A DNA stretch of 64,000 nt, from NCBI GenBank assembly GCA_963665735.1, contig OY762444.1, positions 2,187,547 through 2,251,546 of the forward strand, read 5' to 3'. Below the pieces are notes generated by a model, which saw only the letters and a program-made list of their open reading frames with translations, was not told the origin of the DNA and searched no databases. Made by a program: the position numbers and the translations under genes. The first letter of the stretch is position 1. Each line of letters begins with the position of its first letter. This DNA comes from Dehalococcoidia bacterium. GTDB taxonomy: Bacteria > Chloroflexota > Dehalococcoidia > Lucifugimonadales > UBA3495. Positions 1-64,000 of the stretch are shown in pieces.

Positions 1-285
1 GTAGCCGACCTGGAGGCCGACCAAGTATGGACACTGGAAATAACCGGCCTCTAACCGCCCCGCCGTGGCCCGTAGTTTTGACGGCTGTCGCGGCAGCCGC
101 GGCAAAAGTCCCTTCCCCCTCGACGGGGGAAGGTTAGGATGGGGGTGAGCGCCAACGTAGTAGAATGTATCCCCATCCTGAACACCTCCCCATCGTTGGG
201 ACATAGACTTGGCAATCGTCCCGGCTACGCCAACCCCGACCGCCCCCTTAACATGAAAAACGGCATCCCCCAACGGGAACGACAT

Positions 286-400
286 CAAAAGTCCCTTCCC
301 CCTCGACGGGGGAAGGTTAGGATGGGGGTGACAGGTGCAAGGGTAAGATGGCCGTCACCCTCCCCAACGTCATTCCCGCGAAAGAGGGAATCCAAAATTC
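286..400. repeat. 115-bp composite repeat, copy 1 (CCCTTCCCCCTCGACGGGGGAAGG palindrome + GTCATTCCCGCGAAAG..GGAATCC hairpin unit)
   Basis: Essentially identical to 544..658 when read by eye. Built from two REP-type units. Confidence 0.85.
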
Positions 401-543
401 TAACAATGACAACATTCCTTTGACGGTCGTAGGGGCACGGCTTGCCGTGCCCCTACCCGGTCAATGACAAAGACCGTCAACCAAACATGGCTACGCCAAC
501 AGAACGATTGCAAAGTTGATAGGAGCAGCGTTGGAAGACATTC

Positions 544-658
544 CAAAAGTCCCTTCCCCCTCGACGGGGGAAGGTTAGGATGGGGGTGACAGGTGCAAGG
601 GTAAGATGGCCGTCACCCTCCCCAACGTCATTCCCGCGAAAGAGGGAATCCAAAATTC
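544..658. repeat. 115-bp composite repeat, copy 2
   Basis: Direct repeat of 286..400, period 258 bp. Confidence 0.85.
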
Positions 659-720
659 CACCGAATGACAAAGGCCGCCAACCAAACATGGGTCTGACAA
701 CCCCGACCGCCCTTTAACAC

Positions 721-750
721 GAAAAACGGCCTCCCATTGCGGGAGGCCGT
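721..750 (-). terminator. Rho-independent terminator after the IscA-like gene
   Basis: Minus strand reads ACGGCCTCCC-GCAAT-GGGAGGCCGT followed by TTTTT, about 30 nt after the stop at 781. Confidence 0.6.
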
Positions 751-780
751 TTCTTGTCAACCGTATTTCCGGCGGGGCGT

Positions 781-1155
781 TTAATGACCGTGGCCGCCGC
801 CGCAACCGCAGCCCCCGCCGCCGCAGCCGCAACCACCACTGCCGCAACCGCAGCCGCCGCCCGCGCTGGCGAACATGGGGTTGTTAATCACAAACCCCAC
901 CTGGCCGCCGAAATTCTCCACGTAGTCAATGGTGGCCTCTTCCAGGAACGGCGCGCTGTCCGAGTCCATCAGAAACTCCACGCCGTCCATGTTCAGCACC
1001 GTGTCATCGGGCTGCGTCTCGTTTTCCATGTGCAACATATACTGGAGGCCGCCATGCTCCGAGGGCATAGCCACCACCCGCAGGGCGTTGCTGCTGTCGC
1101 CGTCCTGTTCCATGACTTCCCTGAGTTTTTCGATGGCCAACGAAGTAACTTCCAT
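781..1155 (-). CDS. HesB/IscA-like Fe-S cluster insertion protein with atypical Cys/Gly-rich C-terminal tail
   Basis: From internal ATG (MEVTSLAIEKLREVMEQ...). The fold pattern is IscA-like (LRV.., IDYVE.., GF.I.NP). The tail is GGGCGCGSGGCGCGGGGCGCGGGHGH. Confidence 0.7.
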   Translation of the reverse strand: MEVTSLAIEKLREVMEQDGDSSNALRVVAMPSEHGGLQYMLHMENETQPDDTVLNMDGVEFLMDSDSAPFLEEATIDYVENFGGQVGFVINNPMFASAGGGCGCGSGGCGCGGGGCGCGGGHGH

Positions 1156-1433
1156 CTCGTTCCGCTCCCTGTCAAGCCAAAAATGCGGAAGTCTTTCAAC
1201 TTCTACTTCGCACAAGGCTAACACACCCCCTTCCCCCCCGTCAATTGAAACCCCCGCCGCGGACGATTGCAAAGTCGGCAGGAACAGTGTTGGGAAGCCT
1301 TCCAATAGTCCCTTCCCCCTTGACGGGGGAAGGTTAGGATGGGGGTGAGCGCCAACTCAGGGGAATGTATCTGTGTCCTGACCCGCCCCAACCGTCCCTT
1401 TCGGCTATCGCCCCGTAGGATTGGCGGTATCGG

Positions 1434-1847
1434 CTATCCCCCGTTGGCGGTGTTGAAACCCAAATGGCCGATGATGGGGTCGTAAATCATTTGCCAGTGG
1501 TGCAGTACGTCGCGGCCAAGCAGGGATGGAGCGTCGCGGTAGGGTGTCCCGAGGCCGGCTGCGTTTATGTCTATTTCGTAGCTTATGGACTCGCCGCTGT
1601 CGTTGAAAATCAGTTGCGCCCGTTGACGCACGTAAGGAGCGGTTCCTCCCACCCCCTGCATGGTGACCACCGGGCCGGTCAGTTGGTCTAAAGGAATTTC
1701 GAGGAAATGAACGTCTGCCGGATGCAGGGTTGTGGTTGACGCTCCCGTATCCACCAGGAACGCGATTTCTTCCAACCTGCCCGTGGCCGGAAGAAAGACC
1801 CACGCCTTGACGTAGGGGCGGTTGGAGTCGAAATATCCTGCAATCAC
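1434..1847 (-). CDS. Retropepsin-like (clan AA) aspartic protease, single domain
   Basis: Carries the LVDTGAST active-site motif. The GTG start overlaps the upstream stop as GTGA (4-nt overlap), and the C-terminal LLGRDVL is typical of small bacterial/archaeal retropepsins. Confidence 0.75.
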   Translation of the reverse strand: MIAGYFDSNRPYVKAWVFLPATGRLEEIAFLVDTGASTTTLHPADVHFLEIPLDQLTGPVVTMQGVGGTAPYVRQRAQLIFNDSGESISYEIDINAAGLGTPYRDAPSLLGRDVLHHWQMIYDPIIGHLGFNTANGG

Positions 1848-2158
1848 CAGGCTAGCAAGTGGGGTTCGGGATGTATATATCTGAGGATAATCCCCCTCCG
1901 CCCATCCGGTTCTCCCCGGGCGTCCCAAAGCTCGACCACCTCTTCCATCGAGTCCGCCATTTCCTCCAAACCGTTCCTGCTGAAAATCACCCACTTGCCG
2001 GCGTGTTCCTCGAAGAGCGCATCGTATTGTTCGCCGAACAACTTAATCGCCTTCGATGAGTTCTCGGACAGCCTTCGCATGGTGGCTTCGTCCAGAATTT
2101 TATGGAATTCGAACGGGGGCTTGAGTCGAACCACGGGCCGCCGATGGTCTTCCGTCAT
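1844..2158 (-). CDS. Small DUF5678-like protein, upstream partner of the protease
   Basis: ATG at 2158 preceded by GGGAG. The motif HAGKWVIFSRNG..EEV recalls DUF5678. Translationally coupled to 1434..1847. Confidence 0.6.
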   Translation of the reverse strand: MTEDHRRPVVRLKPPFEFHKILDEATMRRLSENSSKAIKLFGEQYDALFEEHAGKWVIFSRNGLEEMADSMEEVVELWDARGEPDGRRGIILRYIHPEPHLLAW

Positions 2159-2703
2159 ATCCGTAACTCCCAATCGGGAACCTTCCGGTTCCAACCATTC
2201 AAATCTTGTGCGTCATGGCCCATCGTAGCCGGGGAGGTTGCGCTGGTCAATGCCCTTTACTTCCGCCGTGTTGAGCGGCCCCACCCTTGCCGCAACCACC
2301 GTCATCACGGCCACCAACCCGTCATTCCGGCGAAAGCCGGAATCCAGAAATCCTAATCGCGAAGGCCGTCGCCATTCCCGAAAACTCTCCGCCAACCCGT
2401 AGGGGCGGGTTTGAAACCCGCCCGTCCTTCGCCCCAACCACCGTCATTCCCACCACCCAACCCGTCATTCCGGCGAAGGCCGGAATCCAGGAATCCCAAG
2501 CCAACAACACCGTCCCCTAACCGCAGAAATTTTAAGCCTTTCCTCCATTCCCGGAGACAACTGAAAGACCCTGCACGGCGGCGACATCGCAAGTAGGGGT
2601 AAACCTTGTGGTTGCCCCCGGTGTCGGAACAACTCCCATTGTACGGAGTCACGCCAACCGCATTGCAACGCTGCCAGCGGCGTATTTCCAGGACGGTTGC
2701 AAC

Positions 2704-2731
2704 GTAGGGGCGCACGGCCGTGCGCCCCTAC
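2704..2731. repeat. 28-bp perfect palindrome GTAGGGGCGCACGGCCGTGCGCCCCTAC (REP family B), example copy
   Basis: The same 28-mer also occurs at 6920, 11817, 45506 and 53304. Variants occur at 429 and 55104. Confidence 0.9.
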
Positions 2732-2764
2732 ACCGTTGGCGTTGACACCGTTGCTCGGTGGGCG

Positions 2765-5458
2765 TCACCCCCCCAACTGCGAAATAATCTCCTCCAAACG
2801 GCGGGTCTGGTCCGTCAGCGAGCGGAACCGTTCCTCTTCGTTCTGCACCACTTCCGGCTTGGCCTTGGCCCGGAAGTTGGGATTGGAGACCAAGTTTTCC
2901 ACCCGCGCCAGGTTCTTGCGGGCGTTGTCCAGTTCCCCCTCCAACCGCTGCCGCTCCGCCGACAGGTCAATCACCCCCTCCAACGGCAGCCGCACCACCA
3001 GCGGATTGACCACCAGCGTCACGCCGTTCATGGCGTCGGACGCGGGAGAATCGCCGCTCAGGACTTGCAGCGGCTCCACCCGCGAAAGGGCTTGAATCAC
3101 CTGCGCCTCTTCCTCAATGGCCTGCTGGAACCCGTCGGCCTGCACCTGCGCCGGCAAGGGCCGGTCTGCCGGGATGCGTAGCTGCGCGCGGGTGTTGCGG
3201 ACGGCCCGAATGGCCTGCATCACCAGGTTGACCTCTTCCTCCGCCTGCCGGTCAGCCCGCGGCGGCTGGGCTTGCGGATACGGCGCAATCATTATCGAGG
3301 CCGGCCGGTCTCCCTCCGACGGCAGCCGGGCCATCAGGTTCTGCCAGATTTCTTCGGTGATGAAGGGCATGAACGGATGCAGCAACCGCAGCGTCCGCTC
3401 CAGCACGTGCGCCAGCACCGGCAGCGGCGACGGCCCAACGCCGGAGCGCAGCCGTATCTTCGCCATTTCAATGTACCAGTCGCAGAAGTCGTTCCACACA
3501 AATTCGTACAACTTCTGCTGCGCCTCGCCCAACTCGAAACTTTCCAGGGCCTCGCCGACTTCCACCGTCACCCGGTCCAGCCGGCTGACAATCCAGCGGT
3601 CTTCCCGGTGTTCCAGCGCGGGAAGGTCGCTCCAGCCCTCCAACGCCGTCTGTCCCTCCAGCCCCGTCATCACGTAGCGGGCGGCGTTCCAAACCTTGTT
3701 GGCGAAGTTGCGCGCTGCCTCCAGCTTGCCCTCGGTAATCCGCAGGTCATTGCCGGGGGCCGTGCCGGTGGTCAGGGCGAACCGCAGGGCGTCGGTGCCG
3801 TAAAGCTCAATCAAGTCCAGCGGGTCCAGCGTGTTGCCGCGGGTCTTGCTCATCTTCGCGCCCTGGGCGTCCCGCACCAGACCGTGCAGGTAAACCGTGC
3901 GGAAGGGAATGTCCCCGGTGTTCTCAATGCCCATCATTATCATGCGGGCAATCCAGAAAAACAGGATGTCGTACCCCGTCTCCATGACCGTCGTGGGGTA
4001 GAAGTAGCCCAGGTCATCGGAATCATCGGGCCAGCCCAGCGTCGAATGGGGCCACAACCCGGAACTGAACCAGGTATCCAGCACGTCCGGGTCTTGCCGC
4101 AAATCCTCCGCGCCGCAGTTGGGGCAGCCGGTCAGGTCGTCAATAGACGCGATGGGGTCGGGACAGGCGGCGCAGTACCACACCGGTATTCGGTGGCCCC
4201 ACCACAGTTGACGGCTGATGCACCAGTCGCGAATGTTTTCCAGCCAGTTCAGATAGACCCGGCTGAAACGGTCGGGAACCATCTTGATGTCGCCGTTGGC
4301 TACGGCGGCGTGGGCCCGCCCGGCGATGCTGGCCGGGTCGTCGTGCTTGCCCACGTTCAGGAACCATTGCAGGCTGATTAGCGGTTCCACCACGGCGTCG
4401 CAGCGCTGGCAGTGGCCGACGGAGTGGTTGTAGTCCTCCACCTTTTCCAGCGCTCCCAGCGATTCCAGTTCGGCGGCCACCTCCCGGCGGGCCTGGAACC
4501 GTTCAACGCCGGCGTACTTGCCGGCGGCGGCGGTCAGGTTGCCGTCAAAACCGATGATGTTGATGATTTCCAACCCCTGCCGTTCCCCGATTTCAAAGTC
4601 CAGCAGGTCATGGCCGGGAGTGACTTTCAACGCCCCGGTGCCGAACTCCATGTCCAGCGCGGCGTCGGCCACCACCGGGATGGGCCGTTCCATGATGGGC
4701 AGAATGACTTGCCGCCCCACCAGGTCTTGATAGCGGGAATCGTCGGGATGCACCGCCACGCCGGTATCCCCCAGCATGGACTCCGGGCGGGTGGTGGCGA
4801 CGGTGATAGACCCGCCGGAACCGTCGGCCAGCGGATATTTAATGTGGTACAGCTTGCCGTCGGTCTCTTCGTACTCAACTTCCAGGTCTGACAGGGCCGT
4901 GGCGCAGCGGGGACACCAGTTGATGATGCGCTCGTGGCGGTAGATTAGCCCCTTGTTGTAGAGGTTGACAAAGGTGGTGCGGACGGCCAGAGCCGGCCCC
5001 GGGTCCAGGGTAAAGCGCAGCCGCGACCAGTCGCAGGACGCCCCCAGCCGCTTGTGCTGTTCGTCAATGGTGTTGCCGTATTGGGCCACCCACTCCCACA
5101 CCCGTTCCAAAAACTTTTCCCGCCCCAGGTCGTGACGGGACAGCCCTTCCTCGGCCAGCAGCCGCTCCACGACCCATTGGGTAGCGATGCCGGCGTGGTC
5201 TTTGCCGGGCAGCCACAGGGCCGCGTCGCCCATCATGCGCCGCCAGCGGCAAAGGGCGTCCTCGATAGAGGCGGTCAGGGCATGGCCCAGGTGCAGTTCG
5301 CCGGTGACGTTGGGCGGCGGCATGATGATGCAGAAGGGCTGCTTGTCCGGGTCAACGTCGGGAGTGAAATAGCCCTGGTCCTGCCACTGCTGGTAAACCC
5401 GCGGCTCGACGCTGGCGGCGTTATAGGCGCGGGGAATCTGGGAGGCGTTAGCGGTCAT
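2765..5458 (-). CDS. valS: Valine--tRNA ligase
   Basis: 897 aa with HIGH-type motif (PPPNVTGELHLGHA), KMSKS motif (KMSKTRGN) and a ValRS-like C-terminal coiled coil. Confidence 0.97.
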   Translation of the reverse strand: MTANASQIPRAYNAASVEPRVYQQWQDQGYFTPDVDPDKQPFCIIMPPPNVTGELHLGHALTASIEDALCRWRRMMGDAALWLPGKDHAGIATQWVVERLLAEEGLSRHDLGREKFLERVWEWVAQYGNTIDEQHKRLGASCDWSRLRFTLDPGPALAVRTTFVNLYNKGLIYRHERIINWCPRCATALSDLEVEYEETDGKLYHIKYPLADGSGGSITVATTRPESMLGDTGVAVHPDDSRYQDLVGRQVILPIMERPIPVVADAALDMEFGTGALKVTPGHDLLDFEIGERQGLEIINIIGFDGNLTAAAGKYAGVERFQARREVAAELESLGALEKVEDYNHSVGHCQRCDAVVEPLISLQWFLNVGKHDDPASIAGRAHAAVANGDIKMVPDRFSRVYLNWLENIRDWCISRQLWWGHRIPVWYCAACPDPIASIDDLTGCPNCGAEDLRQDPDVLDTWFSSGLWPHSTLGWPDDSDDLGYFYPTTVMETGYDILFFWIARMIMMGIENTGDIPFRTVYLHGLVRDAQGAKMSKTRGNTLDPLDLIELYGTDALRFALTTGTAPGNDLRITEGKLEAARNFANKVWNAARYVMTGLEGQTALEGWSDLPALEHREDRWIVSRLDRVTVEVGEALESFELGEAQQKLYEFVWNDFCDWYIEMAKIRLRSGVGPSPLPVLAHVLERTLRLLHPFMPFITEEIWQNLMARLPSEGDRPASIMIAPYPQAQPPRADRQAEEEVNLVMQAIRAVRNTRAQLRIPADRPLPAQVQADGFQQAIEEEAQVIQALSRVEPLQVLSGDSPASDAMNGVTLVVNPLVVRLPLEGVIDLSAERQRLEGELDNARKNLARVENLVSNPNFRAKAKPEVVQNEEERFRSLTDQTRRLEEIISQLGG

Positions 5459-5610
5459 GGCGTAAGTTCCTTCGGAAAGGCTTGGATGCTGTCAGGAATG
5501 GTTTGGTTGGCGGTAATCCGGGAAGAGATTGCGACAATCGCAAATATATCACCGCCGCAACAAAACCGTCTATGCGGCAGCCAGCCTGCACGACGCGACT
5601 ATGCGCTTAA

Positions 5611-6204
5611 CTACGAATCCATCGGTTTGCCGCAGACTCCTTTTTGTCCCTCCGCTTGACGCCCCCTAATCCATGCTATGAATTCTTCTACTAACCATTC
5701 AGGGAATTTGACCTTGTAGCCAGGTCCTGTCTTAAACAGGTTCCATCCCCGGAATTCAGGGAGAAGCGGGCCGCTTCCGCCCCAGTATATGAAATCACCG
5801 CTGATAAGCACACGGTCAACTGATGTGTCTTTTTCCATTTCACTTGATTCACAGTGGTACGCGGGAATCTCCTGGCACCAGCTGCCGGTCTCATAATCGA
5901 ATTGATAAATGTTGTCTCCGCAGGACTCTGTAGGGTCTCCATCCAGGTTTGGCCTTTTTGCCAGAAAGCGCTCATCCCTCCAATACTCGTCAAACGTCAG
6001 AACCTCAGTGACTCGCATGGCGTAGGAGATATGATTGCCACGCCACTTACCCCTTGCATCTGAGCCGGTACCCATTATCCAGTCTCCAACCTCAGCGCGC
6101 CCACGGATCTGACCCTTGCAACAGGCCAAGGTGCAAAAGCCATGATAGGGGTTTGGGGCGAACCCCGTATCCCAGCGCAACACGTATGAATACAGCTTGG
6201 TCAT
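5611..6204 (-). CDS. Hypothetical protein, possibly Nmad2-like (nucleotide-modification-associated domain 2)
   Basis: ATG at 6204 preceded by AGGTGGAA. N-terminus is MTKLYSYVLRWDTGFAPNPYHGFCTLACCKGQIRGRAEVGDWIMGTGS. The family name is recalled, not searched. The segment is locally AT-richer. Confidence 0.6.
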   Translation of the reverse strand: MTKLYSYVLRWDTGFAPNPYHGFCTLACCKGQIRGRAEVGDWIMGTGSDARGKWRGNHISYAMRVTEVLTFDEYWRDERFLAKRPNLDGDPTESCGDNIYQFDYETGSWCQEIPAYHCESSEMEKDTSVDRVLISGDFIYWGGSGPLLPEFRGWNLFKTGPGYKVKFPEWLVEEFIAWIRGRQAEGQKGVCGKPMDS

Positions 6205-6449
6205 TTCCACCTGCTTGACGGTTTTCCATACGCTTGATGGATACCGTAACACTCTGGGTAACGATGGGAAGTCAATAGAGAATTGCAACCCCCTCTTTTT
6301 GCCACTTGAGAGGGTCGCATTTATCGGGTGTTCCGGTTTGCCCAAGTGGTGGTTGTCCGTTTTGGGGACGCGCGGGCGTTGCCGTATATGTCCCAGGTCT
6401 GGGGTCAAACAGCCTGGGGAGGTCTGAACCATTCCAGCGTCAAGCGCCG

Positions 6450-6806
6450 TCAGTACCGCTTGGCTGCCACCGGAATCAGCTCATTGTTCACCGGGTCCAC
6501 GGCCAGCAGGGCGTCTTCCAGGGTGATTACGCCCAGCAGGCTGGGCTCTCCCTCCTCAGCGAAGATTACCGGGGTGATGAGTTCAGCGCCTTCCAGCCGG
6601 ATGCTGGCGTAGCCTACCTGGGCCGGTTTTTCGCTGCCGTCGGCCAGTCGTGCGGCGACGGTCCTGCTGACCGGCACTCCCAAGGCCTCCAGTATGCCCC
6701 TGGGCAATGCCGTGTAGGTAGAGCCGGTGTCCACTTCCACATCTACGCTCCGGGAATTTCTCCCCTGGAGGTCTGCCACTTCTATTGTTGCGGTTATCGC
6801 TCCCAT
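6450..6806 (-). CDS. Retropepsin-like (clan AA) aspartic protease, second copy
   Basis: Has the VDTGSTYTALP motif. ATG at 6806 is preceded by GGGAGG at a 6-nt spacing. The frame stays open upstream to 6911, so the start is uncertain. Confidence 0.7.
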   Translation of the reverse strand: MGAITATIEVADLQGRNSRSVDVEVDTGSTYTALPRGILEALGVPVSRTVAARLADGSEKPAQVGYASIRLEGAELITPVIFAEEGEPSLLGVITLEDALLAVDPVNNELIPVAAKRY

Positions 6807-7053
6807 TTCACGCCTCCCGTTGCCCGTATTTTCTTTTTCCGCGAGGAGTTTCGCAATTGTCTCTTGGGCCGGCAGTCGGGATTGCATTTCCCCCACAACC
6901 GCCCTCGTCATCAGCGTCCGTAGGGGCGCACGGCCGTGCGCCCCTACGTCCCTGACCTGAGACACCGGCCAAGCCAACCGGCGGTCTTGGCACAAAAGAC
7001 CCCACCCCCACCCGTAGGGACAACCCTTGAGGTTGCCCTGGCCGGACTTACGC

Positions 7054-7488
7054 CTACCCCGGTTCCGCCAAAAAAACCGGAATTTTGCGGGAAGTGCGGC
7101 CCTGGTACTCTTCGTAGGGCGGGTAGGCGGCCACCGCCAAGTCCCACAAGCGCGCCCGTTCCCCGTCGTCTCGGACTTCCCGGACTTGCATGGCATAGAC
7201 CTGCGCCTCGTCCCGGATTTCAACGCTGGCCTCGGCCCGCAGGTTGTAAACCCAGGACGGATTTTTCGGCGCGCCGCCCTGGGAACCCACCAGCACGTAG
7301 TTGTCGCCGTCCTTGACGCGCATCAGCGGGGTCTTGCGGATGGCCCCGGTCTGGTTGCCCGTGTTGGTGACGATGATGACGGGCAGCCCGGTATCGCGCA
7401 GCGTGGTTCCCTGGGCGCCGCCGCTGCCTTCGTAAAGTTCCACCTGCTCGCGCACCCAGTCCCTGGTTGATGGTATATATTCGGCCAT
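7054..7488 (-). CDS. Deazaflavin (F420)-dependent nitroreductase family protein (DDN-like)
   Basis: 144 aa. Matches the PF04075 pattern as I recall it: ..PLMRVKDGDNYVLVGSQGGAPKNPSWVYNL.. and ..YEEYQGRTSRKIPVFLAEP. Confidence 0.8.
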   Translation of the reverse strand: MAEYIPSTRDWVREQVELYEGSGGAQGTTLRDTGLPVIIVTNTGNQTGAIRKTPLMRVKDGDNYVLVGSQGGAPKNPSWVYNLRAEASVEIRDEAQVYAMQVREVRDDGERARLWDLAVAAYPPYEEYQGRTSRKIPVFLAEPG

Positions 7489-7940
7489 GATTTTCCGTCT
7501 CCTCCGTTGCGGGTTAATGGTTATGGCGTCAATGATACCGGGATTCGGGGTTAAGGACTACTGCCCTGCCTCCACGACGCCTACCGTCATTCCCGCGAAA
7601 GCGGGAATCCAAAATCCTCGCCAGAGCCGGCCTTGGCCCCCGAATAACCGTCATACCGGCGTAGGCCGGTATCCAGGATTCCTTGCCCTTATGGACGCTG
7701 TTCTATGCTTGCAATTTCTGGATTCCGGCTTTCGCCGGAATGATGGTGGAGGGCGGGCCGGAATGATGGTGGGGGCTACCGCCATGTCACTCCGGACTTC
7801 CACCTGTCACCCTGAACTTCCCCCATGTCACCCTGAACGAAGTGAAGGGTCTAAAATCCTTCGGGAAAGGCGGCGTTGGATAAGGCAAGAATTTTGGATT
7901 CTTCGCTCTGCTCAGAATGACGTGGAAGGACTGAGGAATG

Positions 7941-9182
7941 TCACCCCCGCGGGTTCCCATCCCCCCAAGGCACGTCGGGCAGGCCCCGCTGCCGCCGCAG
8001 TTCGTTGACGGTGACGACGCCCCGGTCCAGCAACTGCATCTCCCGGTTGACCCGCTGGGTTTCGTCTTCCTGCAACGCCTCAATCGTAGTCAGGTCAAAC
8101 TCCAGCCGCAGCTCCGGGTAGCCCAGCCGGGGCAGCAGTTGGCGGTTCAACTGCTCTTCCAGGAATTTCAGTTCCGGCACAATCGTGTTGCGCCAGAACA
8201 TCCGCTCCGCGATGTTGATGTTGGCGAAGGTGGCCCGCTCCAGGTCGGCCAGCAGCGGCTTGGGAACGCCAAAGGCCCGGCTGACTTCCTCCAGACTCCA
8301 CCGCAACCCCTGAATGAAGTCCATTTCCCGGTGGTTGAAACCCAGCGTCTTGATGTCGCGGATGAAGTTGGCGATGGCCGGGCGGTGGGCCTGGCCGGCG
8401 CCCCGGTAGCGGGACTCCCAACGGTCGTAGAAGTCGGCGATTTCGGCGTCGGTCATGGTTTCGTCGGTGAGAATCACAAAATCCGGCTGGGCCGAGTTGC
8501 GGAAAAAGTCGCGGTTGAACCGCATCCCGTCGCCGCCCATGTCCACCGACAGCCGGGCCGGGGTCAACGGCGACATTCCGGCGTACTCTTCCAACGGGTT
8601 GAAGTAGCGCAGCCAGACCACTTCGTCGGGGTTGTAGGCCACCGGCCCGCGGGGGCTGTGGTACACGAACCCCCGCACGTGGCGGCGGTCGTCGGGAATG
8701 ACCCGGACCCGGTCAGGACGCAAAGGCCACACCTGCCAAGGCTGGCTGGCCCCGCGTTCCAACGCCCAGAAAGCCGAACCCCACAGGTTCAGATGGATTT
8801 CCGTCGCCCGCCACAGGTCGCCGTGGCTGCTCCACGGGTTGACTTCCCGCGCCAACCGCAGGACGGGGTGCGAAACATCCGTCACTTCCACGGCGGAACC
8901 GTCGCCGGGGCGCAAGAGCCGCAGGGGAGGGCGGCTTACCGCGTCGGCCCGCAGCTTGACGGCGGCATACACCGGAACCGACGAGGCGTAGTAGAGGCCC
9001 AAATCGGCCCGCGGCTGGACTTCCCCGGCCCCGAACAGCCCGGCAAATGAAAACAATTCCGAGGCGGTGGCCGGGTGCGCCTTGGCCCGCCGGTCGGGTA
9101 CGTCGTGGGTACGGCCCCGGGCCGCGGGAGCCACCGGACGGAAAGGCTTGGGCAGCAGGTGGGTCAAAAGATTGCTTTTCAT
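7941..9182 (-). CDS. Phage portal protein (HK97-type)
   Basis: 413 aa with typical portal blocks (..FWALERG.., ..DFFRNSAQPDFVL.., ..ANINIAERMFW..). Confidence 0.8.
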   Translation of the reverse strand: MKSNLLTHLLPKPFRPVAPAARGRTHDVPDRRAKAHPATASELFSFAGLFGAGEVQPRADLGLYYASSVPVYAAVKLRADAVSRPPLRLLRPGDGSAVEVTDVSHPVLRLAREVNPWSSHGDLWRATEIHLNLWGSAFWALERGASQPWQVWPLRPDRVRVIPDDRRHVRGFVYHSPRGPVAYNPDEVVWLRYFNPLEEYAGMSPLTPARLSVDMGGDGMRFNRDFFRNSAQPDFVILTDETMTDAEIADFYDRWESRYRGAGQAHRPAIANFIRDIKTLGFNHREMDFIQGLRWSLEEVSRAFGVPKPLLADLERATFANINIAERMFWRNTIVPELKFLEEQLNRQLLPRLGYPELRLEFDLTTIEALQEDETQRVNREMQLLDRGVVTVNELRRQRGLPDVPWGDGNPRG

Positions 9183-9460
9183 GTTTATAGTTTCCTTTCT
9201 TTCTTATGGGGTTTGACCCCCTCTCCGGCCCTCCCCCTGGTAGGGGGCGGTGCGATAGACATTCCTGTCTGTCGCGCCACGGGGAGGTTCATCAGGATTT
9301 CTGGATTCTGGTTCCTTCGGATACGCCCAGGACAGGTTTCGCCGGAATGACGGTGCATCCTTTAATGGCTATTTGTTTTCGATAAGGTTTTTTTGGTTGG
9401 GGTTTTCACCCCCTCCCCCTACTAGGGGGAGGGTTGGGGAGGGGGTCTCCCTCGGTATTT

Positions 9461-11206
9461 TCACGTCCACAACTTCGGCGGCTGGGCCGGTTCCAGGAAG
9501 GCCAGCATCAGGGCGTCGGCTCGGTCCGGCGAGGGCAGCCCCCGTTTCTTCATGGCATCCTTGCTTTCGATAATGGCGCGCCCGTCGCTGCGGGTGTTGT
9601 AGCGCAGTGAGGACAACTCGGCGATGAGGTCTTTATCGTCGGGAATCAGAATGTCCCCGCCGGCGAACAACTCCCGCAGTCGGAAGTACCCTTCGGCCCG
9701 CAGGTTGGCGTACAGCCCCTTCTGGCGCGGCGGCTTGGCTACGTTGACCCCCTGCGCCGGGTGGCCCAACTCTTTCAGCCGGTCAAGGACGCCGGCCCCC
9801 AGGCCGATTTCGTCCACCAACGCCGCCTCCGGCGACCATTGACGTATGGCCGCAGCCACCCGCCCGGTGAAGGTCATGGTGTCCAACCCCTGGAAGGCCC
9901 GGATTTCCTCGACGCGCATCCCCCGGCGCACCAGGATGACGCTGTGGTCGGCGCCGTAACGGGCCACGTCCACCGCCATGATTGCCGGCTCCGGCGGTTC
10001 CGGTAGGGCCAGGCGTCCGGCCGGCGTAACGTCAACCGCGCCGTGTTTGCCCACGGCGGCCTCGATGTCCGACAGAGGAATCAGCGCATCCTGCGCTTGG
10101 CGGGGAAATTCGCCCAGCACCCGGGAGCGAAACAGGTCGCTGTCCTCGCCCCAGACCCGGCGGCGTTCCTCCACCCATTCGGCGGTGGTCAAGCCGGGGA
10201 CGACGATGCGGCCGGCCCGGACGTTGGGGCTGTCCAGGGCGGAAATGGTGATGGGTTGGTAAATGCCCCGTTCCCGATTAAAGGCGTTGTAGAATCCGCC
10301 GGCGACGGAGGTGGGGTTGCCGATGAGCAGCAGCCGCCCCGTCTCCGCCGAGGTCAGCACCGAGTCAACGGCCTCGAAAATCTGGTCTCCCACCCCGGCG
10401 GCCTCGTCCACCACCACCAGCATATTCGGGCTGTGGAACCCCTGGAACTGGTCCGCCGTGTCCGAAGACAGGCCCAGGGCGTAACGCTCGGCGTCCAAAT
10501 CCCAACGGGTATCCAGCATCGTGCCGCCCAGGGGCTGCCGGGCCAAGCGGTGCAGCCGGTGAATCTGACGCCAAAGGATATGGCGCACCTGGCGAAAAGT
10601 GGGCGCGGTGCTCAGGGCAATGGCCGGCTGGTGGTTGTAGAGGAACCACAGCACGGCGACGGCGGCGCAAAAGCCCTTGCCCAGTCCGTTGCCCGACTTG
10701 ACGGCGACCCGGCGATGTTGATGCAGGGCCTCCAGCGCCCGCCGTTGGCCCTCCCATAACTGCACCCCCAGCGTCCGCTCCGCGAAATCCAGGGGCGAGT
10801 CGGAAGTACGGCAGGGCGAATCGGAAGTACGGCGGGGCAAGTCGGAAGTACGGCGGGGCAAGTCGGACGGCCGCGGGCGGTATTGGCGGGAACGCCGGGC
10901 GCGATTGGACTTGAGCCAGGCCGCGCTGCCCCGCCGGTGCCAAGAGTCCCAGGGGCGGCGCAACGGGGCCGGATTCGGGCGGATGGACGGACGCCATTGG
11001 GCCAAGCCGTAGTAATAGGGACGCTGGGCCGGGCCATTCAACCGATTCATTCCAGGGGAAGATTCCAGGACAAGAACCGGGGGACGGTCTTCCAGCCAAG
11101 CCGGGGTAAAGCCCTCCGGCCCGTTTCTATCCAGGGTGGCTTGAGGGTTAAAAGGAGGGTTGAAAGCCGGAGAGTCGTCAATTTTTTCCGTAAGCAGAGC
11201 AGCCAT
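9461..11206 (-). CDS. Phage terminase large subunit with an unusual ~140-aa Pro/Arg-rich N-terminal extension
   Basis: Walker A-like KSGNGLGKG, Walker B-like LVVVDEAAGV and a nuclease-type C-terminal half. The ATG directly abuts the stop of the upstream Zn-ribbon ORF (TAGATG). Confidence 0.8.
   Translation of the reverse strand: MAALLTEKIDDSPAFNPPFNPQATLDRNGPEGFTPAWLEDRPPVLVLESSPGMNRLNGPAQRPYYYGLAQWRPSIRPNPAPLRRPWDSWHRRGSAAWLKSNRARRSRQYRPRPSDLPRRTSDLPRRTSDSPCRTSDSPLDFAERTLGVQLWEGQRRALEALHQHRRVAVKSGNGLGKGFCAAVAVLWFLYNHQPAIALSTAPTFRQVRHILWRQIHRLHRLARQPLGGTMLDTRWDLDAERYALGLSSDTADQFQGFHSPNMLVVVDEAAGVGDQIFEAVDSVLTSAETGRLLLIGNPTSVAGGFYNAFNRERGIYQPITISALDSPNVRAGRIVVPGLTTAEWVEERRRVWGEDSDLFRSRVLGEFPRQAQDALIPLSDIEAAVGKHGAVDVTPAGRLALPEPPEPAIMAVDVARYGADHSVILVRRGMRVEEIRAFQGLDTMTFTGRVAAAIRQWSPEAALVDEIGLGAGVLDRLKELGHPAQGVNVAKPPRQKGLYANLRAEGYFRLRELFAGGDILIPDDKDLIAELSSLRYNTRSDGRAIIESKDAMKKRGLPSPDRADALMLAFLEPAQPPKLWT
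10799..10870. repeat. 21-bp tandem repeat x3.4 inside the terminase N-terminal extension
   Basis: The unit GTCGGAAGTACGGCGGGGCAA repeats and encodes the heptads SDLPRRT/SDSPCRT. Confidence 0.9.
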
Positions 11207-11443
11207 CTAGCGTTGTCCCTCCTGGCCGGAGCCGGCCCGGCGGGGGCGGCGTCCGGGGTTGGGATTGGCTGCCCGGGCCCTTCTGCCCTGCCCGGTTTGC
11301 CCGCCCGTCGGCGTCGCGTCCTCGCCGCTGGACGGGCTGAAAAGGAATCCACATTCGGCGCAGCGAAAAACCCGATTATCCCCAGCCGCGCCTTTGCTGA
11401 GGGGGATGAGCTTGCGCGACAAGCATCTGCGGCACTGCAACAC
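11207..11443 (-). CDS. Small Zn-ribbon protein with Arg/Gly/Pro-rich tail (possible small-terminase-like DNA-binding partner)
   Basis: GTG start preceded by AGGAGG (AGGAGGTCACAATTGTG). Contains CRRC...CAEC. Its stop is adjacent to the terminase ATG. Confidence 0.5.
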   Translation of the reverse strand: MLQCRRCLSRKLIPLSKGAAGDNRVFRCAECGFLFSPSSGEDATPTGGQTGQGRRARAANPNPGRRPRRAGSGQEGQR

Positions 11444-12031
11444 AATTGTGACCTCCTGAAACGTAGCAGAGTGGGGCCAGAGGAACGTCCGCGATGGCCT
11501 TTTTGCGGCGGGGGCGTCAAAAGGCAAAAGACGACCCCGTCACTAGGGTCGTCCCTGGCTATCAGAGGATAGCGAACATTTGTTTGTGTGTCAATAGGGT
11601 TGCAGGATGGGTTTTGGGATTCGGGGTGTTGACCCCCTCCCCGGCCCTCCCCCTCCCCCTACTAGGGGGAGGGCTGGGGTGGGGGTGGTCCCCCCAACTG
11701 ACATCCCGTTCATGGTGAGCCATCGAACCGCCCCCAAACCCGTCATTCCGGCGAAAGCCGGAATCCAGAACCCTCCGACACAAACCACCATAGCCCCGAC
11801 AACACACTCCCAAAACGTAGGGGCGCACGGCCGTGCGCCCCTACCAACGACAATCACCAGGGCGAACATGGGGAAACCAACCCCCACCCCAAACCCGTCA
11901 TTCCGGCGAAAGCCGGAATCCAGAAATCCTCGCCATCCCGTTCGTGGTGAGCCTGTCGAACCACCCCCACCGTTATTGACACCATACGCCAACCCCCTTA
12001 AATTGCCAACAAACAGTCAAAAGGAAAACTC

Positions 12032-12403
12032 ATGGTCTCCACCGAAACGCCAACCCAAAAACACACCCGACTGGCCCAAAAACTCCTGTCCGACGCCGGA
12101 CAAGCCATCGCCGACGGCGAACTGGTCCAGGGTTCCGAAAAACTGTGGGGCGCCGCCAGCCAAGCCCTCAAAGCCTACTGCGCCAGCCACGGACTCCCCC
12201 ACGGCAAATACGCCCACCGCCGCAACGCCGTCCTGGATTTGGCCCTGGAAAAAGACGACGAAACAATCCGCCTGGCGTTCAAGCTGGCCCAAGCCTGTCA
12301 TGCCAACTTCTACAACGATTGGATGGAACAGGAAGAACTGGAAAGCCATATCCCGGACATCCAAAACCTGGTCAACAAAATCCTCGACGCCAAGGCCGAA
12401 TAA
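12032..12403 (+). CDS. PaREP1-like (HEPN-fold) protein, dispersed paralog
   Basis: 123 aa with the motif GELVQGSEKLWGAASQALKAY and ..ACHANFYNDWM... Same family as 36434..36817 and the tandem trio at 56.4-58.0 kb. Confidence 0.65.
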   Translation: MVSTETPTQKHTRLAQKLLSDAGQAIADGELVQGSEKLWGAASQALKAYCASHGLPHGKYAHRRNAVLDLALEKDDETIRLAFKLAQACHANFYNDWMEQEELESHIPDIQNLVNKILDAKAE

Positions 12404-12752
12404 CCCCGCCGGACAACTCCCCAACAAAACACCCCAACCAACCCATACCCCCACGTCGCCAAACCACAACGTCCCATCGTCGGACGAAAACCCCCACCCC
12501 AAACCCGTCATTCCGGCGAAGGCCGGAATCCGGAAATCCCCGCCAACCGTTCGTGGTGAGCCTGTCGAACCACCCCAACCGTCATTCCCGCCCCCCAACC
12601 CGTCATTCCGGCGAAGGCCGGAATCCAGAAATCCCCGCCCCAAGCCAACTTCGCCACAACCATGACTACAAAAAAATCCCCTCCCCCTATTCAGGGGGAG
12701 GGTTAGGGAGGGGGTCGAGGGGGTCAAACGGGTCAAACTTCCGCCCCGCCGT

Positions 12753-14312
12753 CTAGTCCGGCGTAGTCCCTACCGCCGGCAGCGACGCCTCTTCGTCCGT
12801 CGCCAGCATCCGGTTAACCGCGCTCAGGTACGCCTTGGCGCTGGCAACAATAATGTCCGTCGAGGCCCCCCGACCGGAGAAAGTCCGCCCGGCGTTCTCA
12901 ATGCGGATGGTCACTGTGCCGATGGAGTCAATTCCCTCGCTGACCGCCTGCACGTTGAACTCCGACAGCTTGTTGTGGCAGCCAATCACCCGGTCAATGG
13001 CCTTGCACACCGCATCCACCGGCCCATTCCCCGTTGATGCGTCGGTGTAAATCTGGCCGTCCGGCCCCACCATCCGCACCGTCGCCGTGGGAATGTCATG
13101 GTCGCCGCTGGAAAAATGCACCTGGTCCAGCGAGTACGTCACCGGCTCCGCCGAAACCAGCTTTTCCTCGTCCATCAAAATTTCCAAGTCCCGGTCGGTA
13201 ACTTCCCGTTTCTTGTCCGCCAGCACCTTGAAAGACTCGAAGACGTTGGTGATTTCCTCCCGGTCCAGGGTATAGCCCAGGGCCTCCAGCCGCGCCTGCA
13301 ACCCGGCCCGTCCGCTCAGCTTGCCCAGCACCAGGCTGTTGCCCGGCACCCCCACCCGCTCCGGCTGCATCACCTCATAGGTCGAGCGGTCTTTCAACAC
13401 CCCGTCCTGGTGAATCCCCGACGCGTGGCGGAAAGCGTTTTCCCCCACCACCGCCTTGTTGGCCTGCACCGCCATTCCGGTGATGCGGCTCACCAGCCGG
13501 CTGGACGGGTAAATCTGCGTCGTGTCCACGCCAATGTCCACCCGGAACAGGTCTTTGCGGGTATCCAGCGCCATGATGATTTCTTCCAGCGAGGCGTTGC
13601 CGGCCCGCTCCCCGATGCCGTTGATGCACCCTTCCACCTGCCGCGCCCCGGCTTCAATGGCCGCCAGGCTGTTGGACACCGCCAGCCCCAAATCGTTGTG
13701 ACAGTGAACGCTCAGCGTCACCTTTTCAATCCCCGCCACCCGGTTCTGGATGTCCTGCAACAGTTGGGCGAAGTTGGACGGGATGGCGTAGCCCACCGTG
13801 TCGGCGATGTTGACCGTGGTAGCCCCGGCCCGGATAACCGCCTCCAGCATCTGGTACAGGTACTCCGGGTCCGTGCGGGTGGCGTCCATCGGAGAAAACT
13901 CCACGTCGTCGCAGTAGCCCTTGGCCCGCTGCACCATGCTGACGGCCATGTCCATGACCTCTTCCCGGTTCTTCCGCAGCTGGTGCATCACGTGAATCTC
14001 CGACGAGGACAGGAAAACGTGGATGCGCGGCGATTCCGCCACCTTGATAGCCTCCCAAGCCTGGTCAACGTCGTTGGGATGCGCCCGGGCCAGGGACGCG
14101 ATGACCGGCCCCCGCACTTCCCGCGCGATGTTGCTGACCGCCTGGAAGTCCCCCGGCGAACTGGCGGCAAACCCCGCCTCGATAATGTCCACCCGCAGCC
14201 GTTCCAGTTGCTTGGCGATTTCCAACTTCTCTTCCTGGGTCATGCCGATGCCGGCCGACTGCTCCCCGTCCCGCAGGGTGGTATCCAGGAACTTCACTCT
14301 TTCGTTAGCCAT
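12753..14312 (-). CDS. leuA: 2-isopropylmalate synthase
   Basis: 519 aa. Has N-terminal FLDTTLRDGEQS, HCHNDLGLAV and the LeuA C-terminal regulatory domain. Confidence 0.95.
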   Translation of the reverse strand: MANERVKFLDTTLRDGEQSAGIGMTQEEKLEIAKQLERLRVDIIEAGFAASSPGDFQAVSNIAREVRGPVIASLARAHPNDVDQAWEAIKVAESPRIHVFLSSSEIHVMHQLRKNREEVMDMAVSMVQRAKGYCDDVEFSPMDATRTDPEYLYQMLEAVIRAGATTVNIADTVGYAIPSNFAQLLQDIQNRVAGIEKVTLSVHCHNDLGLAVSNSLAAIEAGARQVEGCINGIGERAGNASLEEIIMALDTRKDLFRVDIGVDTTQIYPSSRLVSRITGMAVQANKAVVGENAFRHASGIHQDGVLKDRSTYEVMQPERVGVPGNSLVLGKLSGRAGLQARLEALGYTLDREEITNVFESFKVLADKKREVTDRDLEILMDEEKLVSAEPVTYSLDQVHFSSGDHDIPTATVRMVGPDGQIYTDASTGNGPVDAVCKAIDRVIGCHNKLSEFNVQAVSEGIDSIGTVTIRIENAGRTFSGRGASTDIIVASAKAYLSAVNRMLATDEEASLPAVGTTPD

Positions 14313-14583
14313 GACTTTTGCTCTTTCCTTTTCCTTTCGATACTTGCGTCGCCCGCGGCCTCAGTTGTGAGACCGGATAAACCGGGAACGGGAACGCAGG
14401 GCCACGCAGTCCACCGCAGCCAGCCCCGCCAAGACCGGCCTGCGATGGTGAACTGCTCTAAACAGCGCCTCCGCATCCATAAACTTACCTCCTGAGAATG
14501 ACCAAGCCATCCTTCAATAACCCCCTCCCCTTGCCAGGGGGAGGGTTGGGGCAAGGGTGAAAACCCCGTTTCAAGACGTTTCC

Positions 14584-15183
14584 TCAACCCCCCAACCTGT
14601 TGAGCATCATCAGCACAAGCGCGAACCACATCCCCATCTGGGAAATCCACATGGTTATCATTACACCCAGTAGCCACAGGAATTGACGATCCATCCTGGC
14701 CCGCAGTGAGTTGTGGTCTTCCCTTAGCCCCCTGAATTCGGCCCGCAGGTCTCGGTTATCTTCCCGCAGTCCCCTGATTTCGGTCCGCAGGTCGCTACCT
14801 TCCGCTTTGACCTCGCCCCGCAGGTCGCTAATTTCCCCTTTGACTTCGCCCCGCAACGCGTTGTTGTCTTCTCTCAGTCCCCTGACCTCGGCCCGCAAGT
14901 CGCTACCTTCCGCTTTGACCTCTGCTCGCAGATCGCTACCTTCCGCTTTGACCTCTGCTCGCAGGTCGCTCATTTCCCCTTTGACTTCGCCCCGCAGGTC
15001 GCTGATTTCCCCCTTGACTTCGCCCCGCAAACCGCCCATGTCTCCCCTGAGACTTCTGACCTCCGCCTTAACATCAAGGATTTCTTGTCTAATTTGGTCT
15101 GCCTGCCGCTCAAGCTGCTCCATCCTGGTTTCCAGCCGGGCCAGCCTTTCGCCATCGGGCCTGTCCGCAATTTCCGTAGTCAT
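14584..15183 (-). CDS. Coiled-coil repeat protein with C-terminal transmembrane anchor
   Basis: 199 aa. About ten 11-residue repeats (DLRGEVKGEIS / DLRAEVKAEGS) are followed by the hydrophobic tail FLWLLGVMITMWISQMGMWFALVLMML. Confidence 0.7.
   Translation of the reverse strand: MTTEIADRPDGERLARLETRMEQLERQADQIRQEILDVKAEVRSLRGDMGGLRGEVKGEISDLRGEVKGEMSDLRAEVKAEGSDLRAEVKAEGSDLRAEVRGLREDNNALRGEVKGEISDLRGEVKAEGSDLRTEIRGLREDNRDLRAEFRGLREDHNSLRARMDRQFLWLLGVMITMWISQMGMWFALVLMMLNRLGG
14703..15066. repeat. 33-bp in-frame tandem repeats encoding the 11-residue coiled-coil units
   Basis: Repeated ..GACCTCTGCTCGCAGRTCGCTACCTTCCGCTTT.. blocks are visible on the plus strand. Confidence 0.8.
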
Positions 15184-15276
15184 CCTTCACCTGCTCTTCC
15201 TTCCGGCCCAGCAAGACCATAAATCCTTGCCGGAAATCCCCCACCACAAGGAGGGTTGGGGAGAGGGGTAGCGCCC

Positions 15277-16278
15277 CTAAACTTCCTTCGGGTCCAGCCA
15301 AGGCATCATCGAGCGCAGCTCCCGCCCAACTTCGTGAATCTGGCTGCTGCGGGCTTGTTCCCGCAGCGGGCGGAACCGCGGACGCCCCTCGTGGTTCTCC
15401 GTAATCCACTCCCGGGCGAAAGTCCCGTCCTGAATGTCCGCCAGAATCTTCTTCATGTTTTCCTTCACGTGCTCGTCAATCACCCGCGGCCCCCGCGTCA
15501 AGTCCCCGTACTCCGCCGTATCGCTGACGCTGTACCGCATATAGTTGAAACCGCCCTGCTGAATCAGGTCCACGATTAACTTCATTTCGTGCAGCACTTC
15601 GAAATACGCCATCTCCGGCGGATACCCCGCCTCAACCAGCGTCTCAAACGCCGTGTTAATCAGCGCCGTTATGCCCCCGCAGAGCACCGTCTGCTCCCCG
15701 AACAAGTCCGTTTCCGTTTCGTCCTTGAACGTCGTGTCCAGCACTCCCGACTTGGTGCAGCCCACCCCCTTGGCGTAAGCCAGGCCGATAGCCTTGGCGT
15801 TGCCCGTGGCGTCCTGGTGAACCGCCAGCAATCCGGGAACACCGATACCCTCAATGAACTGCTCCCGCATCCGGTGGCCCGGCGCCTTGGGCGCCACCAT
15901 CATCACGTCAATGTTGTCCGGCGGCACCACCTCCCGGTAGTGAATGCTGAACCCGTGGGCGAACATCAACGCCGCCCCCGCCCGCAGATTGGGCGCAATC
16001 TCCCCCCGGTAAATCTCCCCCTGGATATGGTCCGGAATCGCCACCATCAGCACGTCGGCCTGCTGCGCCACTTCCGGCACGTCGGCCACTTCCAACCCGG
16101 CCTCCCGAACCGCGTCCCGGCTCCGGCTTTCCGGGTACAGCCCCACGATTACCTTCTGCCCGCTGTCCCGCAGATTCAGAGCGTGGGCGTGACCCTGGCT
16201 CCCATATCCCACCATGCCGATGGTCTTCCCCTCCAGGATTCCCAAATCGGCGTCGTTGTCGTAATAGACGTTAACCAT
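15277..16278 (-). CDS. ilvC: Ketol-acid reductoisomerase
   Basis: 333 aa with [17 protein letters not shown] and the class I KARI length. Confidence 0.95.
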
Positions 16279-16437
16279 TGCGTACTTTCCCTTTCCTTTG
16301 TCTGGTAGTCTGTCGCCGTTGCATTTGCGACTAACCCGGCCCCGTCATACCGGCGTAGGCCAGTATGACGATACATCCTTGCCAAATCACCCCCTCCCCC
16401 TACCAGGGGGAGGGTTGGGGAGGGGGTCAACCCCAAC

Positions 16438-17022
16438 CTAATACGAACCTACCTCGCTGGCCTCGGCCTTCGACCTCCCGTTACGCAAGTAGCTGATTCC
16501 AAAATCGTCGCTGACCTGGCCGTCCGCCTTCCCCCGCACCATCGCCACCAGTCCCGTTCGCATGATTTCCATAATCCCGAAAGGCGCCATCAGTTCCAGC
16601 AGGGCGTCAATCTTTTCTTCCTCCCCCGTAACCTCAATCACCAGCGACTGCGCCCCCACGTCCACCGTCTTGGCCCGGAACAGCCGCACAATCTCGATTA
16701 TCTGGCTGCGCGTCTCCACCGTGGTGCGGACTTTCACCAGCGCCAACTCCCGCGCCACCACGTCCTCATCCGATATATCCGACACCTTCACCACGTCAAT
16801 CAGCTTGTCCAACTGTTTCCGCGCCTGGTCAACCGTGTATTCGTCCCCTTCAACCACGAAGGTCATCCGCGACAGCCCCGGCTGCTCGCTGTGGCCCACC
16901 GCCAGGCTGGCGATGTTGAACCCCCGCCGCCGGAACAGGCTGGCAACCCGCGTCAAGACCCCCGGCTTGTCCTCCACCAGGGCGATGATGGTGTGCAGTG
17001 GGGTATGAGCGTGATTCGTCAT
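16438..17022 (-). CDS. ilvN: Acetolactate synthase small (regulatory) subunit
   Basis: 194 aa with an ACT domain (LVEDKPGVLTRVASLFRRRGFNIASL). ATGA overlap with the ilvB stop. Confidence 0.92.
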   Translation of the reverse strand: MTNHAHTPLHTIIALVEDKPGVLTRVASLFRRRGFNIASLAVGHSEQPGLSRMTFVVEGDEYTVDQARKQLDKLIDVVKVSDISDEDVVARELALVKVRTTVETRSQIIEIVRLFRAKTVDVGAQSLVIEVTGEEEKIDALLELMAPFGIMEIMRTGLVAMVRGKADGQVSDDFGISYLRNGRSKAEASEVGSY

Positions 17023-18728
17023 CAGAAAACCTGCTCCGTGATCGGCTCTTCCAGCATTTCGTTGACCGACTCCCCCGCCGGAATCATCGGGAAGACGTGC
17101 TCATCCTGCTTGACGATGAAGTCCACGATTACCGGCCCCGGTATCTCCATCGCCTTCTGTATCGCCCCGGCCACCTGCGCCTTGTCCGTCACCTTGATAC
17201 CCGCGATCCCGTAGGCTTCGGCAATCTTCATAAAGTCGGGATTGCCGGAGTAAATCGTCGCCACGAAGTCGCTGTCATAGAACAAGTCCTGCAACTGCCG
17301 CACCATCCCCAGCGTGCCGTTGTTAAGAATGGCGAACTTCACGTCAATGTTGTTTTCCACCGCCGTCGCCAGGTCGCACATGGTCATCTGGAAACCGCCG
17401 TCCCCGGCCACCGACCAGACCGTCTTTTCCGGCCGTCCCATCTTGGCGCCCAGCGCCGCCGGCACCTCAAACCCCATCGTTCCCAGACCGCCGGAAGTTA
17501 CCCAGGAGTTAGCCTCCTTGAAATGATAATGCTGGGCGGCCCACATCTGGTGTTGACCGACCCCCGTAACCACCAGCGCCTCCCCCTTGGTCACTTCCGA
17601 AAGCTGCTGCATCACGTATTGCGGCAGAATCTCCGTGGACGCTCGCACGTGCAGCGACGGATGCTCCGCCCGCATGGTGTCAATCTCTTGCAGCCAGTCT
17701 ATCCGCACCGTCTTTTCAATCCGCGGACTCAATTGCCGCAGGGCCAGTTTCAAGTCCCCCAGCACCGGAACGTCCACGTTCACGTTCTTGTCAAACTCCG
17801 ACGGGTCAATGTCAAAATGCGCCACCCGCGCGTTGGGCGCAAAGTCCGACAGCCGCCCGGTAACCCGGTCGTCAAAACGCGCCCCCAGCGAAATCAGCAC
17901 GTCCGCCCGGTCAATGGCCAGGCTGGCGTAGGCCATCCCGTGCATCCCCGGCATCCCCACGTACAAAATATGCTCCGTCGGAAACGAGCTGATTCCCAGC
18001 AGCGTCGTGATAACCGGAATCTGCGCCTTTTCCGCCAACTCCCTGAGTTCGTCAAAGGCCCGGGAAATAATGACCCCGTGGCCCGCCAGAATCACCGGAC
18101 GCCGTGCCTGATTGATGAGTTGAGCGGCTTGGGCGATTTGCTCTTCCTCCGCCTCTCCCGGCGGGTTGTACCCCGGCAGGTTCACCCTGTCCGGCCAAAC
18201 GAACTCCGTCCGCTCCCCCAGCAGCACGTCCTTGGGAATATCCACCAGCACCGGGCCGGGCCGTCCCGTCCGCGCCACGTAAAACGCCTCTTTAATCGCC
18301 GGCGCCACGTCCCTGACGTCCATCACCAGGTAATTGTGCTTGGTAATCGGCAGCGTCAGCCCGGTAACGTCCGTTTCCTGGAAAGCGTCCCTACCGATAG
18401 CCGCCCGCGGCACCTGCCCCGTAATCGCCACCATCGGCACCGAATCCATCTGCGCCGCGGCGATTCCCGTCGCCAGGTTGGTTGCCCCCGGCCCCGACGT
18501 AGCCGTGCAGACCCCTACCCGGCCCGTAGCCCGGGCGTAGCCGTCCGCCGCCATCGCCGCCGCCTGCTCGTGCCGCACCAGCACGTGCCGCAACTCCGGA
18601 TACTTGGGCATCGCCCCATAAAAGGGCAGCACCGCACCGCCGGGAATCCCGAAAACGATTTCCACCCCTTCCCGCAGCAGGCTCTCGCAAACGATTTCCG
18701 CCCCGGTCAATTCCCTGGTCAAGTCCAT
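17022..18728 (-). CDS. ilvB: Acetolactate synthase large subunit
   Basis: ThDP enzyme with GAEIVCESLLREGVE and the GGLGTMGFEVPAALGA ThDP motif. I take the ATG at 18728 rather than the TTG at 18755 used by the track. Confidence 0.93.
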   Translation of the reverse strand: MDLTRELTGAEIVCESLLREGVEIVFGIPGGAVLPFYGAMPKYPELRHVLVRHEQAAAMAADGYARATGRVGVCTATSGPGATNLATGIAAAQMDSVPMVAITGQVPRAAIGRDAFQETDVTGLTLPITKHNYLVMDVRDVAPAIKEAFYVARTGRPGPVLVDIPKDVLLGERTEFVWPDRVNLPGYNPPGEAEEEQIAQAAQLINQARRPVILAGHGVIISRAFDELRELAEKAQIPVITTLLGISSFPTEHILYVGMPGMHGMAYASLAIDRADVLISLGARFDDRVTGRLSDFAPNARVAHFDIDPSEFDKNVNVDVPVLGDLKLALRQLSPRIEKTVRIDWLQEIDTMRAEHPSLHVRASTEILPQYVMQQLSEVTKGEALVVTGVGQHQMWAAQHYHFKEANSWVTSGGLGTMGFEVPAALGAKMGRPEKTVWSVAGDGGFQMTMCDLATAVENNIDVKFAILNNGTLGMVRQLQDLFYDSDFVATIYSGNPDFMKIAEAYGIAGIKVTDKAQVAGAIQKAMEIPGPVIVDFIVKQDEHVFPMIPAGESVNEMLEEPITEQVF

Positions 18729-18753
18729 CTTTGACCTCGCGCCATACTCAAAC

Positions 18754-19008
18754 AAAAAACCCGTCCCCTACTGAAGGGACGGGCTGGAAATCCCGCGGTA
18801 CCACCCTTCTTTCCCGGTCATGGAAAACCCAATCCCGGAACAACTCGGCAGCCTCTATCGGGGCTGAACCGCCGGCCCTACTGACTTCTACGTTCAGGCC
18901 GGACGCTCCTGGGCGAGTTCAGGCCCCTGTACCCGCCGGACTTCCACCAACCGCCGGCTCTCTGAGGGCAGGGCAACCCTACTACTCCCACTCAACGCGC
19001 CACGCCAA
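18754..19008 (-). promoter_or_regulatory. T-box riboswitch leader of the ilvBNC-leuA operon
   Basis: Minus strand has an AGAGAG bulge motif, the canonical T-box AGAAGGGUGGUACCGCGGG (18792-18810) and a terminator CCCGUCCC-UUCAGUA-GGGGACGGG + U6 (18754-18784). The candidate specifier is CUG (Leu), which is tentative. Confidence 0.85.
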
Positions 19009-19014
19009 TGAGCA

Positions 19015-19043
19015 ATGCTAGCAACCCCACCCCCAATTGTCAA
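19015..19043 (-). promoter_or_regulatory. Sigma-70-like promoter of the T-box leader
   Basis: Minus strand TTGACA (19043-19038), a 17-nt spacer, then TAGCAT (19020-19015). Confidence 0.6.
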
Positions 19044-19500
19044 CAACCCCTGCCCAAAAGCCTGGCAGCCGAATTATGGATCAGCCCACAACCTCGCCCT
19101 TTCATGTCATTCTGCCTGCCCCTCCATGTCATTCTGAGCAAAGCGAAGAATCCAAAATCCCCGCCGTAAGCCAACCTCACCCCCACAAAACCAACCCCCA
19201 CCCCCAACCCGTCATTCCGGCGAAGGCCGGAATCCAGAAACCTCCCGCCATCCCGTTCGTGGTGAGCCTGTCGAACCACCCCCACCGTCATTCCCGCGAA
19301 ACCTGTCCTGAGCGTAGCCGAAGCAGCGGGAATCCACATCCCTGCCTTAGCCAACCTCACCCCCACAAAACCAACCCCCACCCCCAACCGTCATTCCGGC
19401 GAAGGCCGGAATCCAGAAATCCCAAGCCCCTACCAACCTTCCACCCCCCAACCCGTTCGTGGTGAGCCTGTCGAACCACCCCCAACTGACACCACCCCCT
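19037..19500. repeat. Array of REP/MITE-like palindromic units (families A, E, F and a long-loop variant)
   Basis: Contains GTCATTCCGGCGAAGGCCGGAATCCAGAAA (x2), CCGTTCGTGGTGAGCCTGTCGAACCAC (x2), GTCATTCTGAGCAAAGCGAAGAATCC, and GTCATTCCCGCGAAACCTGTCCTGAGCGTAGCCGAAGCAGCGGGAATCC. Confidence 0.9.
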
Positions 19501-19572
19501 TGACAACCCCTTGATTCTTATGTAAGGTATGCAAAGTAGGGACGACCCTCAACGTGGGGGCCGTCCCTTTTT
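19500..19572 (+). promoter_or_regulatory. Promoter-like element followed directly by a conserved hairpin + T5 (module copy 1)
   Basis: TTGACA (19500), a 17-nt spacer, TAAGGT (19523), 7 nt, then GTAGGGACGACCC-TCAACGTGG-GGGCCGTCCC-TTTTT. The same architecture occurs on the minus strand at 45054..44981. Confidence 0.55.
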
Positions 19573-19600
19573 CGTGCCTCCATTCCCGGCCCCAAGCTCT

Positions 19601-19748
19601 AACCCGGAACCTGACCCCAAGGAGAATGCAACACAATGCCACAAAATGCCACGGAAAATTAAACCTCCCCATCCAACCCGGAACCTGACCCCAAGGAGAA
19701 TGCAACACAATGCCACAAAATGCCACGGAAAATAAAAACTCCCTGACC
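19601..19748. repeat. 74-bp tandem duplication covering the RBS and first codons of the 19710 gene
   Basis: The 59-nt block AACCCGGAACCTGACCCCAAGGAGAATGCAACACAATGCCACAAAATGCCACGGAAAAT occurs at 19601 and 19675. Copy 1 runs into a stop; copy 2 continues into the gene. Confidence 0.9.
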
Positions 19749-20105
19749 CGCCGCCAGCAAGGCGTACTCCCCATCCTGGCCGCGGCCCCCTCCATCGCCG
19801 AGGCCGCCCGCCAGTCCAACCTGGACCGCGGCACTCTCCACCGCTGGCTCCAGGACGACCACTTCCGCCAGGAACTCCAGCGCATCCGCCAGGAGGCCGC
19901 CGACCTCGCCCGCTCCGAGCTTAACGTCCTCATGTTCCGCTCCGTCGCCGTCCTGGCCGAATGTCTCGACGACCCCAACCCCGACCTTCGCCTCCGCGCT
20001 GCCCGCACCGCCCTGTCCTACGCCGTCAAAGTCCACGACATCCAGCAACTCCACGACCACATCCAAACCCTGGAAGAATCCCTGGACCTCCAAAGGAGCA
20101 AGTAA
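19710..20105 (+). CDS. Helix-turn-helix protein, phage/mobile-element-like
   Basis: 131 aa. SIAEAARQSNLDRGTLHRWLQDD is an HTH-like segment followed by a helical tail. Confidence 0.6.
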   Translation: MPQNATENKNSLTRRQQGVLPILAAAPSIAEAARQSNLDRGTLHRWLQDDHFRQELQRIRQEAADLARSELNVLMFRSVAVLAECLDDPNPDLRLRAARTALSYAVKVHDIQQLHDHIQTLEESLDLQRSK

Positions 20106-20107
20106 CC

Positions 20108-20410
20108 ATGACCATCAGTTCCCTCCAAGCCCGCATCCGCGTCCTCCGCCGCAAACTCATCGTCCCCTTGACCCAACTCAGGGTCAGCAAGCTGGCCGAC
20201 GAGTGGGTCGAAGACTGGCAAACCGCCCAGGCCGAAGGCCAGCCCACGCCCAAGCCCATTACCTTCCTCAACAAGGTAGCCAAGGCTGGACTCTGGTACC
20301 TGGGCTGCTCCAACGCCCTGTCCTACCTGGAGCGTTGCGCCCGCGACAAACGGGAACCCGACCCCGCCCAAATCTTCCAGCGCGTATTCCCCAAACCCCT
20401 GAAAGCCTAA
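20108..20410 (+). CDS. Hypothetical protein coupled to the HTH gene
   Basis: ATG 2 nt after the upstream TAA, with AAGGAG 8 nt upstream. 100 aa and no recognisable family. Confidence 0.5.
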   Translation: MTISSLQARIRVLRRKLIVPLTQLRVSKLADEWVEDWQTAQAEGQPTPKPITFLNKVAKAGLWYLGCSNALSYLERCARDKREPDPAQIFQRVFPKPLKA

Positions 20411-20798
20411 CCCAATGGTGGAATGGACATTCCTGTCCGTTGCCCCTCCCCGTGGAACGGCCGGGGCAAGGCCGAAAACCCCCGCCCCATATTCAGGGAG
20501 AGAGCCGGGAAGGGGGCAAAACGCCACCACCCAACCGTCATTCCGGCGAAGAGCCGGCCCCGTATCGTGGTACGGGGCCGGAATCCAGAAATCCTTGCCT
20601 TTACCAACCCCGCACTGAGCGCAACCCAAGGGGTGAGGGCAAAAAACCCACTCCCCCTATTTAGGGGGACCGCCGGGGAGGGGGTGACGACCACAACGCC
20701 AACGGTTATAATTCAGCCACCGTTGCCGGGCTGTCGTTAACCGTTTCCAGTATCGCCATGCCCGGCATTGGATGAAATCCTGCATTTTTGGAACGACC

Positions 20799-21188
20799 AT
20801 GCCACGAAAAGAAGTCATAAACTCGGCTCCCCTGTCTCCGGGCCGGGGAACGCCCCTTTCCCAAGCCACCCGTTTCGGCAACCTGGTTTACGTGCAGGGA
20901 TGCACCGGCCGCCACCCCACCACCGGAGAGGTGGGCCAGGACATCCGGGAGCAGACCCGGTTCACCCTGGAACGGATAAAAATCATCCTGGAAGAGTGCG
21001 GCACGTCCATTGACAACGTGCTGACCAACACCTGCTACCTGGCCCGCACCGAAGACCTGGCCGGGTTCAACGAAGTTTACGCCGAGTATTTTCCCGACGA
21101 CCGGCCGGCCCGGACGGCGGTAATCGTGCAGTTCGGCGCCTCGGATAACCTGGTGGAAGTCACTTCCACCGCCGGAATCCCGGACTAG
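20799..21188 (+). CDS. RidA/YjgF family reactive-intermediate deaminase
   Basis: 129 aa from MPRKEV... Contains ..ATRFGNLVYVQG.., ..NVLTNTCYL.., ..PARTAV... Confidence 0.85.
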   Translation: MPRKEVINSAPLSPGRGTPLSQATRFGNLVYVQGCTGRHPTTGEVGQDIREQTRFTLERIKIILEECGTSIDNVLTNTCYLARTEDLAGFNEVYAEYFPDDRPARTAVIVQFGASDNLVEVTSTAGIPD

Positions 21189-21207
21189 TAGTCCATCAAC
21201 TTTGGCT

Positions 21208-21312
21208 TGATGGGTAATCCGGGAGTCCGTTGGTGGTGAGCCTGATGGATAATCCGGGAACCCGTTGGTGGTGAGCCTGATGGATAATCCGGGAACCCGT
21301 TCGTGGTGAGCT
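21208..21312. repeat. 35-bp tandem repeat x3
   Basis: TGATGGRTAATCCGGGARYCCGTTSGTGGTGAGCY is repeated head to tail. Related to REP family E. Confidence 0.9.
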
Positions 21313-21428
21313 TGTCGAACCATGAACGGACTCCCTTGGGTGAGAAAGCTCAAGGCGAACGGGGAAATTAACCATCATTTCAAGGTTGTTCGCCTGCCAG
21401 GGGCAGCAACAACCCAAGGGGGCAGACG

Positions 21429-21662
21429 GTGGCGGCGAGAGCGTTCGTACTCATTGAGGTGCAGGTGGGGCGCACCAACCAGGTGGCGGCGGCCCTGCGG
21501 TCAATCAACGGGGTGCGCTTTGCCGACGTAATCACCGGCCCCCACGACGTTATCGCCTGCATCGAGGCCGCCGATATGTCCACCGTGGCGGAAACCGTCA
21601 CCGGCCAAGTGCAGGGCGTCCGCGGCGTCCTGAAAACCATCACCTGCGTAGCCGCCGGCTGA
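21429..21662 (+). CDS. Stand-alone Lrp/AsnC-type ligand-binding domain protein
   Basis: 77 aa, GTG start. AFVLIEVQVGRTNQVAAALRSINGV...VTGPHDVIA is typical of the small AsnC_trans_reg fold. Confidence 0.7.
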   Translation: MAARAFVLIEVQVGRTNQVAAALRSINGVRFADVITGPHDVIACIEAADMSTVAETVTGQVQGVRGVLKTITCVAAG

Positions 21663-22003
21663 TTTCCAGCCACCGGGCCTTAACAGTCGGTCATCGTCGC
21701 ATTTATGGCTAACCCGTCATACCGGCGCAGGCCGGTATCCAGGATTCCTTGCAACTGAGAACGCCGTACCGCCGCAAGGGTAGGGGCGGGTTGAAACCCG
21801 CCAAACCCGTCATACCGGCGCAGAGCCTGCCCCGTACCACGATACGGGGCCGGTATCCAGGATTCCTTACAGGCACACAACCTTGAAATGACGATTGGTT
21901 TTCCCGTTCGCCCTGAGCTTGTCGAAGGGCCGCCCTTCATGGTTCGACAAGCACACCAGGAACCGACTCTTGGTTCACCCATAAGTCCAAAGTTGACGGA
22001 CTG

Positions 22004-22315
22004 CTAACCCGTCTTCTTAAAGACCAGGTGGGAGCGGTTGCTGGTATGTGGACGAATCTGGTCGGGCCAGTCGCCCTTTTCGGACTCGGCCAGCCAGCCT
22101 TCGCTGAAAGGCACTTCCGGCGAGTCCACCTCGTAGATGGCGGCGTAGCGGGCCACGCCATCCACGTCGGACGAAACCAGCTTGTAGCGGGTGCAGGCAT
22201 GGACGCCCGGCGCGTTGCAGATGTTGGGAACGTGCTGGGTATCGTAAACGCGGTTGAACTCATCCTCCTTGTCGGCAGGAATGTCCATTTGCACCAAATA
22301 AATATAGTCAGCCAT
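22004..22315 (-). CDS. Dimeric alpha/beta-barrel protein (EthD/DUF4286-like)
   Basis: 103 aa from MADYIYLVQMDIPADKEDEFNRVYDTQHVP. Paralogous to both halves of 37108..37767. Confidence 0.6.
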   Translation of the reverse strand: MADYIYLVQMDIPADKEDEFNRVYDTQHVPNICNAPGVHACTRYKLVSSDVDGVARYAAIYEVDSPEVPFSEGWLAESEKGDWPDQIRPHTSNRSHLVFKKTG

Positions 22316-22546
22316 GATGTCCGGGCCTCCCGATAAATTTGCCGGAATTATAACGGGCGGGATGCGGGGATGATACCAACTCAGGCGTTGATGCTGGTCC
22401 GTCGGCAAGAACTTGACGCCCGTTGGGTCAGGCATTAGAATTAGCCCATCAGCGACCGGCAGTGGGCCGCTCCTTCAGCGACCCCTCTCTTCGGAGGCCG
22501 GCCGCTCCTTTTATCCCCGGAGGAACGGCGTAAGTCGGGCGGGCGG

Positions 22547-23095
22547 CTAGTAGGTCAGGGCATCGGCCACGCCGTCGGGCAGCTCCACGTCCAGGGCTTG
22601 CAGGGTGTGGGCCAAGCCGTGGTAGTAGGCCACTACCAGCAGCACATCTACGATAGCGGCGTCGCCAATCCGGGAACGTAGCGCCTCAAAGCTGGCGTCG
22701 GAGATGCGGTGCTGCCGCAGCATTTCCAGGACGAACTGCACCACGGCAGCGTCAGCATCGGCCAGGCCCGCCGGGGCGCGGTATTCGTGAATGGCAGCGA
22801 TAACGTCGTCGTCCAGCCCGGCCTCTCTGGCGGCGCGCTGATTGACCGTCCAAACGTAATGGCCGCAGGCTTCCCGGGCGGCAGTCAGGATGGCCAGGGC
22901 CTTGACGCGGGGGTCCAGGGGAGTCTCGAAACGGGCGTAACCGCCGAAGGCCGCGAAGTTGCGGGCGGCTTCGGGGTTGTTGAGGATGGCAGCGTAATTA
23001 CGGGCAACCCCGCCGCGGCTGCCTTCGATTTCGTCCCAGGCGGCTTGCCCGTCCGGGCCGATGGTGTCGCGGGTCATAAAGGGTACACGGGCCAT
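22547..23095 (-). CDS. Carboxymuconolactone decarboxylase (AhpD-like) family protein
   Basis: 182 aa. Paralog of 63382..63930 with the same overall pattern (..RFETPLDPRVKALAILTAARE..). Confidence 0.75.
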   Translation of the reverse strand: MARVPFMTRDTIGPDGQAAWDEIEGSRGGVARNYAAILNNPEAARNFAAFGGYARFETPLDPRVKALAILTAAREACGHYVWTVNQRAAREAGLDDDVIAAIHEYRAPAGLADADAAVVQFVLEMLRQHRISDASFEALRSRIGDAAIVDVLLVVAYYHGLAHTLQALDVELPDGVADALTY

Positions 23096-23119
23096 TGTTT
23101 TTCCTCCTTGGATTAAGGG

Positions 23120-23554
23120 CTAATGTGACGCGCCGTTGGCGTTGTCGTGGGTAGGCGGTGGTTCAGTAAAGGGTTCTCCTCTAGCTGCGGCTTCAAGCCG
23201 GCGTTGGTTCCATGCTTCCCAAAGCAACTGGTTTCGTTCCTCGCCGGCTTTTTCTCCTTCCTCGAAGGCTTTTCTTCGTTGGCGGTTCCTTAGCATAGTC
23301 GCGAATACCATGTGTCCTACCTCGGTGATGATTGTTGAGGCTATCAGGGAGGCGGCGCCGGCCTCGGTCAATTTAACCGTGGCGATGTCCTGGACTTCCT
23401 GCCAGCCGGCGGCGTTGGTACGGGCTACTTCGGTCAGGGTGTTGGTGACCGTCAGATAGACAGTCAAGAACCCGAACAACCCGTACCACCAATGCACGGC
23501 GTCCGAGCGGACGCTCATTGGGCCAATGCGAAATTCCCTTTCGGGCGAAGTCAT
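23120..23554 (-). CDS. Hypothetical membrane protein
   Basis: 144 aa with two hydrophobic segments and a charged C-terminal helix. Starts 9 nt after the stop of the upstream gene. Confidence 0.5.
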   Translation of the reverse strand: MTSPEREFRIGPMSVRSDAVHWWYGLFGFLTVYLTVTNTLTEVARTNAAGWQEVQDIATVKLTEAGAASLIASTIITEVGHMVFATMLRNRQRRKAFEEGEKAGEERNQLLWEAWNQRRLEAAARGEPFTEPPPTHDNANGASH

Positions 23555-23563
23555 GGGACGACG

Positions 23564-25849
23564 CTAATCGTCGGCAGCCAGTTGGGAGGCAGCGCCGTCC
23601 TTTTCCCAAAGGGCTTCCAGGATAGCCCCGGGGGACATGGGCAGGCTTTCCATGCGGGCGCCGATGGCGTCGTGGATGGCGTTGGCGATGGCGGCCATGG
23701 GCGGCACTATGGGCACTTCTCCGACGCCCCGGACGCCATAGGGGTGGCCGGGGTTCGCCACTTCCACGATAACCGTGTCAATCATCGGCAAGTCCAGGCT
23801 GGTAGGCATACGGTAGTCCAGGAAGCTGGAGTTGACCATCGAACCCTGGTCGCTCATAAAGTACTCTTCGTTCAAGGCCCAGCCGATGCCCTGGACGACG
23901 CCCCCCTGCATCTGGCCTTCGACGTAGCTGGGATGAATGGCCTTGCCGGCGTCCTGGACGGCGGAGAACCGTAGCACCGTGACCTTGCCGGTGTCGGGGT
24001 CAACTTCCACGTCGGCGATGTGGGTGCTGAAAGCCCCGCCGGCGCCCTTGGGGTCAACGCTGACCTGGCTGGAAATGGGGCCGCCGGTGCGGTTCAATTG
24101 GCCGGCCAGCTCCTTGAAGGGCATCCGCAGTTCCGGCTCGGACTTGTGCTGGAACACGCCGTCGGCCAGTTCCACGTCTTCGGCGGAAACGTCCCAGATG
24201 CTGGCGGCGCGGTCAATCATCTTCTGCTTGATGTCCTGAGCGCACTCGTAGGCGGCCCAACCGCTGGCGAAGGTGACGCGGCTGCCGCCGGTGAGGAAGG
24301 TGTAGCCCACCGAGTCGGTGTCGGCGACGGTAGGGTGAACGTCCTCGGCGGGGATTCCCAGGACTTCGGCAGCCTGCATGGCAATGGAGGCGCGGGTGCC
24401 GCCGATGTCGGTGGAACCTTCGACCAGGATGATGGTGCCGTCGGCGTTGACGCCGATGCTGCAACTGGAGGGCATTCCGATGTTGAACCAGAACCCCGAG
24501 GCGACACCCCGGCCCCGGTTGGGGCCTTCCAACGGCGTGTTGTAGTGGTCGGTGCTGCGGGCAGCCTCCACGACTTCCACGTTGCCGATGCGGGGGTAAA
24601 CCGGGCCGTCAACCCGGCGGGTGCCTTCCTTGGAGGCGTTGCGGAGGCGGAACTCCAGCGGGTCTATCCCCAGGCGGCGGCTGAGTTCGTCCACCACCTG
24701 CTCCCCGCCGAAAGCGGCGATGGGGGCGCCGGGAGCGCGGTAAGGGGCGACCTTGGCCTTGTTGTCCACCACATCATAGCCCTGAGAACGGACGTTTTCG
24801 ATGTCGTAGGGGGCGAAAATGCACTGGGCGCCCATAGTCACGGGAGAGCCGGGGAAAGCGCCGGCTTCCATAGCCAGGGTAGCCTCGGCGGCGGTAATCT
24901 TGCCGTCGTTGGTGGCGCCCATCTTAATCTTCATCCAGGCGCCCGACGTGGGGCCGGTGCTCTCGAAAACGTCGGTGCGGGACATGAGCAGCTTGACCGG
25001 CTGGCCGGACTTCTTGGACAGGAGGGCGGCCACGGGTTCCAGGTATATGGGGATTTTGCCGCCGAATCCGCCGCCGATTTCCATGGGAACGACGGTGATT
25101 TTGGACACGGGCATATCCAGCACCTTGGCCAGGGATTCCCGGGCGGAAAACGACCCCTGGGTGCTGGTCCAGACCTTCAACTGGCCGTCGTTGTTCCAGA
25201 AGGCGGAGGCGTTTTGCGGTTCGATGTAGCCCTGGTGGACGGTGGTGGTGTTAAATTCCCGTTCTACGATAACGTCGGCGGCGGCAAAACCCTGTTCCAG
25301 GTCGCCCAGTTCGTAGCTGAAATGGGTGGCGATGTTGCTGCGCTGGTCGGACGGTTCGCCCAGTTCGTTGGTGGTCATGTCGTCGTGGAGCAGGGGAGCG
25401 TCGTCGGACATGGCGGCCTGGACGGTGGTGACGGAGGGCAGGACTTCGTACTCGACTTCGATTAAGGCCACGGCGGCCTCGGCGACGTGGGGACTGGCGG
25501 CGGCGACGCCGGCTATGGGGTGGCCCTTGTAGAGGGCTTTATCGCGGGCCAGCACGTTGTCGCTGGCGAAGCGCATACCCTGGTCGGGGTTTTCCATCTG
25601 GGAGATGGGCAGGTCGTGGACGGTAACGACGGCCTTGACGCCGGGGTACGCCTCGGCCTTGGCGGTGTTGATGGACTTGATCCGGGCGTGGGCGTGGGGG
25701 CTGCGCAGGACGGCCCCGTGGAGCAGGCCGGTCATCTGGAAGTCGCCGCCGTACTTGGCCCGGCCGGTAACTTTGTCGGCGCCGTCGTGCCGGATGGGGC
25801 GGGTGCCTACCACGTTATAATCAGTATTGGACAATACGACATTGGCCAT
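23564..25849 (-). CDS. Xanthine dehydrogenase/CO dehydrogenase family molybdopterin-binding large subunit
   Basis: About 761 aa. The N-terminus GTRPIRHDGADKVTGRAKY and overall layout are aldehyde-oxidase/CoxL-like. ATG at 25849 preferred over the TTG at 25855. Confidence 0.88.
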   Translation of the reverse strand: MANVVLSNTDYNVVGTRPIRHDGADKVTGRAKYGGDFQMTGLLHGAVLRSPHAHARIKSINTAKAEAYPGVKAVVTVHDLPISQMENPDQGMRFASDNVLARDKALYKGHPIAGVAAASPHVAEAAVALIEVEYEVLPSVTTVQAAMSDDAPLLHDDMTTNELGEPSDQRSNIATHFSYELGDLEQGFAAADVIVEREFNTTTVHQGYIEPQNASAFWNNDGQLKVWTSTQGSFSARESLAKVLDMPVSKITVVPMEIGGGFGGKIPIYLEPVAALLSKKSGQPVKLLMSRTDVFESTGPTSGAWMKIKMGATNDGKITAAEATLAMEAGAFPGSPVTMGAQCIFAPYDIENVRSQGYDVVDNKAKVAPYRAPGAPIAAFGGEQVVDELSRRLGIDPLEFRLRNASKEGTRRVDGPVYPRIGNVEVVEAARSTDHYNTPLEGPNRGRGVASGFWFNIGMPSSCSIGVNADGTIILVEGSTDIGGTRASIAMQAAEVLGIPAEDVHPTVADTDSVGYTFLTGGSRVTFASGWAAYECAQDIKQKMIDRAASIWDVSAEDVELADGVFQHKSEPELRMPFKELAGQLNRTGGPISSQVSVDPKGAGGAFSTHIADVEVDPDTGKVTVLRFSAVQDAGKAIHPSYVEGQMQGGVVQGIGWALNEEYFMSDQGSMVNSSFLDYRMPTSLDLPMIDTVIVEVANPGHPYGVRGVGEVPIVPPMAAIANAIHDAIGARMESLPMSPGAILEALWEKDGAASQLAADD

Positions 25850-26374
25850 AACCAATCACCTCGAAATTTAGGTCTGGGATGGGGTTCAGCAATGCCAGGG
25901 GAGTCGGTGGCGATTGTAACACAAGGGGGGAAGGGTATCTAACGGGGGGATAGGATGTAAAGTTGTCCCCAATGAAAAGGAAACGGTTAGCAACCTTGCG
26001 ATACAACATTGCCATAAGTCGGACAAAGCTGGACTTGGTTGCATTTTAAGCACATTGGTTTTACCATTGTACAGACATTATTACTTCAATGTGTCGGATT
26101 TCCGCGCGTTAGCCGACTAACGTGATGCGTTGCTGTCTAAGTTGGTGAGTAGGGAGATGACCTAATGAGTGAATATAGCGAGCGAGTACGCAGTTCTGGT
26201 GTTGTTTCAAATTTAAGGCTGGCTGAGGCTAAGCTGCGGGAGTTAGAGCAACAGGAATGGGAACACCAGGATCAGATCGACCTTATCGCCCGTATCAAAA
26301 TTGCTACCACGCACGTCCTCGGTAGGCTGACAGTTCCGGATTACAACCTCATTACTGTTTCGGCACTAAACGAG

Positions 26375-27266
26375 CTAGGGCGTGTTGACACAAAAAGGGT
26401 GGAATTGGGTAAAGATGGGCCAGGCAATGGGGAATCGGAGGTAGTAAGATAGCGGGACAAAGAGCTGGGCGGGGAGGCGGCGGCGTGGAAATTACCGAGG
26501 CGCAATACCAGCGAATAGCGCATCTCTTTCCCAAGCACCGGGGCAACGTCCGCCACGGCAACCTGGAAGTGCTGAACGTGATTCTCTACGCCACGGAGAA
26601 CGGCTGCAAGTGGCGGGGTTTGCCGGACAGCGTGGGCAACTGGAACACCTTCTATCAGCGCTGGTATCGGTGGAACCGGAAGGGACTGATGCGGCAGGTG
26701 ATGGAATACCTGCAAGAGACGGGGGAGACCTGGGCGGAAACCGGGCTGGCAGCGTTGGACTCCACCAGTGTCAAGGTGCATCCCGACGGCGCTGGCGCCT
26801 TAAAAAACATGGGCCGCAAGCCATTGGCAAGTCCCACGGTGGCTGGAATACCAAAGTCCACCTGATGGCCGCCGATGAGCGGACCAGCCTGGCCTGCTCC
26901 CTCTCTCCGGGCCAGGCCCATGACGGGGTGGAAGGACGGAAACTGCTGACGCGGGTAGGCCGCCTTGCGGAACCGCGGGACCTGGTCATGGACCGGGCTT
27001 ATGAGGGGAACGCGACCCGGCAACTGGCGGAGGAGTTGGGCTACATTCCGACGGTACCTCCCCGGCGGCATCGGAAAGTCCGGTGGGAGTACAGCCGGGA
27101 GCTATACGCTCAGCGGAACATCGTGGAACGGTTGATCCGGCGACTGAAGGGGTTCCGGCGGGTCTTCACCCGCTACGACAAGCTGGATTGGATGTACCTG
27201 GGGTATGTGACCTTGGCCTGCGTCTATGAGGCTTTTTTCCGACAACTTAGTGTCAACACGCCCTAG
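26375..27266 (+). mobile_element. IS5-family (IS427-group-like) insertion sequence
   Basis: 17-bp terminal inverted repeats CTAGGGCGTGTTGACAC (26375) and GTGTCAACACGCCCTAG (27250-27266). CTAG/TA is at both ends. About 0.89 kb with a two-frame transposase. Confidence 0.85.
26485..27266 (+). CDS. IS5-family DDE transposase made by programmed -1 frameshift
   Basis: orfA is 26485..~26808 and orfB runs in the -1 frame to 27266. The slippery A_AAA_AAC lies at 26802-26808. The C-terminus NIVERLIRRLKGFRRVFTRYDK is typical. Confidence 0.8.
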
Positions 27267-27347
27267 ATTCACCGTCTCAGCAGTTGTTGAATTTGATAGA
27301 GGAGATTGAGTCTCTATCTTTAACCGACGTTTCGAACAAATCACTAT

Positions 27348-28295
27348 ATGACTCCATTGTTGACGACTTACTGCAAACAGCGTCCCCCTTGCCTGCTTTG
27401 CCATTCAGGTCGACACCATCATGTGGTGGAAAAGGCATCGGAACAATTTAGTCGAGAAGCGCAATCGGCGACGAATTCGTTCTCAGAGAGGCTCAACGAG
27501 GTGCGTGCTCGATTAACTGAAGTGATGGAACGGCTAGACGAAGTCTCAACACAGAGCGAAAGCATTCTGGCGCAAATGGAAGAAACCGCCCGGCAGCAGG
27601 TAGCTCAACTTGAAAGTCAAACCGCCTCTTTTGTCCAACAAGTGCAATTGTCAACGGAAAGGCTCGATAGAGACGTATCCAGCATTCAAGAGTCCTTTCG
27701 AAGTTCCCAATCAGAACGTGCGGAAGAGTTTAAAACGGCACAGGAAAACCGTGAACAGGATTACCATCGCCGGCTCGACCCTACCATCGTTGATATTGAG
27801 GACTTCAGGGATCAAGCCAAAAGTATGCTCGAGGAAGTTGCAGGGTCTAGCACTGCCCAACATTATGCGAACCAACGTGACAAACAGGGCAAGGACGCTG
27901 ACCGATGGAGGTGGGTAGGAGTATCCGCATTAGTCTGTTTAGTTGTAGCGACGGGCGCACTGTTCGTTGAACTGAGAATGAGCGGGGGAGACATTTCAAT
28001 CGGGGCTTTGGTTTACCGTTCTGGTTTACCATTTTCTCTTTTGCTCCTTGCGACCTATGCCCTGCGTCAGTCAGGACATCACCGACAACGTGAGGAAGAT
28101 ATTTCTCGTGTGTCTAATGAGCTGATGTTGCTATGGCCATTCATGAATCGGTTGCCGGAAGAAGACCGCAAGGAGCTACTTTTCAATATCACCCCGCTCT
28201 ATTTCAAGGGAGGTCTAACTCCCCATGATGCTGGTGACAAAGTAAGTTACGCCGACAAGATGGTTGACAAGATCACGCGTAGGAACCAGCCTTGA
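27348..28295 (+). CDS. Coiled-coil protein with two C-terminal transmembrane helices
   Basis: Long helical N-terminal part, then WRWVGVSALVCLVVATGALFV and GLPFSLLLLATYAL. The true start may be GTG at 27423/27426. The region is AT-richer. Confidence 0.55.
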   Translation: MTPLLTTYCKQRPPCLLCHSGRHHHVVEKASEQFSREAQSATNSFSERLNEVRARLTEVMERLDEVSTQSESILAQMEETARQQVAQLESQTASFVQQVQLSTERLDRDVSSIQESFRSSQSERAEEFKTAQENREQDYHRRLDPTIVDIEDFRDQAKSMLEEVAGSSTAQHYANQRDKQGKDADRWRWVGVSALVCLVVATGALFVELRMSGGDISIGALVYRSGLPFSLLLLATYALRQSGHHRQREEDISRVSNELMLLWPFMNRLPEEDRKELLFNITPLYFKGGLTPHDAGDKVSYADKMVDKITRRNQP

Positions 28296-28646
28296 TTACT
28301 TATGTGTTGATAATGATCTATTGACGATGATCGCGCCGGCCCGTGCCGAACCGCAATGAACCATGCCATATTCTGGAAGGGCTCGCATGGCCAACCCCTC
28401 AACACCAACCGTTAAAGTCGTTGCCAGGGTTAGCTTTCCGCCCTCGGCGGGTATGCTGGCTTAGTGAACGGATATCCTCCCGGTAGTACGGCGGTGTAAG
28501 CCGTGGCCTTTCATTCCCGGGACTTTCATGCAGGAACGATAACATCCGCCCACACCCTAGCCATGAGGATGCGCTGCTGCCGAACCTGGTGTAGGGGGAG
28601 TTGCGGGTGGGGGACGCCTGTGTTACTTTCGGGCAAGAGAGGGGTT

Positions 28647-29339
28647 ATGCCGACGGTACTGAATGAATCTGTGCCCGCGCCCGTTTGGGAAGGCATTTAT
28701 GAACCGGCTGAGGCGGCCCGGTATCTTAAGGCTGACCACAATGCCGATGTCATATATCCCTTGACTTCGGCCACGCTCATCCGGTGGATTCGCAACGGGT
28801 TGGCCGACCCAGAATTGGCCCGGACTCCGGGGCGAGATTTGCTCATGGCATTTGACGACCTCATTTCCATGCGGGTCATCGTCGCTCTGCGTACCGCGGG
28901 GGTGAGTTGGCCGGCAATACGGGCTACAGAGACTTGGCTACGCGAAGTTACCGGAAAACGCCATCCGCTAGCCACCGAAATCATTTGGTCTGGTCAAGGG
29001 CAGGTGTTCGCCGAGTGGGGGGAGCAACTGGTTTCCGGGAATGCGCGGGGCCAAATGGCCTTTGACCTGCTGCGGAAATACCTGATTCCGATACACGGGC
29101 TTGACTTCGACGCGGAGACCGGCCAAGCGGCTTCCTGGGAGCCTTTCCACAACGTCACCCTACAACCACGGGTACAGTTCGGGGCGCCATGCGTCAAAGG
29201 AACCCGCATACCCACCCGCGCCCTTGCCGGCATGGTGGCAGCAGGCGATTCGGTTGATTGGGTGGCAAGGGCGTATCAACTGAAGCCGGAAACTGTGCAG
29301 GCCGCTTGTGACTGGGAACTTCGCCTCTGGTCTCGATGA
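28647..29339 (+). CDS. HTH + DUF433 antitoxin-like protein (VapB45-like)
   Basis: ATG at 28647 after AGAGAGGGG. The C-terminus QFGAPCVKGTRIPTRAL..GDSV is the DUF433 signature. Confidence 0.7.
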   Translation: MPTVLNESVPAPVWEGIYEPAEAARYLKADHNADVIYPLTSATLIRWIRNGLADPELARTPGRDLLMAFDDLISMRVIVALRTAGVSWPAIRATETWLREVTGKRHPLATEIIWSGQGQVFAEWGEQLVSGNARGQMAFDLLRKYLIPIHGLDFDAETGQAASWEPFHNVTLQPRVQFGAPCVKGTRIPTRALAGMVAAGDSVDWVARAYQLKPETVQAACDWELRLWSR

Positions 29340-29736
29340 CACTCTCTTCTTGCTGGATGAGTCATTAAGTCCGCCAGTTGCCGCGGCCCTGAAACTGGTG
29401 GGCTACAACTTCACGACGGTAGAGGAAGTTTTCGAAGGCAAAGGCGCCCAAGATCCGGAGGTTATCGCTTGGTGCCAGGATAATCAGGCCGTTTGGGTTC
29501 ACGCCGACGACCAAGCCAGAAGACAGCACAGGAGACAGTTGCAAATCGGCGGCATCAGGACATTGTGGCTAAAACGGCCGGGCGGCAGGATGACCGGCAA
29601 AGAACAACTCCGTATCCTTAGCTTCGTGTTGCCCAAGTTGCTGGAACGCTGGGAAGGGCGCCGGGCCGAGCGCCATTACCGGGCCACCGCAGCCAACCCG
29701 ACGGCGACGCCCTCATTGCGCCCGGTGGATATTTGA
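29308..29736 (+). CDS. DUF5615 PIN-like toxin candidate (VapC45-like)
   Basis: LFLLDESLSP..., ..DPEVIAWCQDNQAVWVHAD... Follows and overlaps the DUF433 gene. The start is uncertain (GTG 29308 or TTG ~29350). Confidence 0.6.
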   Translation: MTGNFASGLDDTLFLLDESLSPPVAAALKLVGYNFTTVEEVFEGKGAQDPEVIAWCQDNQAVWVHADDQARRQHRRQLQIGGIRTLWLKRPGGRMTGKEQLRILSFVLPKLLERWEGRRAERHYRATAANPTATPSLRPVDI

Positions 29737-29820
29737 CCATTGGGGCACTCTGTGCCTACCTAGGGCAATCGCAATTTGACGCTAAGGTTTTCACTCCCAC
29801 CCTAACCCTCCCCCTTGATG

Positions 29821-30944
29821 ACGCGTGATGCAAATTAACAACTGAGAAAGGATAGGAAAGCGTCCGGGTGGTGTAAGCTGGCCTAATCCCGTCCAAAGGA
29901 GGCCGGCCATGACCATGAACCTGGACACTTTCCTGGCAGCATTGTACACCATCGTGGACGACCGCTATCGGCAGCACATCGCCCAACTCAAGCCCCGTCG
30001 CCCCGGGCCCAGGCCGGAGATGTCCGACAGCGAGGTTCTGACCCTGGCCCTCTGCGCCCAGTGGTGCGGAACGTCGGAGCGGGCCTTCCTCCGCTTTGCT
30101 GCCCGGTACTGGCGGAGCTACTTCCCCCGGCTGCTCAGCCAGAGCGCCTTCAACCGCCGCTGCCGAGACCTGGCCGGTGCGCTGGCCCGCCTGTCGGGAG
30201 TAGCGGCCCAGGAGATGGACGCCTACGCCGCCCCCTACCAGGCTTTGGACACCGTGCCGGTGCGGCTGATGCGGCTCTGCCGGGGACGACGGCATCGGCT
30301 TTTCGGCTGGGAAGCGGGGGTGGGCTGGGGCGGCAGCGACCGCAGTTGGTACTACGGCTGCAAGCTGCTGCTGGCGACAACCCCAGAGGGGGTCATCACC
30401 GGCTTCCTGCTGGCCCCAGCCAACACCGAAGACCGGTGGCTGGCCGAAGCCTTCTTCTGCTGGCGGCAAGACCCCCAGGGGTGGCCCCGGGAGGTGGAGG
30501 ACCTGCCCCGGCGCCCCAACGGACGGGAGTACGTCGGCCCCACTGGGCCGGTGGGGCCCCGGTGGGGAGTGGGCGAGGTCAGCGGCGGCCCCTACCTGTC
30601 CGACAACGGCTTCTTCGGGGCCGATTGGCAGGGGTATTGGCGTCTCAACTACGGGGCCACGGCGCTGACCCCCAAAAATTACGCCGGAGCCACGGCGCCA
30701 GCGCTGCGACGGCAGCATCATCGCCGACGGCAGATGGTGGAGACCATCAACGGGTGGTTGGAAGGAACTTTCCACCTGGACTATCCCCAAGCTCGCACCC
30801 GGTGGGGGCTGCTGACCCGGGTGGCGGCCAAGGTGTGCGCCCTGAACCTGGCCCTCCGGCTGAACCGGATCTTTGGCCGCCCCGGATTGGCCTTCGCTAC
30901 CCTCTTCGGCTGATAAACGCTGAGATTTATTTCGCATCACGCGT
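29821..30944 (+). mobile_element. IS982-family-like insertion sequence
   Basis: Terminal inverted repeats ACGCGTGATGCAAAT.. (29821) and ..ATTTCGCATCACGCGT (to 30944). A single DDE transposase ORF. Flanked by TTGATG/TTGACG. Confidence 0.75.
29909..30913 (+). CDS. IS982-family DDE transposase
   Basis: 334 aa with ..MSDSEVLTLALCAQW.., ..FPRLLSQSAFNRR.., ..YGCKLLL.., ..ETINGWLE... Confidence 0.75.
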   Translation: MTMNLDTFLAALYTIVDDRYRQHIAQLKPRRPGPRPEMSDSEVLTLALCAQWCGTSERAFLRFAARYWRSYFPRLLSQSAFNRRCRDLAGALARLSGVAAQEMDAYAAPYQALDTVPVRLMRLCRGRRHRLFGWEAGVGWGGSDRSWYYGCKLLLATTPEGVITGFLLAPANTEDRWLAEAFFCWRQDPQGWPREVEDLPRRPNGREYVGPTGPVGPRWGVGEVSGGPYLSDNGFFGADWQGYWRLNYGATALTPKNYAGATAPALRRQHHRRRQMVETINGWLEGTFHLDYPQARTRWGLLTRVAAKVCALNLALRLNRIFGRPGLAFATLFG

Positions 30945-31098
30945 TTGACGGGGGAAGGGATTATTGATTCGCCCCCTACGCAGTTTTTGCCGACTTTGTG
31001 ATCGTCCTGCTCACCAGACGCGGGGGCAATGCGGTGGGGGTTGGGGCGTTATATAATCGGCTCAATCCTTCACGGGGTTAGCTCCGGTTTTTTGTTGG

Positions 31099-31136
31099 CG
31101 GGAGGGTTTTGTGCCGCCTTTGGATGATGTTCGCGT
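31099..31136. repeat. Left copy of a 38-39-bp direct repeat (a duplicate of the RBS and first 8 codons of the 31632 gene)
   Basis: CGGGAGGGTTTTGTGCCGCCTTTGGATGATGTTCGCGT here versus CGGGAGGGATTTTATGCAGCCTTTGGATGATGTTCGCGT at 31619..31657. Confidence 0.85.
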
Positions 31137-31171
31137 ATAATGGTCTTCATGGTCATCAAGGAGTGTGAAAC

Positions 31172-31555
31172 ATGGCCACTATCGCTACCGACCACACCCA
31201 CCCACCCCAATGGCAATGGAGTACGGCCAATGTGTTGGCCGCCGTCGGCATTGGCATTGTGGGGATTGGCATTGTCATCGCCCTGACTGTCGGCGGAATA
31301 AGTACCAGCCGGATTGACGCCGTGAATTCCAGGATTGACTCGGTGAAGGACGGCCAGTCCAACATCCACGACCAAATCTTCACCGTGCAGGGCCAAATCT
31401 CCGGCATCCAGGAAGACATTGGCGTCCTCAAGGCTGACAGCCTGCTGGTCAAAACCGAAATCGCCGGTCTGAAAAGGGACATGGCCGATATGCAAAGAAA
31501 TATGGCCGACATTCAGGAAACGCTGGCCCGCATTGAGGCGGCGCAACCAAAATAG
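31172..31555 (+). CDS. Membrane-anchored coiled-coil protein (N-terminal TM)
   Basis: 127 aa. TM segment VLAAVGIGIVGIGIVIALTVGGI, then heptad-like repeats. AAGGAG RBS. Confidence 0.6.
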   Translation: MATIATDHTHPPQWQWSTANVLAAVGIGIVGIGIVIALTVGGISTSRIDAVNSRIDSVKDGQSNIHDQIFTVQGQISGIQEDIGVLKADSLLVKTEIAGLKRDMADMQRNMADIQETLARIEAAQPK

Positions 31556-31631
31556 CAGGGCCGGCGTTCATGGACTATTGACCACTACTCGCTAGCCAAT
31601 GCGCGTTGAGCGCCCGCCCGGGAGGGATTTT

Positions 31632-32858
31632 ATGCAGCCTTTGGATGATGTTCGCGTTCTGGCGGTGACGGTTTTCCTGGCCGGCCCTTACCTGGGCATG
31701 AACCTGGCCCGCATGGGGGCCGAGGTGGTCAAGGTTGAGCTGCCGGGCAAGGGCGATCCGGTCAGGGGCAACGGGCCTTTTTGGGGGCCGAAGGGTGCCA
31801 ATCCGTCGCCCCAAACGGAGAAGGATATTTCCACCCGGTTTATGAAACGGCAGCAGGGGGTCAAGAGCGTTACCCTGAATCTGCGCGACCCCAGGGGCAA
31901 GGAAATGTTCCTGGATTTGGCCCGCCAGTCGGACATCGTGCTGGAAAACCTGGCCCCCGGTTCCATGCGGCGGCTGGGGCTGGGCTACGACGACGTGGCC
32001 CAGGTCAATCCGAAGATTATCTACTGCTCCATCGCGGGGTACGGGCAGACCGGCCCCTACGCCTCCAAGCCGGCCCATGACCCGCAGATTCAGGGGATGA
32101 GCGGCCTGATGGACATTAACGGGGCCGCCGATGGGCCGCCCACCAAGGTGGGGTTCTACATCGGCGACCTGGTTACGCCGCTGTTCGCCGCCTACTCGAT
32201 TATGAACGCCCTGCGTCACCGGGACCGCCACGGCCAGGGGCAGTACCTGGACGTTTCCATGATGGATACGCTGGCGGCGTTGATGTTCATGGAAAACCTG
32301 GAGGAGGACGTAGAGGCGGGGACGCCGCTGCGTACCGGCAACATCAGCCGGGGCGGCCCCACCGGGCTGTACCATACCCAGGACGCCGACATTATCCTGA
32401 CGGCGGCCAGCGACGACCAATGGCGGCGGCTGTGCGGCGCGCTGGAAGCGCCGGAGTTGCAGAATGACCCCCGGTTCGACAGTTATACGGGCCGGGCGCA
32501 GAACGTGGCCCAGGCGCGGGAGGAAGTGCAAAAGCGGGTGTCGGGGTACACCGGGGAGGAGATGCTGCAGCGGCTGGAAGAGGCGGACGTTCCCTGCGGG
32601 CCGGTGCGGACGACGCCGGAGATTATGGCGGATGAGCATTTCTACCGGCGGGGCACGCTGCTGCCCATGCGTCACGGGGCGATGAAGGACGCAGCGCCTG
32701 GGATTGCGTCGGGGTGGCCGGTGGTGTTTTCCGACGGGCCGCTGCCGCAGATGGCCGGGGCGCCAACCCTGGGGATGCACAACGAAGAGATTTACGGGAA
32801 ACTGCTGAACCTGGACGCGGAGACGCTGGAGGGGCTGCGGCAGGACGGGGTGGTTTAA
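31632..32858 (+). CDS. Family III CoA-transferase (CaiB/BaiF type)
   Basis: MQPLDDVRVLAVTVFLAGPYLGMNLARMGAEVVKVE is the typical N-terminus. GGGAGGG RBS. 408 aa. Confidence 0.88.
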   Translation: MQPLDDVRVLAVTVFLAGPYLGMNLARMGAEVVKVELPGKGDPVRGNGPFWGPKGANPSPQTEKDISTRFMKRQQGVKSVTLNLRDPRGKEMFLDLARQSDIVLENLAPGSMRRLGLGYDDVAQVNPKIIYCSIAGYGQTGPYASKPAHDPQIQGMSGLMDINGAADGPPTKVGFYIGDLVTPLFAAYSIMNALRHRDRHGQGQYLDVSMMDTLAALMFMENLEEDVEAGTPLRTGNISRGGPTGLYHTQDADIILTAASDDQWRRLCGALEAPELQNDPRFDSYTGRAQNVAQAREEVQKRVSGYTGEEMLQRLEEADVPCGPVRTTPEIMADEHFYRRGTLLPMRHGAMKDAAPGIASGWPVVFSDGPLPQMAGAPTLGMHNEEIYGKLLNLDAETLEGLRQDGVV

Positions 32859-33006
32859 GGATTCTTGGAGGGTGTGCTGAAAGTCCCTTCTTCGCACGTC
32901 TCCCAACAGGGGACCACCCCCACCCTAACCCTCCCCCTCGTAGGGGGAGGGGATTCATCGAATAACGGGATGATTGCGGGTTGAGTAGCGGAAAGGACGG
33001 CGGTTG

Positions 33007-33645
33007 ATGGCGGGCGTTGGCGTGGAATGGTGGGCGGAAGGCGATTTGTTCGAGGGGTGCAACTGCGCCGTGGTCTGTCCCTGCCACCTGGATTTTCGGC
33101 AGAAAAGCACCAACGACACTTGCGAAAACGCCTGGGGTATCCACATAGAGCGGGGGGCGTTTGGCCCGGTGACGCTGGACGGCCTGAACGCTATGACGCT
33201 GGTGTCCTGCCCCGGCCCGACGATGTTTGACGGCGATTGGACAGCGTTGGTTTACCTGGATGACGGGGCGACTCCGGAGCAGTCCGACGCACTGCAACTG
33301 ATTTTGACCGGCCATGCCGGCGGGCCTTGGGGCCGCATCGCCCGTTTCTTTTCCGGCGGGGAGGTTCACAGCGTCCAACGGGCGGCTTTCCGGTTCGAGA
33401 AGTCGGAAAGGCGGCAGAGTTTGGAAGTGGCGTTGGGGGTTAGTGCGGTGGCGTCGCTGGAGGTGGAGGCCATCCGCGGCGCAGACCCGGAAGGCGTGGT
33501 TACGATAAACAACCTGTTCAATCTGCTGCACGGACCGGAGCACGTTGTCGCCAGCTCTACGGTCAGGTTGGATGACTTGGGGCTGCGGTGGGACAACAGC
33601 GGGACGCACGGGTTATACAGCCGGTTCCGGTGGCGCAACGGATAA
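33007..33645 (+). CDS. DUF1326 family protein
   Basis: WWAEGDLFEGCNCAVVCPC near the N-terminus and a length of ~212 aa match my recollection of DUF1326. Confidence 0.6.
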   Translation: MAGVGVEWWAEGDLFEGCNCAVVCPCHLDFRQKSTNDTCENAWGIHIERGAFGPVTLDGLNAMTLVSCPGPTMFDGDWTALVYLDDGATPEQSDALQLILTGHAGGPWGRIARFFSGGEVHSVQRAAFRFEKSERRQSLEVALGVSAVASLEVEAIRGADPEGVVTINNLFNLLHGPEHVVASSTVRLDDLGLRWDNSGTHGLYSRFRWRNG

Positions 33646-33784
33646 GGGGTTCATCCCCATTCCTTCGGCATACTTCAGGACAGGGTTAGCTAAGGCAGGA
33701 ATTTTAGATTCTTCGCTTTGCTCAGAATGACATGGAAGGGCGAGGGTCGGAATAATGGCGGATTTTTCTTGTTGGGAGGTTGGT

Positions 33785-34702
33785 ATGAGGTTTAGAGCCA
33801 AGCCGCTGCGGTCGGTGATGTTCGTTCCGGGGAATCGCGAGGATATGATGCGGAAGGCCCCGCAGTATGGCGCCGACGCCCTGATTCTTGACCTGGAGGA
33901 CTCGGTGCCGGAGGCGGAAAAGGCCGAGGCCCGCGGGTTGGTCAAGAAGATGGTCGAGGAACTGGGAGCGTCGGGGCAGACCTTGTTTGTCCGGGTCAAC
34001 CGGCTGGAAACGGGTCTGACCGGGTTCGACATTGAAGCCGTCACCGGCCCGCACCTGTACGGGATCCTGCTGCCCAAGGTGGAAAGGCCGGAGGACGTGG
34101 TGGAAGTGGACATTCTGCTGAAGTTTTTCGAGAGCAAGGCGGGGATGGAAACCGGGAGCGTCTGCATTGACCCTTCCCTGGAAACGGCCCAGGGAATCCG
34201 GCAAGCGTATGAAATCGCGATGGCGTCGCCGCGAGTGGCCCACATGGGCGGCAGTGGGGGCAAGGGCGGCGACACGGCCCGATCGGTGGGTTTCCAGTGG
34301 ACTCCGGAGGGACTGGAAACGCTGTTCATCAAATCCAAGGTGCTGGTGGACTCCCGTTCCGCCGGAATCCAGTTTCCCATCAGCGGCGGCTGGTTCGATA
34401 TCCGCGACCTGGACGGGCTGCGGAACCTGGCCAACCAGTTGAAACAGTTGGGCTACACCGGCATGAACCTGATTCACCCGTCCCACGTTCCCGTCGTCAA
34501 CGAAGTTTTCACCCCCTCCGCCGAGCAAATCGCCCACTGGCAAGGATTGTTGGCGGCGATGCAGGAACAGCGGGCGGCGGGCAGCGCGGTAGTGACGTAC
34601 AACGGGGACATGGTGGACATTGCCCACGAACAGACGGCGCGGGCCATGCTGGAAATGGTCAGGGAATGGGGCTTGATTGACGCGGAGGCTGCGGGGGATT
34701 AG
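33785..34702 (+). CDS. HpcH/HpaI aldolase / citrate lyase beta (CitE)-like acyl-CoA lyase
   Basis: LRSVMFVPGNREDMMRKAPQYGADALILDLEDSV is the CitE-family N-terminus. GGGAGG RBS. Confidence 0.85.
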   Translation: MRFRAKPLRSVMFVPGNREDMMRKAPQYGADALILDLEDSVPEAEKAEARGLVKKMVEELGASGQTLFVRVNRLETGLTGFDIEAVTGPHLYGILLPKVERPEDVVEVDILLKFFESKAGMETGSVCIDPSLETAQGIRQAYEIAMASPRVAHMGGSGGKGGDTARSVGFQWTPEGLETLFIKSKVLVDSRSAGIQFPISGGWFDIRDLDGLRNLANQLKQLGYTGMNLIHPSHVPVVNEVFTPSAEQIAHWQGLLAAMQEQRAAGSAVVTYNGDMVDIAHEQTARAMLEMVREWGLIDAEAAGD

Positions 34703-34705
34703 GCA

Positions 34706-35506
34706 ATGACCGATTACTCCAGCTACCGGCATTTGACGGTGGAAGTATCCGACGCGGTGGCCTTGCTGACCATGAACCGCCCGGAGTCGCTGAACGCCAC
34801 CAACGCCCAACTGCACTACGAGTTGAGCCGCATTTGGGTTGACCTGGGAGAAGACCCGGCGGTGCGGGTAGCGGTCATTACCGGTGCGGGCAGCGCCTTT
34901 TCCGCCGGGGGAGACTTTGACCTTATCGAGGAATCCCTGGGCAACGCTGAGTTAATCGCCCGGACGATTAAAGAGGCGGGGGACATTGTTTACAACCTGC
35001 TGAACCTGGACAAGCCGGTGATTTCGGCCATTAACGGCGTGGCGGTGGGGGCTGGCCTGGCGGTGGCGCTGCTGGCGGACATTTCCATCGCGGCGGAGAA
35101 CGCCCGCATTACCGACGGCCACGTGCGGCTGGGAGTGGCGGCCGGCGACCATGCCGCTATCATCTGGCCGCTGCTTTGCGGGATGGCCAAGGCCAAGTAT
35201 TACCTGCTGACCTGCGATTTTCTGGACGGGAAGGAAGCCGAGCGAATCGGGCTGGTCAGCCTGGCGGTGCCGCCGGAGGAGTTGATGCCCCGATCTATGG
35301 CGGTGGCGCGACAGTTGGCCGACGGGCCGCAGCCGGCCATCCGGTTCACCAAGCGGGCGTTGAACCAATGGCTGCGGCAGGCGGGGCATACGTCTTTTGA
35401 CTACTCGCTATTGGCCGAGGCGTTGGGCTTCTTCGGGGAGGACGCGCGGGAAGGCTTGCAAGCCCTGCGGGAGCGAAGGCCGCCGAGATTCCCGTCGGCG
35501 GGGTGA
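34706..35506 (+). CDS. Enoyl-CoA hydratase/isomerase (crotonase) family protein
   Basis: 266 aa with ..LNRPESLNA.., ..[13 protein letters not shown].., ..[14 protein letters not shown]... Confidence 0.88.
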
Positions 35507-35591
35507 CTTGGGATTGGAAACGAGCTCCTACCAACCCGCCCGCCCGCTGCTTATAATCGCCAGGTTCGGATAGTTAAAGGGAGGAAAGGCA

Positions 35592-36401
35592 ATGTCCAAT
35601 ATAGTCTATGTGCTGACCAACCCGGCGATGCCGGGAATCGTGAAAATCGGCATGACCGACCGGGATGACGTTCAAGACAGGATGAACCAACTTTACTCCA
35701 CGGGCGTTCCTCTTCCCTTTGAGTGTGTTGTTGCCCGTCGGATTGAGGACAGAAGGGCGCTGGAAATCGAAAGTGCATTGCACACGGCCTTTGGGCCGAA
35801 CCGGGTAAACCCTTCCCGCGAGTTCTTCGAGATTGACCCGGAGCAAGTTGAGGTTCTGTTGCGGGTGATGCCCGGTGAAGACGTTACCCCGTCCACAAGC
35901 GAGCAGGAAGCCGGACTCGATGTTGAGGATAGGGATGCATCCTCCAACTACAAGAGAAAGAAGGTCCGCACCAACGAAACGGATTTCATGGAGTCTTTGA
36001 ACGAACACGGAATCCCGGTCTATGAGCGGGTGCTGGCCCTCGGCAGGCAGGAGAATATGATGGTCAGGTGGGGCGAGAGAGGGTTTTCTCTGCGCTTAGT
36101 GTCCGACAGAAGGACGATTCCCATTGGTCAAGGCTATCCGCCGGCTGCATACAACCAATCCTTTTATACCGACTTCAAATCGGTAGCCCGGAACTCAAAT
36201 GTCCCTCCGGACATCGTAGAAGCCCTTAAAGAAGAAGCGCGGAATACCAACCTGTTTGTCACGGTGGGCAGGAATGATGAGCTGGTCTATCGCACCGACC
36301 GCCACCGGGAAGAGTCGGAGATTAGCGACCTGACCGGGTGGTTGTCCAAGGTAATCGCCACCATCCGCAAGTACGAAGGGGCTGGCAACGACGCAGATTG
36401 A
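35592..36401 (+). CDS. GIY-YIG-like T5orf172/MUG113 domain protein with an uncharacterised C-terminal domain
   Basis: N-terminus IVYVLTNPAMPGIVKIGMTDRDDVQDRMNQLYSTGVPLPFE...EFFEI. The segment is AT-richer. Confidence 0.65.
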   Translation: MSNIVYVLTNPAMPGIVKIGMTDRDDVQDRMNQLYSTGVPLPFECVVARRIEDRRALEIESALHTAFGPNRVNPSREFFEIDPEQVEVLLRVMPGEDVTPSTSEQEAGLDVEDRDASSNYKRKKVRTNETDFMESLNEHGIPVYERVLALGRQENMMVRWGERGFSLRLVSDRRTIPIGQGYPPAAYNQSFYTDFKSVARNSNVPPDIVEALKEEARNTNLFVTVGRNDELVYRTDRHREESEISDLTGWLSKVIATIRKYEGAGNDAD

Positions 36402-36433
36402 CGCCGGGGGTCACGCCGTCAATATCCAGAAGG

Positions 36434-36817
36434 TTATCCCTGGCTGGGCGGAGGCAATGATTCCAGCTTGTCCAGGAACTTCTGCACCGAGTCAATGCCC
36501 GATTCTACGATGGCGCGGGTGGACCAGTTTTCGTAGAAGTTGAAATGCAGGCCGTTGGCCGTGGTGAACAGGGCGCCTAGTTCCCGGTCGCCGGTTTCGG
36601 CAACCAGCTTGTCAACGGCGTCGTGGAGCAGGCCGTGGGTCTGGTGGCTCCAGCCCCTGGTCACTGCCACGGACTTGACCATAGACGCCGCCGCTCCCCA
36701 TGCCTTTTCGGAGGCTTGGGCCACGTCGGACGATAGTTCTTCGCGGGCCTTGGCCAGCAATTCCCGGCTGCGGCCCTGATACCGGCGGGACATGGCCTCT
36801 TGCATTGCTGGCTGCAT
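36434..36817 (-). CDS. PaREP1-like (HEPN-fold) protein, dispersed paralog
   Basis: From MQPAMQEAMSRRYQ... Contains ..VAQASEKAWGAAASMVKSVA.. and ..LHFNFYENW... Confidence 0.6.
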   Translation of the reverse strand: MQPAMQEAMSRRYQGRSRELLAKAREELSSDVAQASEKAWGAAASMVKSVAVTRGWSHQTHGLLHDAVDKLVAETGDRELGALFTTANGLHFNFYENWSTRAIVESGIDSVQKFLDKLESLPPPSQG

Positions 36818-37107
36818 TTTGACAGTTCTCCGGTAGGGGACTGGACGCCCCAAAGTTTTTGGTCTTGATTGGGATTTTACACCCATACCGGGGCGGGTTT
36901 CCATCGGTGGGTGGTGTTGTACCGCCGGGATAGGGGCAAGCGTCAGAGTTCTCACCCCCTCCCTAACCCTCCCCCTGGTAGGGGGAGGGGACAGAAACCG
37001 ATTGTTGAATGGGGTTGCCCGTGTTGATGCCGTTGGGCGGGGGTGCGGGGGCTTTTCGTGTTAGAATGGGGGTGTGGGAATTTGGGTGGGACGTTTAAGG
37101 AGGGGTT

Positions 37108-37767
37108 ATGCCTGACAGGAAGGGAACCGGGCTGCTGATGGTGTGGGTGGACGTGCCGGCGGACAAGGAAGAGGAGTTTAACCGTTGGTACAACGAAGAG
37201 CATATACCGGAGCTTACCGCCATTCCAGGCGTGTTGAACGCGGCCCGCTATGAGGCGGTGCGGAGCGGCCCCAAGCATCTGGCCTGCTATGAGTTGGAGT
37301 CGCCGGCGGTGATGGACAGTCCGGGTTGGACTAACCGCACGCCCAGCGAGTGGGCGCAGCGGATTGGCCCGCGGGTCATCGGCAGCAACATGATAAACAA
37401 CGTCTATGAGATGATTCACCCGACGGCGTTGACCGACGAAATCGCCCAGTCGGACATGGCCCCGGCCCTGCAAATTGGCCGGATGGACCCGGTGGAAGGC
37501 CATGAGGACGAATGGAACCGTTGGTACAGCGGGGTGTATGTCCCCAACTACGAAAAGGTGCCGGGGTGCATCCGGGGCCGGCGTTGGAAGTGCGTCCGGG
37601 GCGCGCCGTCGTATTCGGTGGTGTACGAATTTGAGCACGAAGGGGTCTCGGATACGCCGGAGTGGGAGGCGCAGCGGGACATTAACCCGGACAACCCCCG
37701 GATGCGGGGCCTGATGGTTCACGCCGAGGGTTCGCCGGGAATCTGGAAGAAGACGTTCCAGCTTTAG
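37108..37767 (+). CDS. Tandem-domain EthD/DUF4286-like protein
   Basis: Two internal repeats, each with the pattern ..EEEFNRWYNEEHIPE.. / ..EDEWNRWYSGVYVPN... Confidence 0.6.
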   Translation: MPDRKGTGLLMVWVDVPADKEEEFNRWYNEEHIPELTAIPGVLNAARYEAVRSGPKHLACYELESPAVMDSPGWTNRTPSEWAQRIGPRVIGSNMINNVYEMIHPTALTDEIAQSDMAPALQIGRMDPVEGHEDEWNRWYSGVYVPNYEKVPGCIRGRRWKCVRGAPSYSVVYEFEHEGVSDTPEWEAQRDINPDNPRMRGLMVHAEGSPGIWKKTFQL

Positions 37768-37812
37768 CCCAAGACCGTTCAGCCATGCGATTCGACCCGG
37801 CATCCGGTTTCC

Positions 37813-38400
37813 ATGTTTCCGCTTGAACCCCAACAGGCCGGCAAAAGGTTGGCCCTTGCTTTCCTGGCCGGGCTGTTGCTGATAGCTCTGGGGTTGGCGG
37901 CGGTTTTGGCTGCTGGCGGGGTGGAGGCGCAACAGTCGGGGGCGCGGCCTTACCGGGCCATTGCCGGGCCTTTTCTCATTGGGGTTTACTCCAACGCCTC
38001 CAAGCTGTCGCTGGGAACGGTGGACTACGTGGTTACTGTTAATGAGCCAGTGACGGAGGCGCCCATCGGCGACGCGCGGGTGCGGATTAAGTCGGTGGCT
38101 GCCGAAAGCGGCGAAGAGGGTTGGGCGCTGGCCTTGAACACTCCCGACAAGCCGGACCATTACACCGCGCGAGTGGAATTGAAGGACGCCGGGGTGTGGA
38201 AAATGAGCGTGGAAGTCTCCAGCGACCGGGGCAAGGTGGAAATCGGCACGGCGTCCCAGGTGGTGCCAAAGCCGCGGCTGTCGGCGGCCGGCGGGTTCGT
38301 GTTCATCGGCGTTTTCATCGTCCTGGTTCTGGGGCTGCTGTATGCGGTTTGGACCATCCGCAAGGCGCAGCGGGCGCGGGACGCAGCTAGTGTTGGTTAG
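37813..38400 (+). CDS. Membrane-anchored YtkA/FixH-like beta-sandwich protein
   Basis: N-terminal and C-terminal TM segments flank a ~110-aa domain (..ARVRIKSVAAESGEEGW..YTARVELKDAGVWKMSVEV..). Precedes ctaG. Confidence 0.5.
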   Translation: MFPLEPQQAGKRLALAFLAGLLLIALGLAAVLAAGGVEAQQSGARPYRAIAGPFLIGVYSNASKLSLGTVDYVVTVNEPVTEAPIGDARVRIKSVAAESGEEGWALALNTPDKPDHYTARVELKDAGVWKMSVEVSSDRGKVEIGTASQVVPKPRLSAAGGFVFIGVFIVLVLGLLYAVWTIRKAQRARDAASVG

Positions 38401-38718
38401 CGGGTATGTTGAAAGTCCCTTCATCGCTCTTTTCCCAATGGGATGCCACCCCCACCCTAACCCTCCCCCTCGTGGGGGGAGGGGATTTATCACACACCCG
38501 CTAAGGGCGTTGGTTGTGGATTCCCGCTCCTTCGGCTTACGCTCAGGACAGGTTTCGCGGGAATGGCGGTAGGGGGCGGGCATGACGGTAATTCGGGGGC
38601 CAAGGCCGGCGCTGGCAAGGATTTCTGGATTCCGGCTCCTTCGGCTACGCTCAGGACAGGTTTCGCCGGAATGACAGTCGGGGGCGTGACTGACGGTTGA
38701 TGGCAGAACTGACGAATC

Positions 38719-39672
38719 ATGAAATTGACGACACCCCCTAGAACTCTGACGCTGGCGGCGGTAGTGGCCGGGCTGGTCTGGCTGGCGACGGCGGCGACGG
38801 CCCACGCCCACGGGGGCGTTGACCCGGGAGACAACATCTGGTTGGCGTGGAATTCCAACCCGACGCCCAGCCTGGCCCTTTTCCTGGCGGCATACCTGTA
38901 TATCAACGGGTTGAACAAGTGGCCGCAGCCGAGCCATCCGGTAGCGTTGTGGCAGAAGTGCTGCTTTTTCGCCGGGCTGTTCGCCATTTTCCTGGCCCTG
39001 CAATCGCCCATTGACCCGCTGGCGGAACACCAGCTTTCCATCCACCAGGTGCAACACCTGCTGCTGCGGATGATTGGGCCGCTGCTGGTGCTGACCGGGG
39101 CGCCGTTGACGCCGATGCTGCGGGGGCTGCCGTTGTGGATGCGGCAGGGGTTTGTCCGGCCCGTGGTAAGGTCGCGGTGGGGAAAGCAGACGTACCGGAT
39201 TTTGACCAATCCCATCGTGACCACGGTGGTCTTTCTGGGAACGTTGTACCTGTGGCAGGTGCCGTACCTGCACAACATGGCCGTCCGCAACGATTTCGTG
39301 CATGAGTGTATGCACGTTTCCATGCTGGTATCGGGGTTCCTGTTCTGGTGGGTGGTGATTGACCCCAAGCCCCACCGCTCGCGGCTGCACCACGGGCTGC
39401 GGGTGCTTTACCTGGGGTTGATTGTCATACCCAACACGCTGCTGGGGGCGGGTATTACGTTCAATTCGAACTTGATTTACGAGGCTTATTACGATTACCC
39501 GCAGCCCTTCGGGATGGCGCCGTTGACGGACCAGCAGTTGGGGGGGCTGCTGCTGTGGGTGGTGGGAGACATGATGAGCATTCTGGCCGCCGGGGTGGTG
39601 ATGGTGATGTGGTACCAGAAGGAACGGGCGGAGCATGAGCGGGAAGACCAGTGGGACCCGCTTTCGGGGTAG
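38719..39672 (+). CDS. ctaG: Cytochrome c oxidase assembly factor CtaG (Bacillus type)
   Basis: 317 aa and polytopic. Contains ..SIHQVQHLLLRMIGPLLVLTGAPLTP.. and ..DQQLGGLLLWVVGDM... Confidence 0.75.
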   Translation: MKLTTPPRTLTLAAVVAGLVWLATAATAHAHGGVDPGDNIWLAWNSNPTPSLALFLAAYLYINGLNKWPQPSHPVALWQKCCFFAGLFAIFLALQSPIDPLAEHQLSIHQVQHLLLRMIGPLLVLTGAPLTPMLRGLPLWMRQGFVRPVVRSRWGKQTYRILTNPIVTTVVFLGTLYLWQVPYLHNMAVRNDFVHECMHVSMLVSGFLFWWVVIDPKPHRSRLHHGLRVLYLGLIVIPNTLLGAGITFNSNLIYEAYYDYPQPFGMAPLTDQQLGGLLLWVVGDMMSILAAGVVMVMWYQKERAEHEREDQWDPLSG

Positions 39673-39900
39673 GAGGGTTAACCCCCACCCCAACCCTCCC
39701 CCTCGTAGGGGGAGGGGGATTTTGATGGGATGTTTTGGTTGGGCGACGACGGTTTGATGATGGGGTTTCTGGATTCCGGCCCCGTATCGTGGTAGTGGGT
39801 GACGTTCTTTCGCCGGAATGACGGTTGAGGGCAGGATTGGGGTTTTCTGACAGGGTTGCCGGGATGATGACAAGCAGGTTGCGAATTTAGGAGGAACGGT

Positions 39901-41010
39901 TTGGATACCAACGGGGGCCGTCCTGAACCCAGGTTTGACTGGTTTATTCCCATTGACGGCGATGGGGAACGCGCCGGGACGATGGAGGCGGAGAGGCCGC
40001 CGACTTTCGAGTATCTGCGCCAGGTGGTGCAGACGGCGGAAGACCGGGGGTTTTATTCGCTGTTGATTCCCACCCGGTTCGCCAACGGGCTGTTTTCGGA
40101 GGAGGCTCCATTGGCGGAGACCTGGACGACGGCGACGGCGTTGGCCGCAGTGACGCAGCGCATCCGGTTTCTGGTGGCGGTCAGGCCGGGGTTCATATCG
40201 CTGGGGCTTTTCGCGCAGATGGCGGCGGCGTTTCACCAGATTTCCGACGGGCGGCTGGACTTGAACATCGTGCCGGGGGGAATCCAGAACGACTTTGAGC
40301 GGCTGGGGGAGGTCAGCGACCAGGCCACCAGGTATCAGCGGGCGGAAGAGTTCATTGACGCTTGCAAGACTTTGTGGCGGCAGCCGGGGCCGGCGGACTA
40401 CGACGGGGAGTTTTACCGATTGCAGGGGGCCTATTGTTCGCCGTCGCCGGGGGAGTCCGGGCCGCGGTTCTACCTGGGCGGAGTTTCGGAGCGGGCGATG
40501 GGACTGTCGGCGCGGCAGGCCGACGTTCACCTGGGCTGGATTGAGCCGTTGGAGCAGACGGCGCAGCGGTTGGAGGCCCTGCGGGAGCAGTTCGGGCAGT
40601 CGGGAAGGACGCCGGTTTTCGGCATTCGGACTCACCTGGTAGTCAGGGACACGGAGGAAGAAGCCTGGCAAGCCGCCGAGGAATTGGTGGCCCACGCCGA
40701 CCCGCGGGTGAAGGCGCAACGGCAGTCGGCGACGGAGGGGGCGCCGATGGTGGGAGTGCAGGCGCAGGCAAGGAAGGCCCCCGACCACCGGCTGGCGCGC
40801 CACTTGTGGAACGGGTTGTCGGAGGTGCGGGTCAACTGCGGCAGCGCGCTGGTGGGAACGCCGGAGCAGGTGGCGGAGGAACTGCTGGGGTACTGGCAGT
40901 TGGGGCTGGACGAGTTTATCCTGTCGGGGTTTCCCCACGTGGAGGAATGTCACCGGACAGCGGACCAGGTTTTGCCGCTTTTGCGGGAGAAGATTGCCGC
41001 TTGGCGGTAG
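39901..41010 (+). CDS. LLM-class flavin-dependent monooxygenase (SsuD-like)
   Basis: TTG start 6 nt after AGGAGG. FDWFIPIDGDGERAGT.. resembles the SsuD/SfnG N-terminus. 369 aa. Confidence 0.8.
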   Translation: MDTNGGRPEPRFDWFIPIDGDGERAGTMEAERPPTFEYLRQVVQTAEDRGFYSLLIPTRFANGLFSEEAPLAETWTTATALAAVTQRIRFLVAVRPGFISLGLFAQMAAAFHQISDGRLDLNIVPGGIQNDFERLGEVSDQATRYQRAEEFIDACKTLWRQPGPADYDGEFYRLQGAYCSPSPGESGPRFYLGGVSERAMGLSARQADVHLGWIEPLEQTAQRLEALREQFGQSGRTPVFGIRTHLVVRDTEEEAWQAAEELVAHADPRVKAQRQSATEGAPMVGVQAQARKAPDHRLARHLWNGLSEVRVNCGSALVGTPEQVAEELLGYWQLGLDEFILSGFPHVEECHRTADQVLPLLREKIAAWR

Positions 41011-41265
41011 GGGTGACAAGGGACGGAGCACCCCCTCCCTGGCCCTCCCCCTGAGTAGGGGGAGGGGATTTTTCCGCCGGAGTTCCTGGTTAGGCGAGGT
41101 TGGTTTGGGCAAGGGACGGGCGGGTTTGAAACCCGCCCCTACGACGGGATGGACGGAATCGCCGCGAATGAAAATGGCTGGGCTGATAAGTTGGTGTTTG
41201 CCCCTGGTTGGGCGGGTGTGGTAAATTGGCGGCAAGAATTTCCGATGGTTGGTCAGGAGGGTTGA

Positions 41266-41451
41266 ATGGCTTACGTTACGCCGAGAGAGGGCGAAAGCCC
41301 GGAGAGTCTGGTTAACCGTTTCCGCGCGTCGGTGCAGCACGCCGGTATTCTGCGGGAGTTGAAAGACCGGCGGTTTTTCCGGTCGAAGGCGCAGAAGGAA
41401 CGGCTGGCTGCCCAACGGGCCGCCCGGCGTCGGCGCCGGCAGCGGCGGTAG
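41266..41451 (+). CDS. rpsU: 30S ribosomal protein S21
   Basis: 61 aa with ..ESLVNRFRASVQHAGILRELKDRRFFRSKAQKERL.. and a basic tail. Confidence 0.9.
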   Translation: MAYVTPREGESPESLVNRFRASVQHAGILRELKDRRFFRSKAQKERLAAQRAARRRRRQRR

Positions 41452-41566
41452 GAACCAGCCCCGGGTTGCCGGGTTAACGATGATAAGGGCCTTCGGTTGC
41501 GGAGGCCTTTTCTTTTGGTCGGGTGTGATGCGTATCTCCTAGTCGTTTCCGCAACTTGGTTTGTCG

Positions 41567-41869
41567 TCATTCCCATCCCATACCGTCATATCGGCGGGGG
41601 CCGGTATCCAGGACTCTTTGACTTTGCGGACGCTGTTGTGTGCTTGGGATTTCTGGATTCCGGCTTTCGCTGGGATGACGGGTTGGATATGGCGAATCCG
41701 GTTTGATTTCAGTTTCTTCGCCGGTTTCCGGTGGGTCAGTTGCCGCGTCCGGCGCAACTCTGTGCAACGGTATCTCGGCTAGAAGTTTGTTCTTCATTGC
41801 CTCGATGCGCTGGCGGCGTTCCGGCGTGAAGTCTTTGGTTAGTTCGTTGAAGGGATGACGTCCGTTCAT
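41567..41869 (-). pseudogene. Remnant of an XRE-type antitoxin-like gene running into REP units
   Basis: Only the first ~36 codons (FNELTKDFTPERRQRIEAMKNKLLAEIPL) look like a real protein. The rest translates REP family A sequence. Confidence 0.3.
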
Positions 41870-42112
41870 TCGATTAGTCCTTCTCTAAGGATTTCTGGAT
41901 TCCGGCTTTCGCCGGAATGACGGGTTATCCATGTTGCGAAGGGCCTTGTGCTTTGGCCGCGTAGGGGGGGGTTCCCTTAGCGGGTGTGTTGAGGTCCCCC
42001 TCTTCGCTCCTTTCTTAACGGGATTCCACCCCCACCCTAACCCTCCCCCTAACAGGGGGAGGGGATTTGTTACACGCCCGCTCGTAGGGGGAGTGGGTTT
42101 GTTTCAAACCCA

Positions 42113-42976
42113 CTAGAGCGGGATTCGCATTAGTTCTTCGGAGAAGACTATTTGGCCGTTGTAGATGCGGCTGATGTCGCCGATGCCCTTTTCCATCGGG
42201 CCGTGGCCGGCCAGGTGGGGGCCGACGTGAACCAAGACCAGTTTCTTGACTCCGGCTTCCTGGGCCAGCCGGGCCGCTCCCAAGGTGCCGCACTGGCCGT
42301 TGAACTCCCCGTTTTCGTCCATAGTCTCCTGGTCGTCCCAGCACATACAGAGCATAACGTCGGCGTTTTGGGCCAAGGCCGCCACCGACGGGCAGGGCTG
42401 GGTGTCGCCGGTGACAACCACGCTGCCCCGGGAAGAGTCGAGGCGGTAGGCCAAGGAGTCCAGCCAGGGTTGGACGTGCTCGGCGGGGGCGGCGGTTATC
42501 TGCCAGTCGGGGCCGTTGAAAACCAGGCCGGGGCCAACGTCTTTGGCATCCACCGACGGCGGCGGGCGGGGCAAGGAACCGCCCCGATTGACGTGGACTT
42601 GCTGGCTCAAAGGGTGGTTGACCCTGGCCCTCCAGTCGTGGGCGAAAAGGCCGTCTTCGCCGATAATTCCTTCGGTTATCTTTTCGGTCAGGTTGGGGCC
42701 GAATACCTGGAGGCGGTTTTCCCGGCCAATGCTCTGGTCCCAGCGGCAGAGCAGGAAACAAGGATAGTCTATGTCGTGGTCGAAGTGGTGATGGGTGAAA
42801 AACAGGTAGTCAACCTGGGTGGGAAAGAAACCGGCTTTGACCAGCTTATGGGTGGCGGCGGGGCCACAGTCGAACATCACCAGGTCGCCGCCCACCCGCA
42901 CCAGGTGGGAACTGCCGAACCGGGTGGGGGTCGGCGTGGGAGTGCCGGCGCCCAAGGTTATGATTTCAGCCGGCAT
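42113..42976 (-). CDS. MBL-fold metallo-hydrolase
   Basis: From MPAEIITLGAGTPTP... Contains the FFTHHHFDHDIDY motif. 287 aa. Confidence 0.85.
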   Translation of the reverse strand: MPAEIITLGAGTPTPTPTRFGSSHLVRVGGDLVMFDCGPAATHKLVKAGFFPTQVDYLFFTHHHFDHDIDYPCFLLCRWDQSIGRENRLQVFGPNLTEKITEGIIGEDGLFAHDWRARVNHPLSQQVHVNRGGSLPRPPPSVDAKDVGPGLVFNGPDWQITAAPAEHVQPWLDSLAYRLDSSRGSVVVTGDTQPCPSVAALAQNADVMLCMCWDDQETMDENGEFNGQCGTLGAARLAQEAGVKKLVLVHVGPHLAGHGPMEKGIGDISRIYNGQIVFSEELMRIPL

Positions 42977-43841
42977 CGTTGTCCAGGTACTCGCGGATTT
43001 CGGACAAGACCAGGTGGGGGTGTTCCATCGGAACGAAGTGGGAGCCGCGGGGCAACGGCTTGACCTCAAAGTTGGCCGTCTCCCTGATAAGGTGCTGCAC
43101 GGCGTCGTCCTGTTCGGTCTGGGCGCCGTCGTAGTTGCCCACCAAGAGGCGGTAGCGGCCTTTGAGTCCGCGCAGGGTGACGGCGGGGTCGAGTTCAACA
43201 CGACTCCGGTAGAAGGCGGCTTCGGCTTCGTTGGCGCATTTCAGTTCGGCCCGGCCATCGTCAAGGATGCGGGTGCCGTGCCGGATGTAATCGTCAAAGA
43301 CTTCATCGGCCCAGGGCTTGAAAACGGGGCGTTCCCGGTAGGCGGCGTGCATGGCCTCGCGGCTGTCCCAGATGGGCCGTTTGCGGACGGTGCGCTCCAT
43401 GCGCTGCGCCCGTTCTTCGGGGGAAAGGAGCATCATGGGACTGGCGCCGACGCGGGTGTCCACCAGGGCCACCTTGTCCACCAGGCCGGGGAACATACTG
43501 TCGGCGATGAGCAGGGACATACCGCCGGCGGAGTGGCCGATGCCCCAGGCGCGTTGCAGCCCAAGGGCCTGCATGAAGGCGGCGGTGTCGGCGCCGATTT
43601 GGTGGAAGGTGTAGCCGTCGCCGGGGTTGTCGGTGTCGCCGTGGGCGCGGAGGTCGGGACAGAGGACGTGGTAGTCGCGGGCCAGGTCGCGGGCCATGAC
43701 GTTCCAGACCTGGGCGCAGAATCCGATGGCGTGAACCATGACCACGGGGCGGTTTTGGGGGTCGCCCCAGGCCAAGTAGTGGTGGCGGAGGCCGTTGGCC
43801 TGGATGAATTTGCTTTCGGGCTGCAAGGTTTTCTCTTCCAT
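42966..43841 (-). CDS. Alpha/beta hydrolase
   Basis: 291 aa. Has the nucleophile elbow GHSAGG and ..VVMVHAIG... Overlaps the downstream start by 11 nt. Confidence 0.85.
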   Translation of the reverse strand: MEEKTLQPESKFIQANGLRHHYLAWGDPQNRPVVMVHAIGFCAQVWNVMARDLARDYHVLCPDLRAHGDTDNPGDGYTFHQIGADTAAFMQALGLQRAWGIGHSAGGMSLLIADSMFPGLVDKVALVDTRVGASPMMLLSPEERAQRMERTVRKRPIWDSREAMHAAYRERPVFKPWADEVFDDYIRHGTRILDDGRAELKCANEAEAAFYRSRVELDPAVTLRGLKGRYRLLVGNYDGAQTEQDDAVQHLIRETANFEVKPLPRGSHFVPMEHPHLVLSEIREYLDNDAG

Positions 43842-44039
43842 TGTTTTCTTTCGGGGGGCGGGAAACAGTCTAGGATTTGGGGGGCGATGGTGTCAAACGT
43901 GGGGGCACCCCCTCCCTAACCCTCCCCCTAGCAGGGGGCGGGAGCAATCGGGCGGGTGAAAATTTTACCTTTTTGTCCATTTTCGCCCATTATTGACCAT
44001 TTGAGCGTGGAGCCGGGGGTTGGATGTGTCCAGGGAGTG

Positions 44040-44110
44040 TCCATTTTGGGGGATATTTGGGCGGTTTTGGCGATTTTGGACACTTTTTGGGCGGGTTTTG
44101 GTCAGGTTTT
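44040..44110. repeat. Phased T-tract repeats (TTTTGG every 10-11 bp, about 6 units)
   Basis: CCATTTTGGGGGATATTTGGGCGGTTTTGGCGATTTTGGACACTTTTTGGGCGGGTTTTGGTCAGGTTTT. Confidence 0.8.
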
Positions 44111-44496
44111 ACCCCCTCCCCAACCCTCCCCCTGGTAGGGGGCGGGGGTTTTTGTTTTCCGTGGGATTTAGTGGCATTGTGGGTCATTTTGGTTGGGGGT
44201 AGGCGGCGTTGGTTCCAGGCAAGGATGTGGATTCCCGCTTTCGCGGGAATGACGATTATTCAGGAGCCAACGTCAGTCGTGGCAAGGATTTCTGGATTCC
44301 GGCCCGTTCGGCGGTGCTCAGGGCGGGCTCTTCGCCGGAATGACGGGCAGATGGCGGCGGCGTTTTCACCCCCTCCCCGGCCCTCCCCCTGGTAGGGGGC
44401 GGGAGCAATCGGGCGGGGGATGAAATTTTACCTTTTTGTTGGAAAAAGCGCTCATTTTTAATCAAAAGCGCTCATTGTTGGGGGAAAAATGATTAG

Positions 44497-44537
44497 TTTT
44501 GAGCGGTTTTGACCACTTTTGAGCAGGTTTTGAGCAG
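44497..44537. repeat. Four phased 10-11-bp iteron-like repeats TTTTGAGCRG/TTTTGACCAC
   Basis: TTTTGAGCGG TTTTGACCAC TTTTGAGCAGG TTTTGAGCAG. Preceded by AAAGCGCTCATT x2 (44446-44478). Confidence 0.8.
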
Positions 44538-44674
44538 ATCTATTCGGTTGTCTTGGGGCCTCCCTTTTGGTTGGTTTGGGGGTTCCGGCGTTGGGATTTC
44601 AGGGTTGCCCGGCCGGGCGTTCCGGCTTTGCCCCGTCCCTTCAAGGGGGACGTTAAGCATCCGCCGGTGGGTAT

Positions 44675-44812
44675 GGCCGACTACCGCCGCTACCACCCCG
44701 CAGGGGAGCAGCCACCCGTCGTCCAGGGGCACGGGCCGACTATTGCCGCTGCCACCCCGCAGGGGAGCGGTCGCCCGTCGTCCAGGGGCCGGACCGACTT
44801 TGCCAGCCGGGT
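44675..44812. repeat. 59-bp tandem repeat x2.3, each unit with an internal hairpin
   Basis: GGCCGACTAYYGCCGCTRCCACCCCGCAGGGGAGC..CCCGTCGTCCAGGGGC starts at 44675, 44734 and (partial copy) 44791. The CCGCT..CCCC-GCA-GGGG-AGCGG portion can pair. Confidence 0.85.
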
Positions 44813-44980
44813 TCTCCCGAGGGAGAAGGGCCGACGCCCGTCGGTGGGGGCAGTTGCCGCAGCGGAGTCGTTAGACCTCGCATCGGATAAGAGCCATGGT
44901 TATCCGGGAGGGACTCTCGACGCAAACGGCGGGATTGGTGTTACATGGGCGGTTCCTCCTGGGTTTAGGATTTGGGTACA

Positions 44981-45054
44981 AAGAAAGGGACGGCCCCCTT
45001 ATTGAGGGTCGTCCCTACGTTGGTCATGTTACATAATGGGAGGTTGGTTGTCAA
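44981..45054 (-). promoter_or_regulatory. Promoter-like element + conserved hairpin (module copy 2, decayed downstream)
   Basis: Minus strand TTGACA (45054-45049), 17 nt, TAACAT (45031-45026), 7 nt, then GTAGGGACGACCC-TCAATAAGG-GGGCCGTCCC-TTTCTTT. Confidence 0.5.
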
Positions 45055-45059
45055 GGGGG

Positions 45060-45720
45060 TGTTTGTCAGTGTTGGGGTGGTTCGACAGGCTCACCACGAA
45101 CGGGTTGGCGGGGGGTTCCTGGATTCCGGCCTTCGCCGGAATGACGGGTTGGGGGTGGGAGTGGTGGTTACAGGCGGGGATGTGGATTCCCGCTTTCGCG
45201 GGAATGACGGTGGGGGCGTGGGGGTGTTGGTTTGGGGCAAGGGTTTCTGGATTCCGGCCTTCGCCGGAATGACGGGGTGGGGGTGGAGGTTGGTTTCGTG
45301 GGGGTGAGGTTGGTTTGGGGTGAGGATGTGGATTCCCGCTCCTTCGGCTACGCTCAGGACAGGTTTCGCGGGAATGACGGTGGGGGTGGTTCGACAGGCT
45401 CACCACGAACGGGATGGCGGGAGATTTCTGGATTCCGGCCTTTTTCGCGGGAATGACGGGGTGGGGGGGATTTGTTTCCGGCAATCGGGTTGGTGGTGAA
45501 GGTTGGTAGGGGCGCACGGCCGTGCGCCCCTACGGGTGGTCAGGGGCGTTTCGTGGGGGCGAGGTTGGTTTGGGTCGGAGGTTTCTGGATTCCGGCTTTT
45601 GCCGAAATGACGGGGTGGGGGCGGGAATTGCGGGTTGGGGGTGGGGGAATTTTTGCCAAGGCAAGGTTGTTGGGGGCGAGGAACGGGCGGGTTTGAAACC
45701 CGCCCCTACGGGTGGTTGAG
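45060..45720. repeat. Dense REP/MITE-like array (families A, B, C, E and variants)
   Basis: More than ten units back to back, for example GGATTCCGGCCTTCGCCGGAATGAC, the palindrome at 45506-45533, and GGGCGGGTTTGAAACCCGCCCCTAC near 45685. Confidence 0.9.
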
Positions 45721-45890
45721 GGGATTTGATGTCTAGGGGCGGGAGTTTTGTTGTTTGGGGTGTTGGGCGGTGTCCGAGTTGGGGGCGTGATGGTAGTATG
45801 GCCGGGATTAGGGTCTGGGAGTGATTGGCGCTTGGGACTCAACTACATCCTTGGTTGGGGAGGCTGCATCCCTCGTTGGAACCGTCTTTG

Positions 45891-47084
45891 ATGAATTACC
45901 GCTCCCGGTTGGGCTTTTATTTGGTTCTGGCCCTGGGATTGCCCAGCATCGCGGCGCTTTTTTCCGGGGTTCATCTGCCGCCGGTGGCGGCGACGTGCGT
46001 TTACGGGGCGGGGATTATGGCCGGGGCCTTTCTGATGTCCTGGGCCGCCGAAGTCGCCGAGTTGGACATCTCGGCGTCGCTGGCTATCGCCATTCTGGTG
46101 CTGCTGACCGTCCTGCCGGAATTCGCTATCGAGGCCGTGCTGGTCTGGGACGCCGGCGCGTCTTTCGACACCGCCACCAGGGAAATTACGGCGGAGACGC
46201 AGCGGGTGGCGGCCAACGTCACGGGGGCCAACCGACTGCTCATTGGGCTGGGCTGGTCGGCGGTGATTCTGCTCTACTGGCTGAGGCGGCGGGGCATGGT
46301 GGATGTTCGAGGCCGGATGGGTGCGGAAGTGACCTTTCTGGCGGTGGCAACGCTGCTCAGTTTCGCCATTTTCTTCCTGCGAGGAATCCACGCGGCGCTG
46401 GCGGCGGCGCTTATCGGGTTGTACCTGGTTTACCTGTGGATGAGCTTGAGGAGGGAGGTGGAGGAGCCGGAACTGGCGGGTATTACCCGTTGGCTGGGTT
46501 CGCTGCCGGCGGGCTGGCGGCGGGCGGTGGTCGTCGGCCTGTTCGGGTACGCCGCCGGAATCATTCTGGTGGCGGTGGAGCCATTCGTGGGCGGGCTTAT
46601 CGAGATGGGCCGGAGCCTGGGAATGGATGAGTTCATCCTCATACAAATTATCGCGCCGCTGGCATCGGAGACGCCGGAGGTGGTGGTGGCGGCGCTGTTC
46701 GCGTGGCGGGCGAATCCGGCGGCGGGGCTGGAGGTTCTGATTTCATCGGGGGCGACGAAGTTCACCCTGCTTATCGGCGGCATGGTGGTGATATTCAGCT
46801 TGTCGGCGGGGCAGGTTCTGACCTTGCCGTTGGACAGTCGGCAGGCCATTGAGTTTCTGCTGACCACGGCGGTGGCGGTCTTTGGGCTGCTGCTGATTGC
46901 GCGGCGGGTGGTGGATTGGCGGGCCGGGGCAGCGCTGCTGGCGCTTTTCGTGGCGCATCTCTTTTTTCCGAAGGCGGAACACCGGCTCTGGGTGGCCGGC
47001 GTTTACTTCGCGCTGGCGGCGCTGCTGGTCGTCAGGGACTGGCGGCGGGTGAAGTTTTTGTTTCGGGAGGGGGCGGGGTTGTAG
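45891..47084 (+). CDS. Sodium/calcium exchanger (CaCA) family membrane protein
   Basis: From MNYRSRLGF... Polytopic, with two alpha-repeat-like segments (..TVLPEFAIEAV.. and ..APLASETPEVVVA..). Confidence 0.7.
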   Translation: MNYRSRLGFYLVLALGLPSIAALFSGVHLPPVAATCVYGAGIMAGAFLMSWAAEVAELDISASLAIAILVLLTVLPEFAIEAVLVWDAGASFDTATREITAETQRVAANVTGANRLLIGLGWSAVILLYWLRRRGMVDVRGRMGAEVTFLAVATLLSFAIFFLRGIHAALAAALIGLYLVYLWMSLRREVEEPELAGITRWLGSLPAGWRRAVVVGLFGYAAGIILVAVEPFVGGLIEMGRSLGMDEFILIQIIAPLASETPEVVVAALFAWRANPAAGLEVLISSGATKFTLLIGGMVVIFSLSAGQVLTLPLDSRQAIEFLLTTAVAVFGLLLIARRVVDWRAGAALLALFVAHLFFPKAEHRLWVAGVYFALAALLVVRDWRRVKFLFREGAGL

Positions 47085-47261
47085 GGTGGGTGGTTGTTGG
47101 GGGGGTTGACACCTTCGCCCTTGAAGCAGTTGGATGGATTTTGTTCCCAAACTGGTCATTAGTTCTATTGACTTCCGGTGGTTTGGTCAATAATAATACA
47201 CTTGTTCTATGACATTGAACTTGTTGCTGAATCTCCATTTCTCCCCCGGGATGGTTCAGAT

Positions 47262-47549
47262 ATGCCTCTGTTTGTAGCAATCTTCAGCGAACCTCTATGC
47301 GATGCGGTTATGGAGTTAGCCCAGTCCGGCCCGGTGGAATCCGCCCATCCCATTGACGACCATGCCCTGGCGATTCGGAGTTTTGCGCAAAATCCCCAAG
47401 TCCTTGGCGACTATTTCGGCATGAACGATACTCCGCCATCCCGTTCCGGGATAGTGTTCAAGTTGAACGGCGCTTACTTCGGATTTCAAGAATCTGGCCT
47501 ATGGGATTGGCTCGAGGAGAACCGTTATGACCCAGCCCCGCAGAGGTGA
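47262..47549 (+). CDS. Hypothetical protein (AT-richer islet)
   Basis: 95 aa from MPLFVAIFSEP... No family recognised. Overlaps the next ORF by 23 nt. Confidence 0.4.
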   Translation: MPLFVAIFSEPLCDAVMELAQSGPVESAHPIDDHALAIRSFAQNPQVLGDYFGMNDTPPSRSGIVFKLNGAYFGFQESGLWDWLEENRYDPAPQR

Positions 47550-47757
47550 CTCCCGTGTAGGTGGATACTACGACGAAAAACTTGATGACGTCAGCACCCG
47601 CTTGGCCCGGGTGGAAGGACGCATGGAGTCGGTAGCCACCAAGGAGGATGTCGCCAACGCCAAACTCAGCATGGTGATGATGTGGGTTGGGTTCGGCATT
47701 GCGATTATGCTTTCCTTGGTGAATGTGGGCGCTATTCTGCTCCGAACTTTGCCCTAA
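47527..47757 (+). CDS. Short coiled-coil + C-terminal TM protein (XhlA-like architecture)
   Basis: 76 aa. LDDVSTRLARVEGRMESVATKEDV is followed by MVMMWVGFGIAIMLSLVNVGAIL. Confidence 0.5.
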   Translation: MTQPRRGDSRVGGYYDEKLDDVSTRLARVEGRMESVATKEDVANAKLSMVMMWVGFGIAIMLSLVNVGAILLRTLP

Positions 47758-47820
47758 TGCTCCTCATAGTTGGGATGGGTTAACCCGATAATTGCCGGTA
47801 TTCCCAACACGCGCTGGGAT

Positions 47821-48300
47821 TAGAACAAGTTGAGGCGGAAGCATACCAGGGCGATGGAGTCCCGCAGCATGGTCACGCTCTTGCTGTACCCCTTGGTCTT
47901 GCGCTGCAACCGTTTCGACTTGTCCCGCAATCTGGAATGCAGCCCCTCATTCCAGTTCACTGCACCACCCTTTCATCCAGGGCGATGACCCGGGCGGGCT
48001 ACCGCCGTTGCTGCCCGCGCCGCCGGGTCTCCCGGGTCATCAACTCATGGGATTGCCGGGCTTTTTTTGACCCAGGAATAGACGGTTTCCGGCAAAATCC
48101 CCAGGACGCGGCCGATGGATGCCAGGCTGGACCCTTCGGCGTACATACTCAGGGCTTGGGTCTTGTATTCGGCGTGGGAAGGCCACGAGGCGCTTAGGTG
48201 GCGACACGACAGCGCCCCGTGGGAACTGTGGCACTGCCACCGGACCCACGGGGAATTACGGCTATGGTCGGGTGGGTGAGCCTTTGGGGTACATGGGGAA
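47821..48300 (-). pseudogene. Degraded IS1-like transposase (N-terminal HTH piece and C-terminal piece only)
   Basis: 48045-48200 encodes ..EYKTQALSMYAEGSSLASIGRVLGILPETVYSWVKK. 47821-47960 encodes NWNEGLHSRLRDKSKRLQRKTKGYSKSVTML..*. The catalytic core is missing. Confidence 0.45.
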
Positions 48301-48593
48301 AGAATTTGTAGGGAATTGTAACCTGTGTACCCCACAGCTTTTCCGCTTACCGTGGTACAAGTGAACGGTAAACTATACACCCGTCACCCCGCCAAACCGC
48401 AAATCCCCCAGGCCGGGGCAACAATCATCCCCGTCCCATTCCTGCGCCATACCCCCGGCGGACGCCGGCCATTGGCCGGCCTGGGCATCAGCCCGGCGGG
48501 ATTCCACCGCGTCACGGGGCCTCAATCCGGCCAAAATCGCCCCCAAAGATGTTAACCTTTTGTTAACTAATCCCTTTCCGCTGGCCCCAACCC

Positions 48594-48622
48594 TTGCCAC
48601 ATCGTGAAAAATAGTGCATACT
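48594..48622 (+). promoter_or_regulatory. Candidate promoter for the 5S rRNA gene
   Basis: TTGCCA (48594), a 17-nt spacer, CATACT (48617), about 10 nt before the 5S 5' end. Confidence 0.45.
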
Positions 48623-48632
48623 CAACACGATT

Positions 48633-48750
48633 TCCTGGTGGTTCTAGCGGAGTGGCCCCACCCGTTCCCATCCCGAACACGGAAGTGAAACGCTCCAGCG
48701 CCGACGATACTGCTCTGGCAACGGGGTGGGAAAATAGGTCACCGCCGGGA
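48633..48750 (+). rRNA. rrf: 5S ribosomal RNA
   Basis: TCCTGGTGG...CCACCCGTTCCCATCCCGAACACGGAAGTGAAACGCTCCAGCGCCGACGATACTG...AGGTCACCGCCGGGA. Universal 5S loop/helix sequences are present and the terminal helix pairs. Confidence 0.93.
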
Positions 48751-48990
48751 TTTAAGCTCGATTCGTTTTTTCCGGTTCCCATAGCGCAAACGTGAAGGAA
48801 CCATCGCCGGGTCCGGCAAACCCGGGTTATTAAGGAACGTGCCGATAGCTTCGCCATCGGCCAAGTTCCCCCGGCTGGCCCGCCGGCGTTTCCTTCCCAC
48901 TCCAGGATGCCAACCGTATCATCGGCGGCGGATTGAGCGCACTGCCAAACCAGTCCGGGTCGCTCACCTTAACCCTCCAGGAGCGGTATC

Positions 48991-51456
48991 ATGGGAAGTA
49001 GATTCGAGAAATTCTCCGAACGCGCCCGCCGGGTGCTCTCGCTGGCCCAGGAAGAAGCCCAGCGGTTCAACCACAACTACATCGGCACCGAACACATCCT
49101 GCTGGGGCTGGTGCGAGAGACCGAAGGCGTCGCCGCCCGGGTCTTGTCGGGCTTGGGCGTTGACCTGAGCAAAGTCCGCTCCGCCGTCGAATTTATCATC
49201 GGCCGCGGCGAAAAGCCCACCCAGGGCGAAATCGGCCTTACCCCCCGCGCCAAGAAGGTGGTCGAGTTGGCGGTGGACGAAGCCCGCCGCATGAACCACA
49301 CTTATATAGGAACCGAACACCTGTTAATCGGCCTCCTCCGGGAGGGCGAGGGTGTCGCCGCCGGCGTCCTTGAAAGCCTGGGCGTTACCCTGGAAAAAGT
49401 CCGCGCCGAAACCCACCGCATCCTCAGCAACAGCGCCCCCAGCGGCAACCAGGGAACCCGCAGCAGCACCCGCACCCCCACCCTCGACCAGTTGGGCATT
49501 GACCTTACCGTCGCCGCCCGCTCCGGCAAGCTCGACCCGGTGATTGGACGCCAGCCCGAACTGGAGCGCGTCGTCCAGATTCTCAGCCGCCGCACCAAGA
49601 ACAACCCCGTGCTGGTGGGCGAACCCGGCGTCGGCAAGACCGCCATCGTCGAGGCTATGGCCCAGAACATCAGCAGCGGCGAAGTCCCCGAAACCCTCCA
49701 GGGCAAGCGGCTGGTCACTCTGGACATGGGCGCTCTGGTGGCCGGCACCAAGTACCGCGGCGAATTTGAGGAACGCTTAAAGAAGGTCATCGAAGAAATC
49801 AAGGCCTCCGGCAACTGCGTCCTTTTCATTGACGAGATTCATACCATCGTCGGCGCCGGCGCTGCCGAGGGCGCCGTGGACGCCTCCAACATCCTCAAGC
49901 CCTCCCTGGCCCGCGGCGAAATCCAGTGCATCGGCGCCACCACCCTGGACGATTATCGCAAGTACGTGGAACGCGACCCGGCCCTGGAGCGCCGCTTGCA
50001 GCCCGTCCGGGTCGAAGAACCCAGCAACGAAGACACCATTGACATCCTGCGCGGCGTCAAAGACCGTTACGAAGACCACCACAATGTTGACATCACCGAG
50101 GACGCTCTCAAGGCCGCCGCCAACCTTTCCACCCGGTTCATCCCCGACCGTTTCCTCCCCGACAAGGCCATTGACCTGCTGGACGAAGCCGGTTCCCGCG
50201 TCCGCTTGCGCGGCAGTTCCACCCCGGCATCGGTCAGGGACGCCATGCAGGTGCTGGACGAGGTTCGCAAGGAAAAGGACGAGGCTATCGCCTCCCAGCA
50301 GTACGAAGTCGCCGCCGAACTCCGCGACCGCGAGTTGAACCTGAACCAGAACCTGGACACCTTGGAAAAAGAGTGGCACGAAGGCCGCCTCAAGGAACGC
50401 TCCCAGGTCACTGAGGAAGACATCGCCGAAGTGGTCAGTATGTGGACCGGCATCCCCGTCACCCGTCTGGCCCAGGAAGAGACCGAGCGCCTCCTCCACA
50501 TGGAATCCGAACTCCACAAGCGCATCATCGGCCAGGACGAAGCCATCATTAACATCTCCAAGGCCGTGCGCCGCGCCCGCGCCGGACTCAAAGACCCCCG
50601 CCACCCCATCGGCGTGTTCCTGTTCCTTGGCCCCACCGGCGTCGGCAAGACCGAGTTGGTGCGCGCCCTGGCCGAGTTCATGTTCGGCGATGAGGACAAC
50701 ATGGTCCGGCTGGATATGTCCGAGTTTCAGGAGCGGCACACTACCGCCCGTCTCATCGGCGCCCCGCCGGGTTACGTCGGCTACGACGAAGGCGGCCAGC
50801 TTACCGAGACCGTCCGCCGCAAGAACTACTGCGCCATACTGCTGGACGAAATCGAAAAGGCCCACCCCGAAATCTTCAACGTCCTGCTCCAGATTTTCGA
50901 CGCCGGCCAGTTGACCGACGCCCGGGGCCGCCGCGTGGACTTCCGCAACTCCATCATCGCTATGACCAGCAACCTCGGCTCAGACCTTATCAAGCGCGAC
51001 ACCACGATGGGGTTCGCGGTCAAGGCCGACGAAGCGCAGACCCAGAACCAGGCTTACGAGCGGATGAAGGAAAAGGTGATGGATGAAGTCAAGCGCTTTT
51101 TCCGCCCCGAATTTCTCAACCGCCTCGACGCCACCATCGTTTTCCACCAGCTCGACAAGCCCGAAATCCTGTCCATCGTTGACCTGATGATGGGCATGGT
51201 TCGTAAGGAACTGGAGGACAAGCAGGTTGACCTGGAGTTGACCCTGGCTGCCAAGGAATACCTGGGCGAAAACGGTTTTGACCCGGTGCTGGGCGCGCGC
51301 CCCTTGCGCCGCCTGATCCAGAACGAAGTGGAAGACCGGCTTTCCGACGAACTGCTCAGCGGCCGCATCAAGGCCGGCGATATAGCGGTGGTTGACATGG
51401 ACGAGGACGGCTCCATGATTATCTACGCCAAGGCCGAAGTCGCCGCCGTCACCTAG
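48991..51456 (+). CDS. clpC: ATP-dependent Clp protease ATP-binding subunit ClpC
   Basis: 821 aa. Clp_N repeats ([16 protein letters not shown]..) and two AAA+ modules with GEPGVGKT and GPTGVGKT. Confidence 0.95.
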
Positions 51457-51641
51457 TAGTCCATCACTTGGGACTGACAGGCGAACCGTCAGTCCGTTCA
51501 TGGTTCGACAAGCTCAGGGCGAACGGACGGCCCTTCGACAAGCTCAGGACGAATGGGAAAATTAACCGCCAATTTCCAACGGTTCTGCCCTACTGACAAG
51601 AGGCCCCCGACAACGGGGCCTCTTCCCTTTATAATGTCCCC

Positions 51642-53081
51642 ATGCCCCGCCCCAGAGAACAGCGCAGCGTCTTTCTTTGCCAGGACTGCGGCCACGAAAG
51701 CCCCCGGTGGATGGGATTTTGTCCCGCCCCCGGCTGCGGCTCGGCTCAACCCCTGGTGGAAACCCGCCCGTCCGCCCCGCCGTCGGCCCATCTTTCCTGG
51801 ACCGGCGGCCCCTCCCAACCCTTGCAGGAACTTTCCGCCCTCGGCCCGGACCTGGAACCTCGCATCTCCCTGGCCTCCGAAGAACTCAACCGGGTCATGG
51901 GCGGCGGGCTGGTTCCCGGCTCCGTGTCCCTGCTGGCCGGCGAACCCGGCGTTGGCAAGTCCACCCTGCTGCTCCAGGTGGCCCGGTCAATGGCCCAAAA
52001 CGGCTTGGCTGTGGTGTACGCCAGCGGCGAAGAATCGCCGCACCAGATAAGACTCCGTTCCCAGCGTCTCGGCGTTGATGGCCGGGGCATCTTCCTGCTG
52101 TCCGAAACCAACGTCGAGGAAATCCTGGCCCGGCTGGAAGAATCCCGCCCCGGTCTCGCCATTATTGACTCGGTGCAGACCCTCTACACCCGGGACGTTC
52201 CCTCCGGCCCCGGCAGCGTGGTGCAGGTTAGGGAGTGCGGCCTGCGCCTGCTGCGTTGGGCCAAGCAGAGCAACGTCCCGGTGGTCATGGCCGGCCACGT
52301 CACCAAGGAAGGCTCTCTGGCCGGCCCCCGCGTCCTGGAACACATGGTTGACACCGTGATGTACCTGGAAGGCGAAGACCTGAACGCCTACCGGGTCTTG
52401 CGGGGCAGCAAAAACCGCTTTGGTTCCACCAACGAAGTCGGCGTCCTGGAAATGACCGGCCAGGGGTTGGTGGACGTTCCCGACCCCTCCCATTCCCTGC
52501 TGTTGCAGCGTCACGACCGGGCCGTCGGTTCCGCCTTGACCCCGGTGTTGGAAGGCACCCGCCCCCTGCTGCTGGAAGTCCAGGGGTTGACCTCGCTGGC
52601 TTTCGGCCCGGCTCCCCGCCGGGTAGCCAACGGCGTGGACTACAACCGGCTGCTGATGCTGGCCGCCGTCGCCAGCCGCCGGGCCGGGCTGGAACTGGCC
52701 GGCCAGGACATCATCGTCAGCATCGCCGGCGGATTCCGCGCCACCGAACCCGCCGTTGACCTGGCCGTCATCGCCGCCCTGGCCTCCAGCCTCCGCAACC
52801 GGCCCATCGCCCTGGGAACCGTGGTGGTGGGAGAAGTCGGTTTGAGCGGCGAACTTCGCGCCGTACCCCAGGGAGAGCGGCGCTTGCTGGAAATCTCCCG
52901 CCTCGGCTTGACCCGCTGCGTCCTCCCCGAAACCGCCCGGCCCGAAGTCAAACCCCCGGACAACGTGGAATTGGTTTTCGTCAGAACCGTGCGCCAAGCC
53001 CTGCGCGCCATCCTGGAAAATCCCACCGCCAACGACGACGAAACCCCGCCGCCCTTCGATTTCGACGACCCCTCCGAGTAA
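51642..53081 (+). CDS. radA: DNA repair protein RadA/Sms
   Basis: N-terminal Zn ribbon CQDCGHESPRWMGFCPAPGC, Walker A GEPGVGKST, KNRFG motif and a Lon-like C-terminal domain. Confidence 0.95.
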   Translation: MPRPREQRSVFLCQDCGHESPRWMGFCPAPGCGSAQPLVETRPSAPPSAHLSWTGGPSQPLQELSALGPDLEPRISLASEELNRVMGGGLVPGSVSLLAGEPGVGKSTLLLQVARSMAQNGLAVVYASGEESPHQIRLRSQRLGVDGRGIFLLSETNVEEILARLEESRPGLAIIDSVQTLYTRDVPSGPGSVVQVRECGLRLLRWAKQSNVPVVMAGHVTKEGSLAGPRVLEHMVDTVMYLEGEDLNAYRVLRGSKNRFGSTNEVGVLEMTGQGLVDVPDPSHSLLLQRHDRAVGSALTPVLEGTRPLLLEVQGLTSLAFGPAPRRVANGVDYNRLLMLAAVASRRAGLELAGQDIIVSIAGGFRATEPAVDLAVIAALASSLRNRPIALGTVVVGEVGLSGELRAVPQGERRLLEISRLGLTRCVLPETARPEVKPPDNVELVFVRTVRQALRAILENPTANDDETPPPFDFDDPSE

Positions 53082-53089
53082 CCTCCCTG

Positions 53090-53700
53090 TCCCAAAACTC
53101 CCCTCCCCCTCGACGGGGGAGGGTTAGGGTGGGGGTGACCTCCCGCCCCGCCAACCTCGGCCTATTGACAACCTCCACGGCAACATCGTCCGTAGGGGCG
53201 GGTTTGAAACCCGCCCCTACCAACATTCACGACCGGCGCCGAGCGCCGGAGAAAAATCCCTCTAATCCCAACCATCGTCACCATACCAACCCACCGCTAA
53301 CTTGTAGGGGCGCACGGCCGTGCGCCCCTACACCGCCAACAAAGCCACCAACCCCTACCCCCCAACCCGTCAATCCGGCGAAAGCCGGAATCCAGAAATT
53401 CTAGGGGGTGTCGTCAAATCAAGGCAGTTATTCTTGAAAGCTACGGATGTCACCCCCACCCCTTCGGCTCCGCTCAGGGCCGGCTCTAACCATTCCCTCC
53501 GTAGGGGGGAGGGGATTTATCAAACACTCTCTAAGGGCGTTGGTTGTGGATCCCGCTTTCGCGGGAATGACGGTAGAGGGCGGGGATGACGGTAGAGGTA
53601 GGGATGGCGGTAGTTCGGAGGCCGAGGTCGGCGGTGGCAAGGATTTCTGGATTCCGGCCTACGCCGGAATGACGGGGGAGCGGGAAGGATGACTAATGAA
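53090..53700. repeat. REP/MITE-like array
   Basis: Families D (53100), C (53192-53220), B (53304-53331) and A (53365, 53545, 53640) in succession. Confidence 0.9.
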
Positions 53701-53929
53701 ATTGACGACACGCCTTAATCGCCAAGACCGCCGCCATTCCCGAAAAATTCCCGCCCAACCCGGCGGCGCAGGCTTTCAACCTGCCCCCACACCACCGACA
53801 GAGCCATTACTCCCAAACCATAAACCGCCCCAAAAACCCCAATAAGACCCCATAATTCCGGTTGATTTTTCCCCCCTTGGCTGATAAATTCTTACGAAAA
53901 TTCTCGGGGAGAGATGGAGGTTATCGGCG

Positions 53930-55066
53930 ATGGGGCGGCGTCTCTTGAAAGAACTCCACCATTCCTACGGCTTCGATGAAGTCGCCATCGTGCCGGGCGA
54001 TGTCACCATCAACCCGGAAATGGCGTCCACCCAGCTCAACCTCGGCAGCCATGTCTTCGATGCTCCCTTCCTGGCCTCGGCTATGGACGGCACGGTTTCC
54101 CCCCGGTTCGCCACGCTGATGCACGAAATGGGCGGCCTCGGCGTCCTCAACGGCGAAGGCTTGTACACCCGCTACCAAGACCCCTACTCGGTGCTGGAAG
54201 AAATAACCTCCATGCCCCAAGGGGAGGTGACCGAGTACCTCCAGCAGGTTTACTCCAAACCCGTCCAGGACTACCTGATAGGCCAGCGGGTACAGGAAAT
54301 CAAGGAATCCGGCGCGGTGTGCGCCGTTTCTTTTACCCCCCAGACCACCAAGAAACTTAGCCCCCTGGCCGTGGAGGCCGGCGCCGACCTGGTATTCGTC
54401 CAGTCCACCGTGACCACCGCCCGGCATATGTCCCGCAGCTACACCGGCTTGATATTCTCCGAACTCATCGAGTCCCTCCGGGTGCCGGTGGTCGTCGGCA
54501 ACTGCGTCAGCTACAACGTCGCCCTGGAATTGATGGAAACCGGCATTGACGGCGTTCTGGTGGGCGTCGGCCCCGGCGCCGCCTGCACCACCCGCGAAGT
54601 CACCGGCGTCGGCGTCCCCCAGGTCACCGCCACCCTGGAGTGTGCCGCCGCCCGGGAAGACTACTTCCAGCGCACTGGCCGATATGTCTCCGTAATCACC
54701 GACGGCGGCATCCGCACCGGCGGCGACGTTTGCAAGTCTATCGCCAGCGGCGCCGACGGCGTGATGCTGGGTACGCCCTTCGCCCAAGCCGAAGAGGCCC
54801 CCGGCCGCGGCTACAACTGGGGCATGGCCAACGCCCACCCCGAACTGCCCCGCGGCACCCGCATCACCGTTGGCACCAAAGGCACCCTCAAACAGATAAT
54901 GTACGGCCCCACTTCCCTGACCAACGGCACCCAGAACCTGGTGGGCGCCCTGCGGGTGGCGATGGGAATGTGCGGCGCCTACACCGTCCGCGACCTCCAC
55001 CAGGCCGAAATGGTAGTAGCTCCCGCCATCAAAACCGAAGGAAAATTCTTCCAAATGTCCGCCTGA
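53930..55066 (+). CDS. GuaB3-type IMP dehydrogenase family protein (no CBS pair)
   Basis: 378 aa with ..[12 protein letters not shown].., ..[11 protein letters not shown].. and the TIM-barrel C-terminal half GADGVMLG. Confidence 0.85.
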
Positions 55067-55445
55067 CCCGCCTGCAACCTCTACCGTCATTCCCGCCAAA
55101 AATGTAGGGGCGCATGGCCGTGCGCCCCTACCCCCGAAACCAACCTTGGCCCAACCAACCCCCCAATCAATAACTCCCTCCCCTTACCAGGGGGAGGGCT
55201 GGGGAGGGGGTCAACCGTTGCCCCCCAACGAACCCTGTCCCCGGCAAAACCTAACATCCTGGCCCCCCAACCCGTCATTCCCGCGCAGGCCGGAATCCAG
55301 AAATCCTTGCCCCTAAACCTCGCCCCAACCAAAACCCCTATCCCGTTTGACGCCCGATTACCGAGTAGTTAGACTAATTCCCAGCTAAACAAACGCCCTT
55401 CCCCAACCATTTTTGGGGCCAAGGGCGGCAAAGGAGACGGCTCAA

Positions 55446-56264
55446 ATGGACTTCGGACTGCAAGGACGCAAAGGGTTTGTCGGCGGCGGCGGCCGCGGAA
55501 TCGGCAAGGCCATCGCCCGCGAATTGGCCAAGGAAGGCGTTGACCTCGTTATCGCCTCCCGCACCCAGGACCAGTTGGAACAGACCGCCCGCGAAATCGA
55601 GGACGAAACCGGCCGCCGCATCATCCCCATGGTGCTGGACGTAACCCAGAAAGACCAGGTTGACCGGGTAATGGCCGCCGCCGCCGAGCAGTTGGGCGGC
55701 CTGCACATCCTGGTCAACAGCGCCTCCCTACCCGGCGGCTCCCCCAACGCCGTCGGCCCCATCGAAACCCTGGACGAAGACGACCTCATCGCCGACTTCG
55801 ATGTCAAATACGTCGGCGCCCTCCGCTGCGCCCGCGCCGCCATCCCCTACCTGAAAGAGCAGGGCTTTGGCCGCATCATCAACATCAGTGGCGGCAACGC
55901 CCGCAACGCCGGCAACCTCAGCGGCGGCGCCCGCAACGTCTCCCTGGTTCACCTGACCAAGACCCTTTCCAACCACCTGGGCCGCTACGGGATAACCGTC
56001 AACTGCATCCATCCCGGCACCACCCGCACCGAGCGCACCGCCGTAATGCTGGGCGCCCGCGCCGAGCAGATGGGCATTACCCCCGAAGAAGTGGAAGAGC
56101 GCGACTTCGCCCCCGGTTCCGGCTCCGGCAACGCCATCTGCCGCATGGTGGACGCCTCCGAAATCGGCTTCTTTACGGCTTTCCTGGCCTCGGACAAAGC
56201 ATGGGCCATCACCGGCGAAGTCATCGCCGCCGGCGGCGGCACCGGCAACGCCGTCTATTACTAA
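55446..56264 (+). CDS. SDR family oxidoreductase
   Basis: From MDFGLQGRKGFVGGGGRGIGKAIA.. (TGxxxGIG-type motif). 272 aa. Confidence 0.85.
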   Translation: MDFGLQGRKGFVGGGGRGIGKAIARELAKEGVDLVIASRTQDQLEQTAREIEDETGRRIIPMVLDVTQKDQVDRVMAAAAEQLGGLHILVNSASLPGGSPNAVGPIETLDEDDLIADFDVKYVGALRCARAAIPYLKEQGFGRIINISGGNARNAGNLSGGARNVSLVHLTKTLSNHLGRYGITVNCIHPGTTRTERTAVMLGARAEQMGITPEEVEERDFAPGSGSGNAICRMVDASEIGFFTAFLASDKAWAITGEVIAAGGGTGNAVYY

Positions 56265-56396
56265 GAAACTCGGCAATAATCCAACCCCCTTATATCCGGG
56301 AAAGGCAAAAAATCCCCTCCCCCTGATAGGGGGAGGGTTAGGGAGGGGGTGATCCTGGAGATGCGTCCCCATCCCCAGCAACCCGGAGCGCCAGCC

Positions 56397-56933
56397 ATGA
56401 CAACACCGCTGCCAGACCCCGGCGAAGCCAGCGTTGATGACCACGTTCAAATGAGCCGGATATTCCTGGAACACGCCCACCAGGAATTAGACCACGGCGA
56501 CCGTCTCCAGGCGTCGGAAAAAATCTGGGGCGCAACCTCCCACGCCCTCAAAGCCATCGCCATCCAAAGGGGTTGGCGCCATCGCTCCAACGCCACCGTT
56601 TTCGATGTCGGCGAGCAGCTAGCCCTGGAATTTGACCGGGAAGAGGACTTTGAGCGGTATCTGGACAGGGCCGATGCTATGCACCAGAACTTCTACGAAA
56701 ACAACCGGGGCGAACTTGCTGTCCGGTTGGCGCTGGCAGACATCGAAAAATTCTTGGCCGAACTGGACCGAGTACGGGAATCGCCGCCTCGGCCCTACAC
56801 CGTCAGCACTGCCGACGACCGCCGCCGCCTGGGCAACCTCCTGGGTCTCTCCCGGCCCCAACGCCCGGCCATTGGTTCCACTCACCCCCGCGGTTTCTCT
56901 CAACTTCCCGACAACCCGGAGCGCCAGCCATGA
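56397..56933 (+). CDS. PaREP1-like (HEPN-fold) protein with ~55-aa C-terminal tail, tandem copy 1
   Basis: MTTPLPDPGEASVDDHVQMSRIFLEHAHQELDHGDRLQASEKIWGATSHALKAIAIQRGW... ATGA overlap with copy 2. Confidence 0.7.
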   Translation: MTTPLPDPGEASVDDHVQMSRIFLEHAHQELDHGDRLQASEKIWGATSHALKAIAIQRGWRHRSNATVFDVGEQLALEFDREEDFERYLDRADAMHQNFYENNRGELAVRLALADIEKFLAELDRVRESPPRPYTVSTADDRRRLGNLLGLSRPQRPAIGSTHPRGFSQLPDNPERQP

Positions 56934-57466
56934 CAACACCGCTGCCAGACCCCGGCGAAGCCAGTGTTGATGACCACGTTCAAATGAGCCGGATATTCCT
57001 GGAACACGCCCACCAGGAGTTAGACCACGGCGACCGTCTCCAGGCGTCGGAAAAAATCTGGGGCGCAACCTCCCACGCCCTCAAAGCCATCGCTATCCAA
57101 CGGGGTTGGCGCCATCGCTCCAACGCCACCATCTTTGACATTGGCGAACAACTAGCAAGGGAGTTCGGTAGGGAAGACGATTTCGACCGATACTTGACCC
57201 GTGCCGGAGCCATGCACCAGAACTTCTACGACAACGACCGGCGCGAACCCGCTATCCAGTTGGCCTTGGCCGATGTTGAGGAATTTGTAGCTGAATTAGG
57301 CCAAATCCGCGAATCAGCGCCCCGGTCTTTCACCGTCCGCGACGCCAACGACCGCGACCGGCTGGGCAACCTCCTGGGTCTCTCCCGGCCCCAACGCCCG
57401 GCCATCGGTTCCACCCACCCCCACGGCTTTTCCCAACTGCCCGATGACCCGGAGCGCCAACCATGA
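56930..57466 (+). CDS. PaREP1-like protein, tandem copy 2
   Basis: The first ~85 residues are almost identical to copy 1. ATGA overlaps on both sides. Confidence 0.7.
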   Translation: MTTPLPDPGEASVDDHVQMSRIFLEHAHQELDHGDRLQASEKIWGATSHALKAIAIQRGWRHRSNATIFDIGEQLAREFGREDDFDRYLTRAGAMHQNFYDNDRREPAIQLALADVEEFVAELGQIRESAPRSFTVRDANDRDRLGNLLGLSRPQRPAIGSTHPHGFSQLPDDPERQP

Positions 57467-57990
57467 CAACACCGCTGCCAGACCCCGGCGAAGCCAGCGT
57501 TGACGACCACGTTCAAATGAGCCGGATATTCCTGGAACACGCCCACGCCGAGTTGGACCACGGCGACCGTCTCCAGGCCTCCGAAAAAATCTGGGGCGCA
57601 ACCGCCCACGCCCTCAAAGCCATAGCTATCCAACGGGGTTGGCGCCATCGTTCCAACGCCACCGTTTTCGACATCGGCCAACAACTTGGCCGGGAATTTG
57701 GTCGGGAGTTGGACTTCACCCGATACTTGGCCCAAGCCGACACCATGCACCAGAACTTCTATGAGAACCACCAGCGCCGCCCCGCTATCCGGTTGGCCTT
57801 GGCGGATACCGAGAAATTCGTAGATGAATTAGACGAAATCCGCGAATCAATGCCCAAACCTTTCACCGTCGGCGACTCCGATGACCGGGACCGGCTGGGC
57901 AACCTCCTCGGTCTCTCCCGGCCCCAACGTCCCGCCATCGGTTCCACCCACCCCCACGGCTTTTCCCAAACCCCCAAAAACGGCAGTTAA
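57463..57990 (+). CDS. PaREP1-like protein, tandem copy 3
   Basis: Same architecture. The C-terminus is slightly shorter (..THPHGFSQTPKNGS). Confidence 0.7.
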   Translation: MTTPLPDPGEASVDDHVQMSRIFLEHAHAELDHGDRLQASEKIWGATAHALKAIAIQRGWRHRSNATVFDIGQQLGREFGRELDFTRYLAQADTMHQNFYENHQRRPAIRLALADTEKFVDELDEIRESMPKPFTVGDSDDRDRLGNLLGLSRPQRPAIGSTHPHGFSQTPKNGS

Positions 57991-58029
57991 CCAAAAAAAC
58001 CCAAAAATAAACGCAGGAGGCTAACCCCC

Positions 58030-58557
58030 ATGACTATCCAAATCCTTGACCCCCGGCCCGAAGAGCAGGCCGAAACTCAACGCCTCAGCCCCCAACTCCC
58101 CGGCATCCAGGGCCAGGTCATCGGCCTGCTGGAAAACACCAAGTACCACTCCGACGCCTTCCTGGAAGAACTCCAGCGCGTCCTCAAAAACGACTACCAG
58201 GCCAAAAAGGTAATCTACGCCCGCAAATTCTCTTTCAGCGCCCCCTGCGCCGAAGAAACCCTGCAAGCCCTGGTTGACCAGTGCGACGCCGTGGTTCACG
58301 GCATTGCCGATTGAGGCTCCTGCACAGCGTGGGGTCTCCACGACACCGTTATCACCGAATCCCGCGGCCTTCCCTCCGTCAGCGTCATCACCAGCTCCTT
58401 CACCCGCGCCGCCGCCACCCGCGCCGCCTCCCTGGGTATGCCCGACGCCCGCATCGTCGTGTTGCCCAGCCCGCTGCCGCCCCGTTCCATCCCCGAAGTG
58501 CAGCAAATGGCCCACGACTACGCCCAGGAAATTGTCAACCTGCTGGCCGCCGGCTGA
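58030..58557 (+). CDS. UGSC-family selenoprotein (in-frame UGA at 58312-58314 read as Sec)
   Basis: AGGAGG RBS. The ORF track stops at ..VVHGIAD-TGA, but the same frame continues GSCTAWGLHDTVITESRGLP... to TGA 58555-58557. This gives the motif D-U-G-S-C. A hairpin sits at 58328-58342. Confidence 0.7.
58328..58342 (+). promoter_or_regulatory. Candidate bacterial SECIS apical hairpin
   Basis: CGUGG-GGUCU-CCACG starts 14 nt after the UGA. The loop GGUC resembles the E. coli fdhF SECIS loop. Confidence 0.45.
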
Positions 58558-58620
58558 CCCCGGCGGCCCCGGCTTTACCGTCAATCCCCATCCCGCCAAC
58601 TCCAACCGACAGGAACCGCC

Positions 58621-59307
58621 ATGAAAACCGAAATCGAATTTGACCCCAGCTACGCCCTGCTCACCGTTGACCTCGACCCCGGCGAAAGCATCAAGGCCGA
58701 ACCGGGGGCGATGGTCGCCCAGCAAGGCGTCTCCATGAAAACCGGCACCACCGGCGGAGGCGTCTTCGGGGGCATCCGCCGCATGATGGCCGGCGAATCC
58801 TTCACCATCAACACCTTCACCGCCGGCTCCCACGGCGGCCAGGTCAACCTCGCCCCCTCCACCCCCGGCGACATCGGCTCCTTCCCCCTGGCCCCCGGCC
58901 AAAACCTGTTCATCCAGTCCAGTTCCTTCCTCGCTTGCACCGAAAACGTCCAGACCGACACCCAGTTTCAGGGATTCCGCGGCTTTTTCAGCGGCGAGAG
59001 TATGTTCTTCCTCCGCGCCTACGCCGACCGGGGCGAGGGCACCGTCTTTTACAACTCCTACGGCGCCATCAAGCGAATGCCCGTCCAGCCCGGCGGCGAG
59101 CTGGTGGTGGACACCGGCCACCTGGTCGCCTTCACCGACGACGTGGACTACTCCATCGGCAAAGTCGGCGGCATCCGCTCCCTCATCGGCGGGGGCGAAG
59201 GACTGGTAATGAAATTCCGCGGCAACGGCCACGTCTGGATACAGACCCGCAACCTGGCCTCCCTGGCCGACAAAATCATCCCGTTCATGCCCACCCGCGG
59301 CCAATAA
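58621..59307 (+). CDS. TIGR00266/AIM24 (DUF124) family protein
   Basis: 228 aa with ..SYALLTVDLDPGESIKAEPGAMV.., ..GESFTINTFTA.. and ..GEGLVMKFRGNGHVWIQT... Confidence 0.85.
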   Translation: MKTEIEFDPSYALLTVDLDPGESIKAEPGAMVAQQGVSMKTGTTGGGVFGGIRRMMAGESFTINTFTAGSHGGQVNLAPSTPGDIGSFPLAPGQNLFIQSSSFLACTENVQTDTQFQGFRGFFSGESMFFLRAYADRGEGTVFYNSYGAIKRMPVQPGGELVVDTGHLVAFTDDVDYSIGKVGGIRSLIGGGEGLVMKFRGNGHVWIQTRNLASLADKIIPFMPTRGQ

Positions 59308-59428
59308 ATACAACCCCTGAACCCTGAGAGACGAAAAAATCCCTTCCCCGCCTACAACCGTCATTCCGGCGAAAGCCGGAATCCAGAATTTCCAGCGAAT
59401 AGCAACGCTCAACGAAGGACTAACCCCT

Positions 59429-59521
59429 ATGGCACAACCCACCAAACTTCCGCCCCGTGAACGTATCCACAACTTCGACACCGTCCGGGACTACTACCCA
59501 GGTTTCGGAGGTTTGGCGTGA
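59429..59521 (+). pseudogene. 30-codon remnant paralogous to the 5' end of 61027..62094
   Basis: MAQPTKLPPRERIHNFDTVRDYY.. aligns with MTQSPLNSRRVNVSDDFDDIQDYY... The upstream UTR is also duplicated (59355-59499 versus 60952-61098). Confidence 0.6.
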
Positions 59522-59562
59522 TTGTCGGAGGGTGTTTTCGGGGAGACGACGACTCTGGAGTC

Positions 59563-60039
59563 ATGTGGATGCAGCATGATGCCTACCACGAAGCGTTGGG
59601 AATCATTGCAGGCATATGCCAGGACTACACGAATCTGGCGCATAGGATACTGGGCGACCGCGAGACCGGATGGGAATTCATGTGCAGGTTCGATCACCGT
59701 ACACTGCAAGACGCCCACGATAAAATAGCCGCCACATGGCGCTCTAGATGCCTGCTAACGGTTAGACAGATGGAACTCCCTATAGAACGGGAGTATGTGA
59801 AGGCACCGGACGTCAGGGGACACTGGCTCAAATGGCTTGGAGATGAAGTCAGGTCCTGGACACATGACCCCCATCTAATTCAACTTGTCGTCACGATCCT
59901 CGAAAACCAAAACAACCCTGTGGGATACCGAGCAGAGGCGAACCTAAATCGGGAGCTCGTTTTCCGTTATGGGGACGTACCTTGGAACCAATACATAATT
60001 GATGCCGTTCGGAAGGTCCTCGACGAAGAGGATGATTAA
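59563..60039 (+). CDS. Hypothetical protein (AT-richer islet)
   Basis: From MWMQHDAYHEALG... About 158 aa with no family recognised. The start is uncertain (GTG 59518 possible). Confidence 0.45.
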   Translation: MWMQHDAYHEALGIIAGICQDYTNLAHRILGDRETGWEFMCRFDHRTLQDAHDKIAATWRSRCLLTVRQMELPIEREYVKAPDVRGHWLKWLGDEVRSWTHDPHLIQLVVTILENQNNPVGYRAEANLNRELVFRYGDVPWNQYIIDAVRKVLDEEDD

Positions 60040-60174
60040 CAACTATTCGGCGTGTTGGTGCCTGTGCGATTAAGCGGACATGATGTCCGATAGTCTAACC
60101 CTCCACATCCTTGACGCATTTCCGTGTTTACACTAACGTAGCCTTGGAAAGATTGATTCCCGGAGCAATCGGCA

Positions 60175-60462
60175 ATGGAAATCAGGAAGAAACGGCTAAC
60201 CCTAGACTTGGACCCCATGACCCAGCGGCGCTTGAAAGCCGTTGCCGCCATGAAGGGCATAAGTATGCGCCAGTATTGCCTGACTGCCATAAATAGAGAG
60301 TTAGCCAAGGACGACGGAGCCACCGTGACCCGACTCCCCTTCGGACACGAATCTCTGGACCGACTGGATGCTCTGCGTAATGAGATATTCGGCGAAAAAA
60401 TCCTGCCCGGCGATTCAGTAGAGTTCATCCGGCAGGCGCGGGAGTCCAGGAGTGTATCGTGA
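60175..60462 (+). CDS. vapB: Ribbon-helix-helix antitoxin (VapB-like)
   Basis: 95 aa. KKRLTLDLDPMTQRRLKAVAAMKGISMRQY is an RHH pattern. 4-nt overlap with the PIN gene. Confidence 0.7.
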   Translation: MEIRKKRLTLDLDPMTQRRLKAVAAMKGISMRQYCLTAINRELAKDDGATVTRLPFGHESLDRLDALRNEIFGEKILPGDSVEFIRQARESRSVS

Positions 60463-60902
60463 GCGAAATGGTTGTCGTGGATGCGAGCTTGGCCTTCAAG
60501 TGGCTGGTCAGCGAGGAAAATTCCGACCGCGCCCAATCAATCTCCAGGTCATGGGCTAATGACGGAATCCAAACCGTCGCGCCCTACCTGATGCCGGTCG
60601 AGGTGGCAAATGCCCTGCATCGCCGGGTCGCCCGCGGCGAATTGACAGTTTCGGATGCGGTACGACTTCTGGAGTATCTGCTGGCTTCAGGAATCGAGTT
60701 GCGCGATGAGCCGGGTCTTAACGCAAGAGCGCTCCAACTTGCCAGTCGCCTCCAGCAAGGCGCGGTCTATGACGCCCACTATCTCGCCTTGGCGGACATC
60801 CTGGGCTGCGAATACTGGACCGCCGATGAAAGGTTTTACCGCGCGGCAGCGCCCACCGCTCAAAACGTCCACTGGATTGGCGAGTTCGCCGTACCGGAAT
60901 AG
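60459..60902 (+). CDS. vapC: PIN-domain toxin (VapC-like)
   Basis: GTG start. VVVDASLAFKWL.., ..VYDAHYLALA.., ..TADERF.. give the PIN acidic residues. Confidence 0.8.
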   Translation: MSEMVVVDASLAFKWLVSEENSDRAQSISRSWANDGIQTVAPYLMPVEVANALHRRVARGELTVSDAVRLLEYLLASGIELRDEPGLNARALQLASRLQQGAVYDAHYLALADILGCEYWTADERFYRAAAPTAQNVHWIGEFAVPE

Positions 60903-61026
60903 CCGAGAGCGGGTCTTGTACCCGCCCTGTTAGAACCCCCGCCCCACCACCCAACCGTCATTCCGGCGTAGGCCGGAATCCAGAAATTCCAGCGAGTAGC
61001 AACGCTCTATAAAGGACTAACCCCCC

Positions 61027-62094
61027 ATGACCCAATCACCCCTCAACTCCCGCCGCGTCAACGTCTCCGACGATTTTGACGACATTCAGGACTACTACGA
61101 AGAACAGGGCTGGACCGACGGCCTCCCCGTCACCCCCGCCACCGAAGACGCCGTCCGCCGGATGCTCGGCCCCTTCGGTGAAGACCCCGGCCACTCCCTG
61201 GGCATAATCCAGCCCCGCAACGCCCCCGTCACCCTGGAAAAAATCGCCGTCAACGCCGTCATGGCCGGCTGCCGCCCCGAACATTTCCCCGTCGTGCTGG
61301 CCGCCGTCCGCGCCGTCATGCAGCCCGCCTTCAACATCGCCGGCTGCCAGGCCACCACCGGCGGCGCCGCTCCCGCCGTCATCGTCAACGGCCCCATCGC
61401 CAGGGAACTGGGCATCAACGGCGACTCCGGTTGTTTCGGCCCCGGTTACCGGGCCAACGCCGTCATTGGCCGCGCCCTGCGCCTGGTCGTCCGCAACATC
61501 GCCGGTCTGATTCCCGGCGACATGGACAAGGCCACCCTGGGACTGCCCGCCCGCTATACCTTCTGTTTCGCCGAAAACGAAGACCGCAGCCCCTGGGAGC
61601 CGCGCCACGTCGAAATGGGCCTGCCCCCCGAGGCCGGCATGGTCACTGTAACCGCCATCCGCGGGATGTATCCCATCATGGAAACCACCGTTTCCGACGG
61701 CAAGGCAGTGCTGGCAACCCTGGTCAAAGGCATCCAGGTAGCCGGATTCGCCAACTACTACCAGATTGGCACCGGCGCCCAGATAACCCTCATCGTCTGC
61801 CCCGAACACGCCCAGGAAATGCACGACGCCGGGCTGTCCAAGGCCGACGTGCGCCGCTACATCTACGAAAACGCCCGTATGCCCATCGGCCAACTGGAAG
61901 GAATCGCCCATTGGGGCAACCGCAACTGGCCCGCCTGGGTTGACCAGAGCAACCCCGAAACCCTGGTGCCGGTGGCTCCCCACCCCGACGACATCGAAGT
62001 ATTCGTAGCCGGCGGGGATGGACGCCACTCCGCCTGGCTGGCCGGTTGGGGCGTAACCCGCGTAGTAACCCAACAAATCCACCACACCCTCTAA
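61027..62094 (+). CDS. Conserved-looking hypothetical protein, 355 aa, family not recognised
   Basis: Clean ORF with an AAGGA RBS. Contains blocks GWTDGLPVTPAT, IAVNAVMAGCRPEHFPV, NIAGCQATTGGAAP, GCFGPGYRANAVIGRALRLV. Confidence 0.75.
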   Translation: MTQSPLNSRRVNVSDDFDDIQDYYEEQGWTDGLPVTPATEDAVRRMLGPFGEDPGHSLGIIQPRNAPVTLEKIAVNAVMAGCRPEHFPVVLAAVRAVMQPAFNIAGCQATTGGAAPAVIVNGPIARELGINGDSGCFGPGYRANAVIGRALRLVVRNIAGLIPGDMDKATLGLPARYTFCFAENEDRSPWEPRHVEMGLPPEAGMVTVTAIRGMYPIMETTVSDGKAVLATLVKGIQVAGFANYYQIGTGAQITLIVCPEHAQEMHDAGLSKADVRRYIYENARMPIGQLEGIAHWGNRNWPAWVDQSNPETLVPVAPHPDDIEVFVAGGDGRHSAWLAGWGVTRVVTQQIHHTL

Positions 62095-62289
62095 CCCGAC
62101 GTTGGGAACCCGGTGGCGCAGGTTTTCAACCTGCCCCCACGAAACCAACCCTAACCTCCCACCGTCATTCCGACCCTTTCCCGTCATTCCCGCTTTCGCG
62201 GGAATCCAAATCCCCTGCAACCGCCGCCGGGGGTGAGACCCGCCCCCAACTCCGCTATAATTCCCCAAACACCCCGCCGAGGAACGCCC

Positions 62290-63147
62290 ATGAAAACCCA
62301 ACTGCCCCCCGAAGTTTACAACCTCATTGATGCCGCCCTGTCTGAAGACCAGACCTTCAACGACCCCACCACCGCCACCCTGGTGCCGCCGGAAATAACC
62401 GCCGTCGGTATGCTCCGCGCCAAGGCCGTCGGCGTACTGGCCGGCGCACCCATCGCCCAGGCCGTCTTTAACCGGGTTGACCCGCACCTGGAAACATCGC
62501 TCCTGCTGGACGACGGCTCCCCCCTGTCTCCCGGCGACGACATCGCCCGCGTCCAGGGCAGCGCCGCCAGCATCCTCCAGGCCGAGCGCGTGGCCCTGAA
62601 CTTCCTCCAGCGCATGAGCGGCATCGCCAGCGACACCAACCTCTACGTCCAGGCCGTCCAGGGCTGCCGCGCCCGCATCGTGGACACCCGCAAGACCGCC
62701 CCCGGCCACCGCTACCTGGACAAGTACGCCGTCCGCATGGGCGGCGGCCACAACCACCGGCTCAACCTGGCCGACGGAATCCTCATCAAGGACAACCACA
62801 TCGAAGCCCTGCGCTCCCGCGAGTTGGACTTGGCCGATGTGGTAAGGCTTGCCATCGCCCGCGCCTCCCACACCATCAAGGTCGAGGTCGAAGTTGAAAC
62901 CCTGTCCCAGCTGGCCCAAGCCCTGGACGCCGGCGCCCACATCATCATGCTGGACAATATGCCCGTGGACACCATGCAGGAAGCCATGAACATCGTTAAC
63001 GGACGCGCCGTAGTCGAAGCCTCCGGCGGCATCACCTTGGAAACCGTCCGCGCCGTAGCCGAAACCGGCGTTGACCTAATCTCCATCGGCGCCCTGACCC
63101 ACTCCGTCCAGGCCCTCGACATCAGCCTGGACCTCCAATTCAACTAA
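62290..63147 (+). CDS. nadC: Nicotinate-nucleotide diphosphorylase (carboxylating)
   Basis: From MKTQLPPEV... Contains ..ILQAERVALNFLQRMSGIA.., ..DTRKTAPG.., ..IKDNHI.., ..MLDNM... Confidence 0.92.
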   Translation: MKTQLPPEVYNLIDAALSEDQTFNDPTTATLVPPEITAVGMLRAKAVGVLAGAPIAQAVFNRVDPHLETSLLLDDGSPLSPGDDIARVQGSAASILQAERVALNFLQRMSGIASDTNLYVQAVQGCRARIVDTRKTAPGHRYLDKYAVRMGGGHNHRLNLADGILIKDNHIEALRSRELDLADVVRLAIARASHTIKVEVEVETLSQLAQALDAGAHIIMLDNMPVDTMQEAMNIVNGRAVVEASGGITLETVRAVAETGVDLISIGALTHSVQALDISLDLQFN

Positions 63148-63381
63148 CGAGCAGGAGTCGCCTGGGCGTGGTAGGGGCGGGTTTCAAACCCGCCCCTACT
63201 GTTGACTGCCCCTTTTTCCGGTGGCATGGACATTCCTGTCCGTGGCGTTGGTATTCAAACTTTGCAATCGTCGTGTTCCCTTCCCAACCACATTCGACAC
63301 CGCCCACTCCGCCGGCTATCATTAACCCCAAACCGGCAACCACCACCCCCAACCAAAACGCAGCATCAAGGAGGCTGACTC

Positions 63382-63930
63382 ATGGCCCGACTAGGCAACG
63401 TATCCCGCGAAGAACTCCAGCCCGACGAACAGCAATTCTACGACTCCATCGCCGACAGTCGCGGCAGCGTCCGCGGCCCCTACGGAGTCCTGCTCCACAG
63501 CCCCGACCTGGCCGCGCGGGTGGCCCACACCGGCTCTTACGTCCGCTTCAACCTGGACTTGCCCGAATCCCTGAAAGAAACGGTCATCATCACCACCGCC
63601 CGCGAAATCCGCAGCCAGTACGAATTTGCCGCCCATGCCCGCCTCGCCCGCCAGGCCGGCGTATCCGACAGCACCATCGCCGCCATTGCCAACGGCTCCG
63701 CCCCCGACGGTCTGGACGGTGAAGAGGCCCTGCTGGTCACCTACGTCAAGGAACTGCTGCAAAACCACAAGGTCAGCGACGCCGCCTACGCCGCCGTCAA
63801 GGACCAGTACGGCGTCTCCAAGACCGTCGAAATCACCGCCCTGGTTGGCCACTACCTGCTGGTGGGGCAAATCCTCGCCGCCTTTGAGGTAGACCTCCCC
63901 GAAGGCGTCTCCCCCGAAATCCCCGACTAG
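63382..63930 (+). CDS. Carboxymuconolactone decarboxylase (AhpD-like) family protein
   Basis: 182 aa, paralog of 22547..23095. AAGGAGG RBS. Confidence 0.75.
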   Translation: MARLGNVSREELQPDEQQFYDSIADSRGSVRGPYGVLLHSPDLAARVAHTGSYVRFNLDLPESLKETVIITTAREIRSQYEFAAHARLARQAGVSDSTIAAIANGSAPDGLDGEEALLVTYVKELLQNHKVSDAAYAAVKDQYGVSKTVEITALVGHYLLVGQILAAFEVDLPEGVSPEIPD

Positions 63931-64000
63931 CCCGCGCCAACCTTTCCCCGCCAGCCCAGGGCCTTTTCAATATCGGGCGCAATAGGGGAGTCCGTATCGG

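Follow-up and report, generated by a model that had tools for sequence, protein, structure and literature searches.

Is the UGA at 58312-58314 a stop codon, or does it encode selenocysteine (Sec) in the middle of a longer gene? In the window, by which we mean the whole 64-kb stretch of DNA analysed here, a Shine-Dalgarno-like AGGAGG (58015-58020, plus strand, read directly from the sequence) lies 9 nt 5' of an ATG at 58030, which opens 94 codons ending in ...DAVVHGIAD before this TGA is reached. Past it, the same frame stays open for 80 further codons (GSCTAWGLHD...NLLAAG), up to a TGA at 58555-58557. An earlier note on this DNA had described both the truncated 94-residue frame and its continuation, and a direct reading of the sequence finds both of them. 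It had also proposed that the first TGA is recoded, giving a UGSC-type selenoprotein. Our answer, to which we give a probability of about 90%, is that 58030-58557 (+), in a Dehalococcoidia (Chloroflexota) genome, forms one gene whose product is a UGSC-family selenoprotein of 175 residues, with the in-frame UGA being read as Sec by means of a conserved hairpin. The coding sequence would then comprise 175 codons, with Sec at codon 95 as the first residue of U-G-S-C (58312-58323), followed by the TGA stop at 58555. When the in-frame TGAs of the window were screened, with at least 30 open codons required on each side, only two out of 265 had coding-type codon usage on both flanks, namely the one at 58312 and another at 40235 (-), which is short and unconvincing. 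TGA is the ordinary stop of three of the nine confident genes in the window, as well as of the UGSC gene itself, and hence wholesale reassignment of the codon is excluded.

The UGSC family has been known since the 2000s and is covered by curated NCBIfam and Pfam models. It is a major selenoprotein family of marine and freshwater environments, for which GOS yielded 255 Sec forms and 21 Cys forms (PMC2398784), and has been identified bioinformatically, while being functionally uncharacterised (PMC13188914). With U modelled as C, the 175-aa read-through product scored 131.6 bits against NCBIfam NF041046 (curated cut-off 125; model positions 2-146 of 147) and 166.3 bits against Pfam PF24696 (cut-off 25; model positions 1-171 of 172), so that the U-containing translation, which the earlier note had assigned to this family from its motif, aligns with the family models from end to end and above their cut-offs. 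The N-terminal 94 and the C-terminal 80 residues each match their own half of NF041046, with 50 and 60 bits, respectively. The nearest Dehalococcoidia orthologs found are 84% identical to the window protein, whose exact sequence is absent among the matches in a database of 5.8 billion proteins. The closest relatives in that database are all fragments, either pieces of 97-99 aa ending in ...GIAD or C-terminal pieces of 105-118 aa, which begin at an internal Met or Val; in one relative, the two pieces are called as adjacent genes, with PF24696 on both. Such fragmentary calls had been predicted, and gene callers do split the gene here and in relatives. It had likewise been held that the proposal would fail if homologs consistently ended at GIAD. 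Proteins in the databases do stop at GIAD, but only as a product of gene calling, which splits the UGSC gene everywhere; in the DNA, the frame continues in every case. The companion objection, that the 80 downstream codons might have no homologs, falls away, since homologs exist and purifying selection was found. The call at 58030-58557 is therefore a correct one, but of a family already described, and amounts to a routine annotation fix rather than a discovery.

Conservation of the UGA is extensive. TGA stands at the Sec codon in 20 of 20 Dehalococcoidia orthologs, in which the frame and the length of the gene are also kept. In the underlying DNA, the exact codon is TGA, with 79-83 open codons after it, in 18 Dehalococcoidia loci and one Acidimicrobiales locus. 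A DNA search for D-TGA-G-S-C-T-x-W, with one genome per species, returned at least 120 loci. Among the matches listed, at least 102 further UGSC genes were verified by homology on both sides of the TGA; the verified genes belong to Beta-, Gamma-, Alpha- and Deltaproteobacteria, Rokubacteria/Methylomirabilota, Binatia, Acidimicrobiia, Chloroflexota, Bacillota and others, and this UGA is shared by over 120 genomes from many phyla. At least 165 relatives are Cys forms with D-C-G-S-C-T-x-W, and the U position is exactly where homologs from Archaeoglobi, haloarchaea, methanogens, Actinomycetota and Sphingomonadales have their Cys. D94, C95, G96, S97, C98 and T99 are invariant in an 80-sequence alignment, in which the D-U-G-S-C that arises when the first TGA is read as Sec falls into register, with D94-U95-G96-S97-C98-T99 of the window facing the invariant D-C-G-S-C-T of 79 Cys-form homologs. 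Between the window gene and nine orthologs, dN/dS ranges from 0.12 to 0.41 on the 5' side of the UGA and from 0.09 to 0.31 on the 3' side, and such low values on both sides indicate that both halves encode protein under purifying selection.

The bacterial SECIS consensus is a stem-loop that directly follows the UGA and whose apical loop has a conserved G(U) approximately 16-37 nt from the UGA. The hairpin CGUGG-GGUCU-CCACG of the window (58328-58342, +) begins at the 14th nt after the UGA, where the earlier note had placed it, and consists of a 5' arm CGUGG at 58328-58332, a loop GGUCU at 58333-58337, and a 3' arm CCACG at 58338-58342. Its stem has five Watson-Crick pairs plus a G.U closing pair (-7.1 kcal/mol), and its loop, G22-G23-U24-C25-U26, with G23-U24 at 58334-58335, fits the consensus. 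The lower pairs 15-33 and 16-32, which are present in most other phyla, are mismatched here (A15.C33 and G16.A32). The suggested resemblance of the GGUC loop to the apex of the fdhF SECIS extends to the same nucleotide positions; the fdhF sequence used for this comparison was verified against E. coli genomes, in 5,419 of 5,426 of which it is found inside fdhF. Taken alone, the window hairpin is weak evidence. A loose SECIS-like test is passed by 4.7% of the 1,606 TGA triplets in the window, and by 0.8% if G23-U24 is required as well; the folding energy of the SECIS region is no better than that of shuffled sequences (z 0.34); and a search of Rfam, which is not known to hold a bacterial SECIS model, gave no SECIS match.

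Comparison between genomes, on the other hand, carries the case far beyond chance. Codons +5 to +10 after the UGA (A/T-W-G-L-H-D, encoded by GCG/ACG TGG GGT CTC CAC GAC) have zero synonymous variation in the 20 Dehalococcoidia orthologs, a unique minimum along the gene, whereas the other eligible codons have a mean synonymous entropy of 1.10 bits and only 6.7% of them are invariant. Of 120 distinct Sec-form sequences, 116 have a SECIS-like hairpin, defined as a stem of at least 5 bp with a 3-7-nt loop containing GU and starting 12-20 nt from the U, as opposed to 7 of 82 Cys-form sequences encoding the same motif (Fisher p ~1e-41), and the hairpin is thus specific to the Sec forms. Where codon +7 encodes Ser, it is AGT in all 68 such Sec forms, which supplies the loop U, while AGC is the commonest in Cys forms (36). 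When 111 Sec-form sequences are aligned without gaps, G23 and U24 hardly vary, and 93.7% of the cells of an 8-pair helix (nt 15-22 with 26-33) are paired, compared with 22-51% when the partner column is slid. Compensatory change is seen in four of the eight pairs, three 5'-arm positions being unable to vary by design because the search pattern fixed the TGG codon; cells with double changes number 21 versus 5.5 +/- 2.1 in shuffles, and none of 500 shuffles reaches 21. The conversion of CGUGG/CCACG to CAUGG/CCAUG via two synonymous changes is one example, and a few lineages have a wholly different stem, GGCUGGU-AGUUG-ACCAGUC, at the same place. The true stop TGA at 58555 is followed by no SECIS-like hairpin. 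A 45-nt RNA of this region folded alone prefers another helix, in which nt 2-12, including the UGA, pair with nt 16-27 (-14.5 vs -7.1 kcal/mol). This helix is rejected because it lacks comparative support: 77.2% of its cells are paired where shuffles give 77.0%, and covariation is not in excess. Its region would in any case be occupied by a ribosome decoding the UGA. The frozen synonymous sites, the restriction to Sec forms, the covariation and the fdhF-like loop positions all favour the earlier suggestion of a SECIS, and the window hairpin is a putative element of the textbook in-ORF bacterial type, which by analogy would be recognised by SelB.

The machinery for Sec insertion was sought in the same DNA. 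Neither the 64-kb window nor any of the Dehalococcoidia loci yielded a homolog of SelA, SelB or SelD in tblastn searches with the E. coli proteins, or a tRNA-Sec with ARAGORN, and the window is without any tRNA gene. The sole matches came from a Burkholderiales MAG, in which selA, selB and tRNA-Sec lie directly upstream of a Sec-type UGSC gene. A SelB-like match in a Dehalococcoidia contig (L183) proved to be TypA/BipA. The in-frame-TGA scan of the window disclosed no other selenoprotein candidate, and a crude scan of 276 kb of related Dehalococcoidia DNA no other selenoprotein, both giving only noise. In BSepDB, two Dehalococcoidia MAGs are recorded with 49 and 46 selenoproteins, which places them among the richest bacteria, selenoproteins having been searched for only in species with at least two Sec-pathway genes (PMC13326102).

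These observations have to be weighed against other readings of the locus. If the UGA at 58312 were a true stop, the locus would be either a decaying pseudogene or a gene for a 94-residue protein only, with the downstream frame as a relic; standard gene callers make exactly such a call here and in the relatives, and Sec machinery is not seen in the 64-kb window. A relic, however, would gather stops and frameshifts, whereas purifying selection on the 80 downstream codons is as strong as upstream, no stop interrupts these codons in over 120 genomes, their product matches the family model in its C-terminal half, and the TGA is invariant while neighbouring synonymous sites vary. The true-stop reading is effectively refuted by this conservation, and we leave it very little probability. 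Smaller still is the chance of a split gene, in which a 94-aa N-terminal protein would be followed by an independently started C-terminal one. Although C-terminal pieces of 105-118 aa with an internal Met or Val start exist as separate database proteins, the first in-frame start codon 3' of the UGA, ATG 58438, comes 41 codons on, beyond G-S-C-T-x-W and part of the fold; Cys-form homologs are single chains, whose model is one compact domain across both halves, and splitting would distribute the U-x-x-C pair over two chains. The least credible of all is a sequencing or assembly error for TGC or TGT. A single-base difference would be enough for it, yet over 120 genomes, each assembled independently, have the same TGA, and with it a hairpin that is missing from the TGY homologs.

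Slightly better placed than any of these, but still very improbable, is read-through with a residue other than Sec, that is, with Cys delivered via SelB by a tRNA-Sec-like tRNA(Cys), or with Trp or Cys by near-cognate decoding. The position tolerates Cys, as many homologs demonstrate, and unusual Sec/Cys recoding systems, which the literature cites, were reportedly the subject of Mukai et al. 2016; that work is referred to in PMC5424206. On the other side, a loop of the fdhF type, with G23-U24 at the canonical distance, speaks for decoding that depends on SelB, Dehalococcoidia MAGs have been reported with full Sec pathways and large selenoproteomes, and a TGY codon, as in the Cys forms, would be simpler if Cys were intended. 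Since a SelB-dependent Cys route uses the same cis elements, sequence alone does not separate Cys from Sec at this step. Recoding of the UGA as Sec in a UGSC-type protein behind the 94-aa frame, as put forward in the earlier note, is nevertheless the reading favoured jointly by the family models, the conserved UGA, the selection on both halves and the hairpin.

If the UGA is decoded as Sec, a ribosome arriving at 58312-58314 would have the mRNA just downstream folded into the hairpin at 58328-58342, the apical loop of which would offer G23-U24; in the fdhF SECIS of E. coli, these two bases lie equally far from the UGA. On the analogy of that system, SelB carrying Sec-tRNA(Sec) would bind the hairpin and deliver selenocysteine, and translation would run on for 80 codons to the real stop at 58555. 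Sec95 and Cys98 would then constitute a U-x-x-C redox pair, located, to judge from a modelled Cys-form homolog, where a beta-strand gives way to a helix in a flavodoxin-like alpha/beta domain.

A U-x-x-C at the N-terminus of a helix is a classical redox arrangement, and its structural setting in the UGSC family was examined by modelling. A search of the PDB by sequence returned no solved structure for UGSC, and the protein modelled was the closest full-length Cys form (P0121), which is 35% identical to the window protein, using a 79-sequence alignment. The AlphaFold model (pLDDT 94.3, pTM 0.88) predicts five successive beta-alpha units with a parallel sheet, forming one compact domain that spans both halves of the protein, with C-G-S-C at the junction between the third strand and the helix after it. 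Foldseek comparison of this model with the PDB gave flavodoxin/Rossmann-like matches only (lumazine synthase, PTS IIB and flavodoxin, TM <0.5), and no thioredoxin fold among the top 50. The model thus suggests a fold that is flavodoxin-like, not thioredoxin-like, and the 'Trx-like fold' proposed for UGSC in 2008 (PMC2398784) is not supported by these matches.

The genomic neighbourhood offers a further clue. In the window, a gene for a 355-aa protein of an uncharacterised family (61027-62094, +), recognised through its homology to neighbours of UGSC genes elsewhere, lies 2.5 kb from the UGSC gene and is separate from it. Between the two are an AIM24-family gene (58621-59307, +, Pfam match), an ORF without an assigned family (59518-60039, +), and, again by Pfam match, a ParD-like antitoxin (60175-60462, +) and a PIN toxin (60459-60902, +). 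The genes at 58621-60902 do not intervene in L008, which among the genomes of the collection is the closest relative, or in most other relatives, and are context rather than part of the UGSC-partner system. In L008, the partner is 114 nt downstream of UGSC and 88% identical to the window copy, which is also 39% identical (E 1e-66) to the gene adjoining UGSC in L183. Of 225 UGSC loci, 207 (~92%) have a partner homolog on the UGSC strand, and in 197 it is within 500 nt of UGSC or fused to it; the two occur in either order, at Sec- and Cys-form loci, and in both bacteria and archaea. Among cultured isolates, Robertmurraya sp. 2P01SA (NZ_CP154845.1) is one with a fusion of Sec-type UGSC and the partner. 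Neighbourhood clustering revealed no third universally linked gene. UGSC most probably works with this partner, and the conserved linkage would reflect their functional coupling.

As to what the partner does, it has at least 7,439 database homologs, all of them 'hypothetical', and matches no Pfam or NCBIfam model. Its predicted structure (pLDDT 77.6) has no significant PDB neighbour in Foldseek; the best match, a class I fumarate hydratase with a TM of ~0.25, was too weak to be accepted as a relative. Across 193 sequences of 29-88% identity, the partner keeps D31, C82, T111, N144, R149, D167, E183, W190 and H261, with C82 in N-A-x-x-A-G-C. From their sequence pattern, these residues look like an enzyme active site with one key cysteine. 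We tentatively suggest, with somewhat less than even confidence, that UGSC, instead of being a thioredoxin-like protein that stands alone, is a dedicated selenol/thiol redox subunit and the ~355-aa partner a catalytic subunit, whose site of Cys82, E183 and H261 is serviced by Sec95; UGSC might, to give one example of the chemistry, reduce or attack the site around the near-invariant Cys82. Such a two-component arrangement, if true, would be a new selenoenzyme system with chemistry that is not yet described.

As the UGSC family has been in the catalogues since the mid-2000s and has curated models, the biological value of the locus as such is modest. The gene and its orthologs are split or truncated in essentially every automatic annotation seen, into 'hypothetical proteins' of 97-99 aa and orphan C-terminal pieces; once the UGA is taken as Sec, the whole conserved protein is recovered, and the organism can be regarded as a probable user of selenium. 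The Sec and Cys forms of the same motif also provide a very clean natural control for the freezing of synonymous sites by an in-ORF SECIS. The near-universal link to the 355-aa family offers a specific way into the function of a selenoprotein that is among the most abundant in aquatic environments; the UGSC-partner module is the most interesting remainder of the window finding, and the flavodoxin-like fold suggested by the model in place of a thioredoxin-like one is a useful by-product.

Compared with known systems, the window protein shares with the UGSC family the motif D-[U/C]-G-S-C-T-x-W at its position, a length of ~175 aa and a full-length HMM match, and differs in nothing essential, except that its usual adjacent partner gene has been moved ~2.5 kb downstream by inserted genes. 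The 'UGSC-containing protein' described by Zhang and Gladyshev (PMC2398784) is more often a Sec than a Cys form in aquatic samples. Fusion proteins of UGSC with 'Unknown_1' are reported in that 2008 work (Figure S1A), and the ~355-aa partner is probably the 'Unknown_1' domain; in the window, the two are separate genes 2.5 kb apart. Like the Trx-, Prx-, Grx- and DsbA-like selenoproteins, UGSC is predicted to have its U-x-x-C at the N-terminus of a helix that follows a beta-strand, and presumably shares thiol/selenol redox chemistry with the thioredoxin-fold UxxC/CxxC oxidoreductases. Unlike the mixed sheet of those enzymes (beta-alpha-beta-alpha-beta-beta-alpha), however, the UGSC Cys-form model has five beta-alpha units. 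At the RNA level, the nearest counterpart is the E. coli fdhF SECIS. The UGSC stem is without the bulged U and the extended lower helix of the latter, that of the window being 5 bp plus G.U, whereas the majority UGSC hairpin starts at nt 15, as does the 17-nt minimal fdhF element. Both hairpins lie inside the coding region directly 3' of the UGA, and the apical loop of fdhF, which is G22-G23-U24-C25 when numbered from the first base of the UGA and in which G23 and U24 are the SelB contacts, recurs in the window as G22-G23-U24-C25(-U26).

In the UGSC gene of the window (58030–58557, + strand), two codons close to the in-frame UGA (58312–58314) keep a single spelling. The Asp codon immediately 5' of the UGA (58309–58311) is GAT, and the Cys codon at +3 (58318–58320) is TGC, in 20/20 Dehalococcoidia orthologs, a set made up of the window gene together with L001–L018 and L026 from other genomes. 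Elsewhere in the gene, Asp and Cys codons are variable among the same 20 orthologs. This fixed choice of GAT and TGC may reflect a local context effect on selenocysteine decoding that lies outside the SECIS-like hairpin.

UGSC genes carrying TGA at the selenocysteine position (Sec-type) are also found in other genomes. In a Burkholderiales MAG (L117, CAIPFK010000068.1), selA (1666–3096), selB (3146–5047), tRNA-Sec (6018–6113) and a UGSC gene of the Sec type (matched at 7667–7690) form one cluster at 1666–7690, so that a selenoprotein gene here adjoins its own decoding machinery. Three Sec-type UGSC genes lie in tandem in a groundwater Chloroflexi MAG (L180, 3725–7511, − strand), and downstream of each the frame stays open for ~460 codons, space enough for the partner domain, the uncharacterised protein linked or fused to UGSC in most loci; two such UGSC genes occur in a Syntrophobacter MAG (L155, 4436–7335, + strand). 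Judged by these gene arrangements, the UGSC module is multiplied in both lineages. A further Sec-type gene, with a bacterial in-ORF hairpin, is located on contig DASRWT010000003.1 (L113) of a MAG labelled Candidatus Nitrosocosmicus, that is, an ammonia-oxidising archaeon; mis-binning of a bacterial contig seems the likelier explanation, ahead of the use of a bacterial-type SECIS by an archaeon.

Within the window, two other genes belong to the carboxymuconolactone-decarboxylase (AhpD-like) family, which has numerous selenoprotein members in other organisms. Both ORFs (22547–23095, − strand, and 63382–63930, + strand) are uninterrupted, and the product of the latter gives a far-sub-threshold match to NF053654, 'YciW-related (seleno)protein'. 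Only one other in-frame TGA of the window, at 40235 on the − strand, has weak coding signal to its left and right (33 and 59 codons); this candidate is short, lies within a shadow-ORF region and is probably noise.

The window also contains a T-box leader (18772–19004, − strand; Rfam RF00230, 106.5 bits) immediately 5' of an operon on the same strand (12753–18755), whose members include the acetolactate-synthase large (17022–18755) and small (16438–17022) subunits, ketol-acid reductoisomerase (15277–16278) and a LeuA-like gene (12753–14312). As a whole, 12753–19004 has the appearance of a branched-chain amino-acid operon under T-box control, here in a genome of the Chloroflexota. A 5S rRNA gene (48634–48750, + strand, 90.8 bits) seems to stand apart from the large rRNA genes, since neither 23S nor 16S rRNA was detected across the whole 64-kb window.

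Around the window UGSC gene, an AIM24-family gene (58621–59307), an ORF of unknown family (59518–60039) and a ParD-like antitoxin and PIN-domain toxin pair (60175–60902), all on the + strand, separate it from the normally adjacent partner gene. In L026 (ERZ25067193 contig_2), a close relative, a restriction-endonuclease/PLD-like gene is inserted 3' of UGSC, and at 12763–13120 the partner-gene match spans only ~59 residues before reaching a TGA, beyond which the sequence is unrelated; the partner gene may thus be disrupted there. Upstream of UGSC, the window carries three tandem PaREP1/PaREP8-family paralogs (56349–57990, + strand; 194, 178 and 175 aa) between an SDR gene and UGSC, whereas L026 has a single PaREP1 gene, at a different spot of the neighbourhood.
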